Of a DNA stretch of 64,000 bases, positions 1 through 64,000 are shown piece by piece. Made by a program: the position numbers and the translations under genes. Every line of letters starts with the position of its first letter. The first letter of the stretch is position 1. The notes beneath the pieces are model-generated. The model searched no databases. It was given only the letters and a program-made list of their open reading frames with translations, and had not been told where the DNA came from. The stretch lies in NCBI GenBank assembly GCA_035449085.1, contig DAOTKE010000001.1:1232-65231 (forward strand), written 5' to 3'. Source of the DNA: Kiritimatiellia bacterium (GTDB taxonomy: Bacteria; Verrucomicrobiota; Kiritimatiellia; RFP12; UBA1067).

Positions 1-1888
1 GGTAACGCGAGTAGAGGTTATTTTCATCAATGACCTGCCACCACCAGAACATCGGGATGCCGGCCAGCGGCACGCAGGCGCCAGTCCAGATGGCGGCATG
101 TTGTTCGATCATCAGATTTTCCAAACCGGTCGCCATGGCTGATCCGCCGAACTCGGTGATCATGATCGGTTTGTTATAGGCCGCACCAGCCTTGGCGGTT
201 CCGACCACCAGATCAATGATGAACTCCGGCGTGTCGGGGTGACGGTTGTTGTAGGCGTCAAGCGGATTGAAGTCCATCTCCGCCATTTCGCAGAGTACGG
301 GGTTCAGCAGCCGGTAGTCGTTGGAGACGTGGGCCGAGACCAAATGGCCGTAAACATCAATGCTCTTCAGATAGGCGCCGAGAATCCGGCACCATTCGAC
401 GACGGTGGGCTCGAAGTGGGTCTTATGGTGGGTTTCATGTCCGGTCAGGTTCAACTCGCTGCACAGCTCATATCCGAACACTGCCGGTGCCCAACCCCAG
501 CGGGCGTGTGTGTAACGACAGAAGCGGCGCTGCATCTCGATGGCACGCGCATCGCTGAAAAATTCAAGCGGAGCCTCTAGCCAGCCGCCGGGTGTTTTCT
601 TGTTGTAGGGATGCAGATGCCACTCGGGATCGCTCCAGGTGCTGATGCGTCCGTGGTAGTTCAGCACCAGGTTGATGTAGATGCGGTGCTGCAAGGCCAG
701 ATCGATCACACGGTCCAACTCCCACGCGTTTCCCATGTGATAGTCATTGGCGCCATGGTAGCCACTGATCCCTTCTGTCCATTCAAGGCCCAGCGACCAG
801 GCGCTCATCCAGACTTCGGCCATGTTTTCGCCGGCATCCTGCATGCGTTGGAAGTAGCGGCGGTAGGCGGTCGTCCCCTCCTCCTGACGCAAGACCCAAG
901 GGAACTTGTCATCCATACGCGCGTCGGTCGCCGAGCGTGTGTTGTGTCCGATCGGATAGAAAAGCGTTCCGTCATCGAACTCAAAATAGCGGCGGTCGGT
1001 GCGTGAGACGCGCACGAAACGCAGGGCGTCGGGCGCGGCCGGTGCCGCATCGAAGCTCAGGGCATTGGTGACCACCGTTTGGCCGAGCGCATCGCGCGCA
1101 TAGAGCGTGACGGTGTGGACGCCCGGTTCGCGCGGGCAATAGCGCAGCCGCCACTCAGGCAGGCCGTCCGGTTCGACCGGTTGTCCGAGTTCATCCTCCA
1201 GGCGGTAGTGGGACAGGTAATAGAACGCATGGATCTCGTTGGTCGTGCCTGACGGGGTGACGATCCGTGCGCCGGCATCGATTTCCGTCGGATCAAACGG
1301 ATTGGCATAACGGTCGGGCAAGGTGAAACCGGCCTCGAACAGGGCATAGGCACGCGGCACACGGCTCAGGGCGCGGGCCTTCGTGATGCGCGGGGCGTCG
1401 GTGGGCGGCTGCGTGTCGAGCGTGGCCGACACGAAGACGCACTTGCCGGTAAAGGCGGCGTCTGCGAAGACGCGGAAGCCGACGGACTGCGGGTTCAATC
1501 GGACACGATGGTGCCAGCCTACCGAGTGTCCGGGAGTCTGCCATCCTTTTGCACCCGGTTGGAAGGGGATCGTTAGGTCATTGGTGGCACCGGGTTTGAG
1601 ATGCTCCGCGACCACATGTTGGTGCCAGAAGTCGTCGCGGTCTTTGAGCCAGACCAGTGCGCCGGAATAGGGTGGCGCGCCTTCCGGCCACACCAGGCTG
1701 ATCCGCAATGACACTGCGGGCAACCACTGGGTCGGATGGGCCGTCGACAACGAAAAACTGTGCTCGCCGGGGAATGCGAGAGCCTGTTCGCAGGGCAAGC
1801 TCAGCGGCGAACCGTCACTTCCGGAAAGGTTCAACGGCACAGATTCGGCCGCCCCGGCAAACGCGGAGCAGACCAATAAGGCCAACAT
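1..1888 (-). CDS. Secreted glycoside hydrolase, GH5-like TIM barrel (DUF4038/DUF5060-type architecture); partial, 3' end beyond window start
   Basis: Manual reverse-strand translation gives a continuous frame from ATG at 1888 to the window edge; absent from ORF track because it runs off the edge. N-terminal signal peptide MLALLVCSAFAGAAES. GH5-like motifs: NYHGR, YELCSELN (acid/base region), ITEFGG (nucleophile Glu). Confidence 0.6.
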   Translation of the reverse strand, partial: MLALLVCSAFAGAAESVPLNLSGSDGSPLSLPCEQALAFPGEHSFSLSTAHPTQWLPAVSLRISLVWPEGAPPYSGALVWLKDRDDFWHQHVVAEHLKPGATNDLTIPFQPGAKGWQTPGHSVGWHHRVRLNPQSVGFRVFADAAFTGKCVFVSATLDTQPPTDAPRITKARALSRVPRAYALFEAGFTLPDRYANPFDPTEIDAGARIVTPSGTTNEIHAFYYLSHYRLEDELGQPVEPDGLPEWRLRYCPREPGVHTVTLYARDALGQTVVTNALSFDAAPAAPDALRFVRVSRTDRRYFEFDDGTLFYPIGHNTRSATDARMDDKFPWVLRQEEGTTAYRRYFQRMQDAGENMAEVWMSAWSLGLEWTEGISGYHGANDYHMGNAWELDRVIDLALQHRIYINLVLNYHGRISTWSDPEWHLHPYNKKTPGGWLEAPLEFFSDARAIEMQRRFCRYTHARWGWAPAVFGYELCSELNLTGHETHHKTHFEPTVVEWCRILGAYLKSIDVYGHLVSAHVSNDYRLLNPVLCEMAEMDFNPLDAYNNRHPDTPEFIIDLVVGTAKAGAAYNKPIMITEFGGSAMATGLENLMIEQHAAIWTGACVPLAGIPMFWWWQVIDENNLYSRY

Positions 1889-1951
1889 CCCCCCCAAGAT
1901 GTTATTAGATTGGATTGGCATTTCTGTGACGGTCAACAATACGCGCCCGGG

Positions 1952-2845
1952 TTATCCGCGCGTGGCGTCCATGACGCCACGGAAATACCCGATCGATTCG
2001 GCGATCCCCAGCAGCGGATCGGCCATGTCTTTTTCGTATTCCAGGCTGCAGACGCCGCTGTACTTGACCTTGCGCAACGCACGCACAAACGCGGGCACGT
2101 CGATCTGGCCGCGCGGCATCTCAATGCCCCGGCCCTTCTTGGTCGGCTCGGTCACGTTCTTGATGTGAATGTCGTGGACACGGTCGGCATAATTCAGCAG
2201 GGCATGGACGGGATCCTTGCCGTCGCGAAGCTGGTGACCGATATCGAGGCAAAGCCCCACACGCACATCCATGTCCCTGATGATCTCCATCGCGCTTTCT
2301 GCGGTGGGGAACAGCTCCGGCATATCGGGGCCGTGGTTGTGGATCGCGTACTTGATATCGTACTCTTTGACCTTTTGATGGATGAGCGCCAGCAGTTCCG
2401 GCGAGGCGACTCGCTTTTTCTCAATCATCTTGAAAGGAACGCCGACCAACGTCTTAACGCCCACGCGTTTCGCGTAATCGAAGGCATTGTTGACTTCCTG
2501 CTCGCTGCCCATGTAGATCGGGCCTACGCCATATCCGGTGACGCCGGCGCTCTTGCAGGTCTCGTGGAAGGCCGCGATCTCCTCGTCGGTACTCTTCAGC
2601 GGCAGGTGGAAATCCTTGATGCACAGATAGTGGACATCGACGCGCTTCATCATCTCAAGCGTCTGGTCCAGCTTGAACTTGTGGAAAGTATATCCCGCGA
2701 TGCCGAGGCGGAAAGTGTCCCCCGGCTTGTCGGTCGCCGGAGCGGCGGCCTGCGCATGGGCACGTTCCGTCAACAACACCGGCGTGCCAGCCGCCGCAGC
2801 CAAACCAAGACCCGCCTGTTTGAAGAATGAACGCCGAGTTGTCAT
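1952..2845 (-). CDS. Sugar phosphate isomerase/epimerase (xylose-isomerase-like TIM barrel), Tat-exported
   Basis: 297 aa ORF. Twin-arginine signal MTTRRSFFKQAGLGLAAAAG. Motifs HNHG and LDIGH typical of xylose-isomerase-like TIM barrel family. Confidence 0.8.
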   Translation of the reverse strand: MTTRRSFFKQAGLGLAAAAGTPVLLTERAHAQAAAPATDKPGDTFRLGIAGYTFHKFKLDQTLEMMKRVDVHYLCIKDFHLPLKSTDEEIAAFHETCKSAGVTGYGVGPIYMGSEQEVNNAFDYAKRVGVKTLVGVPFKMIEKKRVASPELLALIHQKVKEYDIKYAIHNHGPDMPELFPTAESAMEIIRDMDVRVGLCLDIGHQLRDGKDPVHALLNYADRVHDIHIKNVTEPTKKGRGIEMPRGQIDVPAFVRALRKVKYSGVCSLEYEKDMADPLLGIAESIGYFRGVMDATRG

Positions 2846-2928
2846 CCGAAACCTCCCATATGGCTAGAACAGCCCAGAAAACAATGCCGCGTGCACCTTC
2901 CCCGGCGCACACCGTGTGCCTAAAAAAA

Positions 2929-3002
2929 TGGAGCGGGCGATGGGAATCGAACCCACGTAAGAAGCTTGGGAAGCTCCTATTCTGCCATTGAATTACGCCC
3001 GC
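2929..3002 (-). tRNA. tRNA-Gly (anticodon CCC)
   Basis: Reverse complement GCGGGCGTAATTCAATGGCAGAATAGGAGCTTCCCAAGCTTCTTACGTGGGTTCGATTCCCATCGCCCGCTCCA folds as a cloverleaf: 7-bp acceptor stem GCGGGCG/CGCCCGC, D-stem ATTC/GAAT, anticodon stem GGAGC/GCTTC with loop TTCCCAA (anticodon CCC), T-loop TTCGATT, encoded CCA. Confidence 0.85.
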
Positions 3003-3289
3003 AGAAATGATGAAGACAATGTACCAAATTTTTGCGGACGGTCAAAGGCGATTTTTCAAATAAGAAAAAGGCGCATCCCCAGTTCACTGATTTCTGTTTG
3101 CCGGCTTCGGGATGGGAAGGCCGGAAACCGGCGAATGCCGGCAAGCATCCCGATCAGCTTTCAAGTTATGGACGAGATGACGAAGACACCTGGCCGGACT
3201 AAATCATCATCCTGATCTTAATCGGCCCCGCAGGCAAAGGCCTGGCGTCATGCGTTAAATTTAAGATGCGTCGGCCCTGACGCGTCGGT

Positions 3290-3318
3290 TTGACCAAAGG
3301 TATGGGGCCGCGTATAAT
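3290..3318 (+). promoter_or_regulatory. Near-consensus sigma70 promoter (TTGACC-17 bp-TATAAT) for the giant surface-protein gene
   Basis: TTGACC at 3290-3295, 17-nt spacer, TATAAT at 3313-3318, in an AT-richer island ~140 nt upstream of ATG 3458. Confidence 0.5.
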
Positions 3319-3457
3319 GGGAGGCAAATGTTAGCGAGTGTTTGACCTAAGTGGATGGTCTGTTTTCCTGCGTAGAGTGACGAAGAGGGGCGGGCCGGGA
3401 AAAACGGCTCGCATCAACGGGATCATTCCCTCGTCTGAAAAGTGAAAGGTGCTTAAC

Positions 3458-4144
3458 ATGAGGAAGACGTTAGTTTTCGTGTGCGCGTGCATGGCGTGTT
3501 CTGCGGCGTTCGCAGATACGGTCGACCCGGAGTACCGGGTGCAGTGGCTGACCTCCGTGACGGAGGGTTATTACAATGCCGCCGAAAACTGGACGGGCGG
3601 AGAGGTGCCGGCAAACGGAATCGACGGGAAGTACGGCTACATCAACTTTCAGGCCAACGATGTGACGGTCAAAGCGCCCGCAGAGGGCCTCGTCGAGAAC
3701 TCGGGGTCGATCTTCCTTGGCACTGGCAGCGGTACGCATACGCTCACGCTTGATACGCGCGGCACCTACTGGGAGAAAACGGGCGTTCTACCAATGACTG
3801 GTGGGGGTCGCCGTTTGCCGCGAATCTCACGGGCGCGCATGTCTTTAACTTCGAGAGCCTTTCCAAGGAGGCGAACGCGGACCGCGTCTGGCGTTTCGAC
3901 GACGCGCTCTTCACATGGAAGTCGACGGGGACAACGAAACAGGAGTTCGACCTCTGGTGCGGGACACTTGATTTCGGCAAACCGCTTTACCTTGGGTCAA
4001 ATGGCGGCGCAGTCGACTTCACCATCCATCCGGAGGCGACGCTCAGCAGTACGGCCGCGTTCCAGCAGCGCGGTAATGCCGCCACGCACACCACGTTTCT
4101 GGGGGGGCACCACTCGCTCTATGGCATCTATCTCAAAGACTTGA
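3458..4144 (+). CDS. N-terminal fragment (signal peptide plus first ~105 aa) of a giant autotransporter-associated beta-strand-repeat (PATR) surface protein; frame is lost around 3772-3790
   Basis: ATG 3458 with RBS AAAGGTG. Signal peptide MRKTLVFVCACMACSAAFA. Translation is protein-like up to ...LDTRGTYWEKTG, then becomes Arg-rich nonsense. The continuing sense is in the frame of ORF 4141..7512, which is open from 3754. Confidence 0.55.
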   Translation: MRKTLVFVCACMACSAAFADTVDPEYRVQWLTSVTEGYYNAAENWTGGEVPANGIDGKYGYINFQANDVTVKAPAEGLVENSGSIFLGTGSGTHTLTLDTRGTYWEKTGVLPMTGGGRRLPRISRARMSLTSRAFPRRRTRTASGVSTTRSSHGSRRGQRNRSSTSGAGHLISANRFTLGQMAAQSTSPSIRRRRSAVRPRSSSAVMPPRTPRFWGGTTRSMASISKT

Positions 4145-7100
4145 ACGCCCACGACGGCCGCACCTGGATGCATATCACCAATGACGCGGTGGTTGTTTCG
4201 CGGAACGGGCTTTTTCTCGGACACCGCACCTATCAGAACAGCTTGGGACAGTCAGTCGGTCTATTGGATCTCACCTGTACCGCGCGCATGGAAGTCACGA
4301 ACAATGTGGTGCTCGGTGCGGGCCGCATGGGCGACACTTACGTCAATCTGTGCAACGAGGGCCGCATTGACATCCGCGACAACGCATCGTTCTATTCGCA
4401 CAATAACGTCAACTTCGGGAACACGCAATGCTCCACCGGCGTTGTGACGGTGGCTGGCCACGGCTCCTTCTCCGGCGCGGTCAATTTCTACATGGGGATG
4501 TCCTCGAACGCTGTGGGGCGTCTCGTGGTGCAGGACGATGCCTCAGTGTATTGCGGCGGTGTGCTCTACATGGGGAATGCGAAGCAGGCGCAGGGGTTTG
4601 TCATGCTCAAGGACCGCGCCACGCTTTCAATCAGTCCCGTCATCGGCAACTGGCTGTGTCTGGCGCCCAACCAACAGGACGCCCATGGCCGCTTTGAGGC
4701 GACGGACGACGCGGTGGTGACGCTCGGCAATGCGTCCTCGGTCGAGATGACGATGGGGGGCACCTCGCGCGCGGAACTCATCCTTTCGGGCAACGCGCAA
4801 TGGCTTGGCGGCACGGAAACAGCCGTCACGAACAAGAGCACGATCGTCGGGAACACGTCCGTCTCGCTTTCTTCCAACGCGCGTCTTTCCGTACGCGCCG
4901 TGTACGGCGGCTCGCCCGAGGATGGCTCGCCGGTGATGACGTTCACGGCGGACGGCGGCACGCTCACTTTTTCCGGCAATTCCATGCCGCCGGTTCCGTT
5001 CATGAGCGGGTGTGTGGCAAGGCTCGGCGCGAACGGCCTGACGGTCGATTCGAAGGGCTTTGCCATGACGTTCGATCAAGCGTTCACGGCGGTGGAAGGC
5101 GCCGCGTCCGCGACCTTCACGAAGACCGGTCATGGCACGCTCACGGTGACGCGTAACTCCTCGCACCCGCGGACCGTCCTCGCGCAGGGCGCGCTCGCAT
5201 TCGTGAATGCCGACTCGCGCTTCGGCAATGTGCTCGAAATCGCCGAAGGCGCGCGTCTTGTGCTCGCGGATCCCTCGGCGTCCATTGCGGCGGACGCGAT
5301 CACCTTTGAGGGTGACCTGCTGATCGACGTGCCGCCGGACTACACGCTCGATGCGATGCACGCAATCCTCGTGCTCGAGACGGCGCTTACAGCGGAGCAG
5401 TTGGCGAAAATTGCGGTGGGCAATCCGGCGAAAGGGCGGAACTATGCGTTCACCCTGAGCGAGGACGGGCGGACCGTGAGCGTGACGGTGACCGCGGCGA
5501 CCGCGGGTGCCTATACCTGGAGCGCCGGAACGGGGGCTTGGCATGTCTCCGACAACTGGACGCCGACGGGCGTGCCCACGCACAACGACGTGGCTACGGT
5601 GGCCTCGGGGGCCGAGATCGTGATGGACGCGGCGGGTATGGTGGGCTCGCTCGCCGTGGAGGGGACGGCCCCTGTGGCGGTCTCGGGCGATGAGACGCTT
5701 TACGTGGCGGAAAATATCTCCGTGGTTGCGGATGGTTCGCTCACGGTCTCCGCGCCGGTACGCAGCGCGTTGACGCTGGTGAAGGACGGCTCCGGCACGC
5801 TCACGTTGGCCGGCGCCAATCAGGCGACGATGTCCGGAGACTGGAGGCTCAACCGCGGCGTGACGGCGTTTGCCTCGGCTGCGGCGCTTGGCGCGGACTC
5901 TTCCAGCGACTCCGCGATCACGATCAGCAATTGCACGTTCCGCTACACGGGAGAGGCGGCGTCTATCCTGCGTCCGCTGCGCATCGCGGGCGACTACTGC
6001 GCGGTGCTGGACATCGTGGGCGACCTCACGTTCAACGGTGTGCAGGTCAACTATGACAACACGTCCGGCGGCGGCATCGTGAAGACGGGCGCGGGCACCC
6101 TGACGCTCAACGTGCCCGCAGGCACGACCTCCCTTTCCGTGCGCGGCGCGACGGGGCGCGGGAGCAATCAGGACGTGAGCGGTACGTTCGCGCCGTCGAA
6201 CGGCGAGGTCTCGAACTGGAATGGTTTGGGACAGTTCTCGGTCTTGGATGGCAAGGTGCTTATCCAGGGGAAAGGCAAGAGTGCCTCCACCGTGAGGCAG
6301 AAGCACCACGGTTCCGTTGGCGGTAGCGGCTGGAACACCACCGTGGCGCCGGAGCTTTACCTGAAGGATGTCACCTGCGAGATGGGTAGCGGCAGCGGGT
6401 TCCACACCCTCATGGACGTGCAGATCAAGCAGGGGAGCCCTGCCTCGAAGCTGATTCTTGACAACGCGAACCTCACGGCGAACGGCCTCTACGTCGGTCA
6501 CAGCAAACTGAGCGGCAACACCGACACGCCGAAACCGTTGCTCGCGATCACGAACAGTACACTGGACATCACTTGGCAGTTTACGGCGCCGAACAATAGC
6601 GGCATGGAGCCGGTGATTCGTATCGGCCCGGGGGGACTGTTGCGTCGCGCCAGCTCCACGGTGGCAGGCGGTGTGATGTTCAACCACAAGCTGGACGTGC
6701 GCGTGGAGGACGGCGGCGCGATCGAAGTGGCCTCGCCGCAGAACCTCTATCTGGGTAGTAGCGCTGCGGGCGATCTGGTTCTCGCAAACGGCGGGGGCAT
6801 GAAGGTGCACCGCTTCCTCGCGCGCAATGGCGGCACGACGGCGGCGGTCGCGTTCGATGGTGGCTATGCGCAGTTCACGCTGAACGGCGGCATCTCGACG
6901 GTGGTGAATCCCGCGACGACCTGTTTCCGCGCTGATGCGGGCGGTGGTGAACTTGTGGCCGCGGCGGGTGTTTCCCATGCCCTTGCGATTCCGCTACGTG
7001 GTACGGGCAGCTTCACAAAAACCGGGGCGGGCACACTCGTGTTCACAAATGACCTGAACGTTACAGTGGTGGACAATGTGCCTGTCTACTCGGAGTTGGA

Positions 7101-7512
7101 CTCGACGACGGTGAAGATCGCGAACGGTGGCGGTCTCAAGATCGCCGAGGGTACTGTGCGGTGTGTCGCGGGCACGACGGACGCCGCCAGCCGCTTTTCC
7201 GGCACGGGTACGCTCTCGGGCGCTTTCGGCACGCTCACACTCGATGTCGACGCAAACGCGACGAACGGCCTCACGTTCGCGGATCTCACGGCCGTGCAAG
7301 TGGTCGTCGACTTCGGGCGCACGGCCGCGAGCCCCGTTCCGGCAGGCGGCAGCGCGGTCGTCGCGAAGATCGGGGCAGGCACCTCGTTCACGGGTATGGG
7401 CTGGAAGGGTGTGAATCTCGGCTCCGACAGGGTGGCGGAGTTCCGGTGCGATGCGAATGGCGTCGTCACGGCGCATTTCCGCAGCACCGGCCTCGCGATG
7501 TATATCCGTTGA
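4141..7512 (+). CDS. Giant PATR (autotransporter-associated beta strand repeat) secreted protein, main body; continuation of 3458..4144 after an apparent frameshift
   Basis: 1123 aa. Repeated G-[ST]-G-T-L-T-L/V modules (TKTGHGTLTVT, VKDGSGTLTLAG, VKTGAGTLTLNV, TKTGAGTLVFTN). This frame is already open and protein-like from 3754 (STNDWWGSPFAANLTGAHVFNFES...) but has no start codon before the TTG at 4141. Confidence 0.7.
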   Translation: MNAHDGRTWMHITNDAVVVSRNGLFLGHRTYQNSLGQSVGLLDLTCTARMEVTNNVVLGAGRMGDTYVNLCNEGRIDIRDNASFYSHNNVNFGNTQCSTGVVTVAGHGSFSGAVNFYMGMSSNAVGRLVVQDDASVYCGGVLYMGNAKQAQGFVMLKDRATLSISPVIGNWLCLAPNQQDAHGRFEATDDAVVTLGNASSVEMTMGGTSRAELILSGNAQWLGGTETAVTNKSTIVGNTSVSLSSNARLSVRAVYGGSPEDGSPVMTFTADGGTLTFSGNSMPPVPFMSGCVARLGANGLTVDSKGFAMTFDQAFTAVEGAASATFTKTGHGTLTVTRNSSHPRTVLAQGALAFVNADSRFGNVLEIAEGARLVLADPSASIAADAITFEGDLLIDVPPDYTLDAMHAILVLETALTAEQLAKIAVGNPAKGRNYAFTLSEDGRTVSVTVTAATAGAYTWSAGTGAWHVSDNWTPTGVPTHNDVATVASGAEIVMDAAGMVGSLAVEGTAPVAVSGDETLYVAENISVVADGSLTVSAPVRSALTLVKDGSGTLTLAGANQATMSGDWRLNRGVTAFASAAALGADSSSDSAITISNCTFRYTGEAASILRPLRIAGDYCAVLDIVGDLTFNGVQVNYDNTSGGGIVKTGAGTLTLNVPAGTTSLSVRGATGRGSNQDVSGTFAPSNGEVSNWNGLGQFSVLDGKVLIQGKGKSASTVRQKHHGSVGGSGWNTTVAPELYLKDVTCEMGSGSGFHTLMDVQIKQGSPASKLILDNANLTANGLYVGHSKLSGNTDTPKPLLAITNSTLDITWQFTAPNNSGMEPVIRIGPGGLLRRASSTVAGGVMFNHKLDVRVEDGGAIEVASPQNLYLGSSAAGDLVLANGGGMKVHRFLARNGGTTAAVAFDGGYAQFTLNGGISTVVNPATTCFRADAGGGELVAAAGVSHALAIPLRGTGSFTKTGAGTLVFTNDLNVTVVDNVPVYSELDSTTVKIANGGGLKIAEGTVRCVAGTTDAASRFSGTGTLSGAFGTLTLDVDANATNGLTFADLTAVQVVVDFGRTAASPVPAGGSAVVAKIGAGTSFTGMGWKGVNLGSDRVAEFRCDANGVVTAHFRSTGLAMYIR

Positions 7513-7645
7513 GAAAAAGGCGCGTCATGGGCGGCTTGCCCATGCCGGGGGGTTGGTTCTTTCGGGTGAGTGGCAGGGGCGTCTTGCTCATGATGTTCAC
7601 AGGCGTGGCGCCCGGACATACACAAGACAATAGGCTCTGTGAGCG

Positions 7646-7690
7646 ACGGAGGGTGGATGGGGTTGCCGATCCACCCTCCGTATCTTTCTT
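7646..7690 (+). terminator. Rho-independent-like terminator downstream of giant surface-protein gene
   Basis: Perfect 13-bp stem ACGGAGGGTGGAT/ATCCACCCTCCGT with 10-nt loop (7646-7681), followed by T-rich TATCTTTCTT. A smaller hairpin CATGGGC-GGCTT-GCCCATG lies at 7526-7544. Confidence 0.5.
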
Positions 7691-7863
7691 CGCCCAACGG
7701 GTCCCCTTTTGAGATTTGGAGAGGTGCCCAGGCAAAAAAAGGCCGACCATAAACTATTTTTGGGGTGTTTTTTTCTGATGGCGGTCGGGAAAAATCTATG
7801 TAACATCTTGATAAAAGCCAATTTATGATTAATTTTCAGGGTGTGTCAAAACGTGATTTGCTA

Positions 7864-7892
7864 TTGACTTGTGGTGGGGAAAAGTGTTGAAT
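7864..7892 (+). promoter_or_regulatory. Candidate dcw-cluster promoter (Pmra) upstream of mraZ
   Basis: TTGACT (7864-7869), 17-bp spacer, TTGAAT (7887-7892), in a 250-bp AT-rich island. Direct repeats GTGTCAAAA at ~7843 and ~7895 could be MraZ operator repeats. Confidence 0.35.
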
Positions 7893-7913
7893 GGTGTCAA
7901 AAAGGGTCAAGGT

Positions 7914-8393
7914 ATGTCTTTTGCGGGTGGACAGAGTGTGGCGGCGGCCGCCGGACCGGGATTACTGGTCGGGCGGTTTGACCACGCTTTGGACCCCAAG
8001 AAGCGGTTGACCGTGCCCTCGGGCTGGCGCGACCTGATGGGGTCACCGGCCTACGTGTATGTGTTTCCCGACCCGAATGAGCGGTGTCTGAACCTGATCC
8101 CTCCGGCAGAGATGGAGGGGCGGCTGGAGAAGTTGCGGCAGCGGTCGCTCTTCGACAAGCGCGCGGGCGAGGCGCTGAGGGTGTTCGGCGAGAATGCCGA
8201 GCAGGCGGTGCTGGACGTGCAGGGGCGGATCCGTATCCGGGATCGGCTGCTCGCCTTTGCCGGGCTGAGCAGCAAGGTGGTGATGATCGGCGCGATGAAC
8301 CGTGTCCAGATCTGGTCGCCTGAATTGCGGCCGGAATCGGAGACGGTGGATCAGGCGGCATTGGCCGCCGCGTGCGAGACCCTGGAGTTCTAG
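7914..8393 (+). CDS. mraZ: Transcriptional regulator MraZ
   Basis: GRFDHALDPKKRLTVPSGWRDLMG matches the MraZ N-terminal DxxxR/KGR repeat; a second repeat VQGRIRIRDRLL follows. ~150 aa. First gene of the dcw cluster. Start taken at ATG 7914; the ORF is open from TTG 7869. Confidence 0.7.
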   Translation: MSFAGGQSVAAAAGPGLLVGRFDHALDPKKRLTVPSGWRDLMGSPAYVYVFPDPNERCLNLIPPAEMEGRLEKLRQRSLFDKRAGEALRVFGENAEQAVLDVQGRIRIRDRLLAFAGLSSKVVMIGAMNRVQIWSPELRPESETVDQAALAAACETLEF

Positions 8394-8537
8394 CGGCGTC
8401 CGGCGGATGCCGGCGTGTGTTGACAAGTGATTTGGATCGCGGGCATGGCGTACCCGTCCGGAGGACGGACGCGTGTTCCAGGCGGGGCCGTTCTGCCGCG
8501 CGATCATTGTTTGGAATGGATTCAGTCTGGAGGGACG

Positions 8538-9488
8538 ATGCACCTGCCGGTGTTGCTGCAGGAGACGATGGACGCCCTGGCGGTGGTTCCCGGCGGCAGC
8601 TACATCGACGGAACACTCGGCGGTGCGGGCCACGCGGCGGAGATCCTGAGACGCGCGGGACCGGCCGGACGGTTGCTGGGGATCGACAAGGACGTGTCGG
8701 CCCTGGAGCGTTCGGCGGCGCGGCTGTCGGTGTTGTCTGGCGAGAAGGTGTTGGCGCACGGGGCTCATGGCGAGCTGCGGCGCCTGGCCGAGGCGAACGG
8801 GTTTGCGGCAGTGGACGGCGTGCTGTTGGACCTGGGCGTGTCATCCGATCAGCTCGACACGCCCGGGCGGGGGTTCAGCTTCCGGTTTGACGGACCCCTG
8901 GACATGCGCATGGATACGACTCGGGGGGAGTCGGCGGCCGACCTGCTGGCAAGGCTGGACGTGCAGTCCCTTGCAGACGTTTTTTGGAGGCTCGGCGAGG
9001 AGTCGCGCGCGCGGCGCATCGCGCAGGCGATCGTACACGCGCAGCGTCAGTCGCCGATCATGACGACCGGTCGGCTGGCGCAGGTGGTGGCGGATGCCGT
9101 GGGCGGACGCAGCGGGCCGCGGCATCCGGCGACGCGCGTGTTTCAGGCGTTGCGCATGGCGGTGAACCGGGAGCTGGAGGATTTGGAACAGGCGCTGGAG
9201 GACGGGTTGCAGCTCCTCAAGCCGGGCGGACGCATGGCGGTGATCACGTTTGAGAGCATCACCGACCGCCTGGTCAAGCAGCGGTTTGCGGCGCATGCGG
9301 GGCGTTGGGTCTCCCTGCAGCAGGGCGGCGAGCGCTGGGAAGGCGAGGAGCCGGCTGTGACGCGGGTGACGCGACACCCGGTGGAGGCGGGGCCCGAAGA
9401 GTTGGCGGCCAATCCCCGGGCGCGCTCGGCGAAATTGAGGGTCGTGCAGCGTTGCGAGACGCCGGTGCGCGGCGGAACGAAAGTGTGA
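8538..9488 (+). CDS. rsmH: 16S rRNA (cytosine1402-N4)-methyltransferase RsmH (MraW)
   Basis: MHLPVLLQETMDAL..GGSYIDGTLGGAGHA is the hallmark RsmH N-terminus. Lies downstream of mraZ. ATG 8538 with RBS GGAGGGACG. Confidence 0.9.
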   Translation: MHLPVLLQETMDALAVVPGGSYIDGTLGGAGHAAEILRRAGPAGRLLGIDKDVSALERSAARLSVLSGEKVLAHGAHGELRRLAEANGFAAVDGVLLDLGVSSDQLDTPGRGFSFRFDGPLDMRMDTTRGESAADLLARLDVQSLADVFWRLGEESRARRIAQAIVHAQRQSPIMTTGRLAQVVADAVGGRSGPRHPATRVFQALRMAVNRELEDLEQALEDGLQLLKPGGRMAVITFESITDRLVKQRFAAHAGRWVSLQQGGERWEGEEPAVTRVTRHPVEAGPEELAANPRARSAKLRVVQRCETPVRGGTKV

Positions 9489-9537
9489 CGGACAAACGAT
9501 TGGATGGAATGAACCACAGCCCACAGGAGGGTGTGCG

Positions 9538-9930
9538 ATGAGAAGGAATCGAAAAAAACAGGTGCATACGAAGGTGGTCCCCCGTTCGGTGGTCGGCATT
9601 TTTGTGCTGATGATCGGGCTGGCGCTGCTGTATTGGATGATGGATTCTAAATGCGACATGGACGGTCAGGAGATCCGCAAATACGAGCAGAAGCTGCAGG
9701 CGCTGGAAGCCGAATACGTGCGTGAAGAGGCGCGCTGGAACGAAAGAAACACGCCGGAGAAATTGGAAGAGGCGATGTTGCAGCATGGGATTGCCATGTC
9801 CTACCCGACTGCGGATCAGATCGTACGGATGGACGCGTCGGGGGTGCCGGTTCCGGGCCAACTCTCGATCGCCCGTTTCAAGCGTAGCCAGAGTGCGACA
9901 GAGCGTGTGGTCAAAGCAGTGCCGAAATAG
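9538..9930 (+). CDS. ftsL: Cell division protein FtsL-like (small bitopic membrane protein with coiled coil)
   Basis: 130 aa. N-terminal basic stretch, one TM helix (VVGIFVLMIGLALLYWMM), then a coiled coil. Sits between rsmH and ftsI, which is the conserved FtsL slot. Confidence 0.5.
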   Translation: MRRNRKKQVHTKVVPRSVVGIFVLMIGLALLYWMMDSKCDMDGQEIRKYEQKLQALEAEYVREEARWNERNTPEKLEEAMLQHGIAMSYPTADQIVRMDASGVPVPGQLSIARFKRSQSATERVVKAVPK

Positions 9931-9954
9931 TGCGGCGGAAGGTGACGTCGCGCC

Positions 9955-11664
9955 ATGCATGACCGCGGCATACAGATTCGCATCTGGCTGATTGCCCTGT
10001 CGCTGTTTTTGGCGTTTTGTGGTCTCGGGGCCAAGCTCTGTTATTTGCACCTTTCGAACCACTCAAAGGTGACAGGACGCGAATACAAGCGCGTCCTGCT
10101 GGGCTTGCGCGGCGGGATTTACGACTGCAACGGCAAGCAGTACCCCATGGCGGTCAGTCTGCCGGCACGCCTCTTCTATCTGGACCCGAAAGCGGTCAAG
10201 AAAGAGCACGACGTGAACCACATCGCGCGGACGGTGGCACAGCAACTGGATCTCTCCGAAGAGCATGTGCTGGCCCAGTTCAAACGCACGGATTCGCGGT
10301 ATATCAAGCTCGGGATCAGCCTGGAAGACAGCGTGTTTGCGGCGCTGTCCGACGAGAAGACGATCAGTGGCGTCGCCTCTGAGGAGATTGTCATCCGCCG
10401 TTATCCTCAAGGCAGGCGCATGTCGCATGTGCTGGGCTTCGTGAACAACATGGGTGTGGGCGGTGCCGGCATCGAACAGCAGTTCAACAGCTACCTGACA
10501 GGGACGCCCGGTCTGATCGAGGGCGAGAAGGACGCCGGGCGCCGCGAGATTTTCAGCCGCCGCAAAATCTATGTGCCGCCCATTCCTGGCTCGGACATCT
10601 TTCTGACGCTCGATCACCGCATCCAGTATGAGGTGGAACGTGCCATCCAGGAGGTGGTCGAGAAGTTTGACGCGCTTTCGGCATGGGCCATCGTGCAGCA
10701 CGTCAGCACCGGTAAAATTCTGGCGATGGCCTCCTATCCGGATTTCGAACCCGAGAACTACACGGAAACCACGATGGACGTCTGGCGCAACAATGCGCTG
10801 GCGATCGTTTATGAGCCGGGCTCGATCATGAAAGCGGTGACGGTGTCGGCTATCCTCAATGAAAGGATTGCCACGCCAGAGTCCGAATATGAAGTCGGCG
10901 AGGGGGTGTGGTTCTATGCCGGCAAGCCGCTTCGCGATCATGTTTATGGCCGCGTGACAGTGAGCACGGCGCTCAAGAAATCCAGCAACATCGCCTGCGC
11001 GAAGATGGGCCTTCAGCTCGGCCCGCAAAGGCTGGAAAGTTATTTGCGGGCCTTCAACTTCGGCAGCAAGCTGGGCATCGAACTGCCGGGTGAAGAGAGC
11101 GGCATTCTGGGAAAGGCCAAGCACTGGGATAAGCTCAAGCCAACGCGTGTGCCGATCGGACAAGGCATCGCGGTGACAGGACTCCAGATGATCAATGCGT
11201 ACTCCACCCTGGCCAATGACGGTCGCATGATGCGGCCGTACGTGGTGGATCGGATCGTGTCGCCCAGCGGCGAGGTCGTCATGCAGGCCAAGCCAGAGGT
11301 CATTGGCCGGCCGATCCGTCCCGAGGTGGCGCGTGCCGTGCGTAAGATGCTGATGGGCGTCACCGAAGAAGGGGGCACAGGCAAACGTGCTGCGGTCAGA
11401 GGTTTCTCCATCGGCGGTAAAACCGGCACGGCGCAGAAGGCGGTGCCGGGAGGATATTCGAGCACCGACTATTACGCCTCTTTTGTGGGTTTCGTGCCGG
11501 CCAGCAAGCCGGTCTTCAGTGTTCTGGTCTCCGTCGAACGGCCGCGTCCTCAACATACCGGCGGCTTTGTGTCGGCGCCGGTCTTCGCGCGGATCGCCGC
11601 CGCCACCGCGCGGTATCTTGGGCTAGAGCCGGATCAGCCGACGGACGAGGATGAGCCCGAATGA
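9955..11664 (+). CDS. ftsI: Peptidoglycan D,D-transpeptidase FtsI (class B penicillin-binding protein)
   Basis: 569 aa. N-terminal TM anchor. Transpeptidase motifs SIMK (SxxK), KSSN (SxN), KTGT. dcw position. Confidence 0.85.
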   Translation: MHDRGIQIRIWLIALSLFLAFCGLGAKLCYLHLSNHSKVTGREYKRVLLGLRGGIYDCNGKQYPMAVSLPARLFYLDPKAVKKEHDVNHIARTVAQQLDLSEEHVLAQFKRTDSRYIKLGISLEDSVFAALSDEKTISGVASEEIVIRRYPQGRRMSHVLGFVNNMGVGGAGIEQQFNSYLTGTPGLIEGEKDAGRREIFSRRKIYVPPIPGSDIFLTLDHRIQYEVERAIQEVVEKFDALSAWAIVQHVSTGKILAMASYPDFEPENYTETTMDVWRNNALAIVYEPGSIMKAVTVSAILNERIATPESEYEVGEGVWFYAGKPLRDHVYGRVTVSTALKKSSNIACAKMGLQLGPQRLESYLRAFNFGSKLGIELPGEESGILGKAKHWDKLKPTRVPIGQGIAVTGLQMINAYSTLANDGRMMRPYVVDRIVSPSGEVVMQAKPEVIGRPIRPEVARAVRKMLMGVTEEGGTGKRAAVRGFSIGGKTGTAQKAVPGGYSSTDYYASFVGFVPASKPVFSVLVSVERPRPQHTGGFVSAPVFARIAAATARYLGLEPDQPTDEDEPE

Positions 11665-13206
11665 ATGGGCGCGGCCGTAACTCTGTCTGCAGAAGAAAGG
11701 CATTTGATGAACTTAATGGAAATCCGGGAGTTGCTCCCGTTTTTGAAGGGGAAGCCACCCGCGCTGGCCTTCAGCGGTGTGCAGTGCGATTCGCGGCGAA
11801 TCAGGCCGGGTGACCTTTTTGTCGCGCTGAGCGGAAGCCGCGACGATGGTGCGCGTTATGCCGCCGCCGCGTTGGCCAAGGGTGCCGTCGCGGTGTTGGC
11901 GCAGGCACCGCTGCGGGAGGTGCCCTCCAAACAGATGGTTGTGGTCAACGATGCCCGCGGCGCGTTGGCTGGCCTCGCGGCTGCGGTCAATGGCTACCCT
12001 TCTCGGGCGCTCCGCGTGTATGGCGTTACCGGCACGAACGGCAAGACCACCACAGTCTGGCTGCTGCGCGAACTGTTGCACGCCGCCGGCCACACGCCCG
12101 GCTTGCTCTCCACCGTGCAGGTCGAGTACGGCGGCCGCACGATCCCGGCCACGCGCACTACGCCCGACGCTTGCGAACTGCAAGGTCTGCTGGCCGCAAT
12201 GCGGAGCACCGGTTGCGACTCGGCGGTGATGGAGGTCTCTTCCCATGCGTTGGATCAGCAGCGCACGGCATGCCTGTGTTTTGAGGCCGCCGCCTTCACC
12301 AACCTCTCGCAGGATCACCTCGATTACCACGGCACGATGGAGGCCTATTTCCAGACCAAGCAGCGTCTGTTCGCGCAGCTTGCGCAAGATCATCCCGGCG
12401 CGGCCGCGGTCTGTTGCCTCGATGAGGGACCGGGCTACGGCGCGCGCATGGCCGCGTACATCGCGACGTTGCCGCTGCGTTTGGTCACCTGCGGCTTCCC
12501 GCCGGGAGCCGATCTGCGCGCCGAGGCGGTGTCGGTGACGCCGGACGGCAGCCGCTTCACGCTGGTCACGCCGGATGGCGCCCGCCGCGAGCTGTGCGTT
12601 CATCTGGCCGGCCGCTACAACATCGCCAACATGCTGTGCGCGGCGGGACTCGCGCTCGATGCGGGTGTCCCGCTCGACACGGTGGCCGCGACGCTGGAGC
12701 AGGCGCGCCCGCAGTGGGGTCGTCTCGAGCGCGTGCGCACGGATTGGCCCGCCGCTGTGTTCGTGGATTACGCGCACACTGACGACGCGCTGCGCAACGT
12801 GCTCACGACGTTGCGCGAAATCACGCGCGGGCGGCTGACCGTCGTCTTCGGGTGCGGCGGAAACCGCGACCGCACGAAACGTCCGTTGATGGGGCGCGTC
12901 TGCGCCGAACTCGCCGATCGGCTGGTGGTGACCTCCGACAACCCGCGCGGTGAGGAACCGATGGCGATCATCAACCAGATTCTGGAAGGGGTGCCGGCAG
13001 GGACGGCGATGGCTGTCGAGCCCGACCGCCGGGCGGCCATCCGGCTGGTGCTGGCCGAGGCCGGGCCTGACGACGTGGTGCTCGTCGCGGGCAAGGGTCA
13101 CGAACCGTTTCAGGAACTCGCGGATCGTACCGTGCCGTTCGACGACCGTCAGGTTGTGGCGGAGGAGGCGAGTCAGTTAGCCGCAGCGCATCGTCAGTCC
13201 CGGTAG
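11665..13206 (+). CDS. murE: UDP-N-acetylmuramoyl-L-alanyl-D-glutamate--2,6-diaminopimelate ligase MurE
   Basis: 513 aa Mur ligase. GVTGTNGKTTT P-loop, DNPR motif. Position after ftsI. Confidence 0.9.
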   Translation: MGAAVTLSAEERHLMNLMEIRELLPFLKGKPPALAFSGVQCDSRRIRPGDLFVALSGSRDDGARYAAAALAKGAVAVLAQAPLREVPSKQMVVVNDARGALAGLAAAVNGYPSRALRVYGVTGTNGKTTTVWLLRELLHAAGHTPGLLSTVQVEYGGRTIPATRTTPDACELQGLLAAMRSTGCDSAVMEVSSHALDQQRTACLCFEAAAFTNLSQDHLDYHGTMEAYFQTKQRLFAQLAQDHPGAAAVCCLDEGPGYGARMAAYIATLPLRLVTCGFPPGADLRAEAVSVTPDGSRFTLVTPDGARRELCVHLAGRYNIANMLCAAGLALDAGVPLDTVAATLEQARPQWGRLERVRTDWPAAVFVDYAHTDDALRNVLTTLREITRGRLTVVFGCGGNRDRTKRPLMGRVCAELADRLVVTSDNPRGEEPMAIINQILEGVPAGTAMAVEPDRRAAIRLVLAEAGPDDVVLVAGKGHEPFQELADRTVPFDDRQVVAEEASQLAAAHRQSR

Positions 13207-13242
13207 TACCGGCAGTTCCGGATATCCAAAGCGGGTGCAAGC

Positions 13243-14637
13243 ATGTCAAACAGTCAACCACAGGTCTTTGACGCGGCGGCCTTTGCGGCGTGGGCGGGCG
13301 GCGAGGCACAGGCGTTGCCGCCAACCTTTTGCGGCGTGACGCAGGACACGCGGCAGGTGACGCCGGGCTGTCTTTATGTCGCGCTGCGCGGTGAGCGTTT
13401 CGACGGCCACGATTTTGTCGCGCAGGGCTTTGAGAAGGGGGCGGCGGCGGCGCTGGTGGAGCGGGCCTGGCAGGCCCCGGCGGAGGCCGCCGGATGGCCG
13501 TTGATCCGCGTGGCCGACACGCGGCGCGCGCTGGCCGATGCGGCCCGCGCTTGGCGGCTGCGGCAGCAGGCGCGTGTTGTGGGGATCACCGGCAGTTCCG
13601 GCAAAACGACCGTCAAAGAGATGACGGCGGCGCTCTGCGGCGGCGGGGGTGCGGTCTGTGCCACACGCGGCAACTTGAACAACGACATTGGGCTGCCGTT
13701 GAGCCTGCTGACGTTGGGCGCCGGGACGATGTATGGCATTTTCGAGGCCGGCACCAACCATCCGGGTGAAATCGCGGCGTTGGCCGATGTGATGCGTCCC
13801 GACATCGCGCTGATCTCCAGCATCGGCTCCGCGCACATTGAGCATTTCGGCTCACAGGAGGCGATCGCGTTGGAAAAGGGCGAGTTGTTGCGTGCGTTGC
13901 CTGCCGACGGTGCGGCGGTGCTCAGTCTTGAGACCGCCTGCGCGGATCGGTTGATCGCCTGTTCGGCGGCGCCGGTCGTGACGACCTCGCTGGTGACGCG
14001 CGCGGCGGATTATTTTGGTGAACCGTTGGATCTGTGGACGGGTCGCGTCCGGATCACGGAGCGTGCGACCGGCGAACAGATCGAGCTGTGTTGCGGGTTG
14101 CCCGGTGAGCACAACGCCTCGAACCTGTTGCTCGCGTTCGCTGCGGCGCGCACGGCCGGTGTGCCGGCGGCCGCGGCGGCGGCGGGACTCGCCAATCTGG
14201 TTCTTCCCGGTATGCGTTGGTCCGTGAGTGAGCGGGGGGGCGTCACGGTGGTGAATGACGCCTACAACGCCAATCCGCAGAGCATGCGCGCCGTGCTGCG
14301 CACCTTCATGCAGATGCCGTGCAACGGCCGACGGATCGCGGTGCTGGGCGACATGCTGGAACTGGGTGAACATACCGAGACGCTGCATCGCGAACTGGGG
14401 CGTGAGGTTGCGGCGTTGGCACCGGACGAAGTGATCGGCGTCGGCCCTGACACGTCGCGCTATATGGCGGACGAGGCGGTGATGCATGGGTATCCGGCGG
14501 CACGGATGACGTGCTGTGCGGACGCTGTGGCGGCGGCGGCGGTCGTGAGGGCGCGGGTGCGCGTCGGGGATAGCGTGTTGCTGAAAGCGTCGCGCGGGAT
14601 GCGATTGGAGCAGGTGCTGGATGCATGGACCGTATGA
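13243..14637 (+). CDS. murF: UDP-N-acetylmuramoyl-tripeptide--D-alanyl-D-alanine ligase MurF
   Basis: 464 aa Mur ligase. GITGSSGKTT P-loop. Position after murE. Confidence 0.9.
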   Translation: MSNSQPQVFDAAAFAAWAGGEAQALPPTFCGVTQDTRQVTPGCLYVALRGERFDGHDFVAQGFEKGAAAALVERAWQAPAEAAGWPLIRVADTRRALADAARAWRLRQQARVVGITGSSGKTTVKEMTAALCGGGGAVCATRGNLNNDIGLPLSLLTLGAGTMYGIFEAGTNHPGEIAALADVMRPDIALISSIGSAHIEHFGSQEAIALEKGELLRALPADGAAVLSLETACADRLIACSAAPVVTTSLVTRAADYFGEPLDLWTGRVRITERATGEQIELCCGLPGEHNASNLLLAFAAARTAGVPAAAAAAGLANLVLPGMRWSVSERGGVTVVNDAYNANPQSMRAVLRTFMQMPCNGRRIAVLGDMLELGEHTETLHRELGREVAALAPDEVIGVGPDTSRYMADEAVMHGYPAARMTCCADAVAAAAVVRARVRVGDSVLLKASRGMRLEQVLDAWTV

Positions 14638-16012
14638 TCAGGTGAATGCGCTCGTATTGGGCGCCGGGGCCAGCGGCGAGGCGGCGGCGCGGTTGCTGGC
14701 CGCGCGCGGCGGACATGTGCAGGTGCTGGATGAGGGCGACGGCGTGGCTTGCGCTGATGCGGCAGGACGGTTACGCGATGCCGGGATCACCGTGCGCTTC
14801 GGTGCTGGCGAATTGCCGGACGGACCGTCTGACGTGTGCGTCACAAGTCCGGGATTTGCCATGCGGCACCCTTGGATCGCAGCGTGTCGCGTGCGCGGTA
14901 TTCCCGTGATCTCAGAGCTTGAACTGGGCGCATGCTATTGGCCGGGACGCATCTTGGCCGTGACCGGCAGTAAGGGCAAAAGCTCTCTGGTCAAGCTTTG
15001 CGCGGACACGTTCAACGGTGCGGGCGTGACGGCGTCACCGGCCGGCAACTACGGGATCCCGCTCAGCAGATTGGCGTTGGAGCGGCCAGAGTTGCGCTGG
15101 GCGGTGACGGAGGTCAGTTCGTTCCAGATGGAGCACACGCGGACGTTCAGTCCGGATCTTGCGGTTCTGCTGAATCTTCAGGCGGATCACCTCGACCGTC
15201 ATGCTGACATGGCTGAGTACAAGGCGCTCAAATTGGCGGTGTTTGCGGCGATGCGTCCGGGCGGAGTCGCGTTGCTGCCGGCAGGGCTGTGGCATGAAGG
15301 ACGCATTCCGGAGGGTGTCAAGCTGTTGCGCTTCGGGACGGACGCGGCCTGTGACTGGACCTACGAAGACCATATTGTGACGGGAACATTTGAGGGTCGG
15401 GTCTGCAAGGTCGGGTTGCGTGGGAGCTGGTTTGACAATCCCGTCTTGGGTGTGGCCGCTGCCGCCGGTGTGGCGGCGCTGCTCCACGCGGGATTGGACG
15501 GTGAGCAGATTGCGGCCGGCCTGGCCGGGTTCGAACCGCTGGCCCACCGCATGCAGACGGTTGCCGTCAGCAGTCGGGGGGTTCGGTATGTCGATGACTC
15601 CAAGGCCACCAGTCTTTCGGCAACCGCTGCTGCGCTGCGGATGGCGCAGGGGCCGGTGCGTCTGATCGCGGGCGGGCTTCTCAAAGAAAAAGAGCTGGGC
15701 TGGGTAAAAGAGTTACTGACACAAACAACAAAAAAAGTGTATCTTATTGGGCAAAGCGCTGAGCAGATGTTTCAGGCGTGGTCAACGTCGGTTCCCTGTG
15801 AAGTTTGCGGTACACTCGATCAGGCTGTCGATGCCGCCCAGCGGGAAGCGCTACCAGGGGAAATCGTGCTGCTGTCGCCGGGAACAGCCAGCTTTGATCA
15901 ATTTACCAGCTATCGGGAAAGAGGAGAACGTTTCACAGAACGGGTCCGTGCGGTTGCGGATCTTGATGTGCGTTTCTTTTCTGAGGGCAAGAAGGACAAG
16001 GAGACACAATGA
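14621..16012 (+). CDS. murD: UDP-N-acetylmuramoylalanine--D-glutamate ligase MurD
   Basis: 463 aa. N-terminal Rossmann LVLGAGASGEAAARLL, GSKGKSS P-loop, NLQADHLDRH. Overlaps murF by 17 nt. Confidence 0.85.
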   Translation: MHGPYDQVNALVLGAGASGEAAARLLAARGGHVQVLDEGDGVACADAAGRLRDAGITVRFGAGELPDGPSDVCVTSPGFAMRHPWIAACRVRGIPVISELELGACYWPGRILAVTGSKGKSSLVKLCADTFNGAGVTASPAGNYGIPLSRLALERPELRWAVTEVSSFQMEHTRTFSPDLAVLLNLQADHLDRHADMAEYKALKLAVFAAMRPGGVALLPAGLWHEGRIPEGVKLLRFGTDAACDWTYEDHIVTGTFEGRVCKVGLRGSWFDNPVLGVAAAAGVAALLHAGLDGEQIAAGLAGFEPLAHRMQTVAVSSRGVRYVDDSKATSLSATAAALRMAQGPVRLIAGGLLKEKELGWVKELLTQTTKKVYLIGQSAEQMFQAWSTSVPCEVCGTLDQAVDAAQREALPGEIVLLSPGTASFDQFTSYRERGERFTERVRAVADLDVRFFSEGKKDKETQ

Positions 16013-17043
16013 ATCGTCAAGTCATGCGTGTAGCAGCGGGTGCGAATTTGGTGGCGGGATGCCTCCTGCTGCAGGGGTGCGGTATGTTTGGGAAGCCCAA
16101 AGACCATACCGTGAGTGAAGTGCCGGACGGCGATCTGCCTCCGGTCGAGGTGCAGGCTTTAGAGCCGGTCGCGACGGTTGAACCGGCACCCGTGGTGGAA
16201 ACGGCTCCCGTCGCTCTGCCGACCGTGCCGAGCACGACGCCCTACACGATTCAGAAGGGCGACACGATTTCCGCGGTGGCCTACAAGTACAATCTGCGCT
16301 GGCAGGATGTGGTGGCCGTCAACCCCGGAATCTCGCCGAACCGCCTGCGTGTCGGACAAGTCATCCAGCTCCCGGGCCAGGTGGATCTGAGCCAGGTGCG
16401 CGCGCTGCCGTCGACGACGCCGAAAGCTCACCGCGTGAGCGCACCCAAGGTGTCCGCGCCGAAGACGGCGAAGAGTGAGGTGTCGGGCCCTGCTATCACC
16501 TACGTGGTCAAGCCGGGCGATTCGCTCTCCGTGATCGCCCACCGGCATGGCGTTAAGGTGGCCGACATTCGTGCGGCAAACGGATTGAAGGGGGATAAGA
16601 TTATTGTTGGTCAGAAACTGAAGATCGTGGGTGCGACCAAGACGCCCGCAGCGGCGCCTGCGACTGCGGCTTCCGCTGCCACCGCGCCGAAGATGGCTGC
16701 GCCCAAGGCCGCGACAAAGCCCCGTGCGGCCGTTGCGACGCCGCCGCCTGCTCCTGCTCCCGCGCCTGCGCCGGCCCCGGCTCCGGCTGTCACCGAAGCT
16801 GCCGCACCCGCCGCGCCGGTCGAGAGTGCGGCTGTGAAGGTGGAGACCGCAGCTCCCGCGCCGGTGCCTGCTCCGGCCGCCGAGCCGAATGTCCAGACCT
16901 ACACGGTCAAGGAGGGCGAGGATCTGTATGCGGTCGCGATCCGCTGGGGGGTGAGCCCGAGCGATCTGAAGGCGCTGAATAACCTGACCGGTTCGGAGCT
17001 GAAGGCGGGCACCGTCCTGAAGATTCCCGGTGGCGTGAAATAG
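16009..17043 (+). CDS. LysM-domain lipoprotein (3 LysM repeats, Pro/Ala-rich linker) embedded in the dcw cluster
   Basis: Lipobox LLLQGCG. Three LysM motifs (YTIQKGDTISAVA.., YVVKPGDSLSVIA.., YTVKEGEDLYAVA..). (PA)n linker encoded by CCNGCN hexamer repeats. ATGA overlap with murD stop. Confidence 0.8.
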   Translation: MNRQVMRVAAGANLVAGCLLLQGCGMFGKPKDHTVSEVPDGDLPPVEVQALEPVATVEPAPVVETAPVALPTVPSTTPYTIQKGDTISAVAYKYNLRWQDVVAVNPGISPNRLRVGQVIQLPGQVDLSQVRALPSTTPKAHRVSAPKVSAPKTAKSEVSGPAITYVVKPGDSLSVIAHRHGVKVADIRAANGLKGDKIIVGQKLKIVGATKTPAAAPATAASAATAPKMAAPKAATKPRAAVATPPPAPAPAPAPAPAPAVTEAAAPAAPVESAAVKVETAAPAPVPAPAAEPNVQTYTVKEGEDLYAVAIRWGVSPSDLKALNNLTGSELKAGTVLKIPGGVK

Positions 17044-17058
17044 CGAGAGGTCGAGGAC

Positions 17059-18207
17059 ATGCGTAAGACGTTGATGGCGTTGGCACTCATCGTCCTCTCG
17101 CTGCTCGGTTTCGGAATTGTTCTGCTGGCGACGGCCAGCGCAGTGCGGGCGCAAGGTCTTTACGGCGACCCGCACTTTTTTGTTAACCGCCAGTTGATGT
17201 GGATGGCTTTGGCGCTTGGCGTGGCGTGGCTTGCCGCCCGGTTTGACTACCATTGGTGGAAAGAGACGCCAGCGCTGAGCATCGGCTTCTATCTGCTGGT
17301 GGCGTTGGCACTGGTGCTGGTTTTCGCGCCGGTGATCGGCGTCAAAGTCAAGGGCAGTTACCGCTGGATCGGCCTGGGGCCGCTACGCGTGCAGCCGAGT
17401 GAGCTCGCCAAGATCATGACGGTGGTGGTGATGAGCGTCTGGATGGACCGGATCGGGCGCTGCGTGCGTCAGTTCTGGAAAGGCGCGGTCTTTCCGGTTC
17501 TTGGTCTCGGCGTGATTGCCGCCCTCCTCGTGGCCGAACCGGATTTCGGTGCGACGATTGTGGTCTGCGTGGTCGGCGGTCTGCTGATGTTCGTGGCCGG
17601 TGCCCGGTTGCTTTACCTGAGCTTGTTTGGCGCCGGCGGGGTTGCGCTGGTCGGCTGTTTCGTGCTCACCAATGCCAACCGTATGGAGCGTATCAGGGCC
17701 TGGTTACACGGCGAGGGAAGCGATTCGTCGGCCGCCTATCAGTTGAAGCAGGCGCTGATCGCCTTTGAGAACGGTGGGCCGTGGGGGGTGGGCTTCAACC
17801 AGAGCATCCAGAAGTACAACTATCTGCCGGAAGCGCACACCGATTTCATCTTCGCGATCGGTGGTGAAGAGTTCGGCTTCCTGTTTTCAATGGGCGTCTT
17901 GCTGGCCTTCGTAGGGATCCTCGCGTGCGGCATTTACATTAGCCTGCGCGCCCCGGACCGTCTCGGCCGCATGCTGGCCTTCGGCATGACGGTGCTGCTG
18001 GTCTTCCAGGCGGCATTCAACATCGGCGTGGTCACCGGGTGTCTGCCGACCAAAGGACTGGCCCTGCCTTTCATGAGTTACGGCGGCACGAACCTGGTCA
18101 CCGCGATGCTGGCGGTGGGCACCCTGATCAACATTGGGCGGCATGTCGATGTGTTCGACGAACGGCTGCACACGCAGGTCGTCAAAAATGCGACGATCAA
18201 GCTGTAG
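17059..18207 (+). CDS. ftsW: Peptidoglycan glycosyltransferase FtsW (SEDS family)
   Basis: 382 aa, ~10 TM helices. SEDS motifs QPSELAK, PEAHTDFIF, LPFMSYGG. Confidence 0.85.
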   Translation: MRKTLMALALIVLSLLGFGIVLLATASAVRAQGLYGDPHFFVNRQLMWMALALGVAWLAARFDYHWWKETPALSIGFYLLVALALVLVFAPVIGVKVKGSYRWIGLGPLRVQPSELAKIMTVVVMSVWMDRIGRCVRQFWKGAVFPVLGLGVIAALLVAEPDFGATIVVCVVGGLLMFVAGARLLYLSLFGAGGVALVGCFVLTNANRMERIRAWLHGEGSDSSAAYQLKQALIAFENGGPWGVGFNQSIQKYNYLPEAHTDFIFAIGGEEFGFLFSMGVLLAFVGILACGIYISLRAPDRLGRMLAFGMTVLLVFQAAFNIGVVTGCLPTKGLALPFMSYGGTNLVTAMLAVGTLINIGRHVDVFDERLHTQVVKNATIKL

Positions 18208-18359
18208 CGTTGCTTTTTAACGTGGAGACGGAGAGATGGAGAGACGCGGAGCAGGATGAAGGAGAGAACGCTGAACGTCGAACGCTGAACGCTGAACGTC
18301 GAACTCGGAAGTTGTGAGGGAGGGCGAGATCTCACACGAAGTGCACGAAGGCACGAAGG
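18204..18359. repeat. Copy 1 of a ~150-bp intergenic repeat element (contains a GAACGNN heptamer array 18266-18314 and CACGAAGG repeats)
   Basis: Aligns with 19175-19383. Shared TTTTTAACG..GAGACGG.GAG.., (GAACGYY)x5, GAACTCGGAAGTTGTGAGGG, CTCACACGAAG.GCACGAAGG.CACGAAGG. Starts exactly at the ftsW stop codon. Confidence 0.6.
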
Positions 18360-18480
18360 AAATAGCAGCGAGGGAAAAAACGAAGGTGCCCGATTCTCGC
18401 TTGACGAATGTGGTCACATGAGGCTACATTATGGCATGAAAAAGCAGAACCACAAGTATCCGCCGCAGAAAGCTGGAGCG

Positions 18481-18714
18481 ATGATTGCCGTTCGCGAGGC
18501 CAAGTCGCAGTTCTCGGCGTTGGTGGAGCGTGCGGCAGGGGGTGAGGAGATCATCATCACCTGGCATGGCCGTCCCAGGGCTCGGATGCTGCCTGTCGAT
18601 GAACCGCGAGGCAGGCTCCGTGTGGATCGGAGATGGCTCGAAAATATGCCAATAACCCATGCGACGAAAACGGTCGAAATTTTGGTGCGTGAGGATCGCG
18701 ATAATCGGGGGTAG
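18481..18714 (+). CDS. Type II antitoxin, Phd/YefM family
   Basis: MIAVREAKSQFSALVERAAGGEEIIITWHGRPRARMLP matches the Phd/YefM consensus. RBS GGAG 5 nt upstream. Stop 2 nt before the PIN toxin gene. Confidence 0.7.
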   Translation: MIAVREAKSQFSALVERAAGGEEIIITWHGRPRARMLPVDEPRGRLRVDRRWLENMPITHATKTVEILVREDRDNRG

Positions 18715-18716
18715 CG

Positions 18717-19178
18717 ATGTACGTGGACAGTGCCATCCTCGTCAAGTTGGTCGTACGGGAGCCCGACAGTCTTTTCTACGTCCAACTGCTGGAAAAATCT
18801 TCCGACCTGCGATCTTCGGAACTCGCCGTGACAGAGTGCCGCTCCGTTCTGGAGCGAAAGTGCCGCGAGGGAGAGCTGGGCGAAGCGACCCGAGATGGCG
18901 CTTGGCGTCGCCTCGGGACATATTGGCAGCGAGGCGGTGGGATTGTCCTTCACCCCGTTACACGTCTCGTCCTTGAAGAAGCTGGCGCGATGATCGCAGA
19001 ATGTATCGCCTCCGTGCCATTAAGGGCGCTCGATGCGATTCATCTCGCGACGTGTCGTCTTCACGGCGCGGTTCCGCTTGTCACCAGCGACCGGGTCATG
19101 CGGCAGGCGGCCCGTCATCTCGGCATTCCGTTGTCCGATCTTCCCGGCGCACCAGGGCTGCCCCTGATGACCCCGTAG
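18717..19178 (+). CDS. vapC: Type II toxin VapC (PIN-domain ribonuclease)
   Basis: 153 aa. PIN acidic residues (MYVDSAIL.., ..ELAVTE.., ..LDAIHLA.., ..TSD..). Immediately downstream of the antitoxin. Confidence 0.75.
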   Translation: MYVDSAILVKLVVREPDSLFYVQLLEKSSDLRSSELAVTECRSVLERKCREGELGEATRDGAWRRLGTYWQRGGGIVLHPVTRLVLEEAGAMIAECIASVPLRALDAIHLATCRLHGAVPLVTSDRVMRQAARHLGIPLSDLPGAPGLPLMTP

Positions 19179-19433
19179 TTTTTAACGCAGAGACGGGGAG
19201 ACGCGGAGAAGGAGGAAGGAAGAAGGAGGAAGGAGAGAACGCGGAATGTCGAACGTCGAACGCTGAACGCTGAACTCGGAAGTTGTGAGGGTGGGAGAGA
19301 CTGGGGGATTTAGTGCCTTGCGGCTCGACAAGCACAATAAAAAACAAGTTGTTTCTCACACGAAGCCACGAAGGGCACGAAGGTGGATGCCGTTTTAAAA
19401 GAAGCCTTTGTGGCCTTTGTGCCTTTGTGTGAG
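19175..19433 (+). repeat. Copy 2 of the intergenic repeat element, extended by a long strand-specific hairpin (19355-19433)
   Basis: Starts at the vapC stop. Carries a GA-rich heptamer run (GAGAAGG AGGAAGG AAGAAGG AGGAAGG) and a GAACGNN array (19237-19285). The 3' part folds into a 29-bp imperfect stem, CTCACACGAAGCCACGAAGGGCACGAAGG paired with CCTTTGTGGCCTTTGTGCCTTTGTGTGAG, with a 21-nt loop. The three G.U wobbles only form in the plus-strand transcript. Confidence 0.6.
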
Positions 19434-19462
19434 ATTGAATTGGGTTGCGGGCTACGCCCGCG

Positions 19463-19846
19463 TTAGTTTGACATTAGACATTTGTCGCTTTCAGCAGCCT
19501 TAACGCATGTGCGGCCGACCGATGCAAGGCTTTGTCGGTGTTCAGCCGAGCCGCCATCCTTTCGACCGCCTTTGCGACCGCAGGTACGGCCAGCCCGCCC
19601 GCCTGTTTTCCAATTGTCATAGACATTCACCGCATGCGGACCGTCTGCAAACGTCCCCTTCTCGGTCAGCAATGCACGCAAAGCCGTATACGGGACGTCC
19701 TTGAGCTCGCAACGCCTGTCGATCGAGACCTTCGCGGCCGCGGCGGCGGCAAAGCCGAGCATGCGCATGTGTGACTGCATCCTGAGTCCGCCCCCCGCAT
19801 CATGGGCAACGCCGTAGTGCTTGGCCGCGAGCAGGAGTTCCCGCAT
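19463..19846 (-). pseudogene. Short ORF, possible 5' remnant of a gene truncated by the repeat/TA insertion
   Basis: 127 aa. The first ~85 aa are protein-like (..LLAAKHYGVAHDAGGG..KVSIDRRCELKDVPYTALRALLTEKGTFADGPHAVNVYDNWKTG). The rest reads through the repeat hairpin as low-complexity nonsense. No homolog recognised with confidence. Confidence 0.25.
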
Positions 19847-20945
19847 ATTGCAGCCGTTGGGGCCGGGCGAGGTGGAGCCGCAGGGATGGCTGCGGGATCG
19901 TGCCGAGGCGATGGCGGCGGGTTATACCGGACACTCCCACGAGATGCATCAGGATTTTGCGCTGCCGTGGACGGCGACCTTCAAAGAGCCGCGCCCCGCG
20001 CCGCACTGCTGGCCCTACGAATGCGGCGCGTACTGGCTGGACGGTCTCGCCCGTCTCGCCTACCAGCTCGATGATCCCAAGCTGATCGAGCTCGTGAAGG
20101 CGCGCGTCGAGCCGGTGTTAAGCGATATCGACGAGAATACGCTGCTGTTCTACACCTGCATGAGTCGCACGAATGCCGTCGACCTTCAGAATTTTAAGAA
20201 GGAGCCGTTCTTCATCCGTGCCGCGGGACAGTACGCGCGCGGACTCTGGGCGTACTACCTTGCGACGAAGGACGAGCGGGGGCTGCGGGCGTTCCGTTAC
20301 GCATACAGTAGCGAGCCGGATTGGTTGAACGGCGTCCTCTCGATCAAGGGTGTGTCGTCGATCATGGACGCCTATGTTCAGGGCACCGCGTCCTGTAGCG
20401 GCGGCGCTCTCGCCGCCGCCCTCCAGGACTGGTCCCGCTTGGCGAAGATGTTCGACGCGCTCTTCGACCGAAAGCAGACGCGGCAGAAAGACTGGCCGTG
20501 GCACGACCACCTCGAACCGCCGAAGCCAGGTGACATGTCCTTTCTCGCGGGGAAGCAGGACGGCAATAACGGCTGGGGACGCTGGCATGGCGTGATGATG
20601 AGCGAGACGCTCGGCCCGCTCGTGATGGCGCTCAACCTTGAGGGCGCGGACGAGAACACGCATCGCGAAGGCGCCGCATGGCAGTTTGCGTATGATGCCT
20701 CCTCTTTCTCCGCCAAGGTGGTGCGCAAGCCGGTCAAGAGCGGTTTCGCCTGGGATGTGGACGCGCCGGTTGAAGTCGCGGCGGATCTGGTCGCCGCCAT
20801 GTGGGAGCACGATGCAAAAAATCCACGGCTTCCGAAATCGGTTACGCCTGGTGCGAAGCAGCAGGTCAAACTCGTCCCCTACGGCTGTTCGCGCATGCGC
20901 GTCTCTATGTTCCCATGTGCCGCACCGGAGCCGTCGGTGCACTAG
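19821..20945 (+). CDS. Six-hairpin (alpha/alpha)6 glycoside-hydrolase-like protein, possibly GH88/GH105 unsaturated glycuronyl hydrolase family; real start may be ATG 19911
   Basis: WPYECGAYWLDGLARLAYQLDDPKLIE resembles the W.YE.G....GL..LY..T.D..Y motif near the N-terminus of GH105/GH88 enzymes. ~345-375 aa fits that family. Uncertain. Confidence 0.4.
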   Translation: MAASRSSRILQPLGPGEVEPQGWLRDRAEAMAAGYTGHSHEMHQDFALPWTATFKEPRPAPHCWPYECGAYWLDGLARLAYQLDDPKLIELVKARVEPVLSDIDENTLLFYTCMSRTNAVDLQNFKKEPFFIRAAGQYARGLWAYYLATKDERGLRAFRYAYSSEPDWLNGVLSIKGVSSIMDAYVQGTASCSGGALAAALQDWSRLAKMFDALFDRKQTRQKDWPWHDHLEPPKPGDMSFLAGKQDGNNGWGRWHGVMMSETLGPLVMALNLEGADENTHREGAAWQFAYDASSFSAKVVRKPVKSGFAWDVDAPVEVAADLVAAMWEHDAKNPRLPKSVTPGAKQQVKLVPYGCSRMRVSMFPCAAPEPSVH

Positions 20946-20953
20946 CCCTTGGC

Positions 20954-22228
20954 CTATTCGTGCCGCAGGGCGGTGAGCGGATCGAGCTGGGCGGCTTTCC
21001 AGGCCGGATGCGTTCCGAAGGTGATGCCGGTGATCACGGAGACCGCCAGAGCGACGATCAGTGACTCGGAGGTCACCACCGCCTTGAGGCCGGCCTCGCC
21101 GCCCATGCGCGAGATCCACTCGGCGGTGGCAGCCGTCGCGATGCCCAGCCCCGCGCCGAGTCCGCCGCCGATCGAGGTCAGCAGGACCGATTCGGCGAGA
21201 AACTGCCACAGGATGTCGCGCTTACGCGCGCCTAGCGCCCGCCGCACGCCGATCTCGCGTGTCCGTTCGAAAATGTTGGCGAGCATGATGTTCATGATGC
21301 CGATGCCGCCCACCAGCAGGGAGATGGCGGCGATCGACGTCATCACCACGGTGAAGATGCGCTGCGTGCGGCGCGCGCTCTGCAAGAGTTCATAGGGGAC
21401 CTGCACCTCATAGTCAACCTGCGCGTGCGCCTCGCGCAGATAGGTGCGCAACCGGCCGGCCGTGCCGGGGATCGCGTCGATGTTTTTCGCCGCGAGATAG
21501 AGAAAGTCATAATCCACCTTTTCGGCCATGCCGCGACGCATCTGGACGGTGATGCCGCCCCACAGCGAAGTGGCCGTTTCGATCGGCATGCAGACGAGGT
21601 TGTTGAGCTCAAGCTGACCTCCGATACGGCCGCCTCCGGGGCTTTCCATCAAACCGACAACACGGAACGAAATGTTACCGATCACCACGGTCTGCCCGAG
21701 CGGGTCGCGGTGGCCGAAGAGCCGGCGCGCGGCCTTGACGCCGACCACGCAGACCGGATCCAGGATCTTGCCGTCGGTTGGCGCCAGAAAGCGGCTGCGA
21801 CGGTCCACCAGCCGACAGCGGGAGACTTCCAGAAACGCCGGGGTGGTGGCGACGGCCTTGATGTCGGTGGACATCTGTCCCAGAAAAATCTCGCGGCGCA
21901 CCTCCATGACCGGCACGATCAGCCGCACATTTTCAAAGACGCGCTCGATGTGTTCCACATCGCGTTGCGTGATGCCGTACCGCTGCGTGAAGGAGCGCGT
22001 GGTCTGCTGAGCGTTCCCTTCCGCGGGTTTGACCGAACGCAGGATGATGTTATCGACACCTTGTGATTCGATCTGACGCAAGGCCTCGCGCCGCCCGCCT
22101 TCACTGATGGCCAGCATGGCCACGACCGCCGCGATGCCCAGCACGATGCCGAGCGTGGCCAGCAGCGACCGCACCAGATGGCGCGTCAGGCTGGCGTAAA
22201 CGGTCCGGGCCATTTCCAGCGGATTCAT
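20954..22228 (-). CDS. ABC transporter permease, MacB/FtsX-like (4-TM with large periplasmic domain)
   Basis: 424 aa. N-terminal TM, ~250-aa periplasmic domain, C-terminal 3 TM FtsX-like module. Downstream of the ATPase 22225..22932. Confidence 0.8.
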   Translation of the reverse strand: MNPLEMARTVYASLTRHLVRSLLATLGIVLGIAAVVAMLAISEGGRREALRQIESQGVDNIILRSVKPAEGNAQQTTRSFTQRYGITQRDVEHIERVFENVRLIVPVMEVRREIFLGQMSTDIKAVATTPAFLEVSRCRLVDRRSRFLAPTDGKILDPVCVVGVKAARRLFGHRDPLGQTVVIGNISFRVVGLMESPGGGRIGGQLELNNLVCMPIETATSLWGGITVQMRRGMAEKVDYDFLYLAAKNIDAIPGTAGRLRTYLREAHAQVDYEVQVPYELLQSARRTQRIFTVVMTSIAAISLLVGGIGIMNIMLANIFERTREIGVRRALGARKRDILWQFLAESVLLTSIGGGLGAGLGIATAATAEWISRMGGEAGLKAVVTSESLIVALAVSVITGITFGTHPAWKAAQLDPLTALRHE

Positions 22229-22932
22229 GCTTCGCTGGCCCTCCCGTCATGGATCGTGACGGCCTGCGTGGCGTAGACGCGGTAGGCCGGATTATGCGTC
22301 ACCATGATGATGGTCTTGCCGCTGCGATGCAGCTCCTGGAAAATGCCCAGCACTTCCAGCCCGGTTTTCTCGTCGAGATTCCCGGTGGGCTCATCGGCCA
22401 GGATGACGGGCGGATCGTTGGCGAGCGCGCGCGCGATGGCGACGCGCTGGCACTGCCCGCCCGAGAGCTGGGTGGGGCGCGAGTGGTAACGGCCGCCCAG
22501 TCCGAAACGGTCTAACAGCTCTTTGGCCCGTTTACGCATGACCGAGCGCGGAATGCCCGCGTACTGCATCGGGACGCAGACGTTCTCCAGGATCGTCAGA
22601 TGAGACAGCAGATTGAAGGATTGAAAAACCATGCCGATCATCTTGCAGCGCACCGCCGACGTGGCGTCGTCGTTGAGTCTCGACACTTCACGGCCCTCCA
22701 ACAGGTAGGTTCCGGCGGTGGGGCGCATCAGCAGTCCGAAGAGATTCAGCAGGGTCGATTTGCCCGAGCCGGAAGGGCCCATCACGGTCAGGAATGCGCC
22801 GTGCCTGACGATGAGGTCAGTTGGACGCAAAGCATAGATCTGTGTGCCGCCGGCCTCGTACGTTTTGGCCAGCCCGCGCAGTTCGATCAACGGCGCTTGC
22901 GGTGGCGGCGAATGGGGGTGTGCGTCACTCAT
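22225..22932 (-). CDS. ABC transporter ATP-binding protein (MacB/LolD-like)
   Basis: Walker [10 protein letters not shown], signature [15 protein letters not shown], Walker [12 protein letters not shown]. Confidence 0.9.
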
Positions 22933-24773
22933 GGCGTGAGCGGCTCCACGATGCGGTTGGTTAAGAGATCCAGCACCGTCCGATCCAGCACGAACAGCAC
23001 ATCCAGCCCGCGCACGGCCGCGTAACGCTTACCGAAACCGGCCTCGCGCCCGATCTGGAGCGTCTTGCGTACGGCGTCCCGCGCATCGACATCGATGCTG
23101 ATCTCAAGCCAGGGCTCACGCAGGCCGAAGGTGGCGAATTGATCCGCATCCAGCCCCACACCCTCGATGCGGTCGGCTTGCAGGTTTTCGATGCAGGCGA
23201 GCAGGGCCTGCAACCGTTCATCAACAATGTGCCCGGCCGTTCCCTCGCCCAGATGCCACAACGCCTCGCTGCTTGCACGTTCCACGGCCATGGTCGGTGC
23301 CCCCTCGCGCGTGACCGCGATCCGCCGCACGCTGGCCCGCGGAAGACGCAGCACGCTCTTGTCGCGCAAACTGAACACGCCGGCCCTGTTGACCAAGGCC
23401 GGCGGCAGGTTGCTGGAGGCGACCTGGTACACCGTCGGCGCATTCGTGAATATCAGGTTGAAAACGGCGCCCTCCAGATCTCCGGGAACCACCAGGAAAC
23501 GCCATGCGACCTGTTCAGCCGTCAATTCAACGTGACTGATCGGCGAAGGGCGTTCATGAACCGCGGTCTTGGTATCCTCTCCGTTCTCAAAGATGGCGTC
23601 AGCGCGCAGACTCAATATCCGGTCGATGGTGTCGCGCACCGCAAACGGGTCCGCCTCGTCGGAAACAGGAGACTCAAATCTCCAGAAGCCATTGGTCTGG
23701 GTCAACACGAACAGCGTATCGCCCAGATGGATCTGTAGGCGCTGTATGTCGGCGGCAGGCCCGGAAAAGGGCCGCGGGTCACGCAGGTCGGCGACCGACA
23801 GCCGGAAGGCGTCAGCCACTGAATTTGAAACCGCACCGATCGCCTCGCCCCCCGGCAGGAGCGCGTAGCAGAGCGACGCGGCACCATCGAGCGTGTGCCC
23901 CAAAATGATTTTTTCGGGTGGCGTGCTGCCATTTTCCTGCACCGTGAGTTGAATGCCGGAATCGGGCCCCAGCCCGTAAAGCCCCATCCGTGTTTTGAGG
24001 GCAGAGTCGGTCTGGGCAACATCCATGACATTCGAGACGGTGGGCCAGACAAAATACGTGAGTCTTGCCGCATAAAGCGTGTCGAGAAGGGCGCTAACCC
24101 GTTCGTCATCCGCAGGGGCCGCCGTCGGTTGGATCAGTCGCCATGTGCCCGTTTCCTTTGACAGCGTAATGAACGGGCGGCCGGGCGCGCGCACTTCGAT
24201 CATACGGATTGCGTTGCGGGCGCTGTGCACGAGTTTGCGTGAACGGAGATCGTCGGCCGTGTGCGGGATCGCGTCGAACAATGCGGCCGGCACGACCAAA
24301 ATCTGGTCGGAGACGTCAACGCGCAGATACAGTTCGCTGCTGAGCGGGGTGAAGGCTCCTACGAGGAACGATTCGATGTGTTGCGGGCCTTCCAACGTCA
24401 CACGGATACGGGGCGGCGCCAGGCCAAAATCACGGAGCGAAAGCTCACGCTTGCGGAGCTCCTGAAATGCGATGGCATCCTTAACCTGTGCCGATTCAAA
24501 CGCATCGAGCAACCGTGCCACCGCGCCCTGTTCAACCTGCGCGGGGAAGGGGGCGGTCATGCGCCAACGTCCTCCCGTCAACTCGACACACATACGCGCC
24601 TCGCCGCGGTCAATGGTCAAGCGCTCCACGCGGCCCAGGGCTTCGTCGATCACACGGGAACGGGTGCTTTCCCGTCTGCCGAAAGCCTGTTGCTTCACAT
24701 GCAAGTGCCACAGCAGCAGCATGCAGACCGCGATGGCCGTTAACAAAAAAAGAATGACTCGCCGGTTACCCAT
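22929..24773 (-). CDS. DUF4340-like protein associated with GldG-type ABC systems
   Basis: 614 aa, N-terminal TM anchor. Sits directly downstream of the GldG-like gene with a 10-nt gap. Family assignment from context and general sequence character. Confidence 0.45.
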   Translation of the reverse strand: MGNRRVILFLLTAIAVCMLLLWHLHVKQQAFGRRESTRSRVIDEALGRVERLTIDRGEARMCVELTGGRWRMTAPFPAQVEQGAVARLLDAFESAQVKDAIAFQELRKRELSLRDFGLAPPRIRVTLEGPQHIESFLVGAFTPLSSELYLRVDVSDQILVVPAALFDAIPHTADDLRSRKLVHSARNAIRMIEVRAPGRPFITLSKETGTWRLIQPTAAPADDERVSALLDTLYAARLTYFVWPTVSNVMDVAQTDSALKTRMGLYGLGPDSGIQLTVQENGSTPPEKIILGHTLDGAASLCYALLPGGEAIGAVSNSVADAFRLSVADLRDPRPFSGPAADIQRLQIHLGDTLFVLTQTNGFWRFESPVSDEADPFAVRDTIDRILSLRADAIFENGEDTKTAVHERPSPISHVELTAEQVAWRFLVVPGDLEGAVFNLIFTNAPTVYQVASSNLPPALVNRAGVFSLRDKSVLRLPRASVRRIAVTREGAPTMAVERASSEALWHLGEGTAGHIVDERLQALLACIENLQADRIEGVGLDADQFATFGLREPWLEISIDVDARDAVRKTLQIGREAGFGKRYAAVRGLDVLFVLDRTVLDLLTNRIVEPLTP

Positions 24774-24782
24774 ATCCGTTTT

Positions 24783-26285
24783 CTACCGCCTCGTTCTCAC
24801 CGACGCCAGACAGAACACAAGGAAGACGCAGAACGGCACGACACCTGCGGCCCCCACCATGAAAAGAACCCACTCGCGTCGCGTAAAGCCGGTCACCAGC
24901 GTGGCGTCGCCTCCCAGCGAGGGGGCGGATCCCATGTCGATGCCGGCCAGCCAGGCGACGGCATTCACGAAAAAGTCTCGGTTGGCGCTCGCGCGCGAGG
25001 CGAGCATGCCGTTCATGACAAAATCGGTCTCGCCGATCACACACAGGCGTGTCGGCCGGAACGCCACGTCCTTCGCGACGCTACCGCCGCGCTCGGAGAC
25101 GGCCGCTACGGCCACCGGCCCCGGCAGTTCGGTCTGCGGGTCGAACTGCCGCGGAAACACGTCAGGCCGGCTTTCACCCCATCCGTCCGCATCGGTCGAA
25201 ACGAGCAGAGTGACCCTGGGCTGATCCGCGCTGGCCGGTGCGGAAATCTCGCTCAACGCCTGAAGGCAATGGGCATTGTTGAAGACCAGCGAGGCGTTCT
25301 TGAGTTCGCGCGTGATGACGTGGTCGGCAAAGCGCGACAGCACGATCTCTTGACCGGAGAGCGTCTGCGGGCCGGCGGCAAAAAAAGGCGACAGCTCGAT
25401 CCCCCATTTGGCAAGCAAGCCCTCCATTCCGGTTGCGGCACGTGCGGCCGCCAGATACAGCAAGCGGCCGCCGTTTTGCAGGAAACTGTCAAGCAGCGCG
25501 ATCTCCTCCGTGTTCAGTGCGTGGCGCGCGCCGGCCATGACCAGCACGTGGCAATCATCGGGAATGCGGCTCAGTCCGGGCAGCGCAAGGGACTTCAGTT
25601 CAAAACCTCCTCGCCGCAGTTCCCGGGCAATGTCCGAAAAACTGTGCAATTCATCGTAATCATCAAAACGCACTTCGCCGTGCCCTCGCAGCCAATAGAT
25701 GACCGCCCGTTCAGCAGGCAGAGTCAGACGCGCGACCGCCGCCGCGCACACGCTTTCACCCCGGAACACACCCAGTTCCCGGTCCCCACGCGTGTCGAGA
25801 TCCTCCTGCGTACGCAACAGGGAACGCTGCGCGATCATCTCGTCGAGGGTCACAATCAGTCGGCGGCGCTGACGCTCCAGCAGCAAGGCGTTCTCCGGCA
25901 CCTCCAGTGCAGCGAGTTGCCCCGCCCGTGCCAGATCCCACCGGGGATCGACATACTGGATGACGATATCGGCGCCGGCCACACTGCGCGAGGCTTGCCG
26001 CAACCCGCGCAACAGCCGCGAGACCGGCCTGAACATTGGGTGCCGGCGATCCATAAAGCAGGTGATGCGGATTGATCCTTGTGTGTCGGCCAAAATGTTC
26101 CGCGTGCGTTCTGAGACCCGCGTAACCTTGTCGACGTTGACCTCCCACGTCAACGCCGTGCGATAGGCCAGCGCCACAATCAGGAGACAGAGCACACCGC
26201 CCAGCGCAATGGCCATCAGCGTGGTACTCTGCAGGGCAAGGCGTCCCGATTTTGGTGTTTTGACTGGGGCAGGTTGTTTTCTCAC
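24783..26285 (-). CDS. GldG-like ABC-transporter auxiliary component (ABC-type uncharacterized transport system)
   Basis: Real start likely GTG at 26285, 4 nt after the permease stop. The first 71 codons of track ORF 24783..26498 are an antisense shadow of the permease gene. N-terminal and C-terminal TM helices flank a large periplasmic domain. Confidence 0.55.
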   Translation of the reverse strand: MRKQPAPVKTPKSGRLALQSTTLMAIALGGVLCLLIVALAYRTALTWEVNVDKVTRVSERTRNILADTQGSIRITCFMDRRHPMFRPVSRLLRGLRQASRSVAGADIVIQYVDPRWDLARAGQLAALEVPENALLLERQRRRLIVTLDEMIAQRSLLRTQEDLDTRGDRELGVFRGESVCAAAVARLTLPAERAVIYWLRGHGEVRFDDYDELHSFSDIARELRRGGFELKSLALPGLSRIPDDCHVLVMAGARHALNTEEIALLDSFLQNGGRLLYLAAARAATGMEGLLAKWGIELSPFFAAGPQTLSGQEIVLSRFADHVITRELKNASLVFNNAHCLQALSEISAPASADQPRVTLLVSTDADGWGESRPDVFPRQFDPQTELPGPVAVAAVSERGGSVAKDVAFRPTRLCVIGETDFVMNGMLASRASANRDFFVNAVAWLAGIDMGSAPSLGGDATLVTGFTRREWVLFMVGAAGVVPFCVFLVFCLASVRTRR

Positions 26286-26289
26286 GGCA

Positions 26290-27033
26290 TCATCCCCGCA
26301 GACGCAGCAGCGCCAGCAGTTTGGAACAGGCGAACAGGAAGAAAAGGGTCGTTGCGACGTAAAGTGTGATGACGGAGGTCGAGAAAAGCCCGGTCGAGAA
26401 GTCATAAACGTGTACCAGCAACGGCATCCACGCCACCGACGCGCGCACGTCAGGCATCCAGGCCAGGATCGCCGCATAAACGGCGATCGGCAAGGCACTG
26501 CACACGATCAGCGAGCTGACGGCGGCGGCGGCCTGGTTGCGGAAAAGCACCGAAATCATCGTGCCCGCTGCACACCAGGTCGAGGCCTGCAACAACAGGA
26601 TCAGGGCAGTCGCGGTGATCGCGGCAACACCGGGCGGCACAAGCGAAGGCGCGGATAACGCAGGCAAAAACAGCACGGGAACCACCAACGATACCCCCAG
26701 TGTTCCGGCAATGACCGTCATGGCAGAGAGGAATTTGCCGAGAACGAGGTCACGCTCGCGGATCGGCGAGGACATCAACAGGTCGATCATGCCGGTCGCG
26801 CGCTCTTCAGCGAAAAGGCGCATGGTCAGCACGGCGCTCAGGAACGGCAGCCAAGGCGCGGCCGACAGCCCCCAGATGCTTTGGATCTGCAGCACACTCC
26901 CCTCGTTGTTGCGCAGCATCATTACGAACGTCCACCCGTAAACCGCCAGAAACGCCGCCACCGGCACACCGCAGGAGAGGGCACCCCGGAAGGCACGGAC
27001 CTCGCGCAGCCAGATGACCTGGATTGCCTTCAT
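26290..27033 (-). CDS. ABC-2 family transporter permease (GldF-like)
   Basis: 247 aa, 6 predicted TM helices. ATGA overlap with the upstream ATPase. Confidence 0.7.
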   Translation of the reverse strand: MKAIQVIWLREVRAFRGALSCGVPVAAFLAVYGWTFVMMLRNNEGSVLQIQSIWGLSAAPWLPFLSAVLTMRLFAEERATGMIDLLMSSPIRERDLVLGKFLSAMTVIAGTLGVSLVVPVLFLPALSAPSLVPPGVAAITATALILLLQASTWCAAGTMISVLFRNQAAAAVSSLIVCSALPIAVYAAILAWMPDVRASVAWMPLLVHVYDFSTGLFSTSVITLYVATTLFFLFACSKLLALLRLRG

Positions 27034-27758
27034 GCCAAGTCCTCCTGTGCATCACTTTGTCCTGCAAGCATCCGGTCAATACGAGCCGTGAGTTCGGCGC
27101 GGTCGAAATCGCTGGTACGGAACATGGCTACGATGCGACCTCGGATCATCACCAGCACGCGCGTGCACCAGTTTAACATCTCGTCGATTTCGTGACCCGC
27201 CACAACGACAGCCGCGCGCGATGAGGCGGTCGATAACGCCGTGCCGCACGCCGTGCGTTGGGGCCGGTCCAGTCCGGCCAAGAGATCGTCCAGCAGCAGC
27301 AGCTTGGGATGCGTGCTCAAGGCGTCCGCCAGACTGACACGCTTGCGATACCCATGGGAAAGCAGGCGGATACGCGTATTGTGCATGCCGGAAAGACCGC
27401 TCACAGCCAAGGCCTCGCTGACGCGCCGCCGCACGCGCATGGTGCGCTCGCCTTTCAAACGTACGCGGTAAGTCAGATACTCCTGCACGGTCATGTCGTT
27501 GTAAAGCGGGACGTGCTCCGAGAGGTAGCCGATACTGTGTCGGTATTTGACGGGCCGCTGCAGCGTGTCGACTCCATGCAGCCGCACGGTTCCGGCGTCC
27601 TGCATCAGCAGGCAGGCCAGGATTTTCATCAGTGTCGTCTTGCCCGCTCCGTTGGAACCGGTCACCGCGACGATTTCGCCGGGGGCCACGTCAAACGAGA
27701 TGTCCGTCAGGATCCGGCGCGCGCCGTAGGAAAAAGAGATATGGTCCACATCCAGCAT
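27030..27758 (-). CDS. ABC transporter ATP-binding protein (GldA-like)
   Basis: Walker A GSNGAGKTT, signature LSHGYRKRVSLADAL, Walker B LLLDD. Confidence 0.85.
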   Translation of the reverse strand: MLDVDHISFSYGARRILTDISFDVAPGEIVAVTGSNGAGKTTLMKILACLLMQDAGTVRLHGVDTLQRPVKYRHSIGYLSEHVPLYNDMTVQEYLTYRVRLKGERTMRVRRRVSEALAVSGLSGMHNTRIRLLSHGYRKRVSLADALSTHPKLLLLDDLLAGLDRPQRTACGTALSTASSRAAVVVAGHEIDEMLNWCTRVLVMIRGRIVAMFRTSDFDRAELTARIDRMLAGQSDAQEDLA

Positions 27759-27772
27759 CGCAGGACAGTCCT

Positions 27773-29128
27773 CTACACGCTCATGTCCACAAAGGGCGCC
27801 AAGGCCGCTTCCAGCACAGCCAGCCGCTCGCGCAACAACGCCGCGTCGCGCGTTTCAACAATCAGCCGCAGATAGGGTTCAGTGTTTGACGGACGGACGC
27901 AGAGCCAGCCGTCGGCATCGTCGAGACGCACGCCGTCGATCTCGCAGCGGGTGCCACCGGCGCTCCAGGCTTCGGCGGCCACAAGCACCGCGGTGATCGC
28001 CTGGTCTTTCGCGGCGACGCGGTAATTCAGCTCGCCGGAGTTGGCATAGCGGCAGATCGGGGCCATCAGGGCACTGAAACTCATGCCTTGGCGTTTGGCG
28101 TCGGCCAGGGCGCCCAGCACCAGCAGGGCGGCCAGTTCACCGGAATCGCAGCAGAAAAAGTCACGGAAGTAGTAGTGGCCAGCCAGCTCGCCGCCACACA
28201 CCGCACCGGTCTCGCGCAGCAGCACTTTGGCGAAGGCGTGCCCGACCTTGCCGATGACGGTTCGCGCGCCGTCGGCCTGCAGCGCCTCGATCGCACCGCG
28301 CGAAGTCCGCACATCGTGGATGACGGTCGCGCCGGGTTCGTGCGCGAGAAAGGCGCGCGCGATGATTGGGATCAGGTAGTCCGGCTGCACGAAGGTACCG
28401 TTCTCATCCACGAACATCACACGGTCGGCATCGCCATCAAAGATCACGCCGGCGTCAAGCCCTTGGTCGCGCACCAGCCGGGCAAGCTGTTCACGGCTCG
28501 CCGCCTCCAGCGGATTGGGCGAGTGGTGGGGGAAAGTCCCGTCGGGCTGGTCGTTGAGATAGATCGGGGCGTCACCCAGCAGATCTCGGATGAACAGCCC
28601 CGCGACGCCGTCTGAACAGTCCACCGCATAACACAATCCGCTGAGGTCGGTGCGGAACGCGCAGAGCCACTTGACAAAAGCGTCGCGGTAGTTGACCTCG
28701 CGCCGTGCGCCCGGTTGAGACGCGGCAGGCGGCAGAACGCCGGATGAGACGCGCGCTTCAAGCTCGGCCAGGCCGGTCGCGTAGCCCACAGGCCGGGCAC
28801 CGGCGGTCGATACCTTCATGCCGTTGTGCGAGGACGGATTGTGTGAGGCCGTAATCTGTACCGAGGCGTCATAGCCTTCGCGCGCCGTGAAAAAGTAGAC
28901 CATCGGGGTGGTGGCCAGACCCATGTCGTCCACCGCGCAGCCGGCCTCAGTCAGGCCCCGGCAGAGCGCATCGCACACGGAGGGGGAGGAGAGACGCGCG
29001 TCGCGTCCGACCAGCCAGCGTTGCGCGCCCAGCACGAGCGGCAGCCAGCGCCCGATGCGGTACACGGTGTCGAGACCGAAGTCCCGGCCGAACTCGCCGC
29101 GCATGTCATAGGCTTTGAAAAAGGACAT
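27773..29128 (-). CDS. Phosphomannomutase/phosphoglucomutase (alpha-D-phosphohexomutase family)
   Basis: Active-site TASHNP (catalytic Ser), Mg-binding FDGDADR, GEE.G substrate loop. 451 aa. Confidence 0.85.
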   Translation of the reverse strand: MSFFKAYDMRGEFGRDFGLDTVYRIGRWLPLVLGAQRWLVGRDARLSSPSVCDALCRGLTEAGCAVDDMGLATTPMVYFFTAREGYDASVQITASHNPSSHNGMKVSTAGARPVGYATGLAELEARVSSGVLPPAASQPGARREVNYRDAFVKWLCAFRTDLSGLCYAVDCSDGVAGLFIRDLLGDAPIYLNDQPDGTFPHHSPNPLEAASREQLARLVRDQGLDAGVIFDGDADRVMFVDENGTFVQPDYLIPIIARAFLAHEPGATVIHDVRTSRGAIEALQADGARTVIGKVGHAFAKVLLRETGAVCGGELAGHYYFRDFFCCDSGELAALLVLGALADAKRQGMSFSALMAPICRYANSGELNYRVAAKDQAITAVLVAAEAWSAGGTRCEIDGVRLDDADGWLCVRPSNTEPYLRLIVETRDAALLRERLAVLEAALAPFVDMSV

Positions 29129-29146
29129 CGCCTCTCGCTCCGGTTT

Positions 29147-29611
29147 TCATTGGATCACGACCAGCGAAATGCCGGCGTGTGCGCCTCTCGGTTTCATGGC
29201 TTTCAGCCAAGCCGGCATTTCCGAACCGGCGGTCTCGGTGGCATTGGTGGTGACATCGATCACGGTGGGCGAGGAGGCGGCCAGTGTCTGCATGACCTCT
29301 TGCAGGCGCGCGGTGTTACGCCGGTCCAGATGCGTCGAGGTGGAGAGCGCCCCCAGAATGCCGCCGACCAGCGTACAGATGATCGAGACCAGGATCAGCG
29401 TTGAGAGCTTCACAGCGAGCCGCCCGTTCTGATCAGTGTGCAGGCCCTCCTGCGCACGCACACGCTCGCGAACCGATTCCAGACGCTCGCGCTCCAGCAA
29501 GATACGCTCGCGCTCCAGTTTCAGCTTCTCCTGTTCAATCTGCAGCTCCGTGCGCGACAAAGCTTCATCGCCGGTCGTTGACCCGAGCTGCAAGTGATCG
29601 GTCACATCCAT
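29147..29611 (-). CDS. Hypothetical membrane protein with N-terminal coiled coil
   Basis: 154 aa. EQEKLKLERERILLERERLESVRERV coiled coil, then one TM helix. In-operon spacing: 18-nt gaps on both sides. Confidence 0.4.
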   Translation of the reverse strand: MDVTDHLQLGSTTGDEALSRTELQIEQEKLKLERERILLERERLESVRERVRAQEGLHTDQNGRLAVKLSTLILVSIICTLVGGILGALSTSTHLDRRNTARLQEVMQTLAASSPTVIDVTTNATETAGSEMPAWLKAMKPRGAHAGISLVVIQ

Positions 29612-29629
29612 GCGAAGACCTCCTCTTGG

Positions 29630-30826
29630 TTACACGCGAAGCTGCGCGAAACGCGTGCAGACAGGCAACGGACCGACCAGCGGCCGTGCGTAGTCAACGA
29701 ACGCCTGCGTGACGTCGTTGCCGTCCTTGCTGATGAATTCCGCCGGCATACTGCGTGTGTCGCGCGCCACGTTGCGGAGCGGGACGACGGCGAACTCCAC
29801 TTTATACGCCTTGGTGTTGCGGCGTTTGATGGCGATCGAACCGCTGGAGATCTCATCCTCGACCGCAGCCTTGACCGCTGCGACGCCGACCAGCCGCGCC
29901 TCCATGGCGTCCGTGGCCGACGCGATGCCGGGGAAGGAGCGCTGCAGATAGCCGAACGTGTCGGCGCGCACCCGTTTGATCCCGGCCTTCTCTTTGAGCA
30001 CCTTGGCCAGCAGGTCGCCCAGCGCACCGGTGCCGCTGAGCTGCACGTTGCCGTGCGAGTCGGTCTCCTGCGTGTAGGCCGCGAGGATCGGCGTGCCGGT
30101 CCGGTCGGTGATGCCCTCGGAAACCGCCACCACACACCGTCCGTAACGCTTCATCGCGGCTTTCACATCTTTGACGAAACGATCCATGCTGAACGCGCGT
30201 TCCGGCAGATAGATCAGGTGCGGGCCGTCATCGGCTTCCGTGCGCGCCAAGGCGGCTGCGGCCGTCAGGAATCCCGCGTTGCGGCCCATGATGACGTCGA
30301 TCTTCACACCGCCCAGCGCACGGTTGTCCAGATCGTCGCCCTTTATCGCGCAGGCCACAAAGCGCGCGGCACTGCCATAGCCCGGCGTGTGGTCGTTCTC
30401 GCGCAAGTCGTTGTCGATGGTCTTGGGAATGTGGAAGCAACTGATGCCGTACTCGGCCTTCACCGCCTCTTCATTGATGATGTGTACGGTCTCGGCCGAA
30501 TCGTTGCCGCCGATGTAGAAAAAGTAGCGGATCTCCAGTTTCCGCAAAACCTTGAAAATGGCCTGGCAATCTTCCGGCGTCGGTTTGCGGCGCACCGATC
30601 CCAGTGCCGACGCGGGGGTATTGGCCACCGCCTCCAGCGTGGACCGGCTCTCTTTACGCAGGTCAATGAAACGCTCGTCGAGAATGCCCTGGATACCGTT
30701 CAGCGCCCCGAAAATCTTGCCGACGGCGCGGTTTTCCCGAGCGGCCAACACCGCACCGACCAGGCTCTGGTTGATCACCATCGAGGGACCGCCGCTCTGG
30801 GCGATCAGCATATTACCTTTTTTCAT
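29630..30826 (-). CDS. pfp: 6-phosphofructokinase, PPi-dependent type (diphosphate--fructose-6-phosphate 1-phosphotransferase)
   Basis: True start is ATG 30826 (MKKGNMLIAQSGGP) with RBS AGGAGG. Upstream ORF extension is antisense junk. GGNDS replaces the GGDGS of ATP-PFKs, and PKTIDNDL (Lys) is the PPi-PFK signature. MGR motif present. Confidence 0.75.
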   Translation of the reverse strand: MKKGNMLIAQSGGPSMVINQSLVGAVLAARENRAVGKIFGALNGIQGILDERFIDLRKESRSTLEAVANTPASALGSVRRKPTPEDCQAIFKVLRKLEIRYFFYIGGNDSAETVHIINEEAVKAEYGISCFHIPKTIDNDLRENDHTPGYGSAARFVACAIKGDDLDNRALGGVKIDVIMGRNAGFLTAAAALARTEADDGPHLIYLPERAFSMDRFVKDVKAAMKRYGRCVVAVSEGITDRTGTPILAAYTQETDSHGNVQLSGTGALGDLLAKVLKEKAGIKRVRADTFGYLQRSFPGIASATDAMEARLVGVAAVKAAVEDEISSGSIAIKRRNTKAYKVEFAVVPLRNVARDTRSMPAEFISKDGNDVTQAFVDYARPLVGPLPVCTRFAQLRV

Positions 30827-30868
30827 TCCGCGACCTCCTTTTTCAAAGCAGTATGATATACTTTCTGC

Positions 30869-31399
30869 ATGCGACAAGGCAAACCTCCGTTTGAAAAGCC
30901 CGGCGAATATCAGGATGTTCCCGAGCTGTTTGATTGCGCTCCCGATGAATCCGATTTTATCGTGCGGCCAAGAGGCGCACGTCGGACACTCACACCGCGC
31001 GATAAGGAACGTAACCGCCGTGTGGGCGAACTGTTCAGGCACGTGATTCCCGGATTGCCGATCGACGCTGATCCGCCCGAGACGCGAATGGAACCCGAAC
31101 CGCTCGCGGCGATGATCGAGCAAACACTCAAACGGCTGAAGATCAACGAGAGCCCTTGGCTGATTGATCTGAATCGCGCGTGGCCCACGCTGGTGCCGCC
31201 CGAAGTGGCGCGCGTGGCGCGCCCCGGCAAATGGGAGGACGGCATCCTCTTCGTCTATGTGACCTCGTCGATCAAACTTTTTGAACTCCGCCGTACGCAC
31301 CTGCGGCGCATCGAGGAGGCCGTGAAGGGTTTCGTCGGCGCCGGGCGCGTGCGTCAAGTGCGTCTGATGGTCAACACGGTCTCGCTCCCTTTTTCTTGA
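30869..31399 (+). CDS. DUF721 (DciA-like) protein
   Basis: 176 aa. C-terminal ..WPTLVPPEVARVARPGKWEDGILFVYVTSSIKLFELRRTHLRRIEEAV fits the DUF721 pattern. Confidence 0.55.
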   Translation: MRQGKPPFEKPGEYQDVPELFDCAPDESDFIVRPRGARRTLTPRDKERNRRVGELFRHVIPGLPIDADPPETRMEPEPLAAMIEQTLKRLKINESPWLIDLNRAWPTLVPPEVARVARPGKWEDGILFVYVTSSIKLFELRRTHLRRIEEAVKGFVGAGRVRQVRLMVNTVSLPFS

Positions 31400-31520
31400 G
31401 AGGTTCTGCCCCGAGTCCACCACGGCAGCTTGAGTTTCAGGTTGGACTGGATCTTGAAGGTGACGCCGGGAAAGGCGGAGGTGTCAAAAAGACGATTGCG
31501 CCGTGCAGGGTGGATGCCGC

Positions 31521-32849
31521 TCAGCTCCACTGACGGTCGTTGGCCCATTCGGCGTCCCACTGTTCGGTGGAGGCCCAGGGCTCGGGAAACTGCGGGTGGC
31601 ACTTCTCTTTGATGAGATCCTCATTCAGCGTCTCGATGCCAAGGCCAGGGGCGTTGGGAACCGCGATGAAACCGTCCTTAATGAGCGGCTTGGGCAGGCC
31701 GGTCACCAGATCCTCCCACCACGGCACGTCGACGGAATGCACCTCCAGCGCGGTGAAGTTGCGGGTGGCTGCGGCCACATGCACGGCGGCCATGCAGGCG
31801 ATCGGGCTTTCGGCCATATGGATGGCCATCGCAACGCCATGATCCTCGGCGAGGTCGCCGACTTTCTTCGTTTCCATGATGCCGCCTGCGGAGAGCACGT
31901 CGGGGTGGACCACCGCGATGCCGCCCGACTTGAGCAGCGGCATGAAGTTCTCTTTGAGGTAGATATCCTCGCCCGTGCCGATCGGCGTCGTGGTGGCGTT
32001 CGCGAGCCGGACATACTGGTCGGTCATCTGCCACGGCACCGGGTCTTCCATCCAGGCGAGGTTGAACTTCTCCAGGCGCCTGGCCAGCTTGATGCAGTCT
32101 TCCAGTGGGACGTGTCCGATGTGGTCGATGGCGAGCGGGATTTCATAGCCGATCTCGCTGCGCACGTCGGCCATGTACTGCTCGAGGAAATCGAGCCCCT
32201 GCTCGGTGATGTGGATGCCGGTGAAGGGGTGGGCCGTGCTGAAGAGATCGTACGCTTCGCCGCGCATGGCGCGCGGGTCGATCGAGCCGTGCGGCGTGCT
32301 GAAGACGGTTCTCTTGTAATGGCGCATGGTCTCGAGGAAGCCGCCGGGCGCGTTGAGGCAACCGGGCTTGTCCATGAGCAGCTCGATGCCGAGATCCATC
32401 TTCAGGTAGGTGAAGCCCTGCGCCATGCGTTCTTTAAGGGCCTTGCCCATGTCGCGGCCGCCGCCTTCGGAGTCGGTGTCGCAATAGATGCGCACGCTGT
32501 CGCGGAACTTGCCGCCGAGGAGCTGCCACACCGGCACGCCCCACGCCTTGCCCGCCAAGTCCCAGAGCGCCACTTCAACGCCGCAGACGCCGCCGGCCTG
32601 GCGCGAGTGCCCGCCGAACTGCTTGATGCGGCGGAATATCTTCTCCACGTTGCAGGGATTCTCGCCGAGGATGCGGCTCTTGAGCATCGCGGCATAGGTG
32701 CGGCTCGAAGCGTCGCGCACTTCGCCGTAGCCGATCAGCCCTTGGTTGGTGTAGACCTTGATGAGCGTGCAGCGTTTGGGCGCGCCGTCGATGTCGGCGA
32801 AGCGGATGTCGGTAATCTTCAGGTTGGAGGGATCGATTGTCGTGGCCAT
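31521..32849 (-). CDS. Enolase-superfamily enzyme (mandelate racemase/muconate lactonizing family; sugar-acid dehydratase-like)
   Basis: 442 aa. Capping and barrel-domain character throughout. Metal ligands in DxD..E..D arrangement (LAIDHIG, AWMEDP, GEDIY). Confidence 0.8.
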   Translation of the reverse strand: MATTIDPSNLKITDIRFADIDGAPKRCTLIKVYTNQGLIGYGEVRDASSRTYAAMLKSRILGENPCNVEKIFRRIKQFGGHSRQAGGVCGVEVALWDLAGKAWGVPVWQLLGGKFRDSVRIYCDTDSEGGGRDMGKALKERMAQGFTYLKMDLGIELLMDKPGCLNAPGGFLETMRHYKRTVFSTPHGSIDPRAMRGEAYDLFSTAHPFTGIHITEQGLDFLEQYMADVRSEIGYEIPLAIDHIGHVPLEDCIKLARRLEKFNLAWMEDPVPWQMTDQYVRLANATTTPIGTGEDIYLKENFMPLLKSGGIAVVHPDVLSAGGIMETKKVGDLAEDHGVAMAIHMAESPIACMAAVHVAAATRNFTALEVHSVDVPWWEDLVTGLPKPLIKDGFIAVPNAPGLGIETLNEDLIKEKCHPQFPEPWASTEQWDAEWANDRQWS

Positions 32850-33493
32850 GTTGTCTGTCCTTGGGTTAAACGGGCCGGGGACACCGGGCCCGTCGTCAGA
32901 GTATCGTAAAGTTTTACTCCGCGCCTGACCACCGTATTTTGCGCAAAATAATTAGCGGATTTGCGCATGCTGCTGATAAGGAACGCTAAACGCCGAACAT
33001 CGGGCGCCGGACATTGAACGTGGCAGGCATGCGAACCGGTCCTTGGTTCACTTGTCATGAGAAGTGAGATGGCCCGGCACGCATCGGGACTTGCGTCTCT
33101 GAGCCTCGAAGACCCTGCTCTTCTTCTCGCGCAGGACGACGAAAACGCCGCGCAGCGTGAGTCCGAACAGGAAGGCCAGACCGACGCAGGCCCTGTCCGC
33201 TGCCTTCTTCCCGCTGTGACGCGTCCAGTCGATGCTGTTCGGCGTGAGCAGGGGCGTGGTCGAGCCGATGGCGCAGATGTCGCGCTTCAGGCTGCCCGCG
33301 CGCACGGTCTGGCCGTAGAGCGGCGCCGACACGTGGCTGGCACGGGAGAACGCCCTGATGTCCGCTCCCGCCTCCCGCGCGAGCCTGTCCGGCAGTCCTT
33401 CGGGATCCACTGGGTGCTCTGCCTCAGTACGGTGCAGGCTGTCTCCGTTGGCCTCGTGGTTGCGCGTTTACGCGCCTTTGTTTTATTTTCATG

Positions 33494-33512
33494 CGCCTGT
33501 AGACTACAGGCG
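33494..33512. promoter_or_regulatory. Perfect 19-bp palindrome CGCCTGTAG-A-CTACAGGCG (candidate operator) in divergent AT-rich control region
   Basis: Exact inverted repeat. A second palindrome GCGCGT-TT-ACGCGC at 33462-33475. A candidate -35 TTGACT at 33559-33564. Lies upstream of surface-protein gene 33689. Confidence 0.3.
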
Positions 33513-33688
33513 GACGACCCCGGGGGCCGACACTTTTCTGAAATTTTTGTTTTTATGGTTGACTTTTTACCCTCACCCGCACAATGTGTACCTAAGAGGA
33601 TTGGAGTGCTGGTAAATTTCTCCGCTCTGCCTTATGGGGATGGTAGTGACCTGGTCCATGCCAAACCAAAACAGAAGGACGGATAACA

Positions 33689-35809
33689 ATGAGTGCACGC
33701 TGTTTGCCTGTTTGCCTGATCGGAATGACGGTGACCGCTTTCTCGCGCGACCTTGTGTGGCTCGGCACAGAGACCGACAACAACTGGGATCTCGTCACGG
33801 ACAACTGGTACGTGAAAGGCGACGAGACGAAAACGCGCGTCCGTTTTGAGTCAGGCGACAACGTCTTCTTTCTCGAAAACGAATGGGTGAATCCATCCAC
33901 GCAACTCGTCCGCACCAACACAACGACCTCGTGGACGAAGGAGTTCGACATCGGGGCGATTGTCATCAGCAACGAGACGTCGACCTTCACTTGGAAATGT
34001 AATGTGCTCGGCTATGTTGACTCTATTGTTTTTCAGGCGACGTCCATCGACAAATACGGCAACGGTGACTTGGCCACGCCGTTTTGTTTCGAGTGGAACT
34101 GTGACTTCAACATGCATGGCGGGCGGTTCATCTCCTCCAACGGATCGACCCATCCCAACGACTACCGTAACGACACGGGATCTATGAGAGTGCCGCGCAC
34201 AGTCAGATTTCTCACGGGGTCAACCTGGGACGTGATCAGCGGCACGGGGTTCGGCGGCGCCGGAAACGGAGCGCCGATCAACGTGATATTTTCCAACGCA
34301 ACGGTCAAGGTCTCACAGAATTCACAGTACGTGAATTTGCCGAAGGCGACTTTTTACGACACGGCTTTTAGCCTCGCCGGCAACACGGCTCCGGGGCGTG
34401 CGTTGCTCTTCACCGGTGACATTGTCGTTACCGGCACCAAGCCGACAACCATTCCATCCGGCCGCACATTGGTCCTCGGCCGGCGGGACAGGGTGCCCCT
34501 CACTGTGCGGGTCGACGACGTCACCGGTGATGACGACATCGACTTCACCGTGGCCGGTATACTCTGCAACATGAGCCTCACCGCCAATAACACCACTTAC
34601 ACGGGCTACGGAAACTTCAGGAAGACCGGCCCCGGCACGATGTCGATCACTTACAATAACAACACGTTCACCGGCAACGTCGAGATTGCCGAGGGCACGT
34701 TGCGGCTCGACAACGTTTCGCCGAGCATCGGGGTCGGATACAACTACCTGTGCGGTGCGCTTGGCGCCGTGGACGGCTGTGACCGGACGATCAGAGTCAG
34801 GAGTGGCGCCAAGCTGTGTAACGGGAACAATGGGGCCGCCTTCGGCCTCCTCAATACGCCGATGAGCATCAAAGTCGCGGTCGAAGACGGCAGTGCGCTC
34901 ATTCTGGGTGAGACGCAGAATAACTTTGGCCATCTGTCACTGGAAGGCGGCGATTTGCTCTATACGAACGGTTCCCAAATCACCTGGATCGAGTACGGGT
35001 TGATCTCCATCGGTAAGAAGCTGTCCTTCTCGGGGCCAAGGCCCTACGACCTGCAGATCCGCGGCACCCACAATGTCATGTACCTCGGCTTCACACTCGA
35101 GAGTCAGCTTGACACAGAGCCGATCAGTCCGAGTCAGCCGCACTTCACCAACCTTTGGAGCGTGGTGGAAATTGAGGTCGCCGACATCACGGGTGATTCC
35201 GGCATTGACGCCGCAATCGGCCTGCCGATGCGCGACATGGTCAACATGTGCTACCCAACCTACGGCGACTCGCCGAACAGCTATACATACATACCTGCGC
35301 CTTGGATCAACAGCTATTACCGCGACGGCATCCGCAAAACCGGCCCCGGCACGCTGCGGCTGAACGGCGCGAACACCTTCACGCACACGACGGAAGTCGC
35401 CGAGGGCACCTTGCTGGTGGACAGCACGGTTGCGCTGTCGAGCGGCGTGATTGTCGATCCCGGCGCTTTTCTGGGCGGGACGGGCACGGTTTCAGCGGTG
35501 ACGTTGAAGGACGGCGCCGGCATCGTCTGCACGGCAAACCGCGAACAGGAGCATGTCCTGAAGATGCCGTCACTGACGGTCGAGGGTGCGGTGACGGTAC
35601 GCGTGCTCAATCCCGGCGGTACCACAGCCAATGCGTTCAATCAGAACCTGCTACAGATCATCGGACGGCCCGTGTCCGTCGATTTACGGGATTGGCGTGT
35701 CTCGTTCGAGGGATCCGAGGAGACGGCGATGTTTGCCTTCAAGTACGACGCGACGACAGGCATCGTTTCGTCGCACTACGCGGGCGGCACGGCTATCTTC
35801 GTCCAGTGA
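33689..35809 (+). CDS. Giant PATR (autotransporter-associated beta strand repeat) secreted protein 2
   Basis: 706 aa. Signal peptide MSARCLPVCLIGMTVTAFS. Repeats ..RKTGPGTMSITYNNNTFTGNVEIAEGTLRLDN.. and ..RKTGPGTLRLNGANTFTHTTEVAEGTLLVDS.. Confidence 0.8.
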   Translation: MSARCLPVCLIGMTVTAFSRDLVWLGTETDNNWDLVTDNWYVKGDETKTRVRFESGDNVFFLENEWVNPSTQLVRTNTTTSWTKEFDIGAIVISNETSTFTWKCNVLGYVDSIVFQATSIDKYGNGDLATPFCFEWNCDFNMHGGRFISSNGSTHPNDYRNDTGSMRVPRTVRFLTGSTWDVISGTGFGGAGNGAPINVIFSNATVKVSQNSQYVNLPKATFYDTAFSLAGNTAPGRALLFTGDIVVTGTKPTTIPSGRTLVLGRRDRVPLTVRVDDVTGDDDIDFTVAGILCNMSLTANNTTYTGYGNFRKTGPGTMSITYNNNTFTGNVEIAEGTLRLDNVSPSIGVGYNYLCGALGAVDGCDRTIRVRSGAKLCNGNNGAAFGLLNTPMSIKVAVEDGSALILGETQNNFGHLSLEGGDLLYTNGSQITWIEYGLISIGKKLSFSGPRPYDLQIRGTHNVMYLGFTLESQLDTEPISPSQPHFTNLWSVVEIEVADITGDSGIDAAIGLPMRDMVNMCYPTYGDSPNSYTYIPAPWINSYYRDGIRKTGPGTLRLNGANTFTHTTEVAEGTLLVDSTVALSSGVIVDPGAFLGGTGTVSAVTLKDGAGIVCTANREQEHVLKMPSLTVEGAVTVRVLNPGGTTANAFNQNLLQIIGRPVSVDLRDWRVSFEGSEETAMFAFKYDATTGIVSSHYAGGTAIFVQ

Positions 35810-35914
35810 GACAGGGATGTGCGAAGTTCATGCGTTTCTGGAGAAAAGGGAGGCAGACGAGTCGGGCACGGGCAGCCTGCCCGCAACAACGTGTTGGGGA
35901 TTGGTTTCATCCCA

Positions 35915-35968
35915 ATCGCTATCGAAATCGGGATCGCTATCGAAATCGGGATCGGGATCGAAATCGAC
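35915..35968. repeat. (ATCGNN)9 hexamer tandem array; an inverted partner array (GATNNN)6 at 36142-36177
   Basis: ATCGCT ATCGAA ATCGGG repeated (18-bp unit x2 plus 3 more hexamers). The inverted copy flanks the other side of the 36039-36073 hairpin. Between convergent genes. Confidence 0.7.
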
Positions 35969-36038
35969 AGGGTTCTCGCCGTAGGGCTTCGCTCCCTCCC
36001 AAATCCGACAGCCTGTCACGAAGCCATGGATCCTTCGC

Positions 36039-36073
36039 CGAACGACGGCGGCCCGACAGGCCGCCGTCGTTCG
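36039..36073. terminator. Perfect 15-bp-stem hairpin (CGAACGACGGCGGCC-CGACA-GGCCGCCGTCGTTCG), probable bidirectional terminator between convergent genes
   Basis: Exact inverted repeat with 5-nt loop. Located 230 nt after the + strand gene stop and 130 nt after the - strand hydA stop. No U-tract. Confidence 0.5.
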
Positions 36074-36202
36074 CATAGACCCACGTGACGTGGCGATCGC
36101 GGAGGGGGAGACGTCGAATCGCGCGTGTCCCCGTGTTGTCCGATCCCGATGGCGATAGCGATTCCGATAGCGATGCCCCAACTAACGCACGAACGCGCAC
36201 AC

Positions 36203-37957
36203 TTACTTCGCGTAGATCTTCTTCGCGTGGTAGTGGTTGTGCAGCAGGTGGTGCGCCTTCTCGCTGAGCGGTGCGCCCAGGTACTCCGCGTACAGCTTCT
36301 GAACCTGCGGGTTCAGGTGCGACATGCGGATCACGCACTTCTCGTCATCCGTGTAGATGCCGGCCGTGCGGGCCTTGCGCACCTCGTCCGTGGCGCCGGT
36401 CGGCTGTCCGCCGCCGCCGACACAACCGCCGCGGCAGGCCATGACTTCGATGAAGTCGTAGCGCGGCTTGCGGCCGGCCTTGCGGTCTTCGCGGATGGCG
36501 TCCAGAACCTGCTCGACGTTGCCCATCTGGTGGGCGACCGCGATCTTGACCGGCGTCCCCTTGATGTCGATCGTCGCTTCCTTCACGCCTTCCATGCCGC
36601 GGACGGCCTCAAAATTGATCGACGGCGGCTGGGCGTCGCCGGTGATCAGGCAATAAGCGGTACGCAGGGCGGCTTCCATCACGCCGCCGGTGACGCCGAA
36701 GATCGTGCCAGCGCCGGTGTAATCGCCCAAGATCGAGTCGGCCTCTTCCTTCTCCAGCTTGGAGAAATCGATGCCGGCGCTCTTGAACATACGGGCCAGT
36801 TCGCGTGTGGTGAGCACCACGTCGACGTCCTGATGTCCGCTGGCGAACATGTTCTCGCTGCGCGAAATCTCGTACTTCTTGGCCGTGCACGGCATAATCG
36901 AGACCATGAAGATGCGGGCGGGGTCGATGCCCATTTTTTCCGCATAGTAAGTCTTGGCCAGCACACCCAGCATCTGCTGCGGCGACTTGGCGGTCGAGAA
37001 GTTGTCCATGAAATCCTGGGCATACTTCTCCATCCAGTCGGTCCACGCCGGGCAGCACGAGGTGATCAACGGCAACTTGCCGCCGCCGGTGAAGCGCTTG
37101 ATGAACTCGGAGCCTTCCTCCATGATGGTCACGTCGGCACTGTAGTTGGTGTCGAAGACCGCCTTGAAGCCGAGGCGCCGCAGGCCAGCATAGGTCTCGC
37201 CGGTCATCAGCGTGCCGGGCGGCAGGCCGAACGCCTCGCCGATCGCGACGCGCACGGCCGGGGCAATCTGCACCACGCAGTATTTGCTCTCGTCGCGCAA
37301 GGCGTTCCACACTTCACGGGTCTGGTCACGCTCATAGATCGCGCCGACCGGGCAGTGAGCCGAGCACTGGCCGCACTTGATGCAGGGCGACTCGTTGAGC
37401 GTGACATCGGCGGCGGGTGCCATGCGGGTTTTTTCGCCGCGGCCGATGAACTCCAGCGCCCAGACGTTCTGCATCTCTTGGCAGACGATGGCGCAGCGGC
37501 CGCACTTCACGCACTTCTCGGGATTCAGCACGATGGAGGGCGTGGAGGTGTCGACCGGGATATTCGGCACTTCGGCCGGGAAGGGATTTTCGCGGATGCC
37601 GAAATCCGCCGCGAGTTTCTGCAGCTCGCAGATCCCGCTACGCGGACACTGGAGACAGTCGTTCGGGTGGTTGGCCAGAATCAGCTCCAGAACCGTACGG
37701 CGCACACTCACGATGTCCGAGTCGTGCGTGGTGATCTTCATGCCCGGCGCGACTTCAGTACAACAGGCCCGGAGCAGTTTGGGAGACCCAGAGTTGCGGA
37801 CCACACAGATGCCGCACGCCGCCCACGGCTTGAGGTCAGGGTGGTGGCAAAGCGTGGGGATTTTGACATGCACCGCCTTGGCGGCATCCAGGATCGTGGT
37901 GCCGGCCGGGACCTCGACCGGGATCCCGTTGATTTCAAGTTGAACAAGGTTAGACAT
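36203..37957 (-). CDS. hydA: [FeFe]-hydrogenase catalytic subunit (HydA/HndD-like, group A3 multimeric)
   Basis: Start ATG 37957 (MSNLVQLEINGIPV). N-terminal 2Fe-2S domain, two 4Fe-4S ferredoxin motifs (CVKCGRCAIVC, CIKCGQCSAHCP). H-cluster motifs TSCCPAW, MPCTAKK, MACRGGCVGGGGQP. Confidence 0.9.
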   Translation of the reverse strand: MSNLVQLEINGIPVEVPAGTTILDAAKAVHVKIPTLCHHPDLKPWAACGICVVRNSGSPKLLRACCTEVAPGMKITTHDSDIVSVRRTVLELILANHPNDCLQCPRSGICELQKLAADFGIRENPFPAEVPNIPVDTSTPSIVLNPEKCVKCGRCAIVCQEMQNVWALEFIGRGEKTRMAPAADVTLNESPCIKCGQCSAHCPVGAIYERDQTREVWNALRDESKYCVVQIAPAVRVAIGEAFGLPPGTLMTGETYAGLRRLGFKAVFDTNYSADVTIMEEGSEFIKRFTGGGKLPLITSCCPAWTDWMEKYAQDFMDNFSTAKSPQQMLGVLAKTYYAEKMGIDPARIFMVSIMPCTAKKYEISRSENMFASGHQDVDVVLTTRELARMFKSAGIDFSKLEKEEADSILGDYTGAGTIFGVTGGVMEAALRTAYCLITGDAQPPSINFEAVRGMEGVKEATIDIKGTPVKIAVAHQMGNVEQVLDAIREDRKAGRKPRYDFIEVMACRGGCVGGGGQPTGATDEVRKARTAGIYTDDEKCVIRMSHLNPQVQKLYAEYLGAPLSEKAHHLLHNHYHAKKIYAK

Positions 37958-37977
37958 AGTGAAAAGCCCTTTCAGAA

Positions 37978-39765
37978 TTACGCGCGGTTCACGGCGTGGA
38001 ACTTGCAGACCTCGTAGCACTGGCCGCACTTGATACACTTCTCGCCGTCGATCGTGTGCGGTTGCTTGCGTTCACCGGCGATGGCATTGACCGGACAGAC
38101 ACGGGCGCAGGCTGTACAGCCGACGCACTTGTTCTTGTCGATTGTGTAACGCAGCAGGTTCTTGCACTTGCCGGCGCGGCACTTCTTCCCATCGATGTGC
38201 TCCTTATACTCGTCCATGAAGTAGCGGAGGCTCGACTGGACGGGGTTGGAGGCGGTCTGTCCGAGGCCGCACAACGAGGCGCGCGACATCGCCTCACTGA
38301 TCTCGCGCATGTTCTCGATGTCCTCGTGGGTGCCCTTGCCGTCGCAGATCTTGTCGAGGTAGTTGAGCAGCTTGCGTCCGCCGATACGGCACGGCGCGCA
38401 TTTGCCGCAGGACTCGTCGACGGTGAAGTCGAGGTAGAACTTCGCGATGTTCGGGATGCAGTCATCCTCGTCCATCACGATCAGGCCGCCCGAGCCCATG
38501 ATCGAGCCGATCTTCGCGAGGTTCTCGTAGTCGATCGGCGTGTCCAGGAACTGCGGCGGGATCATGCCGCCGGAAGGTCCGCCGGTCTGCGCCGCCTTGA
38601 AGGCCTTTCCGCCGCGGATGCCGCCGCCGATGTCGAAAATGATCTCGCGCAGAGTGGTGCCCATGGGGACTTCGATCAGGCCGGAATTGTTGATCTTGCC
38701 GGTGAGGGCGAAGACCTTGGTGCCCTTCGAGGTCGCGGTGCCGATCTTGCTGAACCAGAGTCCGCCTTTCAGGATGATGACCGGGATGTTCGCCAGCGTC
38801 TCGACGTTGTTGATGACGGTGGGGCGGTCCCAGAGGCCCTTGACCGCGGGGAAGGGCGGGCGGGGACGCGGCATGCCGCGCATGCCTTCGATCGAGGCGA
38901 GCAGCGCCGTCTCTTCACCGCAGACAAAGGCGCCGGCGCCGAGGCGGATCTCGATGTCAAAGGAGAATCCGCTGCCGAGGATGTCTTCGCCGAGCAGACC
39001 GTATTCGCGGGCCTGGGCGATTGCGTTTTCCAGGCGCTGGATCGCGAGCGGGTACTCCGCGCGGATGTAGATGAAGCCCTTGCTGGCACCGATGGCATAG
39101 CCGGCGATGGCCATCGCCTCAAGCACCGAGTGGGGGTCGCCCTCAAGCGTCGAGCGATCCATGTAGGCGCCGGGATCCCCTTCGTCGGCGTTGCAGACCA
39201 TGTACTTCTGACCGGCGGGCTGCAGGGCCGCAAACGACCACTTTTTGCCGGTGGGGAAGCCCGCGCCGCCGCGGCCGCGCAGGCCGGACTTCGAGACTTC
39301 GTCGATCACGTCCTGCGGCTTCATGTCAAAAAGCACCTTTTCCAGTGCCTTGTAGCCGTCACGGGCGATGTATTCGTCGATCTTGTCGGGGTCGATCACG
39401 CCGCAGTTGCGCAGCACGATGCGGAACTGCTTCTGGTAGAAGTCGATGCCCTCGATGCCGACGTTGATCTTGCTCTGGTTCTTGTCGTAGAGCAGGCGGG
39501 AGACCACGCGGCCCTTGATGATGTGCTCTTTGACGATGACTTCAGCGTCCTCGGGTGTAACCTCGACGTAGAAGGTGTCCTGATGCAGGATTTTGACGAT
39601 CGGCCCTTTTTCGCAGAAGCCCAGGCAGCCGGTGCGCACGACCTGCACGTCGTTGACCAGACCGTTCTCTGCGACCGCCTTTTTCAGCGCGTCGAACAGC
39701 GCGATGCCGCGGTTGGACTCGCAGGCCGTTCCGCCGCATACCAAGATGTACTGTTTGTAAGCCAT
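37978..39765 (-). CDS. NADH-binding flavoprotein subunit of bifurcating hydrogenase (NuoF-like; HndC/HydB)
   Basis: Start ATG 39765 (MAYKQYILVCGGTACES, thioredoxin-like 2Fe-2S). GRGGAGFPTG FMN/NADH site. SLBB domain. C-terminal CGKCAPCR plus two 4Fe-4S motifs. Confidence 0.9.
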   Translation of the reverse strand: MAYKQYILVCGGTACESNRGIALFDALKKAVAENGLVNDVQVVRTGCLGFCEKGPIVKILHQDTFYVEVTPEDAEVIVKEHIIKGRVVSRLLYDKNQSKINVGIEGIDFYQKQFRIVLRNCGVIDPDKIDEYIARDGYKALEKVLFDMKPQDVIDEVSKSGLRGRGGAGFPTGKKWSFAALQPAGQKYMVCNADEGDPGAYMDRSTLEGDPHSVLEAMAIAGYAIGASKGFIYIRAEYPLAIQRLENAIAQAREYGLLGEDILGSGFSFDIEIRLGAGAFVCGEETALLASIEGMRGMPRPRPPFPAVKGLWDRPTVINNVETLANIPVIILKGGLWFSKIGTATSKGTKVFALTGKINNSGLIEVPMGTTLREIIFDIGGGIRGGKAFKAAQTGGPSGGMIPPQFLDTPIDYENLAKIGSIMGSGGLIVMDEDDCIPNIAKFYLDFTVDESCGKCAPCRIGGRKLLNYLDKICDGKGTHEDIENMREISEAMSRASLCGLGQTASNPVQSSLRYFMDEYKEHIDGKKCRAGKCKNLLRYTIDKNKCVGCTACARVCPVNAIAGERKQPHTIDGEKCIKCGQCYEVCKFHAVNRA

Positions 39766-39781
39766 GTTGTGTAATCCCCGC

Positions 39782-40171
39782 TTAGCGAACAATGTCCATT
39801 GCCGGCTTGTCGCAGATGTGGTTGTCGATGAGGTGCTTGTTGACGATATGGTCGTTGACGATCTGTTTGCCGACCTCGGCGTTGACATTGCCGTAGATCA
39901 CGACGGGCATGTTGGGGACGATCACCTCCACGGTGGGCTCGGAGTGGCACAGACCCATGCAGCCGGTTTGGCGCACCAGCACATGCGAAATGCCTTTGGC
40001 GTCGAGTTCGTCGATGATCGCGTTGAACGTCTCTTTCGCGCCGGCGGCGATGCCGCAGGTGCCCATGCCGACGATGATCTGCGCGTCCTTGTTGGAGGGG
40101 TCGCGCTTTTCGATCGCCTTTTGTTTCTCATCACGCAGCTTGCGTAAATCATCCAGCGTCAGCTTAGCCAT
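39782..40171 (-). CDS. Thioredoxin-like [2Fe-2S] ferredoxin (HndB-like small subunit)
   Basis: 129 aa. IIVGMGTCGIAAGA...VRQTGCMGLCHSEP cysteine pattern typical of NuoE/HndB-type 2Fe-2S ferredoxins. Confidence 0.65.
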   Translation of the reverse strand: MAKLTLDDLRKLRDEKQKAIEKRDPSNKDAQIIVGMGTCGIAAGAKETFNAIIDELDAKGISHVLVRQTGCMGLCHSEPTVEVIVPNMPVVIYGNVNAEVGKQIVNDHIVNKHLIDNHICDKPAMDIVR

Positions 40172-40188
40172 CGTTCAGTTTCCTTCTT

Positions 40189-40731
40189 TTACGAGTTCAG
40201 ATTCTCTTCTTGGGAACGCACATAGTCGCGGGCCAGGATCAGGTTGTCGATCTCTTCGAGGTTTCCGAGCGCCTCAATCAGTTCGCCGCGCGAGACCCTG
40301 TACCGGTCATTGGGCGTGGTGCGTGTCAGGATCAAGTCGTAGGCCCCGCCGAAGGTCATCAGCCCAAGCAGGGTTTCCGGCAGGTCGCCGAAAGGCGGGG
40401 TATCCAGATGGCGCGCGTCGAGCGTGAAGGCCACGCGGGTTCCCTTGCCCGGTGTCGACTGGATATCCACCGTACCGTTCACTGCGGCGGTTGTCTGCAT
40501 GAGCAGGGGAATGCCCAATCCCACGCGACGTTTGGCGTGTTTGCCCGGCTCGCTGTAAAAGGGATCCTTGGCTTTCGCCAGCGTGCGTGCGTCCATACCC
40601 TTGCCATTGTCCTGAATGCAGACCCGTATCTCTGCGGGATCCGTCGCTACGTCAACCTCGATCCGTGTCGCGTCCGCCTCAATCGCATTCTGCACCAGGT
40701 CGGCGATGATGTCGCAGACAGACGCGTGCAC
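40189..40731 (-). CDS. Histidine-kinase-like ATPase (HATPase_c) domain protein embedded in hydrogenase operon
   Basis: 180 aa. N-box-like DLVQNAIEA, IRVCIQDNGKGMD (G1), GLGIPL (G2). Confidence 0.6.
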   Translation of the reverse strand: MHASVCDIIADLVQNAIEADATRIEVDVATDPAEIRVCIQDNGKGMDARTLAKAKDPFYSEPGKHAKRRVGLGIPLLMQTTAAVNGTVDIQSTPGKGTRVAFTLDARHLDTPPFGDLPETLLGLMTFGGAYDLILTRTTPNDRYRVSRGELIEALGNLEEIDNLILARDYVRSQEENLNS

Positions 40732-40734
40732 GGA

Positions 40735-41229
40735 TCAGCCTTCCCTGAATTTCGCGATGATCCCCTGCAGCGATTCGGTCTTCACCTTGCCGAACACTTC
40801 GCCGTTGATCACCATCACCGGCGCCAAACCGCAACATCCGAGGCAGCGGACCGCCTCCACCGAAAACTCGCCGTCCGGCGTGACGGTGTTGAGGCCAACG
40901 CCCAGGATGCCTTCCAGCTCAGCGATGATGTCATCGCCGCCCTTCAGATAGCAGGCGGTGCCCATGCAAACCTGGATCTGGTTGCGTCCCGGTTTCTTCA
41001 GCTTGAAGAAGTTGTAGAACGTTATGACGCCGTAAATTTTGGCGAGAGGCACGTCGATCAGATCGGCAACCTCAAACGCCACTTCTCGGGGGACAAACCC
41101 AAAATGCTGCTGCACACGGTGCAGGATCATGATCAGGTTGCCTGGCTTCTCTTTCCATTCGGCAATGAAAGCTTTCAGTTCTGGGGTCAGCTTCTGAACG
41201 CCTTGCGCCGTCGTCGGTGCGGTGCTCAC
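40735..41229 (-). CDS. NuoE-like [2Fe-2S] subunit of bifurcating hydrogenase (HndA/HydC)
   Basis: GTG start 41229 with RBS GGAGGTG. CMGTACYLKGG...CLGCCGLAP cysteine motif of NuoE/24-kDa family. Confidence 0.85.
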   Translation of the reverse strand: MSTAPTTAQGVQKLTPELKAFIAEWKEKPGNLIMILHRVQQHFGFVPREVAFEVADLIDVPLAKIYGVITFYNFFKLKKPGRNQIQVCMGTACYLKGGDDIIAELEGILGVGLNTVTPDGEFSVEAVRCLGCCGLAPVMVINGEVFGKVKTESLQGIIAKFREG

Positions 41230-41256
41230 GGTGTTTCACCTCCGCATTACCCGGGA

Positions 41257-41272
41257 CCTGTACCGCTACAGG
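41257..41272. promoter_or_regulatory. Inverted repeat CCTGTA-CCGC-TACAGG in hydrogenase-operon leader (candidate operator)
   Basis: 28-43 nt upstream of the operon's first start codon. Shares the CCTGTA/TACAGG half-sites with the 33494 palindrome. Confidence 0.25.
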
Positions 41273-41380
41273 ACACGGGGGGGTTACTCAAAAAAGATCG
41301 CGTGAGTATCTCAAAAACGGCCTGAACTTGCCAAGCTGAAATAGAACCTTTTTTATCGAACCAAAAATATCGATATGCCG

Positions 41381-42427
41381 TCACGCCATCGGGCAGCTTG
41401 TCTCGGCGGCCATGTAGTCACCGGTGGCGGCATAGGCGCGCGCCCGGCAGCCGCCGCATCCGTGGCGGAAAGCGCACCGACCGCACGCGCCGCGGTAACA
41501 GTCGGGCTGCCGCAGATCATTGAAGACCGGCGAGGTCTCGTAGGCGCGGCGGAAATCGAACCCATGCTCGCGCAGGTCGCCGCTGGGCACGTCGAGGAAT
41601 CCGCACGGCTGCAGGATGCCGGTGTGGGAGATGAAGACAAAACCGCGGCCGCCCATGCAGCCGGCAGGCGGCTGTCCGGGCTTGCCCAGCGCGTGCCAGA
41701 TCCGCACGGCTTGCGGCGCACACGTCTCACGCACGCGGATCGGGCCTTGGCGGTCCATTTCGAAGGCCCAGCGCAGGACGGCCTCTGCCTCGTCCGCAGG
41801 TAACGCGAGATCGCGCAGGCCGGCACCGCGCCCGACCGGCACCAGGAAGAAAAGGTCGAGCGTGCGCGCGCCGCGCGCGATCGCCTGTTCGCGGATGGCC
41901 GGCAGCGCGTCGCGGTTGAGCCGTGAGACGGTGGTGTTCACCTGGAAGGGCATGCCGATCTCTTGCGCGATGGACATGGCGCGCGTGACGTTGTCGAACG
42001 CGCCGGCTACGCCGCGGAAGGCGTCGTGATCTGCGGCGCAAGCGCCGTCGAGGCTGAAGCTGCATGCCATGACGCCGGCCTCTTGCAGGGCCAGCAGTCG
42101 GTCGCGGGTGACCAGCGTGCCGCACGGCGCCATGACCGAGCGCAAGCCGCGCGTCGCGGCGGCGCGCACGAGGTCGAGGATGTCGGGCCGTGCCATCGGC
42201 TCACCGCCGGTCCAGATGATCATCGGCCGGCAGAACGCGGCGAGGGAGTCCAGCACGCGCAGGCATTCGCCGGTCGTCAGCTCATGGTCATAGGCGCGGT
42301 CCTGGGCGCCGGCGCGGCAGTGGCGGCAGGCCAGCGGACAGCGGCGCGTGACTTCCCATGCGATCACGCGGGGCGTACCGGCGGGCGCTTCAGCGGCGGT
42401 GTGTCCATGGGGGGGGCGTGCGTTCAT
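41381..42427 (-). CDS. Radical SAM/SPASM-domain enzyme, NirJ/AhbC-AhbD-like (copy 2)
   Basis: 348 aa. CPLACRHC (CxxxCxxC), GGEPM SAM motif. C-terminal SPASM cysteines CGRCAFRHGCGGC..C. Confidence 0.75.
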   Translation of the reverse strand: MNARPPHGHTAAEAPAGTPRVIAWEVTRRCPLACRHCRAGAQDRAYDHELTTGECLRVLDSLAAFCRPMIIWTGGEPMARPDILDLVRAAATRGLRSVMAPCGTLVTRDRLLALQEAGVMACSFSLDGACAADHDAFRGVAGAFDNVTRAMSIAQEIGMPFQVNTTVSRLNRDALPAIREQAIARGARTLDLFFLVPVGRGAGLRDLALPADEAEAVLRWAFEMDRQGPIRVRETCAPQAVRIWHALGKPGQPPAGCMGGRGFVFISHTGILQPCGFLDVPSGDLREHGFDFRRAYETSPVFNDLRQPDCYRGACGRCAFRHGCGGCRARAYAATGDYMAAETSCPMA

Positions 42428-43611
42428 GAGCGGGCAGGCGCGATTTCTTCGTCTGTCAAATAACAGGCCGGATCCACGCCCCAGATGTCGCCGGTGGCGG
42501 CCTCGGCGCGCGCGCGGAAGTTGCCGCCGCAGACATCGAGAAAACGGCAGGCCACGCAGCGTCCTGTGACGTGCTGCTTTTTGGCGCGCAACTGAGCGAG
42601 CAGGCTGTCCGGCGCGGGCTCACCCCAGATTTTGCTGAAGGGGGTTTGGCGCACGTTCCCGAGCGGCTTGTTGCGCCAGAACTGATCCGGGTAAACGGTG
42701 CCGTCCCAGCTGATGCATCCGATGCCGTGGCCGGTGCTGTTGCCGCCGTTCATGCGCAGCAGTGTCATCACTTCGTCGGCGCGCGGATTCTGTTCGCGCA
42801 GCATGCGCAGATAGAGGTAGGGGCCGTCGCAATGGTTGTCCACGGTGAGCACCTCCACCGGGAAACCGCGCCTGTGCAGCCGTGCGGTGCGGTCGATGAT
42901 CAGATCCAGTGTGGCGCGGCGCTGCTCCGGCGCGAGGTCGTGCGACGCGATGTCGGCGCCGCGGCCGCAGTAGACCAGATGGTAGAGGCAGATGCGCGGA
43001 ATGCGTTCGGCCTCCATCAAATCAAAGATCGCCGGAATGTCGGCGACGTTGTCGCGGGTCATGGTGACGCGCAGACCGACCTTGATACCGGCCTCACGGC
43101 AGGCGCGGATGCCGGCCACGGAACGCTGGAACGCGCCGGGGCAAACGCGGAAACGGTCGTGCGTGGCCTCGCTGCCGTCGATGCTGATACCGACATACGA
43201 GACGCCGATCGCCTGAATCTGCGCGGCGAGCGCGGCGTCGATCAGGGTGCCGTTCGTCGAAAAGACCACACGCAGGCCCTTGCCGACGGCGTGGCGCGCG
43301 AGATCCAGAATGTCAGGCCGGATGAAGGGCTCGCCGCCCGAAAAGAGCAGGACGGGGCAGCCGAAGGCGGCCAGATCATCGATCAGGGCAAACGCCTCTT
43401 CAGTGGTCAGTTCGTCGGAGCTGCCTTGGGCTGCGGCATAGCAGTGGGTGCAGGCCAGGTTGCATGCAGAGGTGACGTTCCAGACGGCCACCGGCTTCTT
43501 GTCGGCGGAAAACTGCAGCAGATGGCTGGGCAGCTTAGAGGAATGACGGCCGTAACGCAGGGGGTCGGACACTTCGACCTGGCCCATGTAGAGCTTGGAA
43601 ATCCCGATCAT
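42424..43611 (-). CDS. Radical SAM/SPASM-domain enzyme, NirJ/AhbC-AhbD-like (copy 1)
   Basis: True start ATG 43611 (MIGISKLYMGQVEVSDPLRYGR). CNLACTHC, SGGEPF, C-terminal CVACRFLDVCGG..C. ATGA overlaps at both ends. Confidence 0.75.
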   Translation of the reverse strand: MIGISKLYMGQVEVSDPLRYGRHSSKLPSHLLQFSADKKPVAVWNVTSACNLACTHCYAAAQGSSDELTTEEAFALIDDLAAFGCPVLLFSGGEPFIRPDILDLARHAVGKGLRVVFSTNGTLIDAALAAQIQAIGVSYVGISIDGSEATHDRFRVCPGAFQRSVAGIRACREAGIKVGLRVTMTRDNVADIPAIFDLMEAERIPRICLYHLVYCGRGADIASHDLAPEQRRATLDLIIDRTARLHRRGFPVEVLTVDNHCDGPYLYLRMLREQNPRADEVMTLLRMNGGNSTGHGIGCISWDGTVYPDQFWRNKPLGNVRQTPFSKIWGEPAPDSLLAQLRAKKQHVTGRCVACRFLDVCGGNFRARAEAATGDIWGVDPACYLTDEEIAPARS

Positions 43612-46061
43612 GGATTCACCTTGTTTTCGTGGGTGGTTGGGAGGGGCGGCACAGCGGCGGTTGCAGCGGGCATGTCGCTGGTCAAGGGCTCGCGCACCGA
43701 AAAGGTGACTGGCGCGGAACCCACGACGAGACCGTTGGTGGTGGCGGCGGCGGCCCAGAGCGTGTAACGGCCGGTGCCGAGGCGCGACTGCGGCGGGCCT
43801 TTCTCGACGGTGGCCGAGCAGACGGGGGTCGCGGAGCAACCGAGACGCTTGTGGTCGAGAAACAGCGCGAGGAGACTGATGCCGACAGACGCATCGGCCT
43901 CGGCGCGCGCGGTCACAAAGGCGGGGCCGTCGATCACGCTGTCCGGAGCCGGCAACGTCACACGCACTTGCGGGATTGGGGCGCCGTCGGTCGAAACGCG
44001 GAATGTGACAGATATGTTTTTTTCGTGAAAGCGGCGATCGGCCGAGGTGGTCGTCACGACGACCGGCAAGATGCCTTTGGCGTAGTCGGCGGCGGTCGGC
44101 GCGAGTTGGACAGGGCTGCCGCTGTCGTTGTCGGGTGAGAAATAGATCTCTTGTGTGAATCGGCCGTTCTGCGCGATGCGGGCGCACACGATTTCACTGG
44201 GGCGCGTGGTCGGACGCAGCAGCACGGTATAACCGGTACTGGGCGAAACCGCTGTGCGGTCAAAAACCAATGATCCCGGCGAATGATCGTCGAGATTGAG
44301 CAGGAAGGGACGCAGATCGTTTGCGCCATCGATCCCTTTGTCTTCGGACTGGACGCTGGCCATCATATGGAAAAAAAGCGAGGGCGTGTTCGTGGCAGGC
44401 AAGACACGGATGGTTTGTTCGATGTCGAAGTTGTCCGGTGTGAAGACCAGCGACTCGCGCGAGAGTTGGGCGACACCCGGGATGTCGGTGGCGCAGAAGA
44501 CACGGGCCTCGCGTGTGGGGCGATCCCGTAACCGGATGCCGACGAACCCGGGCCTGTCGGTGTCGATGCGGTAGGTGCCGCTGCTCATGAGGATGGCGTT
44601 GACCGGTTCACGCAGTGTGGCGAGTTGGCGCATGGTGTCGAAGCCGATGCGGGCGCAGCGGTCATGCAGGCCGAGCGGGTGGTCGGCGTTGGCGTGCCGC
44701 GGCTTCGCCTTTTCGGGAGGCGGCACATAACGGTCCGTCACCGTGGTGTAGAGCATGTTGGCGAGCATGTAGGTCAACCAGTCGTTGACGCGTCCGGGGT
44801 GGGGCGGCCGGACAAGAGAGGCGTCGGTCTGGTAGGCGCGGGCCCAGGCGAGCGGATAGGGGATAAAGGCCATGCCGCGTGCTTTGGCGAATTCATAACC
44901 TTCGATCAGGATGGTTTCAAGGCGGCGCAGGGTGGCGAGTCCGTCCGGGTCGTCTGCCGGTGTGCGGCAGAAGACGGCCGTGCAGGGGGGCGGCTGATTG
45001 GTAGGGGGCTGGCTCAGCGATGTGTAGAGCTGGGGATCGGCGTAAAGGCTCATCTGTTGCATGTCGCCGTACACGAGGTCAAAGGCCGAAGCATAACGGT
45101 CAAAACCGTCGGAATACCAGTCGGCGGGCGTTTTCCAGAACCACTCCTGGAAAGCGGAGTCCAGGATGAACAGAAGGTTTTGGCGCAGGGGATCATCGGA
45201 GACGGTGTTGGGCACATAGATTTTGAGCCGGTGTTTGATGCGCGGCTCGATGCGCACGACACCCGAAAAGGGGCCGCTGTAGTGACGGGTCGTGCGCGCG
45301 ATCGAGACCGCATCGCGCGCGGAGAGTGCGAGCGCTTCGGTGGTGCGCCGGGTGGTCCAGTAGGTTTCGAGTGCTCCCTTGGGGATGCGCCCGCCCACGA
45401 GTTGGATATAGACGGTGGCGGCGGTCAGGTAGGCGCAGGCGCGGGCGCGTACCGGCGAGGTGCCGGGCAGACGGTTGCGGGCCAGGGTTTCTTGCCAAGC
45501 AAAGGCGGCAGGCACCACTTCCACGCCGCAACCGTCACCGACACGGTAGACCGTCTCTGCGATGGCGGGCAGGCGTTTATCGCGGAATGAGGTGCCGGGT
45601 TTGCTCATGACGGCCAGTGCCGTGCGCAGTCCGGCCGTGCGCGCCTGCGCATTGATCGCGCGGACGCCCTCGAAAAAGAACTCGGGATAGTCACTGACGC
45701 AAGCCTCGTGTTCCGCGAGCACGAGCAGGTCATACCCGCCGCTGAAAAGTTGCGCACGCTCGGCCTGGGTGTCCGGATGGTACCACCAGCCCATCAATGT
45801 GCGGGTGAGTGTGACCGGTACGAACGCGACCCGCACCGGCTTGCCGGGCTTGGCGGCTTTGAGCATGCTTTCGAGATCGGAACAGATATCGGCGGCGTCA
45901 ATCCCGCCGGCCTGCTGCGGCGTGGAGAGCCATGCCACGCGGATGAAGCCGTCGGCGTTGCGGTCGAGGTCAGACACTGATGCCTGTGACGGGCGCGGAG
46001 CAACCGTAGCCGCCAGCGCGGCCAGCCATCCGATGATCGGTATCCACAGCCGCTGGGTCAT
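43608..46061 (-). CDS. Secreted hypothetical protein (817 aa) with C-terminal Ig-like region
   Basis: True start ATG 46061 (MTQRLWIPIIGWLAALAATVA signal peptide) with RBS AGGAG. The upstream ORF extension is an antisense shadow. No recognisable catalytic motif. Confidence 0.55.
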   Translation of the reverse strand: MTQRLWIPIIGWLAALAATVAPRPSQASVSDLDRNADGFIRVAWLSTPQQAGGIDAADICSDLESMLKAAKPGKPVRVAFVPVTLTRTLMGWWYHPDTQAERAQLFSGGYDLLVLAEHEACVSDYPEFFFEGVRAINAQARTAGLRTALAVMSKPGTSFRDKRLPAIAETVYRVGDGCGVEVVPAAFAWQETLARNRLPGTSPVRARACAYLTAATVYIQLVGGRIPKGALETYWTTRRTTEALALSARDAVSIARTTRHYSGPFSGVVRIEPRIKHRLKIYVPNTVSDDPLRQNLLFILDSAFQEWFWKTPADWYSDGFDRYASAFDLVYGDMQQMSLYADPQLYTSLSQPPTNQPPPCTAVFCRTPADDPDGLATLRRLETILIEGYEFAKARGMAFIPYPLAWARAYQTDASLVRPPHPGRVNDWLTYMLANMLYTTVTDRYVPPPEKAKPRHANADHPLGLHDRCARIGFDTMRQLATLREPVNAILMSSGTYRIDTDRPGFVGIRLRDRPTREARVFCATDIPGVAQLSRESLVFTPDNFDIEQTIRVLPATNTPSLFFHMMASVQSEDKGIDGANDLRPFLLNLDDHSPGSLVFDRTAVSPSTGYTVLLRPTTRPSEIVCARIAQNGRFTQEIYFSPDNDSGSPVQLAPTAADYAKGILPVVVTTTSADRRFHEKNISVTFRVSTDGAPIPQVRVTLPAPDSVIDGPAFVTARAEADASVGISLLALFLDHKRLGCSATPVCSATVEKGPPQSRLGTGRYTLWAAAATTNGLVVGSAPVTFSVREPLTSDMPAATAAVPPLPTTHENKVNP

Positions 46062-47197
46062 CGTGCTCCTGCCGCAGCCGGACGCACGGGGCCGGCCTTC
46101 GAAAGGGGTTTGCCGATAATCCGCAGCAGGGTGGTTTCCAGAAGAAACATTTCGGGCAGCGCGCACGACACGAGCTTTTCGCGCAGATCCAAGATGCGGT
46201 AGCGCGCCACGCGGAGTTCCTGAAGCGTAAAGTTGAGGGCGTGGGGCAGCTTCTTCTTCAACGCCCACGTCCCGGTTGCGGTCGGGTTGACCGGCAACGC
46301 CTGCAGCAGCGCGGCCGCTTCGGGCGGCAGGTTCTTGCTCCAGCCGCAAGCGCCGCCCGTGCCGCCATAGACCCATTTGCGGTCATGGGCCTCGCGCAGA
46401 ATCAGCAGATCGCGCACCGTTTTTTCAAGCATCGAGGCGAGCATGACGCCGATGCCGCGCTGGCCGCTCAAGCGCTTGAGGGTCGTGAGGACGCCCAAGG
46501 CGTTGCGTTCGCCAAAGGCGTCGAGTAGATCCCAGGCCTCCGCCTCGCGGCCGATGGAGGTGATCTCGCGCACGTCGTTCACGGTGACACGCTGATTGGC
46601 CCCCACGTAGAGCCGCAGCTTCTCGATCTCGCTCACCAAGAGCCGCGTGTCGCAGCCGACGCGCGTCAGAAATTCGGTGCGTGCGGCCGCATCAACGGTG
46701 AGTCCCGCCTGAGCGAACAGGTCGTCTGCACGTTTCCCGGCCAGTTCTTCAAGTTCCCATGCCTTGAGGCCGTTCCCGAAGTCCTGCACCACGCCGTGCT
46801 GCTGGCAGGTTTTGAAAAAAATGGAGCTACGCAACACTTTGGTCGTCGTGATGATCAAAGACTGTCCTTCGAGCAGGCCGCCTTTCAGCCAGGCGACGAG
46901 CTTCTGGACGGCCTCTTTGGCGGCGATCGATTCGGAGCTGCGTCCGTTGCCAGGAAGAAAGGTCACATCGCGGAACCAGGTGACTTTGGTGGATCCGAAA
47001 AAGCCGGGTGTCTGCACCGATTCCAGACAGGCGTCCACGGCCTTGCTGATCTCATCGGAAGTGTCGCGGTGGCCATCCACGGTCTCGACGCCAAACGCGC
47101 GATCTGACTCCGGTACGAGTTGGTTGATCCTCTCGCGCGCAGCCATATCGACGAGATAATCGTCGTCACCGCAAATAAGACACAGTTTCCCTTCCAT
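46058..47197 (-). CDS. holA: DNA polymerase III subunit delta (HolA)
   Basis: 379 aa. Conserved pattern ..LICGDDDYL.., EIEKLRLYVG, WDLLDAF. Confidence 0.7.
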   Translation of the reverse strand: MEGKLCLICGDDDYLVDMAARERINQLVPESDRAFGVETVDGHRDTSDEISKAVDACLESVQTPGFFGSTKVTWFRDVTFLPGNGRSSESIAAKEAVQKLVAWLKGGLLEGQSLIITTTKVLRSSIFFKTCQQHGVVQDFGNGLKAWELEELAGKRADDLFAQAGLTVDAAARTEFLTRVGCDTRLLVSEIEKLRLYVGANQRVTVNDVREITSIGREAEAWDLLDAFGERNALGVLTTLKRLSGQRGIGVMLASMLEKTVRDLLILREAHDRKWVYGGTGGACGWSKNLPPEAAALLQALPVNPTATGTWALKKKLPHALNFTLQELRVARYRILDLREKLVSCALPEMFLLETTLLRIIGKPLSKAGPVRPAAAGAR

Positions 47198-47245
47198 AGG
47201 CCCACCAGTATAGTGAATGCCGTCGCGGTTGGCGAGACGCCAATC

Positions 47246-48178
47246 TCATTTTCGCGGGGATATTCGCACGGCCATTGGGATGACGAAAGGCAGGCGGGCG
47301 TCTTTGACAAACCAGCGCGTGCCTTCGATGGTGACCTCGGCACCGATGTGCGGCCCGTAGGCGAGTTCCGGAGCCAACAGGTTGCAGAGGGGGACGGCAT
47401 CGCCGTCCGGCTCACGGGCCACGAGACAGAAGGGGGCGGAGATCGGGTCGATCCCGCCCCAGTCCAAGGTGCCGCGCAAGGTGACACGTTCGCCTTGGAC
47501 GGCGGTCTCATCCAGCACGAACCCGGCCAGTTCCGGAGGACGATGCACGACTCGGGGCGGTGTTGCAGGAGGCATGGGATCGGGGAAGCCCGGATCGGAC
47601 GGTGCGGCGGGATCAGACGGTTGCGCAGGCGGCTCGGACAATGCATTGAGCAGTGCGCGGTAAAGGTCGGTCGATGCCTGCGGCGCATCGGGCTCGCGGG
47701 GCCATTCAGCCAGCGGCTCGACCTGGTCGCGCAAGACCCAAAATGTCATGTTGGTGGGCGGGGCGATCTTGAGCCAGTCACCATACATGCCGCGTACCTG
47801 AACGGCCGTGCCGCGGTCAAGACTGGCAAGCGGGCGGAAGGCCGGGCCCGCGCCGGAGCGCACCAGACTCTTGTCGGCCAGCACCTTGCCGTCGCGGACG
47901 AGATCGCGGTAGATCCACACCGCGACCGAGGAAGGCGCCTCGACCGGTGTCCAGGGGGCGTCAGTCAACTCGCCGACAACGGCGAGCACCGACCCGGCGG
48001 GCAGCCAGGCAACCGCCTCGAGCGGTGAGTTGGTCGAGGCATAGAGCGCGAGACGCCCTTGGATGCCGCGCACGCTGCTGCCGCCAACCGCTTCGGCAAA
48101 GACCATCGTTCCGGCGGCCAACGCCGGCAAAAGCAACGGCAGGAACGCATGCCGTGAACGGGACGTGCGGAGTACCAC
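47246..48178 (-). CDS. Secreted bacterial SH3-like (SH3b) domain protein
   Basis: Signal peptide. VRSGAGPAFRPLASLDRGTAVQVRGMYGDWLKI matches the SH3b consensus. Pro-rich linker. Confidence 0.5.
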   Translation of the reverse strand: MVLRTSRSRHAFLPLLLPALAAGTMVFAEAVGGSSVRGIQGRLALYASTNSPLEAVAWLPAGSVLAVVGELTDAPWTPVEAPSSVAVWIYRDLVRDGKVLADKSLVRSGAGPAFRPLASLDRGTAVQVRGMYGDWLKIAPPTNMTFWVLRDQVEPLAEWPREPDAPQASTDLYRALLNALSEPPAQPSDPAAPSDPGFPDPMPPATPPRVVHRPPELAGFVLDETAVQGERVTLRGTLDWGGIDPISAPFCLVAREPDGDAVPLCNLLAPELAYGPHIGAEVTIEGTRWFVKDARLPFVIPMAVRISPRK

Positions 48179-48220
48179 GGTTCTCTCCCAAAGACCACGT
48201 TGCGATCAGCCTTTAAATCA

Positions 48221-48257
48221 AAACAGAAAAACCGCCCGCGTACGAATCCCCCGCGGG
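48221..48257 (-). terminator. Rho-independent terminator (minus strand) after the small basic-protein gene
   Basis: Minus-strand transcript CCCGCG-loop-CGCGGG followed by GGTTTTTCTGTTTTG U-tract. Confidence 0.5.
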
Positions 48258-48310
48258 ATGCCGGTACACAAGCGGTTGCAGACAAAAAAACGTGAAATCC
48301 GTTGGCGCGC

Positions 48311-48466
48311 TTACGCTTCCGGTTTGGTCTTGCGCAGACCCAACCCGCGATCGCCGTCTTTCCACTGGCCGCGCTTTTTCAGCAGGTTGACCCGCTCGAA
48401 GCGTTTCAACACATTGCGCTTTGCCGTAATCTTGCCCGAACCCTTCAAGCTGCTATGCTGACTCAT
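48311..48466 (-). CDS. Small basic protein (51 aa), unassigned
   Basis: MSQHSSLKGSGKITAKRNVLKRFERVNLLKKRGQWKDGDRGLGLRKTKPEA. RBS GGAGAAGAAGG upstream, own terminator downstream. Below the ORF-track size cutoff. Confidence 0.4.
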   Translation of the reverse strand: MSQHSSLKGSGKITAKRNVLKRFERVNLLKKRGQWKDGDRGLGLRKTKPEA

Positions 48467-48646
48467 GTGACCTTCTTCTCCTCTTCGCGACCGCTCTGGT
48501 CTGCCGGATGTGAGGGAATCACAATAGCAAAACCGGGCGGCTTTTCAACCGCAAATTTTTTGGTCAAGCGGGCCTCAAACTGACAAGCTCAAACTTGTCC
48601 TTGCCGCAAAGGCGGCACAAAGGTAAATTGATCGCTCACCGAATGA

Positions 48647-51600
48647 ATGATTTTGGGAAGACTCCTTATGATCAATAAGCTGTTTTTGGGCGACTCCCGT
48701 GAGGGTGCTTTTTTCCGTCGGGTGGATTGGACGGCCTTCTGGACCGCAACGCTGATTTCGTTTTTGGTTTACTTCTTTACGTTGGGGCCGTCGGTGACGC
48801 TGGAGGACTCCGGCGAGCTGGCGGTTGCGGGCGATCATCTGGGTGTGCCGCATCCGCCCGGCTATCCGATCTGGACGATGTGTGCCTTTGTGTTTGCGCG
48901 CCTCTTCAGTTGGGTGACCTATCAGGGGCAGCCGACGCCAGCGTGGAGCATCTCGCTGATGTCGGCGTTCTTTGCCGCGCTGGCGGCCGGCTTCACGGCG
49001 ATGTTGATCACGCGTTCGGCAACCGACATGCTGCGTGACGCGCATGACGGTGAGGAGGATTTCGATCCGGCTCAGAGCAATGTGCTGTGCTGGGTGGGCG
49101 GCGTCGGCGGCAGTCTGGTCTTTGCCTTCAGCCCGGTCATGTGGTCGCAGGCCACGATCGTGGAGGTGTACACGCTGAACGCCTTCTTCCTGATGTGGAT
49201 CTTCCTGTTGACCTATCGCTGGATGCGGCGTCCATCTGACAAAATTTTGTGGTTGACCGCCTTTGTTTTCGGGCTTGGCCTCACCAACTATCAGGTGCTG
49301 TTGCTGGCGGCGCTGCCGCTGGTGGTCATGATCTTCCTGCGTGACCTCGCCCTGTTCCGCGATTTCCTCATGGTCGGCATTCCGATCTTGCTGAGTGCGC
49401 ATGTGTTGCAGATAGGCGCGATGATGCCCGCTCAGCCCGGCATGGCGGGGCCCGCCTACGCGAAGGTGACGCCAGGCGCGTTGAATGCGGTAATGGTGCC
49501 CTCTCTGTCGCTGCTGGTGGCGGGCGCGGTGTGTGTGTTCTTGGGATTGATCGCGGCGCTGTTCCTGAAGGGCTGCGCGACCGGCGGAGCAACGAAAGGG
49601 CGTTTCGCGTTTCTCAAGAGTGTGGCGCCGCAAGGCGGCGCGATCGGCGCGGGTCTGACGGCCTTCGGCGCGTTACTGGTCTTCTTCTCGATGGGGGCGG
49701 CGAAGACCGGCGTGAAGGCGGCGACCGACCTGCCGCTGTTTGAGTCCTCGGTCTACACCAGTGTGGCGGGGCTGATCCTGTTGGTGCTCGCGCTCTGCAT
49801 CGGTGGCGCGTATGCGTACCGTGACCGGCTCAACGATAAGGCGGTGCTGGCCTGGTTGATCCCGGCGTGCGCGATGCTGCTGATCCTCTTTTTCAGGCTT
49901 TCCGCCATCAAAGGCACTGTGTTGCCACCAGGCTACATGGGACAGCCATTTGATTGGGCGCTGCCGTCGGTTGCGCTGATGGGTGGGCTGGCGGTGCTCT
50001 TTCTGCTGGGGGCGACCGTGCCGCGGGGCCTCTTCTACGCGATTCCCGTGGCGGCGGTGCAGATCTCCGTGTTTGTGCTGTTGCGCAAGGGCGGCATGAA
50101 CGGTCTGACGCACCCGACCTCCTGGTGGTTCTGGTGGGGCGCACTCTGGAATTTCGTCATCATCGGGCTGGCGTGGCTGACCCTGCCGCACGGGCGCAGC
50201 GTCGCGCTGACCACGCTCTGCGCCGAGTTGGGCGTGTCGTTCTACATTTACATGCCGATTGTCTCGGACCTGCGCAATCCGCCCATGAACTGGGGCTACC
50301 CGCGCACGTGGGAAGGGTTCAAGCACGCCATCACGCGCGGCCAGTATGAGAAGCTGGCGCCCTCCGATGTTTTCACCAAGAAGTTCCTCTTCCAGCTCGG
50401 CACCTACTTTACCGACCTGCGCGTGCAGTTCACCCTGATCGCGGCCACGCTGGGCTTCATCCCCTTCACGCTCTGGAGCTTCAAAATCGGCGGACGACGT
50501 ATCCGCGCCTTGTATGTGGCGAGTGCGTTCTATCTGCTGACCTGTGTGGTGGTGCTGCTTTCCGAAGTTATGGGCGGCGAGCCGGTGTTGCGTCTCGACA
50601 AACTCTTTATCGCGGCCATCCTGCTACTGTTACTGGTCGGCACCACTACGATCATGTTCCGCCAGATCGAAGAGTTCGCGCGCCGTACTTGGCGGGCGCA
50701 CAATCTTTCGGAGGGGCTGACAGCCGGCATCACGCTGGCGGGCATAGCGGCGGGCGTCGGACTTTTCGTGGCCAAAGGCATCCTCAGCATGATGAGCGGG
50801 CCGGGCATTGTGCCGGGTATCGGCGCCAAGGTCGGTGCGCTGGCTTTGGCGCTGGTTATCCTGGCGGCGGTCGGCACCGGCTGGTTCTTTTTCCGCCGGT
50901 GGGCCGAACGGCAGGTCGACTTCCGCTCGGACATGGATATGGTCACACAGCAGTGGCTCATCTCCACGACAGCCGGTTTCTTGGTCATGAGCGTGTTGCT
51001 CGTGGTGCTCGCCAACATCAAGGGCGACCTGCAGGACATGTTCATCCAGAAAGTGAAGTTCATCAGCTCGCACGGCCTCTTTGCGATCTGGATCGGTTAC
51101 GGCCTCGTTTTCGGTCTGTCGGTCGGCAACCGCCTGCTGAAGACTTTGGTCAAGCGCGGTACGTTGCCTGCGGCTTTGCTGAAGCCGTTGCGCACCGGCA
51201 TGCTGTGCGCGGGACTGTTGGTCGCGGCCATCCCGATCTACGAGAACTACACCAACGAGTATCTGGTCTTTTCGATGAGCGGCGCGGAACAGAACGGCCA
51301 CGATTTCGGCTGGCAGTTCGGCAATTACCAGTTGCGCGGCGCGGACGCGATCACGGAGGAGCTGGATGCCGACGAGGAGCCGCTGCCCAACCCGCTCTAC
51401 CCGCCAGAAATGGAGCCCAACGCCATCTTTTTCGGCGGCACGGATCCCGGGCGCTTTGTGCCCACCTACATGATCTACTCGGCGCGGGTGCGGCCCGACG
51501 TTTTCCTGATCACGCAGAACGCGCTGGCCGACAACACCTACATGAACACCATGCGCGACCTGTACGGCAATCCTATCTGGATTCCGACGCCGGACGACAG

Positions 51601-52813
51601 CGCGCGCGCCTTTCAGATTTATGTCGATGAGGTGCAGGCAGGCAAGCGCCCCAAGAACGCCGATCTGACGATCGAGAACGGCCGCGTGCAGGTGAGCGGT
51701 GCGCTGGGCGTGATGGAGATCAACGGCATCCTGTGCGACATGATCTTCCAGAAGAACAAGGCGCGTCACGCTTTCTATATCGAAGAGAGCTACGTCATCA
51801 ACTGGATGTTCCCGTATCTCACGCCGCACGGGCTGATCATGAAGATCAACTCCGAGCGGACGCCGATCGAGCGTACGAACATGCAGGACGATATGATGTT
51901 CTGGGATTGGTACACGCGCCACCTGCTGCGCTCTCCGATGTTCCGGCGCGACCTGCCGGCCCAGAAGTCGTTCTCCAAGTTGCGCAGCGCGATCGCCGGT
52001 CTTTATGCGGCACGCGGCATGCTGGTCGAAAGCGAGCGGGCGTTCCAGGAGGCGCGGACGCTCTATCCGGTCAGCCCGGAGGCCAATTTCCGCCTGGTCC
52101 AAGAGGTGTTGCTGCGCCAGGCGCGCTACGACGAGGCGATCGACATTCTCGATGAGTACAACCGGCGCGACCCGAACAACGGGCGCGGCTTCGATTTCGT
52201 CTCGTTCATTCGCCGCGTGCGCGCGACCGAGGCCAAAGTGCGCGACCTGACCGCCAAAGCGCAGGCCAACAAGCAGCTCTCACCGGAAGACGCCTTTGAA
52301 CTGGCCATGGCCTACCGCGAGCTGGGGCAAAACGAACCGGCCGCTTCCTATCTCAACCAACTGGCGGTCCTGCCCAATCTCCCGGTCGAGCGGCTGCTCG
52401 AAATCGGCGCGTTGCTCGGCAGCCTCAAGAAGCATGAAGATGCTGCCAAGGTGATGGATAACGTGATGGCGCGCCTGCCGGCCAACCTCCCGCCTGAACA
52501 GCTCATGGAGATCGTGCGGGTGTACGGCGATGCTGGCCAGCCGGACAAGATGATCGTACCGCTTTCGCGTTATCTGCAGATCCGCCCGAATGATTGGAAC
52601 GCATGGATCGACATGGCGACACTCAGCGCGTTGCGCCAGCAGCAGCAACAGATGCAATACGCGTTGCGTAAGGCGCTGGAACTGGGCAAAGGGCAGGCGA
52701 TGCAGCGGATTCAGGAGAACGGTGTGCTGCGTCAGGTTGCAGGGCCGATTTTGCAGCAGATGATGCAGCAGGGGCCGGTCGGGCTGCCGGGCCTGGGGCC
52801 GCGAGGGCAGTGA
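48647..52813 (+). CDS. DUF2723 (TMEM260-like GT-C glycosyltransferase fold) membrane protein with C-terminal TPR repeats
   Basis: 1388 aa, more than 20 TM helices. DSGELAVAGDHLGVPHPPGYP is the DUF2723 hallmark. C-terminal 400 aa are TPR-like. Confidence 0.7.
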   Translation: MILGRLLMINKLFLGDSREGAFFRRVDWTAFWTATLISFLVYFFTLGPSVTLEDSGELAVAGDHLGVPHPPGYPIWTMCAFVFARLFSWVTYQGQPTPAWSISLMSAFFAALAAGFTAMLITRSATDMLRDAHDGEEDFDPAQSNVLCWVGGVGGSLVFAFSPVMWSQATIVEVYTLNAFFLMWIFLLTYRWMRRPSDKILWLTAFVFGLGLTNYQVLLLAALPLVVMIFLRDLALFRDFLMVGIPILLSAHVLQIGAMMPAQPGMAGPAYAKVTPGALNAVMVPSLSLLVAGAVCVFLGLIAALFLKGCATGGATKGRFAFLKSVAPQGGAIGAGLTAFGALLVFFSMGAAKTGVKAATDLPLFESSVYTSVAGLILLVLALCIGGAYAYRDRLNDKAVLAWLIPACAMLLILFFRLSAIKGTVLPPGYMGQPFDWALPSVALMGGLAVLFLLGATVPRGLFYAIPVAAVQISVFVLLRKGGMNGLTHPTSWWFWWGALWNFVIIGLAWLTLPHGRSVALTTLCAELGVSFYIYMPIVSDLRNPPMNWGYPRTWEGFKHAITRGQYEKLAPSDVFTKKFLFQLGTYFTDLRVQFTLIAATLGFIPFTLWSFKIGGRRIRALYVASAFYLLTCVVVLLSEVMGGEPVLRLDKLFIAAILLLLLVGTTTIMFRQIEEFARRTWRAHNLSEGLTAGITLAGIAAGVGLFVAKGILSMMSGPGIVPGIGAKVGALALALVILAAVGTGWFFFRRWAERQVDFRSDMDMVTQQWLISTTAGFLVMSVLLVVLANIKGDLQDMFIQKVKFISSHGLFAIWIGYGLVFGLSVGNRLLKTLVKRGTLPAALLKPLRTGMLCAGLLVAAIPIYENYTNEYLVFSMSGAEQNGHDFGWQFGNYQLRGADAITEELDADEEPLPNPLYPPEMEPNAIFFGGTDPGRFVPTYMIYSARVRPDVFLITQNALADNTYMNTMRDLYGNPIWIPTPDDSARAFQIYVDEVQAGKRPKNADLTIENGRVQVSGALGVMEINGILCDMIFQKNKARHAFYIEESYVINWMFPYLTPHGLIMKINSERTPIERTNMQDDMMFWDWYTRHLLRSPMFRRDLPAQKSFSKLRSAIAGLYAARGMLVESERAFQEARTLYPVSPEANFRLVQEVLLRQARYDEAIDILDEYNRRDPNNGRGFDFVSFIRRVRATEAKVRDLTAKAQANKQLSPEDAFELAMAYRELGQNEPAASYLNQLAVLPNLPVERLLEIGALLGSLKKHEDAAKVMDNVMARLPANLPPEQLMEIVRVYGDAGQPDKMIVPLSRYLQIRPNDWNAWIDMATLSALRQQQQQMQYALRKALELGKGQAMQRIQENGVLRQVAGPILQQMMQQGPVGLPGLGPRGQ

Positions 52814-52814
52814 G

Positions 52815-54488
52815 ATGACGCATACCCTGTCACGCGCGTTGGGCTGGTCCGTCGCCGCTGCGATCATTGCCGGTGCCGCTGTGCTGCGACTGCCGCGCCT
52901 CGACCAGCGTCCAATGCACGGTGACGAGGCCAACCAGGCGGTAAGGACGGGGCTGCTGCTGGACCAGGGCTTTTACCACTACGATCCTGCCGATCATCAC
53001 GGTCCAACGCTCTATTTCGCGGCCTGGCCGTTCTGCCGCGTGACGGCGCGAACTTTCGCTGAAACAACCGAATGGAACTACCGTCTGGTGCCGGTGACGT
53101 TCAGCCTGCTCACACTGCTGATGATGCTGGGGCTGGGTTCACGTGAGAGCGGCCACGGTCTGTTCGCCAGCCGGGCAGGAATCTACAGCGCTGCGCTCCT
53201 CACCGCCGCATCACCGGCGATGACCTACTATAGTCGCTTCTTCATTCAGGAATCGATGCTGCTCACCTTCCTGACCGGCATGCTGCTGTGCGCCATGCGC
53301 TACGCCGCCGCGCACAGCAGCCTAGAGGCCAGAGGTCAGAGGTCAGAGGTCAGCAACCAGCAACCAGCAACCAGGAACCAGCAACCTGTAACCCTCCTCT
53401 GGGCTGCTGGCTTCGGCGCGTTTGCGGGGCTGGCCGCCGCGACCAAAGAGACGGCGGTGCTTTCGTTCGCCGCGGCGGCGGTGGCGCTGGTCGTGGCTTG
53501 CGGCTTCGGTCGTTTGTGGCGCATGTGGCGTACCCGCGACGCGCTGGTGGCGGTCGGTGCGGCCGCGTTCGTGGCCGTGCTCTTCTACTCCTCGTTCTTC
53601 ACTTACTGGTGCGGCGTTTACGACGCGCTCTTTTCAACTTTCCAGACCTATCACACGCGGGCCACGGCGGTGCCTGAACATCAGCATCCCTGGGATTTTT
53701 ATCTCAAGATCATCTTCTGGTTCAAGTACGGGCGCGGCCCCGTGTGGAGCGAAGCCGGCTTGCTGCTGCCGGCCGCGCTGGCGGTCGGTCTTGCCTTCCT
53801 GCCGTTCCGGCGACCAAGCGCGGTGGACGCGGGAACCCGGACGCGCCGGCGCTGGTTGCGTTTTCTGTCGGTCTATACGCTGGCCCTGACGGCGCTCTAC
53901 AGTGCGATCCCCTACAAGACACCATGGTGTGCGCTCTCGTTCCTGCACGGTTTCATCCTGCTCGCCGGAGCGGGTGTCGACGCATGCTGGATGGCCTGCT
54001 CGCGGAGGACAGACACCGCAGGATCTGAATCGGTCTTCGCGCCGTTGCGCCTGTGCGGGAAGCTGGCTGTCGTGCTGCTCGTCGCCGCACTGGTCTGGCG
54101 GCATGCGGCGCAGGCGCGCCGCGCCTGTTTCAAAATGCCGGCCGATCCGCGCAACCCATACGTCTACGCGCATACCGGCAGCGACGCGATGAACCTGGTG
54201 GCCGAGATCGAACGTGCCGCGCGGCACGCAGAGGGAACCGACACCCTGATCGCGCTGGCGGTGCCCACGCCCGACACCTGGCCGCTGCCGTGGTATCTGC
54301 GCAAATACCGCAACGTAGGATATTGGACTCGCGTCGTCGATATCCCGGCCGATCTGCAGCCGACCGTGGTGGTTGCCGCCGCCGATCAGGGTGATGCGGC
54401 TGACGAGCGTTTCGGGCGCGGCAAGCGTGCTTCCTTTTTCGGTATCCGCCCCGGTGTGCTTCTGAACCTGTTTGTGCCTGAAAAGTGA
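52815..54488 (+). CDS. GT-C fold glycosyltransferase, PMT_2/ArnT-like (TIGR03663 family)
   Basis: 557 aa, multi-TM. N-terminal loop MHGDEANQA (DE motif of PMT/ArnT family). Starts 1 nt after the DUF2723 stop. Confidence 0.65.
   Translation: MTHTLSRALGWSVAAAIIAGAAVLRLPRLDQRPMHGDEANQAVRTGLLLDQGFYHYDPADHHGPTLYFAAWPFCRVTARTFAETTEWNYRLVPVTFSLLTLLMMLGLGSRESGHGLFASRAGIYSAALLTAASPAMTYYSRFFIQESMLLTFLTGMLLCAMRYAAAHSSLEARGQRSEVSNQQPATRNQQPVTLLWAAGFGAFAGLAAATKETAVLSFAAAAVALVVACGFGRLWRMWRTRDALVAVGAAAFVAVLFYSSFFTYWCGVYDALFSTFQTYHTRATAVPEHQHPWDFYLKIIFWFKYGRGPVWSEAGLLLPAALAVGLAFLPFRRPSAVDAGTRTRRRWLRFLSVYTLALTALYSAIPYKTPWCALSFLHGFILLAGAGVDACWMACSRRTDTAGSESVFAPLRLCGKLAVVLLVAALVWRHAAQARRACFKMPADPRNPYVYAHTGSDAMNLVAEIERAARHAEGTDTLIALAVPTPDTWPLPWYLRKYRNVGYWTRVVDIPADLQPTVVVAAADQGDAADERFGRGKRASFFGIRPGVLLNLFVPEK
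53324..53393 (+). repeat. In-frame heptanucleotide tandem array (AGAGGYC)x4-(AGCAACC)x3-AGGAACC-AGCAACC-TGTAACC inside the TIGR03663 gene
   Basis: 10 consecutive 7-nt units. Encodes the low-complexity loop EARGQRSEVSNQQPATRNQQPVT. Confidence 0.75.
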
Positions 54489-54570
54489 CGATGTTTGGGT
54501 TGATGGGGGAAGGCGCGGGAATAGACGTGTACGGATAATGCCGGAGAAACGAGACTGGATCTTCTGAAAG

Positions 54571-55803
54571 GTGAAATGGGGTTGTATGATGTTGTTTAAT
54601 CAGTCTGGGTCAGGTGTCAGGGGGAAAAAGCGTTTTCAGCTCGGCATGTTCGGCAAGGTCGTCTTAGCGATTCTCTGCGGTGTGATACTCGGTTTGGCGC
54701 TATGCGGTGCGGGGGTTTACGGTACGGTCGGTTTGCGCCTGATGAAGACCTTCAACATCCTGTTCGCGCAGGTGTTGAAGTTCATCGTGCCGCTCTTGAT
54801 TCTCGGACTCGTGACACCCTCCATTGCCAGCGCGGGTCGGGGAGCGGGACGGCTGTTGCTGATCGTTATGGTTTTTTCCTATCTTTCGACGTGTGCGGCT
54901 GCGTTTTTCGGCTATCTAGCGGGCGGGTGTCTGTTGCCGAATTATGTCGTGCAGGGATCTGTTGCCGCCGTTGAGAAGGGTTCCGAGATCCTGCCCTACG
55001 TCGAGATCAAGATCCCGCCGCTGTGCGATGTCCTGACGGCTCTGGCATTGGCGTTCATGATCGGAGTGGGTACGGTCGTGACCGGCTCGGATACGCTGAG
55101 ACGGGGGTTCGAGGAGTTCGGTGAGATTGTCAAACTCACGATCATGAAGGTCATCATCCCGGGACTGCCGCTCTATATCATGACGATGATCGCCGAGATG
55201 GCAGCATCGGGGAAGATCGGCACGATGGCCGGGACGATGTTCAAGGTCATTGGAACAGGCTGGGCGTTAACGATTGTCTTTCTTGCGCTTCTTTATACGT
55301 TGGCGGGGATTGTCGCAAAGAAGAACCCCTTCGTGTGTCTCTGGAACATGGGGCCGGCTTACCTGACGGCACTCTCGGTTGCATCCTCATCGGCGGTGAT
55401 TCCCGTGACTCTGGAGTGTTGCGGAAAGATTGGTATCTCACGAAACATCCGTGATTTTGTCATTCCCCTGTGCGCGAACGTACACATGGTGGGCAGCGCG
55501 ATCAAGTTGATGGTCAGCACCCTCGCCGTCGTCATTATCTACGACCTTGACCTGTCCGTCGCCCAGGTCATTCATTTTATCCCCCTGTTCGCGATTGCGG
55601 CCGTGGCGGCACCAGGCGTGATGTGTGGGGTCTTGATGGCCTCGGTTGGCTTTGTGGAGTCTATCATGGGACTGACGCCCGAGCAGATTTCCGTGATGAT
55701 GACGTTTTATATGGCGCTTGACGGATATGGCCCTGCGGCCAATGTGACCGGAGACGGTGCCATTGCGCTGGTCGCTGACCGTTTCTTCGGGGAGAAGGCG
55801 TGA
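54571..55803 (+). CDS. Dicarboxylate/amino acid:cation symporter (DAACS family; GltP/SstT-like)
   Basis: 410 aa, about 8 TM helices plus hairpins. C-terminal NVTGDGAIALVADRF motif. Start may be a later Met (54586 or 54643). Confidence 0.8.
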   Translation: MKWGCMMLFNQSGSGVRGKKRFQLGMFGKVVLAILCGVILGLALCGAGVYGTVGLRLMKTFNILFAQVLKFIVPLLILGLVTPSIASAGRGAGRLLLIVMVFSYLSTCAAAFFGYLAGGCLLPNYVVQGSVAAVEKGSEILPYVEIKIPPLCDVLTALALAFMIGVGTVVTGSDTLRRGFEEFGEIVKLTIMKVIIPGLPLYIMTMIAEMAASGKIGTMAGTMFKVIGTGWALTIVFLALLYTLAGIVAKKNPFVCLWNMGPAYLTALSVASSSAVIPVTLECCGKIGISRNIRDFVIPLCANVHMVGSAIKLMVSTLAVVIIYDLDLSVAQVIHFIPLFAIAAVAAPGVMCGVLMASVGFVESIMGLTPEQISVMMTFYMALDGYGPAANVTGDGAIALVADRFFGEKA

Positions 55804-56010
55804 GAAGGAGGCGACGCTGCCCGTATTCAATCTCACACACGAAGGACACCACGTAAGTGGTTGCCGGGTTCCGTGGCGTCGTCAGCGCGGTCCGTCAAAT
55901 AGAAAAGACACCGTAGGTTTTTTTGAGGCGGTCAGATTTCCAGTGCCCGAAATTAAGTTGCGCGAAAGCCGGAATTCGGTATTCTATCTTCTGTGGAAGG
56001 GATTATTGCT

Positions 56011-56445
56011 ATGAAATCTATAGTTGCGCCAATCGCTGTTCTGGGAACTGTTGCTGTTCTGGCTGATCCTGTAGGCGGGGCCGGCGAGTGGGAGTTCACC
56101 GGTGAAGCCCCCGACCAGCAGCTTACAGTGTTGTCCGGCGAGTGTACGATCGATGAAGCCATTGATGGCTGCAGCCAGGTGTACATCCTGGAAGGTGCGA
56201 AACTGACGCTGAATGTCGACGAACCATTTATCTCCCAGCCGGAACTGCACAACTTCGGCACCTTGGAGTTGAACGGATACTCCATTTCGGTCAGGAGGTT
56301 CGACAACACGATCGAGAGTAGCGCCATCCGGGGGAAGTTGCCGATGGTGGTCAATTCCTCCGAGGAACCTGTTTCCTTGCGGGTGACGGGCGGGGCAAGC
56401 TCTTGCTATTATACGGATCCATTCGCGAGAACCCTGGCAGGATAG
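56011..56445 (+). CDS. N-terminal fragment (signal peptide plus ~110 aa) of giant PATR/discoidin surface protein 3; frame lost between 56322 and 56445
   Basis: ATG 56011 with RBS GGAAGG. Signal peptide MKSIVAPIAVLGTVAVLA. PATR-like strands. Reading frame of 56403..59228 is open from 56322. Confidence 0.55.
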   Translation: MKSIVAPIAVLGTVAVLADPVGGAGEWEFTGEAPDQQLTVLSGECTIDEAIDGCSQVYILEGAKLTLNVDEPFISQPELHNFGTLELNGYSISVRRFDNTIESSAIRGKLPMVVNSSEEPVSLRVTGGASSCYYTDPFARTLAG

Positions 56446-59228
56446 ACGTCGATTGTAAGCCCAGCCTGCGTCTGGTGGGGCCTGAAGGTTCATGCGCGGT
56501 TTCGTCGGTGACCAACGGAACCAGCGGGCAAATGCTCGCGCATTCGCGTCCTACGAACATAAGATTCGCGTTTCAGCCTCCCTCTGACCCAAGCTTGACA
56601 CTGCGTGTTGCGGAAATTACCCTGACGTACAAGGGAGTGCCCATCCCGCATCAGGGTGACGTGGGTGTGTCCTCCTCCTATGGTTCCAATAATGGCGCCA
56701 AAGTGATAGATGGGCGCGCCGATACCTTCTGGCAGGCTGCCGATACTGGGGTTCAGGCAGCGACCCTATACGAGTTGAATTTTTATCCTGTGGATGGTTA
56801 CAGAATCACGCCGACCAAGGTGGCCGACGGTCAGGATTTCAACCCAACGGGATGGGACGTCTATGTCTATCGTGCGCAGGAAGTCGGCTGGGTGAGGGTG
56901 GACTCGCAGCGCGATGTGGTCTGGCCAAGGGCGACGGTTGAAGGTAAAGATTCCCACGCCACAACCAATTTCTTCTTCTCTCGGGAACTGATGCCGGGGA
57001 GTGTGTTCGGCCCGGAAACAGATTTGGCGGTTCTCGGTACCGGGGCGCAATCTTTGCGTGTGACGACGGCCGAACCGTTGGTCGTAGGCCATCTCACGGC
57101 CAAAGGGAGCGTATCGCTTGAAAATGGCAGTACGCTTTCCGTGAAGTCTCTGAAGGATTTTAGCGGCCAGTTTGTGACAACTGCGGATGCGGGGTATCTC
57201 AAGCAGGCGAAGGTCGCGATCCGTGCCGAAGGGGGCGAGGAACAGGCCGTGCCGGTCACAGCCATCGCCACTAACCTCGCGGTCGTCAATGGCGGCACGG
57301 CGCCGGTCTCGCTGCTCCTGAACGATGGGGACCGCCAGTTCGGCCGTCTCGCAGACGGCGATTTCGGGGGCAAGCTCGGTGTCGTGAAACGCGGCTCGGG
57401 GACGTCGTGTCTGGCAACGGAAGACGCCGGCTACACGGGGCCGACGCGCGTCGAGGAAGGTACGCTCATGGTCGTTGGCGGGGGCTTGTCGGTCGGCACC
57501 GTCACGGCCAAGTACATACGGGTACGCCCGTTGGCGACTTATGGCACTTTGACGAGAGGGAGTGATTTTGTCGATCAGTACGGATTCAACTGGGCGATCG
57601 GCTATTTCCAGCTTTTGGATGAGGGCGGGAACCAGGTGAACATCTCTGCCGCCAGTGTGAGCGCGCCTTATGGGTTTATTAATAACGACAGTATAGCTGC
57701 CATGTGCGGTGATACAACCAAACGGTGCCTCATTAAAAACGGGGGAGATGTTGCGTCTGCTTTGCATCCCGTGACCATCTACTTGAGCACGGGGATCACC
57801 TTTGCCGGATATCTGTGGTGCCCGGATCTGAATAGCCCCAGCGCGGTGGAGACGCGCAACCCGGTGGAACTGGAGATCGCGGTTTCCGATGACAATGAGA
57901 ATTGGACGGTGGTCGACGTGTCATACTTCCCGCACTCCGGCGGCGATTGGCATACGGTCGAAAAATCGATCGTTCGTGGCCCCGCTGCGCTTTCGGGCTT
58001 GCGTCCCGCACGGGCTGGCTCCATTCTCAAAACGCTTCCTCAGTCGCTTCTGGCCGATCCGCCCAATCCCCGCCAGACGTTTGCCAAGCTGAAGTCAAAG
58101 ATCTTCCAGTTCGAAGTCTTTGAGACGAACAACCCGGAAGCGAGCGAAGATAGCTATGGATGGCACATTGCGGAGCTGTCGCTATACAGGGATGGCCAGA
58201 GAATGGAGTGGCCGGCGGGAACGACTATTACCTGCGCCGGCGCGACGGTGAATGTGAACAACAATTCAAGGCTGACGAACATCTGCAACAATGTGGTCTG
58301 GGAACCCAGTGAGGGTGGGGACACAACAATGCGTGAGGGGTGCTTCGTTCAGGGCTATCCCAGCTATGTGACCATCACCACGCCGGAGGAGATCGCGTTC
58401 GACGCCTATTCGTTCCATTCGTCGGCCAATACAGTATTTTGCAGGGCCCGTATCCCCAGTTGCTGGCGTCTGCGGATCAGGAGCTCTCCGTCTGCCGACT
58501 GGTACATTGCCGATGCGCATACGGATTTCCGTGAAGGCAAGGAATATCCTGTCATCACCAAAGCCTATCAGGAAATCGGCCCGTTCTATGTCGGGGATAA
58601 ATTCCCGCTACTGGACATGGGGGCCTGCAATGTGTTGGGCGACGAGTCTCCGGTCACCATCGCCGCTGGTGCGACTTTGAAGATTGCCTCCGCTTATGAA
58701 AAGATGGGGCCGATCTCGGGTGCCGGAACGCTCGTGCTGGATTGGGCTACGACCGCCGAGATCAATGCCTGCGCTCCCGCGACTTTCTCGGGAAAGGTCG
58801 AGCACTACGGCAGGAAGGGCACCTTGGCCGTGACGGGGGCCGCTGTCCAAACCTTTGACAATGTCGACCTCTCGGGTGTGGCGACGCTCGAGCTGAATGG
58901 CGGTGCGCTCGTGGGGACGGCTTCCGCCGGTGGCGACCTCGCCGTACAGTTCAATGGCGGCGCGTATAACGGCACGATAACGGTGCCTGGTGCGCTGTCG
59001 GTGACTGGCACGATGAAGATTGCCGTACCGGAGAATGTGGTGAGTGGATATCGCCGCACGCTCTTCACTTACGAGTCGATAGACGATGCTTCGAAGGAAA
59101 TCCTGCGGTCGGCATCAGCCGATAATCCCGAATCGCTTCCCCAAGGCTTCAGGATGCTTGTGACGGCCAAAGAGACCGAATGCACCGTCTCCATCGCCGC
59201 TCTGGGCACGCTCGTCATCTTCCGCTAG
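56403..59228 (+). CDS. Giant surface protein 3 main body: F5/8 type C (discoidin) domains plus PATR beta-strand repeats; lacks its own signal peptide
   Basis: 941 aa. Discoidin-like segments (..NPVELEIAVSDDNENWTVVD.., ..GWHIAELSLYRDGQRMEW..). PATR modules (VKRGSGTSCLATEDAGYTGPTRVEEGTLMV.., ISGAGTLVLDW..). Confidence 0.7.
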   Translation: MLLYGSIRENPGRIDVDCKPSLRLVGPEGSCAVSSVTNGTSGQMLAHSRPTNIRFAFQPPSDPSLTLRVAEITLTYKGVPIPHQGDVGVSSSYGSNNGAKVIDGRADTFWQAADTGVQAATLYELNFYPVDGYRITPTKVADGQDFNPTGWDVYVYRAQEVGWVRVDSQRDVVWPRATVEGKDSHATTNFFFSRELMPGSVFGPETDLAVLGTGAQSLRVTTAEPLVVGHLTAKGSVSLENGSTLSVKSLKDFSGQFVTTADAGYLKQAKVAIRAEGGEEQAVPVTAIATNLAVVNGGTAPVSLLLNDGDRQFGRLADGDFGGKLGVVKRGSGTSCLATEDAGYTGPTRVEEGTLMVVGGGLSVGTVTAKYIRVRPLATYGTLTRGSDFVDQYGFNWAIGYFQLLDEGGNQVNISAASVSAPYGFINNDSIAAMCGDTTKRCLIKNGGDVASALHPVTIYLSTGITFAGYLWCPDLNSPSAVETRNPVELEIAVSDDNENWTVVDVSYFPHSGGDWHTVEKSIVRGPAALSGLRPARAGSILKTLPQSLLADPPNPRQTFAKLKSKIFQFEVFETNNPEASEDSYGWHIAELSLYRDGQRMEWPAGTTITCAGATVNVNNNSRLTNICNNVVWEPSEGGDTTMREGCFVQGYPSYVTITTPEEIAFDAYSFHSSANTVFCRARIPSCWRLRIRSSPSADWYIADAHTDFREGKEYPVITKAYQEIGPFYVGDKFPLLDMGACNVLGDESPVTIAAGATLKIASAYEKMGPISGAGTLVLDWATTAEINACAPATFSGKVEHYGRKGTLAVTGAAVQTFDNVDLSGVATLELNGGALVGTASAGGDLAVQFNGGAYNGTITVPGALSVTGTMKIAVPENVVSGYRRTLFTYESIDDASKEILRSASADNPESLPQGFRMLVTAKETECTVSIAALGTLVIFR

Positions 59229-59336
59229 AGCTTGACCCCTGCCGATCCCTCTCCCCAAAGAGTCCCCACTTGCGGCTCGATCCCTTTCGATCTGATTCGG
59301 CCTTCGACGTTCTGCGCCGAGATCAGGGATTGATCG

Positions 59337-59365
59337 TTCACTCCGGGGGGCTGATCTGCTACAAT
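59337..59365 (+). promoter_or_regulatory. Candidate ileS promoter (TTCACT-17-TACAAT)
   Basis: -10 TACAAT at 59360-59365 is 29 nt before ATG 59394. Confidence 0.3.
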
Positions 59366-59393
59366 CGCGGGCATTTACGGAGAAAGGCGCATC

Positions 59394-62300
59394 ATGTTTC
59401 AACCGGTTTCCAACAAGTCAGATTTTCCCGCGATGGAGCGCGAGATCCTCGCGTTTTGGGAGGCGAACGGCACATTTAAGAAGAGTCTTGCCAAGAACCG
59501 CGGGAAGGACGATTACGTGTTTTATGACGGGCCGCCCTTCGCGACTGGCCTGCCGCATTATGGGCATCTGCTGGCGGGCACCATCAAAGATATCGTGCCG
59601 CGCTACCAGACGATGCGCGGCCACCATGTGGAGCGGCGCTTCGGCTGGGATTGCCACGGGCTGCCGATCGAGGCGCTGGCCCAGGAGGCGCTGGGGGTCA
59701 GCGGTGCGCATGAGATCCGCCAACTCGGCGTGGCCAAGTTTAACGAGCAGTGCCGCTCGATGGTGCTCACCTACGTCAACGAGTGGCGCAAGACAGTCAC
59801 GCGCATGGGACGCTGGGTGGATTTCGATAACGACTACAAGACCATGGACCCCTCGTTCATGGAGAGCATCTGGTGGGTCTTCAAACAACTGTGGGATCAA
59901 GGCCGCGTCTACAAGTCCTACCGCATCATGCCCTACAGTTGGAAGCTCAGCACCCCGCTCAGCAATTTCGAGGCGGGCAGCAACTACAAGGATGTGCAGG
60001 ATCCCGCGATCACGGTCCGCGCCAAGGTGCTGACCGGCGCCGATCCGGCCTGGGGCGAAACCAGTCTGCTGATCTGGACCACCACGCCGTGGACATTGCC
60101 CGAAAACCTGGCGATCTGCGCCGGCCCGGACATCGATTACGTGGCGGTGCGCGATGTCGCCGGCGGCATGTGTTTTGTGATGGCCGAGGCGCGCCTCTCC
60201 GCCTACTACAAGAAGGCGGAGGAGTATCAGGTGCTGGCGCGGCTCAAGGGGAGCGGCCTGAAGGGCTGGACCTACGAGCCGCTCTTCCCGTATTTTTCGG
60301 AATGTGCGTCCGAAGGGGCCTTCCGTGTGCTCAATGACGGCTTTGTCAGCACCGAGGACGGCACCGGCTTGGTCCACATTGCGCCGGCCTACGGCGAGGA
60401 CGACTTCCGCGTCTGCCAAGAGGCGGGCATCACGGTCATCGCCGACCCGCTCGATGCCTCCTGTAATTTTACCGACAAGTTGCCTGAATATCAGGGCCGC
60501 TTCTGCAAGGATTGCGACAAGGATCTGATCAAACGCCTGAAACAAGAAGGCAAGCTGATTCATCAGACCACCATCGTGCACAGCTATCCGTTCTGCGACC
60601 GCACGGATACACCGCTGATCTATCGCGCGATCGAAGCGTGGTACGTCCGTGTCGAGGATCTGCACGAGCGGCTCACGCGCAACAACAGCACGGTGCACTG
60701 GATGCCGGATTATGTCGGCGACAAGCGGTTCGGCAATTGGCTGAACGAGGCGCGCGACTGGAACATCAGCCGCAACCGCTTCTGGGGGTCGTGTATCCCG
60801 GTCTGGATCAACGAGCAGGATCCGTCAGACATGATCTGCGTGGGTTCTGTCGCCGAGCTGGAGGCGCTGTCCGGGCAGCGCGTGACTGATCTGCATAAGC
60901 ACTTCGTGGACGAGGTGGTGATCCGTCGCGACGGCAAAACCTACCGCCGCACACCTGAGGTGCTGGACTGCTGGTTCGAGTCGGGATCCATGCCGTACGC
61001 GCAGCAGCACTACCCCTTTGGGAAGTTAGGAGTGAGGAGTGAGGAGTCAGGAGTTAAGGAGGAGGGAGAAGGGAAGCAGCAGGAGATCTCCAAGTTTTTC
61101 CCGGCGGACTTCATTGCGGAGGGGTTGGATCAGACGCGTGGCTGGTTCTACACGCTGATGGTGCTGGGCACCTGTCTCTTCGACCGCTCGCCGTTCAAGA
61201 ATGTGGTGGTGAATGGTCTGGTGCTGGCCGAGGACGGCAAGAAGATGTCCAAGCGCCTGAAGAACTATCCGGATCCCACGCATATTCTCGATGTTTACGG
61301 AGCGGACGCGCTACGCCTCTACATGATCTATTCGCCGGTGGTGCGCGCCGAAAACCTGCGCTTTTCCGAAAACGGCGTGAAGCAGATTCTGCGCGACCTG
61401 CTGATCCCCTGGTGGAACGCCTACAGCTTTTTTGTGACCTACGCCAATGTGGACGGCTTCCACGACGAGGAGCTGGTGACGCCGTCGAGCCCGAATGTGC
61501 TCGACCGCTGGATCGTCAGCTCGCTGGAGACGCTGGTGCAGGACGTGACCGACGCGATGGACAACTATGACCTGCAGCGCTCGGTGCGTCCCTTTGTGAG
61601 TTTTGTGGAGGATCTGACCAACTGGTACATCCGCCGCAGCCGCCGGCGTTTCTGGAAATCGCAGAATGACGATGACAAGACGCACGCCTACCGCACGCTG
61701 CGGTATGTGCTGGTGCAGCTCTGCAAAGTGGCCGCGCCCTTCACGCCGTTCATCAGCGAGGCTATCTACCGTAACCTCAAAGGCGCGTCGATGCCGGAAT
61801 CGGTGCATCTGTGCGACTTCCCGACCGCCAACGCGTCGGCGCGTGACGCGGCGCTCGAGCGCAGCATGGCGCTGGTGCAGACCGTGGTGAAGCTCGGTCG
61901 CCAGCTCCGCACAGAGAACGACCTCAAGGTGCGTCAGCCGCTGGCGGTGCTCCACATCGTGTCGGCCAATCCCGAGATCCGCACGATGCTGGAAGGCTTC
62001 GAGGATCTGATCACGGACGAGCTCAACATCAAGACGGTCGCGTTCGGCAGCGATGAAACAGCCATGGCCGACGTGTCGGTCAAAGCCGATTTCCGCAAGC
62101 TCGGCCCGAAGTTCGGCCCGGCCATGAAGACGGTGGCGGCGGAAATCGCGCGCCTCTCATCGGCGCGGGCGGCGGCTCTGGCCGCGAATCGTCCGGTGGC
62201 CATCGAGGTGGACGGCAAGCCCGTCGAACTGAGCGCCGACGATGTGGTCGTGCAGCGCACGCCCAAGGCCGGCATGGTGGTGGCGTCCGAGGGCGATGTG

Positions 62301-62612
62301 ATCGTGGGCATCGAGACCGCGCTGACGCCGGCGCTCGTGCAGGAGGGCTTGGCACGCGAATTTGTCAGCCGTGTGCAGAACCTGCGCAAAGAGGCGGACT
62401 TCGAGGTGACGCAACGCATCGCGGTGACGGTCGCGTGCGACGATGAGGTCCGCGCAGCCATTGACGCCTTTGCCGATTATGCCAAGGCCGAGACGCTGTG
62501 CGAGTGCTTGACCTTCGGTACTGTCGAGGGTGAAGCCTGCGATCTCAACGGCCGTGCTGTACGGATTGCGGTGGAGGCGATCGAACAAAGCCCGGGCGGA
62601 GTGAGTTTTTAG
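59394..62612 (+). CDS. ileS: Isoleucine--tRNA ligase, type 2 (long eukaryote/archaeal-like form)
   Basis: 1072 aa. HIGH-region PHYGH, KMSKRL (KMSKS), FPADFIAEGLDQTRGWFYT, CP1 editing domain. Confidence 0.95.
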   Translation: MFQPVSNKSDFPAMEREILAFWEANGTFKKSLAKNRGKDDYVFYDGPPFATGLPHYGHLLAGTIKDIVPRYQTMRGHHVERRFGWDCHGLPIEALAQEALGVSGAHEIRQLGVAKFNEQCRSMVLTYVNEWRKTVTRMGRWVDFDNDYKTMDPSFMESIWWVFKQLWDQGRVYKSYRIMPYSWKLSTPLSNFEAGSNYKDVQDPAITVRAKVLTGADPAWGETSLLIWTTTPWTLPENLAICAGPDIDYVAVRDVAGGMCFVMAEARLSAYYKKAEEYQVLARLKGSGLKGWTYEPLFPYFSECASEGAFRVLNDGFVSTEDGTGLVHIAPAYGEDDFRVCQEAGITVIADPLDASCNFTDKLPEYQGRFCKDCDKDLIKRLKQEGKLIHQTTIVHSYPFCDRTDTPLIYRAIEAWYVRVEDLHERLTRNNSTVHWMPDYVGDKRFGNWLNEARDWNISRNRFWGSCIPVWINEQDPSDMICVGSVAELEALSGQRVTDLHKHFVDEVVIRRDGKTYRRTPEVLDCWFESGSMPYAQQHYPFGKLGVRSEESGVKEEGEGKQQEISKFFPADFIAEGLDQTRGWFYTLMVLGTCLFDRSPFKNVVVNGLVLAEDGKKMSKRLKNYPDPTHILDVYGADALRLYMIYSPVVRAENLRFSENGVKQILRDLLIPWWNAYSFFVTYANVDGFHDEELVTPSSPNVLDRWIVSSLETLVQDVTDAMDNYDLQRSVRPFVSFVEDLTNWYIRRSRRRFWKSQNDDDKTHAYRTLRYVLVQLCKVAAPFTPFISEAIYRNLKGASMPESVHLCDFPTANASARDAALERSMALVQTVVKLGRQLRTENDLKVRQPLAVLHIVSANPEIRTMLEGFEDLITDELNIKTVAFGSDETAMADVSVKADFRKLGPKFGPAMKTVAAEIARLSSARAAALAANRPVAIEVDGKPVELSADDVVVQRTPKAGMVVASEGDVIVGIETALTPALVQEGLAREFVSRVQNLRKEADFEVTQRIAVTVACDDEVRAAIDAFADYAKAETLCECLTFGTVEGEACDLNGRAVRIAVEAIEQSPGGVSF
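61028..61076 (+). repeat. In-frame heptanucleotide array (AGGAGTN)x4-AAGGAGG-AGGGAGA-AGGGAAG inside ileS
   Basis: Encodes the insert ..GKLGVRSEESGVKEEGEGKQQE.. between HYPFG and FPADFI. Purine-rich heptamers resemble the AGGAAGG units of the intergenic repeat copy 2. Confidence 0.75.
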
Positions 62613-62627
62613 CCAGGATTACAGGAT

Positions 62628-63992
62628 TTACTGGATTATTTGGAGCGAAGCGCAGAGTGCGCATGCGTCGCATCCAGGCTTGGCGGAGAGACAGAAGTCG
62701 AGGTGGATCTGCAGCAGACCTTGCTGCAAGAGTCCGTTGTCGGCGTAAAGCGCGGGATTGTGGTCGCGTCCGAACAGATGCAGGGCGGTCAGGCGCATGG
62801 GTGCCGAAAGATCTTCGGGCGGCAGGTGGTCGAACACCCCGTCCGGCAGTGACTCCTCGGCTGCCGCAAAGGGCAGCAGCACGTTCGTGACGATGGCGGC
62901 CGCGCGCGAAGCGCCTAGCAGCGCGGTCTCTTTGGACTCCGGTGCCGACGTGAGGGTCAGGCGGCGATTCCAAAAAGGCCAGTCGCAGCGCGCGGTCAGG
63001 CAGTCGAGGGCCTGGGTGTGCCATGCTCTGCCGTCGGCGGCGGGCAGGCGGTCGAGCTCGTGGCGCACGGTGAACATGCCGCTGAAGAGGCTGGCGGCCG
63101 CCGCCAGGCGGCGCACCGGGGCGTTCTGCGGACGCAGATTGTGAAGACGCCACGTCACGTCTTCCGGCAGTTCGGCGGACGCCTCGCGCCACCAGAGATC
63201 CCACAGCGTGCGGATGAAGCGTTGGCTGTCGGGATCGGACGCGTCTTCGGGTTGCGGCAGCAGCCGGGCCGCGCCGAGCAGGCGGGCGTAGGCGGCCTCA
63301 CGTGACACGCCGAGCGAGGCGACGGGCAACAGGCGCGCAAGCACACGGAAGGGCGTCTGGTTGTGCTTGTAGCCCAGCGCGGTCATGACCTCCTCATAAA
63401 AGATTTGATGGCGGTCGCCGGTCTGCGCCAGCCGGGCGCGCAGGCGCACCGCCTTGAGCTGGAGCCGGTAGTGGCCCGCGGCGGCGAGCAGGGCTCGGGC
63501 ACGGTCAGGATCGTTCTTGAGCCGATCTTCGCACGGTCGCGGCGTGGCCGGCAGCGCGGCGTGCGGGTAGGCCTTCAGGTCGATGTCATCCAGCGAGAGG
63601 CCGGGCATGGCAGCGACCGGTTCCGCGAGCGCGAGCGGCAGGACGTGAGCGGGCAGGGAGCGGGGTGGTGGGCCGGCAAACCAGGTGACATGCGCCACGA
63701 CGCGGTCATAGGCGGGGTCGTCCTGATGGCCGTGTGCGTCCCAGTCTGAGGGATGCACATGTACCTCGATGTCACCGCGCAGCCAGCGGTCGCCCGGCTG
63801 GACCAGGAGCGTGGCGTTGAGAAAGTCCGGCCCGGCCTCCAGATTCCACTCGCCCGGGCTGAGGACTCGGACCGTTTCACCGCCAGGCAAAGGGAAGCAA
63901 ACCGGACGGTAGTGCTCGTCATACCAGAGGCACTGCAGGTGGCGCTCGGTCCAGTGGAAGCCGGAACGGTAGGGAACGCCGGCCTCGATCAC
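62628..63992 (-). CDS. DUF2851 family protein
   Basis: 454 aa. GDIEVHVHPSDWDAHGHQDDPAYDRVVAHV matches the DUF2851 core. C-terminal CDACALC. Confidence 0.6.
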   Translation of the reverse strand: MIEAGVPYRSGFHWTERHLQCLWYDEHYRPVCFPLPGGETVRVLSPGEWNLEAGPDFLNATLLVQPGDRWLRGDIEVHVHPSDWDAHGHQDDPAYDRVVAHVTWFAGPPPRSLPAHVLPLALAEPVAAMPGLSLDDIDLKAYPHAALPATPRPCEDRLKNDPDRARALLAAAGHYRLQLKAVRLRARLAQTGDRHQIFYEEVMTALGYKHNQTPFRVLARLLPVASLGVSREAAYARLLGAARLLPQPEDASDPDSQRFIRTLWDLWWREASAELPEDVTWRLHNLRPQNAPVRRLAAAASLFSGMFTVRHELDRLPAADGRAWHTQALDCLTARCDWPFWNRRLTLTSAPESKETALLGASRAAAIVTNVLLPFAAAEESLPDGVFDHLPPEDLSAPMRLTALHLFGRDHNPALYADNGLLQQGLLQIHLDFCLSAKPGCDACALCASLQIIQ

Positions 63993-64000
63993 AGCGGACG

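Follow-up and report, generated by a model that had tools for sequence, protein, structure and literature searches.

A radical SAM gene pair beside holA in a Kiritimatiellia genome probably encodes AhbC and AhbD of heme synthesis

The two radical SAM/SPASM proteins encoded behind holA and a gene for a large secreted protein are very probably AhbC and AhbD, which catalyse the final two steps of the siroheme-dependent (alternative, Ahb) heme b pathway, and the four-gene chain appears to be two separately conserved gene pairs that came to lie side by side in this lineage. One pair would be holA with a Kiritimatiellae-specific gene for an 817-aa protein (p817) and the other ahbC with ahbD, compacted together in this strain. 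We conclude that p817 and the radical SAM enzymes have no functional dependence on each other and that their adjacency is an evolutionary accident. The AhbC and AhbD assignments are based on HMM family, cysteine motifs, conserved synteny, and the finding of ahbAB elsewhere in the MAG; the enzymatic activities are predicted from these. The finding is largely one of ordinary heme biosynthesis beside an unrelated conserved pair.

Gene order and junctions

The locus lies in a 64,000-nucleotide stretch of DNA (the window) from a Kiritimatiellia bacterium. The minus strand holds all four ORFs where they were first called, and identical metagenome contigs carry the same gene calls. The features are as follows.

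46058..47197, minus strand: holA, DNA polymerase III delta subunit, 379 aa; TIGR01128, 122.6 bits
46058..46061, minus strand: ATGA overlap of the holA stop and p817 start, with AGGAG 4 nt upstream of the ATG
43608..46061, minus strand: p817, 817 aa, predicted to be secreted; its family (82 full-length homologues) is confined to Kiritimatiellae
45981..46061, minus strand: p817 residues 1-27, Sec-type signal-peptide-like N-terminus (basic residue, hydrophobic core, probable cleavage between SQA and S)
44607..45950, minus strand: p817 residues ~38-485, two α/β (β-α-β) domains, at least one SGNH/DUF4886-like (N-terminal model pLDDT 91.9)
43689..44597, minus strand: p817 residues ~489-791, three β-sandwich (Ig-like) domains, from the secondary structure of the model
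43608..43611, minus strand: ATGA overlap of the p817 stop and ahbC start, with AAGGTG upstream of the ATG
42424..43611, minus strand: ahbC (rSAM1), putative 12,18-didecarboxysiroheme deacetylase / Fe-coproporphyrin III synthase, 395 aa; TIGR04546
42424..42427, minus strand: ATGA overlap of the ahbC stop and ahbD start, without an obvious Shine-Dalgarno sequence
41381..42427, minus strand: ahbD (rSAM2), putative radical SAM coproheme decarboxylase (heme b synthase), 348 aa; TIGR04545
41230..41380, minus strand: 151-nt spacer from ahbD to the hndA-like gene (40735-41229) that opens the hydrogenase operon; it has one consensus match resembling a terminator and one resembling a promoter, both weak hints

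The initial identification of holA holds, as its TIGR01128 score exceeds the cut-off of 80 bits. Three ATGA overlaps were counted, rather than the four consecutive ones first reported. The lack of an obvious Shine-Dalgarno sequence at the ahbC/ahbD junction makes translational coupling plausible, and holA-p817-ahbC-ahbD probably form one co-transcribed, translationally coupled unit in this strain. A gap of 48 nt separates holA from the upstream SH3-domain gene. ATGA overlaps are common in the window, with at least four more at 16009, 22225, 22929, and 27030, and hence these junctions are not special. Only the closest relatives retain the overlaps; in more distant loci of identical gene order the genes stand ~10-160 nt apart, judged from tblastn alignment ends. 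As described previously, the chain sits directly upstream of a hydrogenase operon, of the hnd-type [FeFe] class, that begins 151 nt downstream at 41229. This adjacency is found in the nearest relatives only (loci L015 and L017) and is absent in L016, in which AhbC identity is 88%.

The radical SAM proteins and the heme pathway

The first radical SAM protein, rSAM1, matched the AhbC equivalog family TIGR04546 over its full length (1-390 of 390; E 2.6e-189) with 628.9 bits, which is 21 bits under the NCBIfam curated cut-off of 650 bits. The next-best family was NirJ1, at 480 bits (149 below AhbC); NirJ (TIGR04051) scored 388.6 bits (240 below). We rejected an identification of rSAM1 as NirJ of the heme d1 pathway on these scores and on the gene content of the window, in which Pfam scans of essentially all ORFs found no heme d1/nir genes (nirS/F/D/L/G/H/N). 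The N-terminus MIGISKLYMGQVEVSDPLRYGR and the CNLACTHC motif, both singled out in the first-pass annotation, are present, the latter (residues 50-57) being the radical SAM CX3CX2C motif. A C-terminal auxiliary-cluster motif, CX2CX5CX21C, occupies residues 352-383 (CVACRFLDVC...C); a C-terminal CX2CX5CX20-21C motif has been described for NirJ/AhbC (PMC10114771).

The second protein, rSAM2, is paralogous to the first, as had been proposed (34% identity, E 3e-40). Its best family was the AhbD equivalog TIGR04545 (E 2.2e-102, covering 1-335 of 339), with a score of 343 bits that falls below the curated cut-off of 500 bits, and the uncharacterised family TIGR04053 was a close second at 313 bits. 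An AhbD orthologue located within a heme cluster (L058) also scores under the cut-off, at 397 bits. The cysteine motifs of rSAM2 comprise the radical SAM CX3CX2C (CPLACRHC, residues 30-37), the SPASM motif CX12GX4C (residues 257-275), and a C-terminal auxiliary-cluster motif, CX2CX5CX2CX17C (residues 315-345, CGRCAFRHGCGGC-X17-C), of the form quoted for AhbD (PMC10114771).

AhbC would strip two acetate side chains from 12,18-didecarboxysiroheme to give Fe-coproporphyrin III (coproheme), and AhbD would then oxidatively decarboxylate two coproheme propionates to vinyl groups, yielding heme b. Each enzyme would use its CX3CX2C [4Fe-4S]/SAM site together with one or more C-terminal auxiliary clusters.

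The alternative initially put forward was that the pair modifies the co-encoded secreted protein. Under such a scheme the enzymes would be anSME- or RiPP-like maturases and the ATGA-coupled operon would reflect enzyme-substrate pairing. The SPASM class does include protein and peptide maturases, which appear among the weak secondary HMM matches, and one public relative is annotated "AlbA." However, in the HMM comparison that had been suggested as a check, the Ahb models were best by wide margins over the maturase models (343-629 bits, compared with 120-150 bits or less for RiPP-maturase, PqqE, and MftC models), and anSME was absent among the 25 best families listed per protein. Pfam showed only Radical_SAM, Fer4_12, and SPASM, with no PqqD/RRE domain.

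We compared 80 genome loci containing an AhbC relative at 62-95% identity. Across these loci ahbC and ahbD travel as a unit, with AhbD after AhbC in most: AhbD follows in Kiritimatiellae and Lentisphaerae/Victivallales and is 1-2 kb away in Smithella/Syntrophaceae. A fused AhbAB is encoded directly after ahbD in at least 17 loci and scores above cut-off on both halves (NF040707, 212-219 bits; NF040708, 150-167 bits). In Lentisphaerae and other Kiritimatiellae, the full cluster reads ahbC-ahbD-fused ahbAB-sirC/hemA fusion-hemC/cobA/hemD fusion-hemB. AhbC orthologues in heme clusters are 63-95% identical to the window protein, those in full clusters 62-68%. In existing JGI annotation, members of 90%-identity protein clusters carry the label "12,18-didecarboxysiroheme deacetylase." AhbD orthologues (50-57% identity) sit between ahbC and ahbAB in the full clusters, and a ccsB-like gene stands at one cluster end in five loci. 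The ORFs around ahbCD in other Kiritimatiellae are unrelated, and some of them we read, from their N-terminal sequences, as probably selA-, nadB-, tatD-, and DUF2851-like. Some gut and rumen Kiritimatiellae have ahbC without an adjacent ahbD, and locus L094 has ahbD without ahbC.

These incomplete pairs could suggest that the enzymes act on a tetrapyrrole without making heme b, whether in a heme d1-type step resembling that of NirJ or in forming a modified heme or coproheme peculiar to the lineage, with rSAM2 functionally a member of TIGR04053. The lead of only 30 bits that AhbD has over TIGR04053, under the AhbD cut-off, is compatible with such a role, as is the occurrence of AhbD outside full Ahb pathways (PMC13564367). 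We nevertheless regard this scenario as very unlikely: rSAM1 scores far higher with AhbC than with NirJ or NirJ1, the Pfam scans of the window detected no genes of the nirS/F/N type, the AhbD-specific cysteine motif is present in rSAM2, and the orthologues reside in ahbAB-hemA-hemC-cobA-hemD-hemB clusters, where the ccsB-like gene completes a picture typical of heme b/c supply.

Synthesis of heme b by AhbC and AhbD would also call for a siroheme decarboxylase in the preceding step. As first noted, ahbA/ahbB are missing from the window: Pfam scans of essentially all its ORFs found neither, and the AhbAB of this MAG, used as a tblastn query, had no match better than E 0.097. The search recommended for the rest of the genome located a fused AhbAB in the same MAG (P0130 = HRR32727.1, locus tag P5026_01375), encoded between smc and pdxB, and the decarboxylase would come from this protein. 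It scored 223.9 bits with NF040707 (cut-off 125) and 152 bits with NF040708 (cut-off 140). P5026_01375 shares its locus-tag prefix and accession series with the window proteins (HRR33360-63, P5026_04645/50) and derives from the same samples. A related locus, L044, has the order holA-p817-ahbC-ahbAB-pdxB, which ties in with the smc-ahbAB-pdxB context. The description of the locus as a non-standard context was overstated, since ahb genes in Kiritimatiellae are scattered among housekeeping genes. Cluster look-ups for hemA/L/B, hemC-cobA-hemD, sirC, or any hemoprotein in the same MAG gave no matching accessions, and the type species of the phylum has been reported to lack cytochromes (PMC5148204). 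Strong Ahb matches combined with ahbAB elsewhere in the genome are the outcome that the first-pass annotation had itself named as reducing protein modification to ordinary heme biosynthesis.

The secreted protein and its association with holA

The signal peptide originally assigned to p817 is supported by its Sec-type signal-like start, MTQRLWIPIIGWLAALAATVAPRPSQA, as read from the sequence; residues 1-27 form a low-pLDDT helix in the model. Structure prediction, proposed as a way to look for a modifiable motif, gave an AF2 model of good quality (pLDDT 88.5, pTM 0.86), and the model is of a folded multidomain protein with no repeated modifiable motif. When the N-terminal region was compared with the PDB by Foldseek, the top matches were 4i8i, a DUF4886 protein (E 1e-5), and SGNH esterases including Axe2 (E values between 5e-5 and 1e-3); TMt was about 0.6 (0.5-0.68). 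Judging from strand order, we infer which of the two α/β domains aligned to the SGNH fold. Ser46, which follows β1, is present in 27/30 p817 members and replaced by Gly in the other 3/30, and the alignment of members has no conserved copy of the block-V DxxH near the domain end. The Ig-like region matched tandem-Ig proteins in Foldseek, a p817 profile search matched repeats of giant adhesins at profile positions ~484-700, and Big_7 matches were found in 18/30 members. Apart from this weak Big_7 similarity, p817 matched no Pfam/NCBIfam family.

All named sources of the 82 homologues (38-100% identity) are Kiritimatiellae-type MAGs. In every related locus with enough upstream sequence, the gene immediately before p817 is a holA homologue; the two are 4-16 nt apart or overlap by 4 nt, and the pairing persists down to 40% identity. 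Members at the far end of the family (40-46% identity; L010-L012) are tightly paired with holA and have no radical SAM gene nearby, and two of these MAGs hold ahbC-ahbD on another contig (L029, L033). An undescribed, Kiritimatiellae-wide protein of ~800 aa that appears to be secreted, p817 is the real oddity of the locus rather than the radical SAM pair.

These distributions bear directly on the maturase idea. In its favour, this strain couples the genes closely, and a subclade whose p817 proteins are at least 53% identical keeps the p817-ahbC-ahbD order. On the other hand, divergent p817 proteins lack radical SAM neighbours while ahbCD is kept elsewhere in the same genomes, which leaves modification of p817 unsupported. 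Most ahbCD loci lack p817 altogether, and the ahbCD orthologues occur in complete heme clusters or amid unrelated flanking genes. The protein itself is large and folded, and its family has one invariant Cys only. Taken with the missing RiPP-recognition domain, these observations make modification of p817 by the pair extremely improbable.

It is also conceivable that the enzymes are AhbC and AhbD and that their adjacency to p817 was selected in one subclade because p817 depends on heme or takes part in its handling, for instance as a hemoprotein of the periplasm or a factor in heme trafficking. The p817-ahbC (or p817-ahbD) order is kept in 18 related loci with 53-86% p817 identity, and the invariant or near-invariant residues H260, H461, H466, M436, and C178 could ligate a cofactor. 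Yet neither CXXCH nor any other known heme-binding motif occurs in p817, Pfam detects no heme domain in it, the adjacency is missing in the deepest p817 branches, the invariant partner of p817 is holA and not ahb, and unrelated housekeeping neighbours are the norm for ahb genes here. We consider selection of this kind very unlikely. A broader proposal would make p817 either an envelope factor that the cell cannot do without or a periplasmic protein that requires or handles heme, its expression being deliberately coupled to the replication gene holA and, within one subclade, also to the enzymes that complete heme synthesis; this too is very unlikely. Two independently conserved pairs, brought together in this lineage, remain our preferred explanation.

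Significance and comparison with known systems

The value of these results is mostly corrective, in that they halt a plausible story of a radical SAM maturase with a secreted substrate. At least one public record makes that same mistake in naming a close relative "AlbA," and the NCBI label "radical SAM protein" can become ahbC and ahbD. [quoted passage not shown] Our comparison shows that it also occurs widely among Kiritimatiellae and Lentisphaerae, beyond the organisms of this usual description. Characteristic fusions there are AhbA-AhbB, SirC-HemA, and HemC-CobA-HemD, and some lineages scatter the pathway genes among housekeeping genes. The conserved, holA-linked p817 family is a candidate for future study.

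Like AhbC of Methanosarcina barkeri and Desulfovibrio, the window AhbC has a full-length HMM match, the CX3CX2C and CX2CX5CX21C motifs, an adjacent ahbD, and orthologues in ahbAB/hem clusters. It differs in coming from a fermentative PVC-group bacterium, in scoring below the curated cut-off, and in being detached from ahbAB and joined into a probable operon with holA and p817. The window AhbD resembles those of M. barkeri and D. vulgaris in its best family, its CX3CX2C, SPASM half-motif, and C-terminal motifs, and its position directly downstream of ahbC, but is divergent, with TIGR04053 close behind. With NirJ, NirJ1, and NirJ2 of heme d1 synthesis the pair shares a superfamily, a substrate class (didecarboxysiroheme), and the ISKLY...LRYG N-terminus, whereas NirJ-type models score 150-240 bits below AhbC for rSAM1 and 70 bits below AhbD for rSAM2.

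An α/β domain of p817 superposes on SGNH-hydrolase/DUF4886 folds (4i8i and the Axe2 acetylxylan esterase 3w7v; E 1e-5 to 1e-4). Sequence identity to these proteins is only 9-16%, and p817 adds a second α/β domain and three Ig-like domains and is invariably paired with holA. In Proteobacteria, holA is linked to lptE. Here the two genes stand in the opposite order, and p817, which has no lipobox Cys, is no small lipoprotein; the likeness is one of analogy, in that both cases conserve a gene for a known or putative envelope protein beside holA.

Gene chain and surrounding window

The window comes from the chromosome of a Kiritimatiellia MAG, and the first-pass annotation placed in it a chain of four genes, confirmed here on the minus strand at the stated coordinates and reproduced by gene callers on identical metagenome contigs. 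The chain proteins correspond to HRR33360-63; locus tags P5026_04645/50 denote the two hypothetical proteins (p817 and the holA product).

46058-47197 (-), holA, 379 aa
43608-46061 (-), p817 ORF, predicted secreted protein, 817 aa
42424-43611 (-), radical SAM gene rSAM1, 395 aa
41381-42427 (-), radical SAM gene rSAM2, 348 aa

The chain had been described as joined by four ATGA start/stop overlaps. We counted three (46058-61, 43608-11, and 42424-27); a 48-nt gap precedes holA, and a 151-nt spacer separates rSAM2 from the downstream hnd-type [FeFe] hydrogenase operon. At least four further ATGA overlaps occur within the window (16009, 22225, 22929, and 27030), and tblastn mapping revealed short gaps instead of these overlaps where more distant relatives share the gene order. 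The four-gene compaction is genuine yet unremarkable. A promoter and terminator scan returned consensus-level matches only, with counts close to shuffle expectation. The gene for an SH3_3-domain secreted protein (47246-48178, minus strand) ends 48 nt upstream of holA and is kept as its neighbor in many related loci (L013, L016, L017, L024, L031, L035, L052, L085, and L093). Because of this conservation, the transcription unit may start farther upstream than holA.

Other content of the window includes a dcw cluster, ABC transporters, PFK, PGM, IleRS, PATR-repeat proteins, and the hydrogenase operon, which is of the bifurcating type. Further individual features were as follows:

2929-3002 (-), tRNA-Gly(CCC), the sole RNA gene detected in 64 kb (Rfam, ARAGORN)
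18418-18714 (+), Phd/YefM-like antitoxin ORF, directly after ftsW in the dcw cluster
18717-19178 (+), PIN/VapC toxin gene
40189-40731 (-), 180-aa HATPase_c (histidine-kinase-like ATPase) protein inside the hydrogenase operon, with the NuoE-like subunit on one side and a small 129-aa subunit on the other
48647-52813 (+), 1388-aa membrane protein, N-terminus TMEM260/DUF2723-like, TPR repeats at the C-terminus, divergent from the SH3-holA block

The antitoxin/toxin pair is flanked by a direct repeat of ~130 nt (18228-18359 and 19185-19383, 77-88% identical), the core 20-mer of which is found nowhere else in the window; the whole segment (18228-19383, plus strand) looks like an inserted toxin-antitoxin cassette. 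The 1388-aa membrane protein resembles a protein O-mannosyltransferase.

Assignment of the radical SAM pair

The first-pass annotation left two readings for rSAM1 and rSAM2, either the heme synthesis enzymes AhbC and AhbD or modifiers of p817, and rightly called the two proteins paralogous (34% identity, E 3e-40). The AhbC equivalog TIGR04546 matched rSAM1 over its full length with 628.9 bits (E 2.6e-189; cut-off 650), compared with 480 bits for NirJ1, 389 bits for NirJ, ≤124 bits for RiPP-type maturases (StsB, mycofactocin, and others), and 90 bits for PqqE. The top model for rSAM2 was the AhbD equivalog TIGR04545 with 343 bits (cut-off 500), compared with 313 bits for TIGR04053, 273 bits for NirJ2, and about 121 bits for the PqqE and mycofactocin maturase models.

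Both proteins contain the CX3CX2C SAM-cluster motif. As auxiliary-cluster motifs, rSAM1 carries CX2CX5CX21C, the motif of NirJ/AhbC, and rSAM2 carries CX12GX4C plus an exact CX2CX5CX2CX17C, the motif of AhbD (PMC10114771). Pfam identified no PqqD/RRE-type domain in either protein, and a PDB sequence search with both returned no solved Ahb structure, the closest entries being PqqE, BlsE, and SkfB. Based on these profile matches and motifs, the two genes are predicted to encode ordinary AhbC and AhbD orthologues.

Two other identities were considered. Heme d1 NirJ was rejected on HMM scores and gene context. An anSME identity was attractive given the abundance of sulfatases in Kiritimatiellae; for neither protein do the 25 best families listed include an anSME model.

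Public annotations of rSAM1 relatives at 90% identity are inconsistent or wrong. Members of this cluster are named "12,18-didecarboxysiroheme deacetylase" (that is, AhbC) by JGI and mostly "radical SAM protein" by NCBI. The rSAM1 relative OQC23463.1 (Verrucomicrobia ADurb.Bin070) is labelled [quoted passage not shown]

The predicted secreted protein p817 and its link to holA

The AF2 model of p817 is confident (pLDDT 88.5, pTM 0.86) and places two β-α-β domains (residues about 38-485) after a signal-like helix, followed by three β-sandwich domains (residues about 489-791). Because a Foldseek search with the whole protein was uninformative, yielding only tandem-Ig matches (complement C3, SiiE, cadherin) at TM about 0.1, the N-terminal ~460 residues were modeled alone. 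The resulting model (residues 28-487, pLDDT 91.9) matched DUF4886 (4i8i) and SGNH esterases including Axe2, with E 1e-5 to 1e-3 and TMt about 0.6. A serine after β1 (S46) is retained by 27 of 30 family members, and no DxxH block is evident in the alignment of 30 members. Pfam detected only Big_7 across 30 members, with no family covering the first 490 residues, and a PDB sequence search with p817 returned only a 94-aa Ig domain (E 0.017). The phylum has a polysaccharide-degrading lifestyle (PMC5148204). From this lifestyle and the modeled fold, our best guess is that p817 is a periplasmic or surface glycan-facing protein, either esterase-like or binding.

We found 82 full-length homologues of p817 (38-100% identity); wherever a source is named, it is a Kiritimatiellae-type MAG. 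When 1.84 billion representatives were searched with a profile, about six aligned over the full length, and giant adhesins aligned through the Ig-like region only. The 150 top-scoring matches showed no distant homologue of the N-terminal region. Directly upstream of p817 lies holA in 21 of 22 non-window loci, the remaining locus ending at a contig edge. Downstream, ahbC or ahbD is present in 18 of the 22, all within the p817 subclade of ≥53% identity. Since holA precedes p817 in every locus not cut off by a contig edge and the ahb genes follow only in this subclade, the conserved unit is holA-p817, and p817 became linked to ahbCD a single time in the class. At 40-46% p817 identity (loci L010, L011, and L012), holA still precedes p817, at 4-16 nt, and the genes on the downstream side are unrelated, namely tsf/rpsB, a type II secretion/pseudopilin cluster, or ahpC; two of these MAGs have ahbC-ahbD on a separate contig (L029, L033). 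Modification of the co-encoded secreted protein by the radical SAM pair, the second first-pass reading, is thus not supported. The invariable link between holA and this undescribed family of secreted proteins is mildly noteworthy.

One relative (L094:6853-11531, JGI 3300037044) has the order holA-p817-ahbD, with a gap of ~95 nt where ahbC is absent. Given this order, ahbC is lost or relocated in that relative.

Siroheme-dependent heme genes in the MAG and its relatives

Scanning 185,579 species genomes yielded 80 loci with AhbC relatives (62-95% identity), from Kiritimatiellae, then Lentisphaerae/Victivallales, then Smithella/Syntrophaceae at 63-65% identity. The last are classical Ahb-pathway Deltaproteobacteria. 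By tblastn, most PVC loci have AhbD directly 3' of AhbC, and in Smithella it lies 1-2 kb 3'. Cluster order was derived from flanking-ORF clustering and an NCBIfam scan of representatives. In Victivallales, Tichowtungia, and others (L058, L060, L063, L065, L078, L080, L089, and other loci), it runs ahbC, ahbD, fused AhbA-AhbB, SirC-HemA fusion, HemC-CobA-HemD fusion, HemB. The in-cluster fused siroheme decarboxylase AhbAB exceeds both cut-offs (NF040707, 212-219 bits against 125; NF040708, 150-167 bits against 140), and a ccsB-like gene comes first in some ahb-hem clusters and at one cluster end in five related loci. This arrangement is a complete siroheme-dependent heme cluster. The Smithella order is sirC-ccsA-hemA-hemC-cobA/hemD-ahbC-hemB-ahbD. 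In other Kiritimatiellae, ahbCD is flanked by unrelated ORFs, some of them selA-, nadB-, tatD-, or DUF2851-like by N-terminal sequence alone. Rumen/gut Kiritimatiellae MAGs (L046-L057) have ahbC without an adjacent ahbD; in L046, a hemC-cobA-hemD fusion sits just upstream of ahbC on the opposite strand. It is mildly noteworthy that the Ahb pathway reaches widely into Kiritimatiellae and Lentisphaerae and shows characteristic gene fusions there; the literature yielded nothing specific on how Kiritimatiellae or PVC bacteria make heme.

The siroheme decarboxylase partners had been reported as missing from the window. This holds for the window itself, in which no AsnC/NirD-like, hem, or cytochrome genes were found in 64 kb, but a fused AhbAB is encoded elsewhere in the same genome. 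A related locus (L044, 81% AhbC identity) has the order holA-p817-ahbC-ahbAB-pdxB, and its fused AhbAB retrieved P0130 (HRR32727.1, "P5026_01375 [Kiritimatiellia bacterium]"), whose locus-tag prefix and accession series match those of the window proteins. A sister MAG holds an equivalent protein set. P0130 exceeds both cut-offs (AhbB, 223.9 bits against 125; AhbA, 152 bits against 140) and has no tblastn match in the window; its gene is flanked by smc and pdxB on contigs that derive from the window contigs' own samples (L095:6281-12224). With AhbC and AhbD as best HMMs and ahbAB elsewhere in the MAG, the outcome is the one that the first-pass annotation had tied to ordinary heme biosynthesis. 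Comparing ahbC-ahbAB-pdxB in L044 with P5026_01375 at smc-pdxB points to the break-up, in the lineage of the window, of an ancestral ahbC-(ahbD)-ahbAB-pdxB block.

For the upstream steps, a Kiritimatiellae HemC-CobA-HemD fusion query matched at least 120 clusters from that group; two rounds of look-ups in these clusters gave no HRR-series accession that would place hemA through cobA/sirC in this MAG. The complete 6.1-Mb chromosome OW818680.1 has both ahbCD (L036) and a HemC-CobA-HemD fusion (P0488).

In the siroheme-dependent pathway (PMC10114771, PMC13564367), AhbAB would decarboxylate siroheme to 12,18-didecarboxysiroheme, AhbC would remove two acetates from this to give coproheme, and AhbD would convert two coproheme propionates to vinyls, giving heme b. 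In the simplest view, holA-p817-ahbC-ahbD would be an operon assembled by rearranging scattered housekeeping genes; ahbAB of the same genome is placed between smc and pdxB. The host is presumably fermentative and hydrogen-producing. The type species of the phylum, Kiritimatiella glycovorans, is reported to be without cytochromes (PMC5148204); in contrast, Kiritimatiellae MAGs widely carry ahbC/D, fused ahbAB, and hemC-cobA-hemD fusions.

Follow-up and report, generated by a model that had tools for sequence, protein, structure and literature searches.

An ancestral surface protein gene of a Kiritimatiellia bacterium split by a small indel: a probable recent pseudogene

Reading frames at the locus

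The window analysed here is a stretch of 64,000 nucleotides from a Kiritimatiellia bacterium. Two ORFs in different frames lie on its plus strand: ORF 56011..56445 (ATG start, 144 aa), with a predicted signal peptide, and ORF 56403..59228 (941 aa), which has no signal peptide of its own. They overlap by 43 nt. ORF coordinates and translations thus agree with the preliminary description, which had reported this pair. The mechanical ORF of the 144-aa frame starts upstream at GTG 55993, and the N-terminus that follows the ATG, MKSIVAPIAVLGTVAVLA/DP, was judged to be signal-peptide-like by inspection. The second frame is open from 56322, and both frames are open over 56322-56445, where the 144-aa ORF ends at a premature TAG (56443..56445). 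Downstream of the signal peptide, the 5' part also encodes a beta-rich N-terminal domain, of which it contains the first half. The features of the locus and the other PATR genes of the window are listed in Table 1.

Table 1. Features of the split gene and of the other PATR genes in the window
Feature	Position	Strand	Remarks
First case, different PATR protein gene	3458..7512	+	~1351 aa restored; homologues P0033 and P0035 span both parts
Third PATR gene, intact	33689..35809	+	own signal peptide, two PATR repeats, C-terminal ...GGTAIFVQ-COOH
5' part of split gene	56011..56412	+	first frame, aa 1-134 of restored protein; tblastn, alignment
Predicted signal peptide, MKSIVAPIAVLGTVAVLA/DP	about 56011..56064	+	by inspection
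G-run CCGGGGG	56329..56335	+	first frame (IRGK), region still homologous to relatives; invariant in 11 loci
G-run CGGGGC	56391..56396	+	first frame VTGGASSCYY, matches CTGASDFSYYYG of homologues
Frameshift site, TGC TAT TAT ACG GA	56410..56414	+	tblastn HSP boundaries
3' part of split gene	56412..59228	+	second frame, aa 135/136-1072 and stop
Out-of-frame tail TDPFARTLAG of 144-aa ORF	56413..56445	+	translation; homologues without counterpart
Weak F5/8 type C match	56667..56906	+	in 3' part
Weak PATR match	57384..57467	+	in 3' part
C-terminal motif GTLVIFR-COOH	59205..59225	+	in 3' part

Homologues and the break point

The homologues span both parts of the locus colinearly, which supports the earlier proposal of one frameshifted gene for a surface or secreted protein rather than two genes. 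Eleven homologues from Kiritimatiellia metagenomes, 1036-1089 aa in length, align over 96-100% of the fused sequence, with E values down to 6e-255. Their alignment is colinear through the junction, and both pieces lie in one uninterrupted ORF. ORF 56011..56445 and ORF 56403..59228 are thus two pieces of one gene. The relatives have the N-terminal part fused to the rest, and not as an independent conserved small secreted protein.

The frame-aware alignment placed the break at 56412 (TGC TAT TA/T ACG GA; protein ...SSCYY/YGSIRE...). In the tblastn comparison, the first-frame HSPs of the homologues P0002-P0015 terminate at 56412, and the second-frame HSPs begin there with contiguous homologue residues (for example, residues 147 and 148 in both P0002 and P0006); the frame switch falls exactly at this position in 9 of the 11 homologues tested. 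The change relative to the intact homologues is either a 1-nt deletion or a duplication of TA (TA to TATA), and it shifts the frame by -1. A single step would repair it: insertion of one nucleotide gives an open ORF of 1072 codons, and removal of one TA gives an ORF of 1071 codons. In the AF2 model (pLDDT 78-93 for aa 20-200), the junction separates strands E132-135 and E137-140, which belong to the same domain. The G-runs CCGGGGG and CGGGGC, which had been suspected as the shift site, are ruled out, since both lie upstream of 56412 and the first-frame homology passes both of them up to that position.

Domains, fold and relatives

The domain matches of the window protein are weak. PATR (PF12951) scored 24.7 bits for ORF 56403..59228 and 20.7 bits for the fused sequence (cut-off 27 bits), TIGR02601 scored 19.1 (cut-off 19.85), and F5/8 type C (discoidin) scored 21.4 bits (cut-off 28.2). 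Across the family, PATR and F5/8 type C were each matched by 11 of the 12 members (E≤0.1 for PATR; best E 4.8e-06 and 4.9e-10, respectively) and PF22633 by 8 of 12; the PF00754/PF22633 matches are weak throughout. A weak match to the CBM32 of the Clostridium perfringens GH89 enzyme (PDB 4a42, E = 0.0012) was also found. Weak PF12951/TIGR02601, PF00754/PF22633 and CBM32 matches are what the family shares with the PATR/TIGR02601 discoidin-bearing proteins; the window protein itself scores less than the curated cut-offs and has no translocator domain. No family of translocators or barrels came up in the Pfam and NCBIfam scans of the 12 members. At its C-terminus the protein has a short G-x-hydrophobic(4-5)-[R/K/Q] motif, for which the same two databases gave no match. 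Unlike a classical (type Va) autotransporter, the protein ends in this short hydrophobic motif and not in a C-terminal beta-barrel translocator. The whole-chain Foldseek search against the PDB returned nothing significant (best E 1.2e-03, TM about 0.1), with the Hap and EspP passengers among the non-significant matches, and the fold predicted by the model might be described as beta-rich and passenger-like only. Nothing relevant was found in the literature on autotransporters in Kiritimatiellia or under the name of the repeat.

The intact homologues adjoin GH2, GH123, GH28 and sialidase/SSF/DHDPS genes. Their flanks contain neither SDF nor ileS, and they are therefore paralogues or distant orthologues; no close intact orthologue was found among the homologues whose synteny was compared.

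Occurrence of the indel in other assemblies

At least 22 contigs encode the exact 144-aa product, and NCBI MAG records contain the same protein. Eleven loci (L001-L011) from about 10 samples share one and the same junction DNA, with 99.97-100% identity over 3.4 kb, and no length polymorphism was seen at the junction between these loci at the consensus level. They come from ENA, JGI and Logan assemblies, with contigs named in the styles of MEGAHIT, SPAdes, JGI and Logan; among the loci sharing the junction sequence is a second haplotype that differs by one SNP. Scans of the metagenome contigs for junction length variants, with a gapped pattern and with a plain 37-mer, had no match of any kind, this locus evidently being absent from that collection. 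Among 5.8 billion protein clusters, the sole match with >90% identity is the truncated 841-898-aa call, and no intact near-identical allele was present. Given the invariant junction of the 11 loci and the lack of an intact near-identical copy among the clusters, the indel is real in the DNA and appears fixed, without length variation among the assemblies. The contigs with the locus are nearly clonal; they establish the indel as real and are silent on its persistence time, and the samples may derive from only a few related studies.

PATR genes of the window and splits in the two families

Three ORFs in the window match PATR: 33689..35809 scores highest with 52.5 bits, followed by 4141..7512 with 33.2 bits and 56403..59228 with 24.7 bits. 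The gene at 33689..35809 is intact, and its C-terminal motif is of the same kind as in the other PATR ORFs. The statement that the other two genes are split holds, both pairs being true frameshifts by homologue alignment. The upstream pair (ORFs 3449..4144 / 4141..7512), to which the same architecture had been ascribed, is indeed split at 3787-3792 (YWEKTGV/STNDWW) without a homopolymer, and the tblastn frame change is found at 3784-3787. The word 'giant', used for these proteins in the preliminary description, is overstated for restored lengths of about 1072 and about 1351 aa.

Independent splits also occur elsewhere in both families. In the family of 56011..59228, these are L018/P0019, compared with the intact P0017, and L024/P0023; about 12 residues (roughly 37 nt) are missing in L018. 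The splits in the family of the upstream gene include the one in the window at 3787-3792, L021/L022 with about 45 residues missing, and L023, and other relatives have point shifts at unrelated positions. Apart from those in the window, the split members of both families sit in other organisms, and their break positions differ. P0009 and P0012 were considered as extra split members and rejected; their starts were mis-called, and the signal peptide lies in frame upstream. The family survey of genome contigs yielded one short locus, L017. More than 25 housekeeping genes in the window have full-length Pfam matches. The pattern had been called non-random, and disruption is indeed enriched in this gene class.

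Discussion

The stretch 56011..59228 is probably an ordinary, recently inactivated gene (a pseudogene) and not a switchable one. The ancestral gene belonged to a paralogous family in Kiritimatiellia and encoded, as one gene, a product of ~1072 residues of the sugar-binding type that was probably secreted or surface-located. This product had a signal peptide and a beta-rich N-terminal domain, together with discoidin/CBM32-like modules, PATR-type beta-strand repeats and, at the C-terminus, a short hydrophobic motif. The indel at 56410-56414 (one base lost or TA duplicated) changed the frame by -1 within this N-terminal domain, so that translation begun at the true start now stops at TAG 56443 after 134 native and 10 foreign residues; the other 937 codons are left without the signal peptide and the first half of the N-terminal domain. 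Any product of internal initiation would remain cytoplasmic, since the 3' part has no signal peptide and an incomplete N-terminal domain. The loss of the signal peptide, seen in the sequence, and the break inside the modelled N-terminal domain suggest that the gene is non-functional and a recent pseudogene. Over its 941 codons the 3' ORF has stayed open, and of the 155 positions invariant across the 11 homologues it retains 138 (89%), a share within the range of the intact family members (88-100%). No decay beyond the indel is apparent in the sequence; this would fit a very recent event and continued function equally.

The preliminary description had suggested contingency (phase-variable) loci, and the assemblies might then happen to show the OFF state of reversible slipped-strand switching. 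Phase variation usually affects surface proteins; in the window, a -1 frame change in the 5' part has split two of the three PATR genes, and a minimal (TA)2 / (TAT)2 is present at the site considered here. Simple-sequence contingency loci are known from Haemophilus, Neisseria and Helicobacter, and the poly-G pmp genes of Chlamydia also belong here; as in these loci, a surface protein frame is interrupted in its 5' part, whereas in 56011..59228 the junction lacks a repeat tract and does not vary in length between assemblies. A homopolymer or repeat tract of switching length is absent at both junctions, TRF found no tandem repeats in 55900-59300, and the frame change sits in TATTATAC. Moreover, all 11 loci from about 10 samples agree in junction length, the 5.8 billion clusters contain no ON allele, and the splits of the relatives are heterogeneous (deletions in L018 and L021/L022, and point shifts elsewhere). 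A phase-variable locus is therefore very unlikely. The sequences are metagenome-derived, one contig has only about 4.8x coverage, and several assemblies may share reads, all of which could favour a sequencing or assembly artefact in a genome that actually has an intact gene. However, the same sequence is found in SPAdes-, MEGAHIT-, JGI- and Logan-style contigs with different run/sample accessions and in the second, one-SNP haplotype. The 8 bases between TGC and GGATCC (TATTATAC) are not a homopolymer, and both G-runs were read correctly. An artefact at this locus is most improbable, and the agreement of MEGAHIT, SPAdes, JGI and Logan at a non-homopolymer site also makes the suspected systematic error mode at G-runs unlikely.

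Programmed recoding (a -1 ribosomal frameshift or similar) could make the full-length protein from the split gene; the needed frame change is indeed -1, both frames are open over 56322-56445, and the 3' ORF is undegraded. It is nevertheless extremely unlikely, as UGC UAU UAU ACG contains no X XXY YYZ slippery heptamer and tRNA-Tyr on UAU would have to re-pair with UUA, and the downstream RNA fold is unremarkable (z = 0.64; an equally good or better fold in 148 of 200 shuffles). The region is also in a single frame in all homologues, the relatives are unsplit here, and the split positions vary between family members. Gene calling gives both ORFs in every assembly, and an extended -10-like TGCTATTAT lies on the junction, which might point to a functional split in which the secreted 144-aa fragment, a cytoplasmic 3' product from internal initiation, or both have become useful. 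The probability of this is very small: no relative has a stand-alone 144-aa homologue, the break lies inside a single domain in the AF2 prediction, and the promoter-like count is at chance level (2 found vs 1.4 expected). It is also very unlikely, though conceivable, that the recurrent indel inactivation is an adaptive, population-level shedding or varying of exposed proteins (e.g. under phage or predator pressure), or that some of the split copies are still expressed unconventionally. If so, selection and not neutral decay would account for the split members, of which each of the two families has at least three, all broken differently.

The inactivated gene suggested here has parallels in known systems. 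Frameshift pseudogenes occur in autotransporter- and adhesin-type families, such as the split sca genes of Rickettsia and the autotransporter and fimbrial pseudogenes of Bordetella, Yersinia pestis and Salmonella Typhi. As in those cases, a large beta-helix-type surface gene of a multi-member family was hit by a small indel while the housekeeping neighbours are intact, and different family members are broken at different sites in different lineages. Unlike those host-restricted pathogens, the organism here is an uncultured member of the Kiritimatiellia from environmental or engineered-system metagenomes; unlike their autotransporters, the protein has no autotransporter barrel. The split gene might thus fit a broader tendency, in which large, redundant surface protein genes are lost via assorted indels. 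The best reading is a recurrent decay of large PATR-type surface protein genes, and neither contingency loci nor a G-run error mode. On present evidence, the split-gene pattern does not require a new mechanism.

The main value of the finding is for annotation. For this lineage, the two deposited 'hypothetical proteins' of 144 aa and 841-898 aa should be combined into a single gene annotated as frameshifted, as should the upstream pair (3449..4144 / 4141..7512). It also calls for caution in a first-pass reading, because the nearest G-run need not be the frameshift site, and the homologue alignment places the site to the base. Intact large secreted PATR/discoidin genes often adjoin glycoside hydrolase and sialic-acid genes, and these genes are repeatedly broken at unrelated sites. 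The family pattern is a modest lead on the turnover of the surface protein repertoire in Kiritimatiellia.

Architecture and relatives of the split gene

The gene at 56011..59228 was re-derived as two forward-strand ORFs in different frames (Table), in agreement with the coordinates and architecture of the preliminary description; the frame of the 3' ORF is open as far back as 56322. By inspection of the translations, the N-terminus of the 5' ORF (MKSIVAPIAVLGTVAVLA, followed by DP) is signal-peptide-like, and no such sequence was seen on the 3' ORF. The Pfam scores of the 3' ORF were sub-threshold for both PATR (24.7 bits vs a cut-off of 27) and F5/8 type C (21.4 bits vs 28.2); the PATR cut-off was exceeded by the two other PATR ORFs of the window (4141..7512 and 33689..35809). 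The PATR and discoidin labels proposed earlier are thus weak for the window protein alone. They appear to hold at the family level, where each was matched by 11 of 12 members.

Using the joined parts as query, 23 relatives were found, excluding the truncated call of the gene itself. Many have 1036-1089 aa and cover 96-100% of the joined sequence with 36-45% identity; in a second group (~1640-1670 aa) the C-terminal two-thirds correspond to the entire query region. One relative is named as from a Kiritimatiellae MAG, and both products of the split gene have been deposited separately as hypothetical proteins of Kiritimatiellia MAGs (HRR33369.1/HRR33370.1 and HRU69482.1/HRU69483.1). Multiple alignment showed that the relatives are colinear with the window sequence across the junction (...VSLRVTGGASSCYY plus YGSIRENPGRIDVD... 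opposite ...VTLSCTGASDFSYYYGEIREMPGKISLV...), which bears out the split of one gene. No stand-alone 144-aa protein was found among these relatives, and therefore the reading of the 5' ORF as an independent small secreted protein fails.

Table. Coordinates of the split gene, related features and other interrupted loci (L-numbers, fetched DNA loci; P-numbers, homologous proteins)
Feature	Locus	Coordinates	Strand	Details
5' ORF	window	56011..56445	+	144 aa; ATG 56011 (mechanical start GTG 55993) to TAG 56443-56445
3' ORF	window	56403..59228	+	941 aa; TTG start; other frame than 5' ORF
C-terminal motif	window	59205..59225, 7489..7509, 35783..35806
Glycan-utilisation neighbourhoods of intact homologs	L013	5460..15341		also L014, L012, L015
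Split member	L018	2879..7727		699 aa + P0019 (908 aa) vs intact 1671-aa P0017, 88-90% identity
Split member (P0023)	L024	2213..7157		frame change near residue 1480 of ~1642
Split first-case homolog	L021	4514..8447		residues 178/224
Split first-case homolog	L022	2302..6235		residues 178/224
Split first-case homolog	L023	1443..5478		residues 610/613
P0009/P0012 loci	L019	133..3291
P0009/P0012 loci	L020	about 3230..6391
Overlapping ORF chain	window	42424..44187	-	radical SAM/SPASM
Overlapping ORF chain	window	43608..46376	-
Overlapping ORF chain	window	46058..47197	-
Overlapping ORF chain	window	46963..47688	-
Overlapping ORF chain	window	47246..48178	-	SH3_3

Position and origin of the frameshift

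The frameshift is real and located to the base. By tblastn of 11 homologs (N-terminal 330 residues) against 55900-56900, nine were found whose first-frame match stops, and second-frame match begins, at 56412; the homolog residues on the two sides of this point are consecutive. The first frame reads TGC TAT TAT ACG GAT at the site, and the second reads TAC GGA TCC from 56412. Either adding one base after 56412 or removing one TA gives an uninterrupted ORF (1072 or 1071 codons, respectively); the lesion, whose net effect on the frame is -1, is therefore either the loss of a single base or the duplication of a TA. In an AlphaFold2 model built from a 12-sequence alignment (mean pLDDT 72), a beta-rich domain spans residues 20-200 (block pLDDT mostly 78-93) and the junction lies between strands 132-135 and 137-140, so that the break would pass through one single domain. 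Exactly on the site, at 56383..56412, there is a sigma-70-like match whose -10 is of the extended type (TGCTATTAT); since two such matches were found in the junction region vs 1.4 expected by chance, this is probably a coincidence.

A contingency locus or a systematic error at G-runs had been suggested as the origin of the split. Neither origin is supported. The G-runs at 56329-56335 and 56391-56396 are both upstream of 56412, where the first frame is still read correctly, and neither of them is the frameshift site. The exact 144-aa product is recorded on at least 22 contigs, and the junction was identical in all 11 loci fetched from ENA assemblies (SPAdes-/MEGAHIT-style contig names), JGI metagenomes and one Logan assembly (99.97-100% identity to the window over 3.4 kb), including one haplotype with a single non-synonymous SNP. 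In a search of 5.8 billion protein clusters, no relative other than the truncated 841-898-aa call exceeded 90% identity, and no restored-frame allele was seen; Tandem Repeats Finder detected no tandem repeats in the gene. At the consensus level at least, this evidence speaks against repeat-mediated switching as well as against an artefact of the sequencing or the assembler. Programmed frameshifting is likewise unsupported, because no X XXY YYZ heptamer occurs at the site, the folding of the downstream 117 nt is not stronger than that of shuffles (z = 0.64), and the relatives are unsplit at this position.

Family features and genomic context

Members of the discoidin/PATR family combine a signal peptide with beta-rich regions carrying at least one PATR/TIGR02601 repeat, and discoidin/NedA-like galactose-binding modules are also present, with a weak sequence match to the CBM32 module 4a42 (E = 0.0012). 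The family has no autotransporter barrel; a whole-chain Foldseek search gave only passenger-domain matches, none significant. The intact homologs adjoin glycan-utilisation genes. One type of neighbourhood has GH2 upstream and a BNR_2 sialidase, an SSF transporter and a DHDPS-family (NanA-like) gene downstream; others lie next to GH123, GH28 or GH43-related genes. These neighbourhoods fit, and hint at, a secreted or surface glycan-binding protein. The window copy is flanked by an SDF symporter and ileS, and is therefore a paralog without conserved context.

The three otherwise dissimilar PATR proteins of the window share the C-terminal motif G-x-(4-5 hydrophobic residues)-R/K/Q-COOH, which is also found on almost every intact homolog (P0002-P0024, P0031 and P0037), for example GTLVIFR, GLAMYIR, GGTAIFVQ, GAVFFIR and GLILIFR. 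The motif has no family match in Pfam or NCBIfam, and may be a sorting or anchoring signal.

Other interrupted PATR genes

As described earlier, two of the three PATR genes in the window are broken, and the one at 33689..35809 is uninterrupted. The other broken gene (the first case, 3458..7512) is a true split of one ~1351-codon gene, with the homologs P0033 and P0035 covering both parts. Its frame changes at 3784-3792 (YWEKTGV/STNDWW); the change lies between an A-run and a G-run, each of them in the correct frame, so that this was no homopolymer event either. Its hits P0035 and P0038-P0042 have arginine-rich, out-of-frame-looking C-terminal tails.

Among the domain-matching genes, which are part of the window's ORFs, full-length matches were found for cell-wall/division genes, ABC transporters, phosphoglucomutase, phosphofructokinase, a Nuo51-type subunit, radical-SAM proteins, the SDF symporter and IleS. 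The PATR genes make up ~15% of the window, and the probability of two random hits both falling in them is ~0.02, a suggestive value rather than a strong one. The splits in other members of both families are more telling. Three of the 24 retrieved discoidin/PATR clusters are interrupted, two of them (L018 and L024) in other organisms, and split first-case homologs come from two NCBI MAGs (GCA_965339875.1 and GCA_965340275.1) and one ENA contig; the broken positions always differ. The lesions range from point indels to deletions of tens to more than 100 bases, and at the L018 junction about 12 residues are absent relative to intact P0017. Such heterogeneity is what gene decay looks like, rather than a dedicated switch.

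P0009 and P0012 were rejected as truncated members: they are annotated ~80 residues too short, with an in-frame upstream signal peptide but no ATG, so that translation probably begins at a non-ATG codon. Elsewhere in the window, the minus-strand ORFs at 42424..48178, which overlap one another in different frames, probably owe these overlaps to over-extended starts, the DNA being GC-rich. At 48647..54488, a 557-aa ORF that matches no Pfam family comes one base after the stop codon of a gene for a 1388-aa TMEM260-like/TPR protein.

State of the gene

No further stops interrupt the 3' ORF, which retains 89% of the positions invariant in 11 homologs, a share that falls inside the range seen for intact members. 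The near-clonal data are compatible both with a recent inactivation and with the persistence of some function. A recent pseudogene is the favoured and quite probable reading, since the protein body has lost its link to the signal peptide and the break is inside a domain; adaptive, recurrent inactivation or unconventional expression is very improbable. The gene is thus probably an ordinary frameshift pseudogene, if a neatly documented one, of a Kiritimatiellia surface protein family that is prone to decay.
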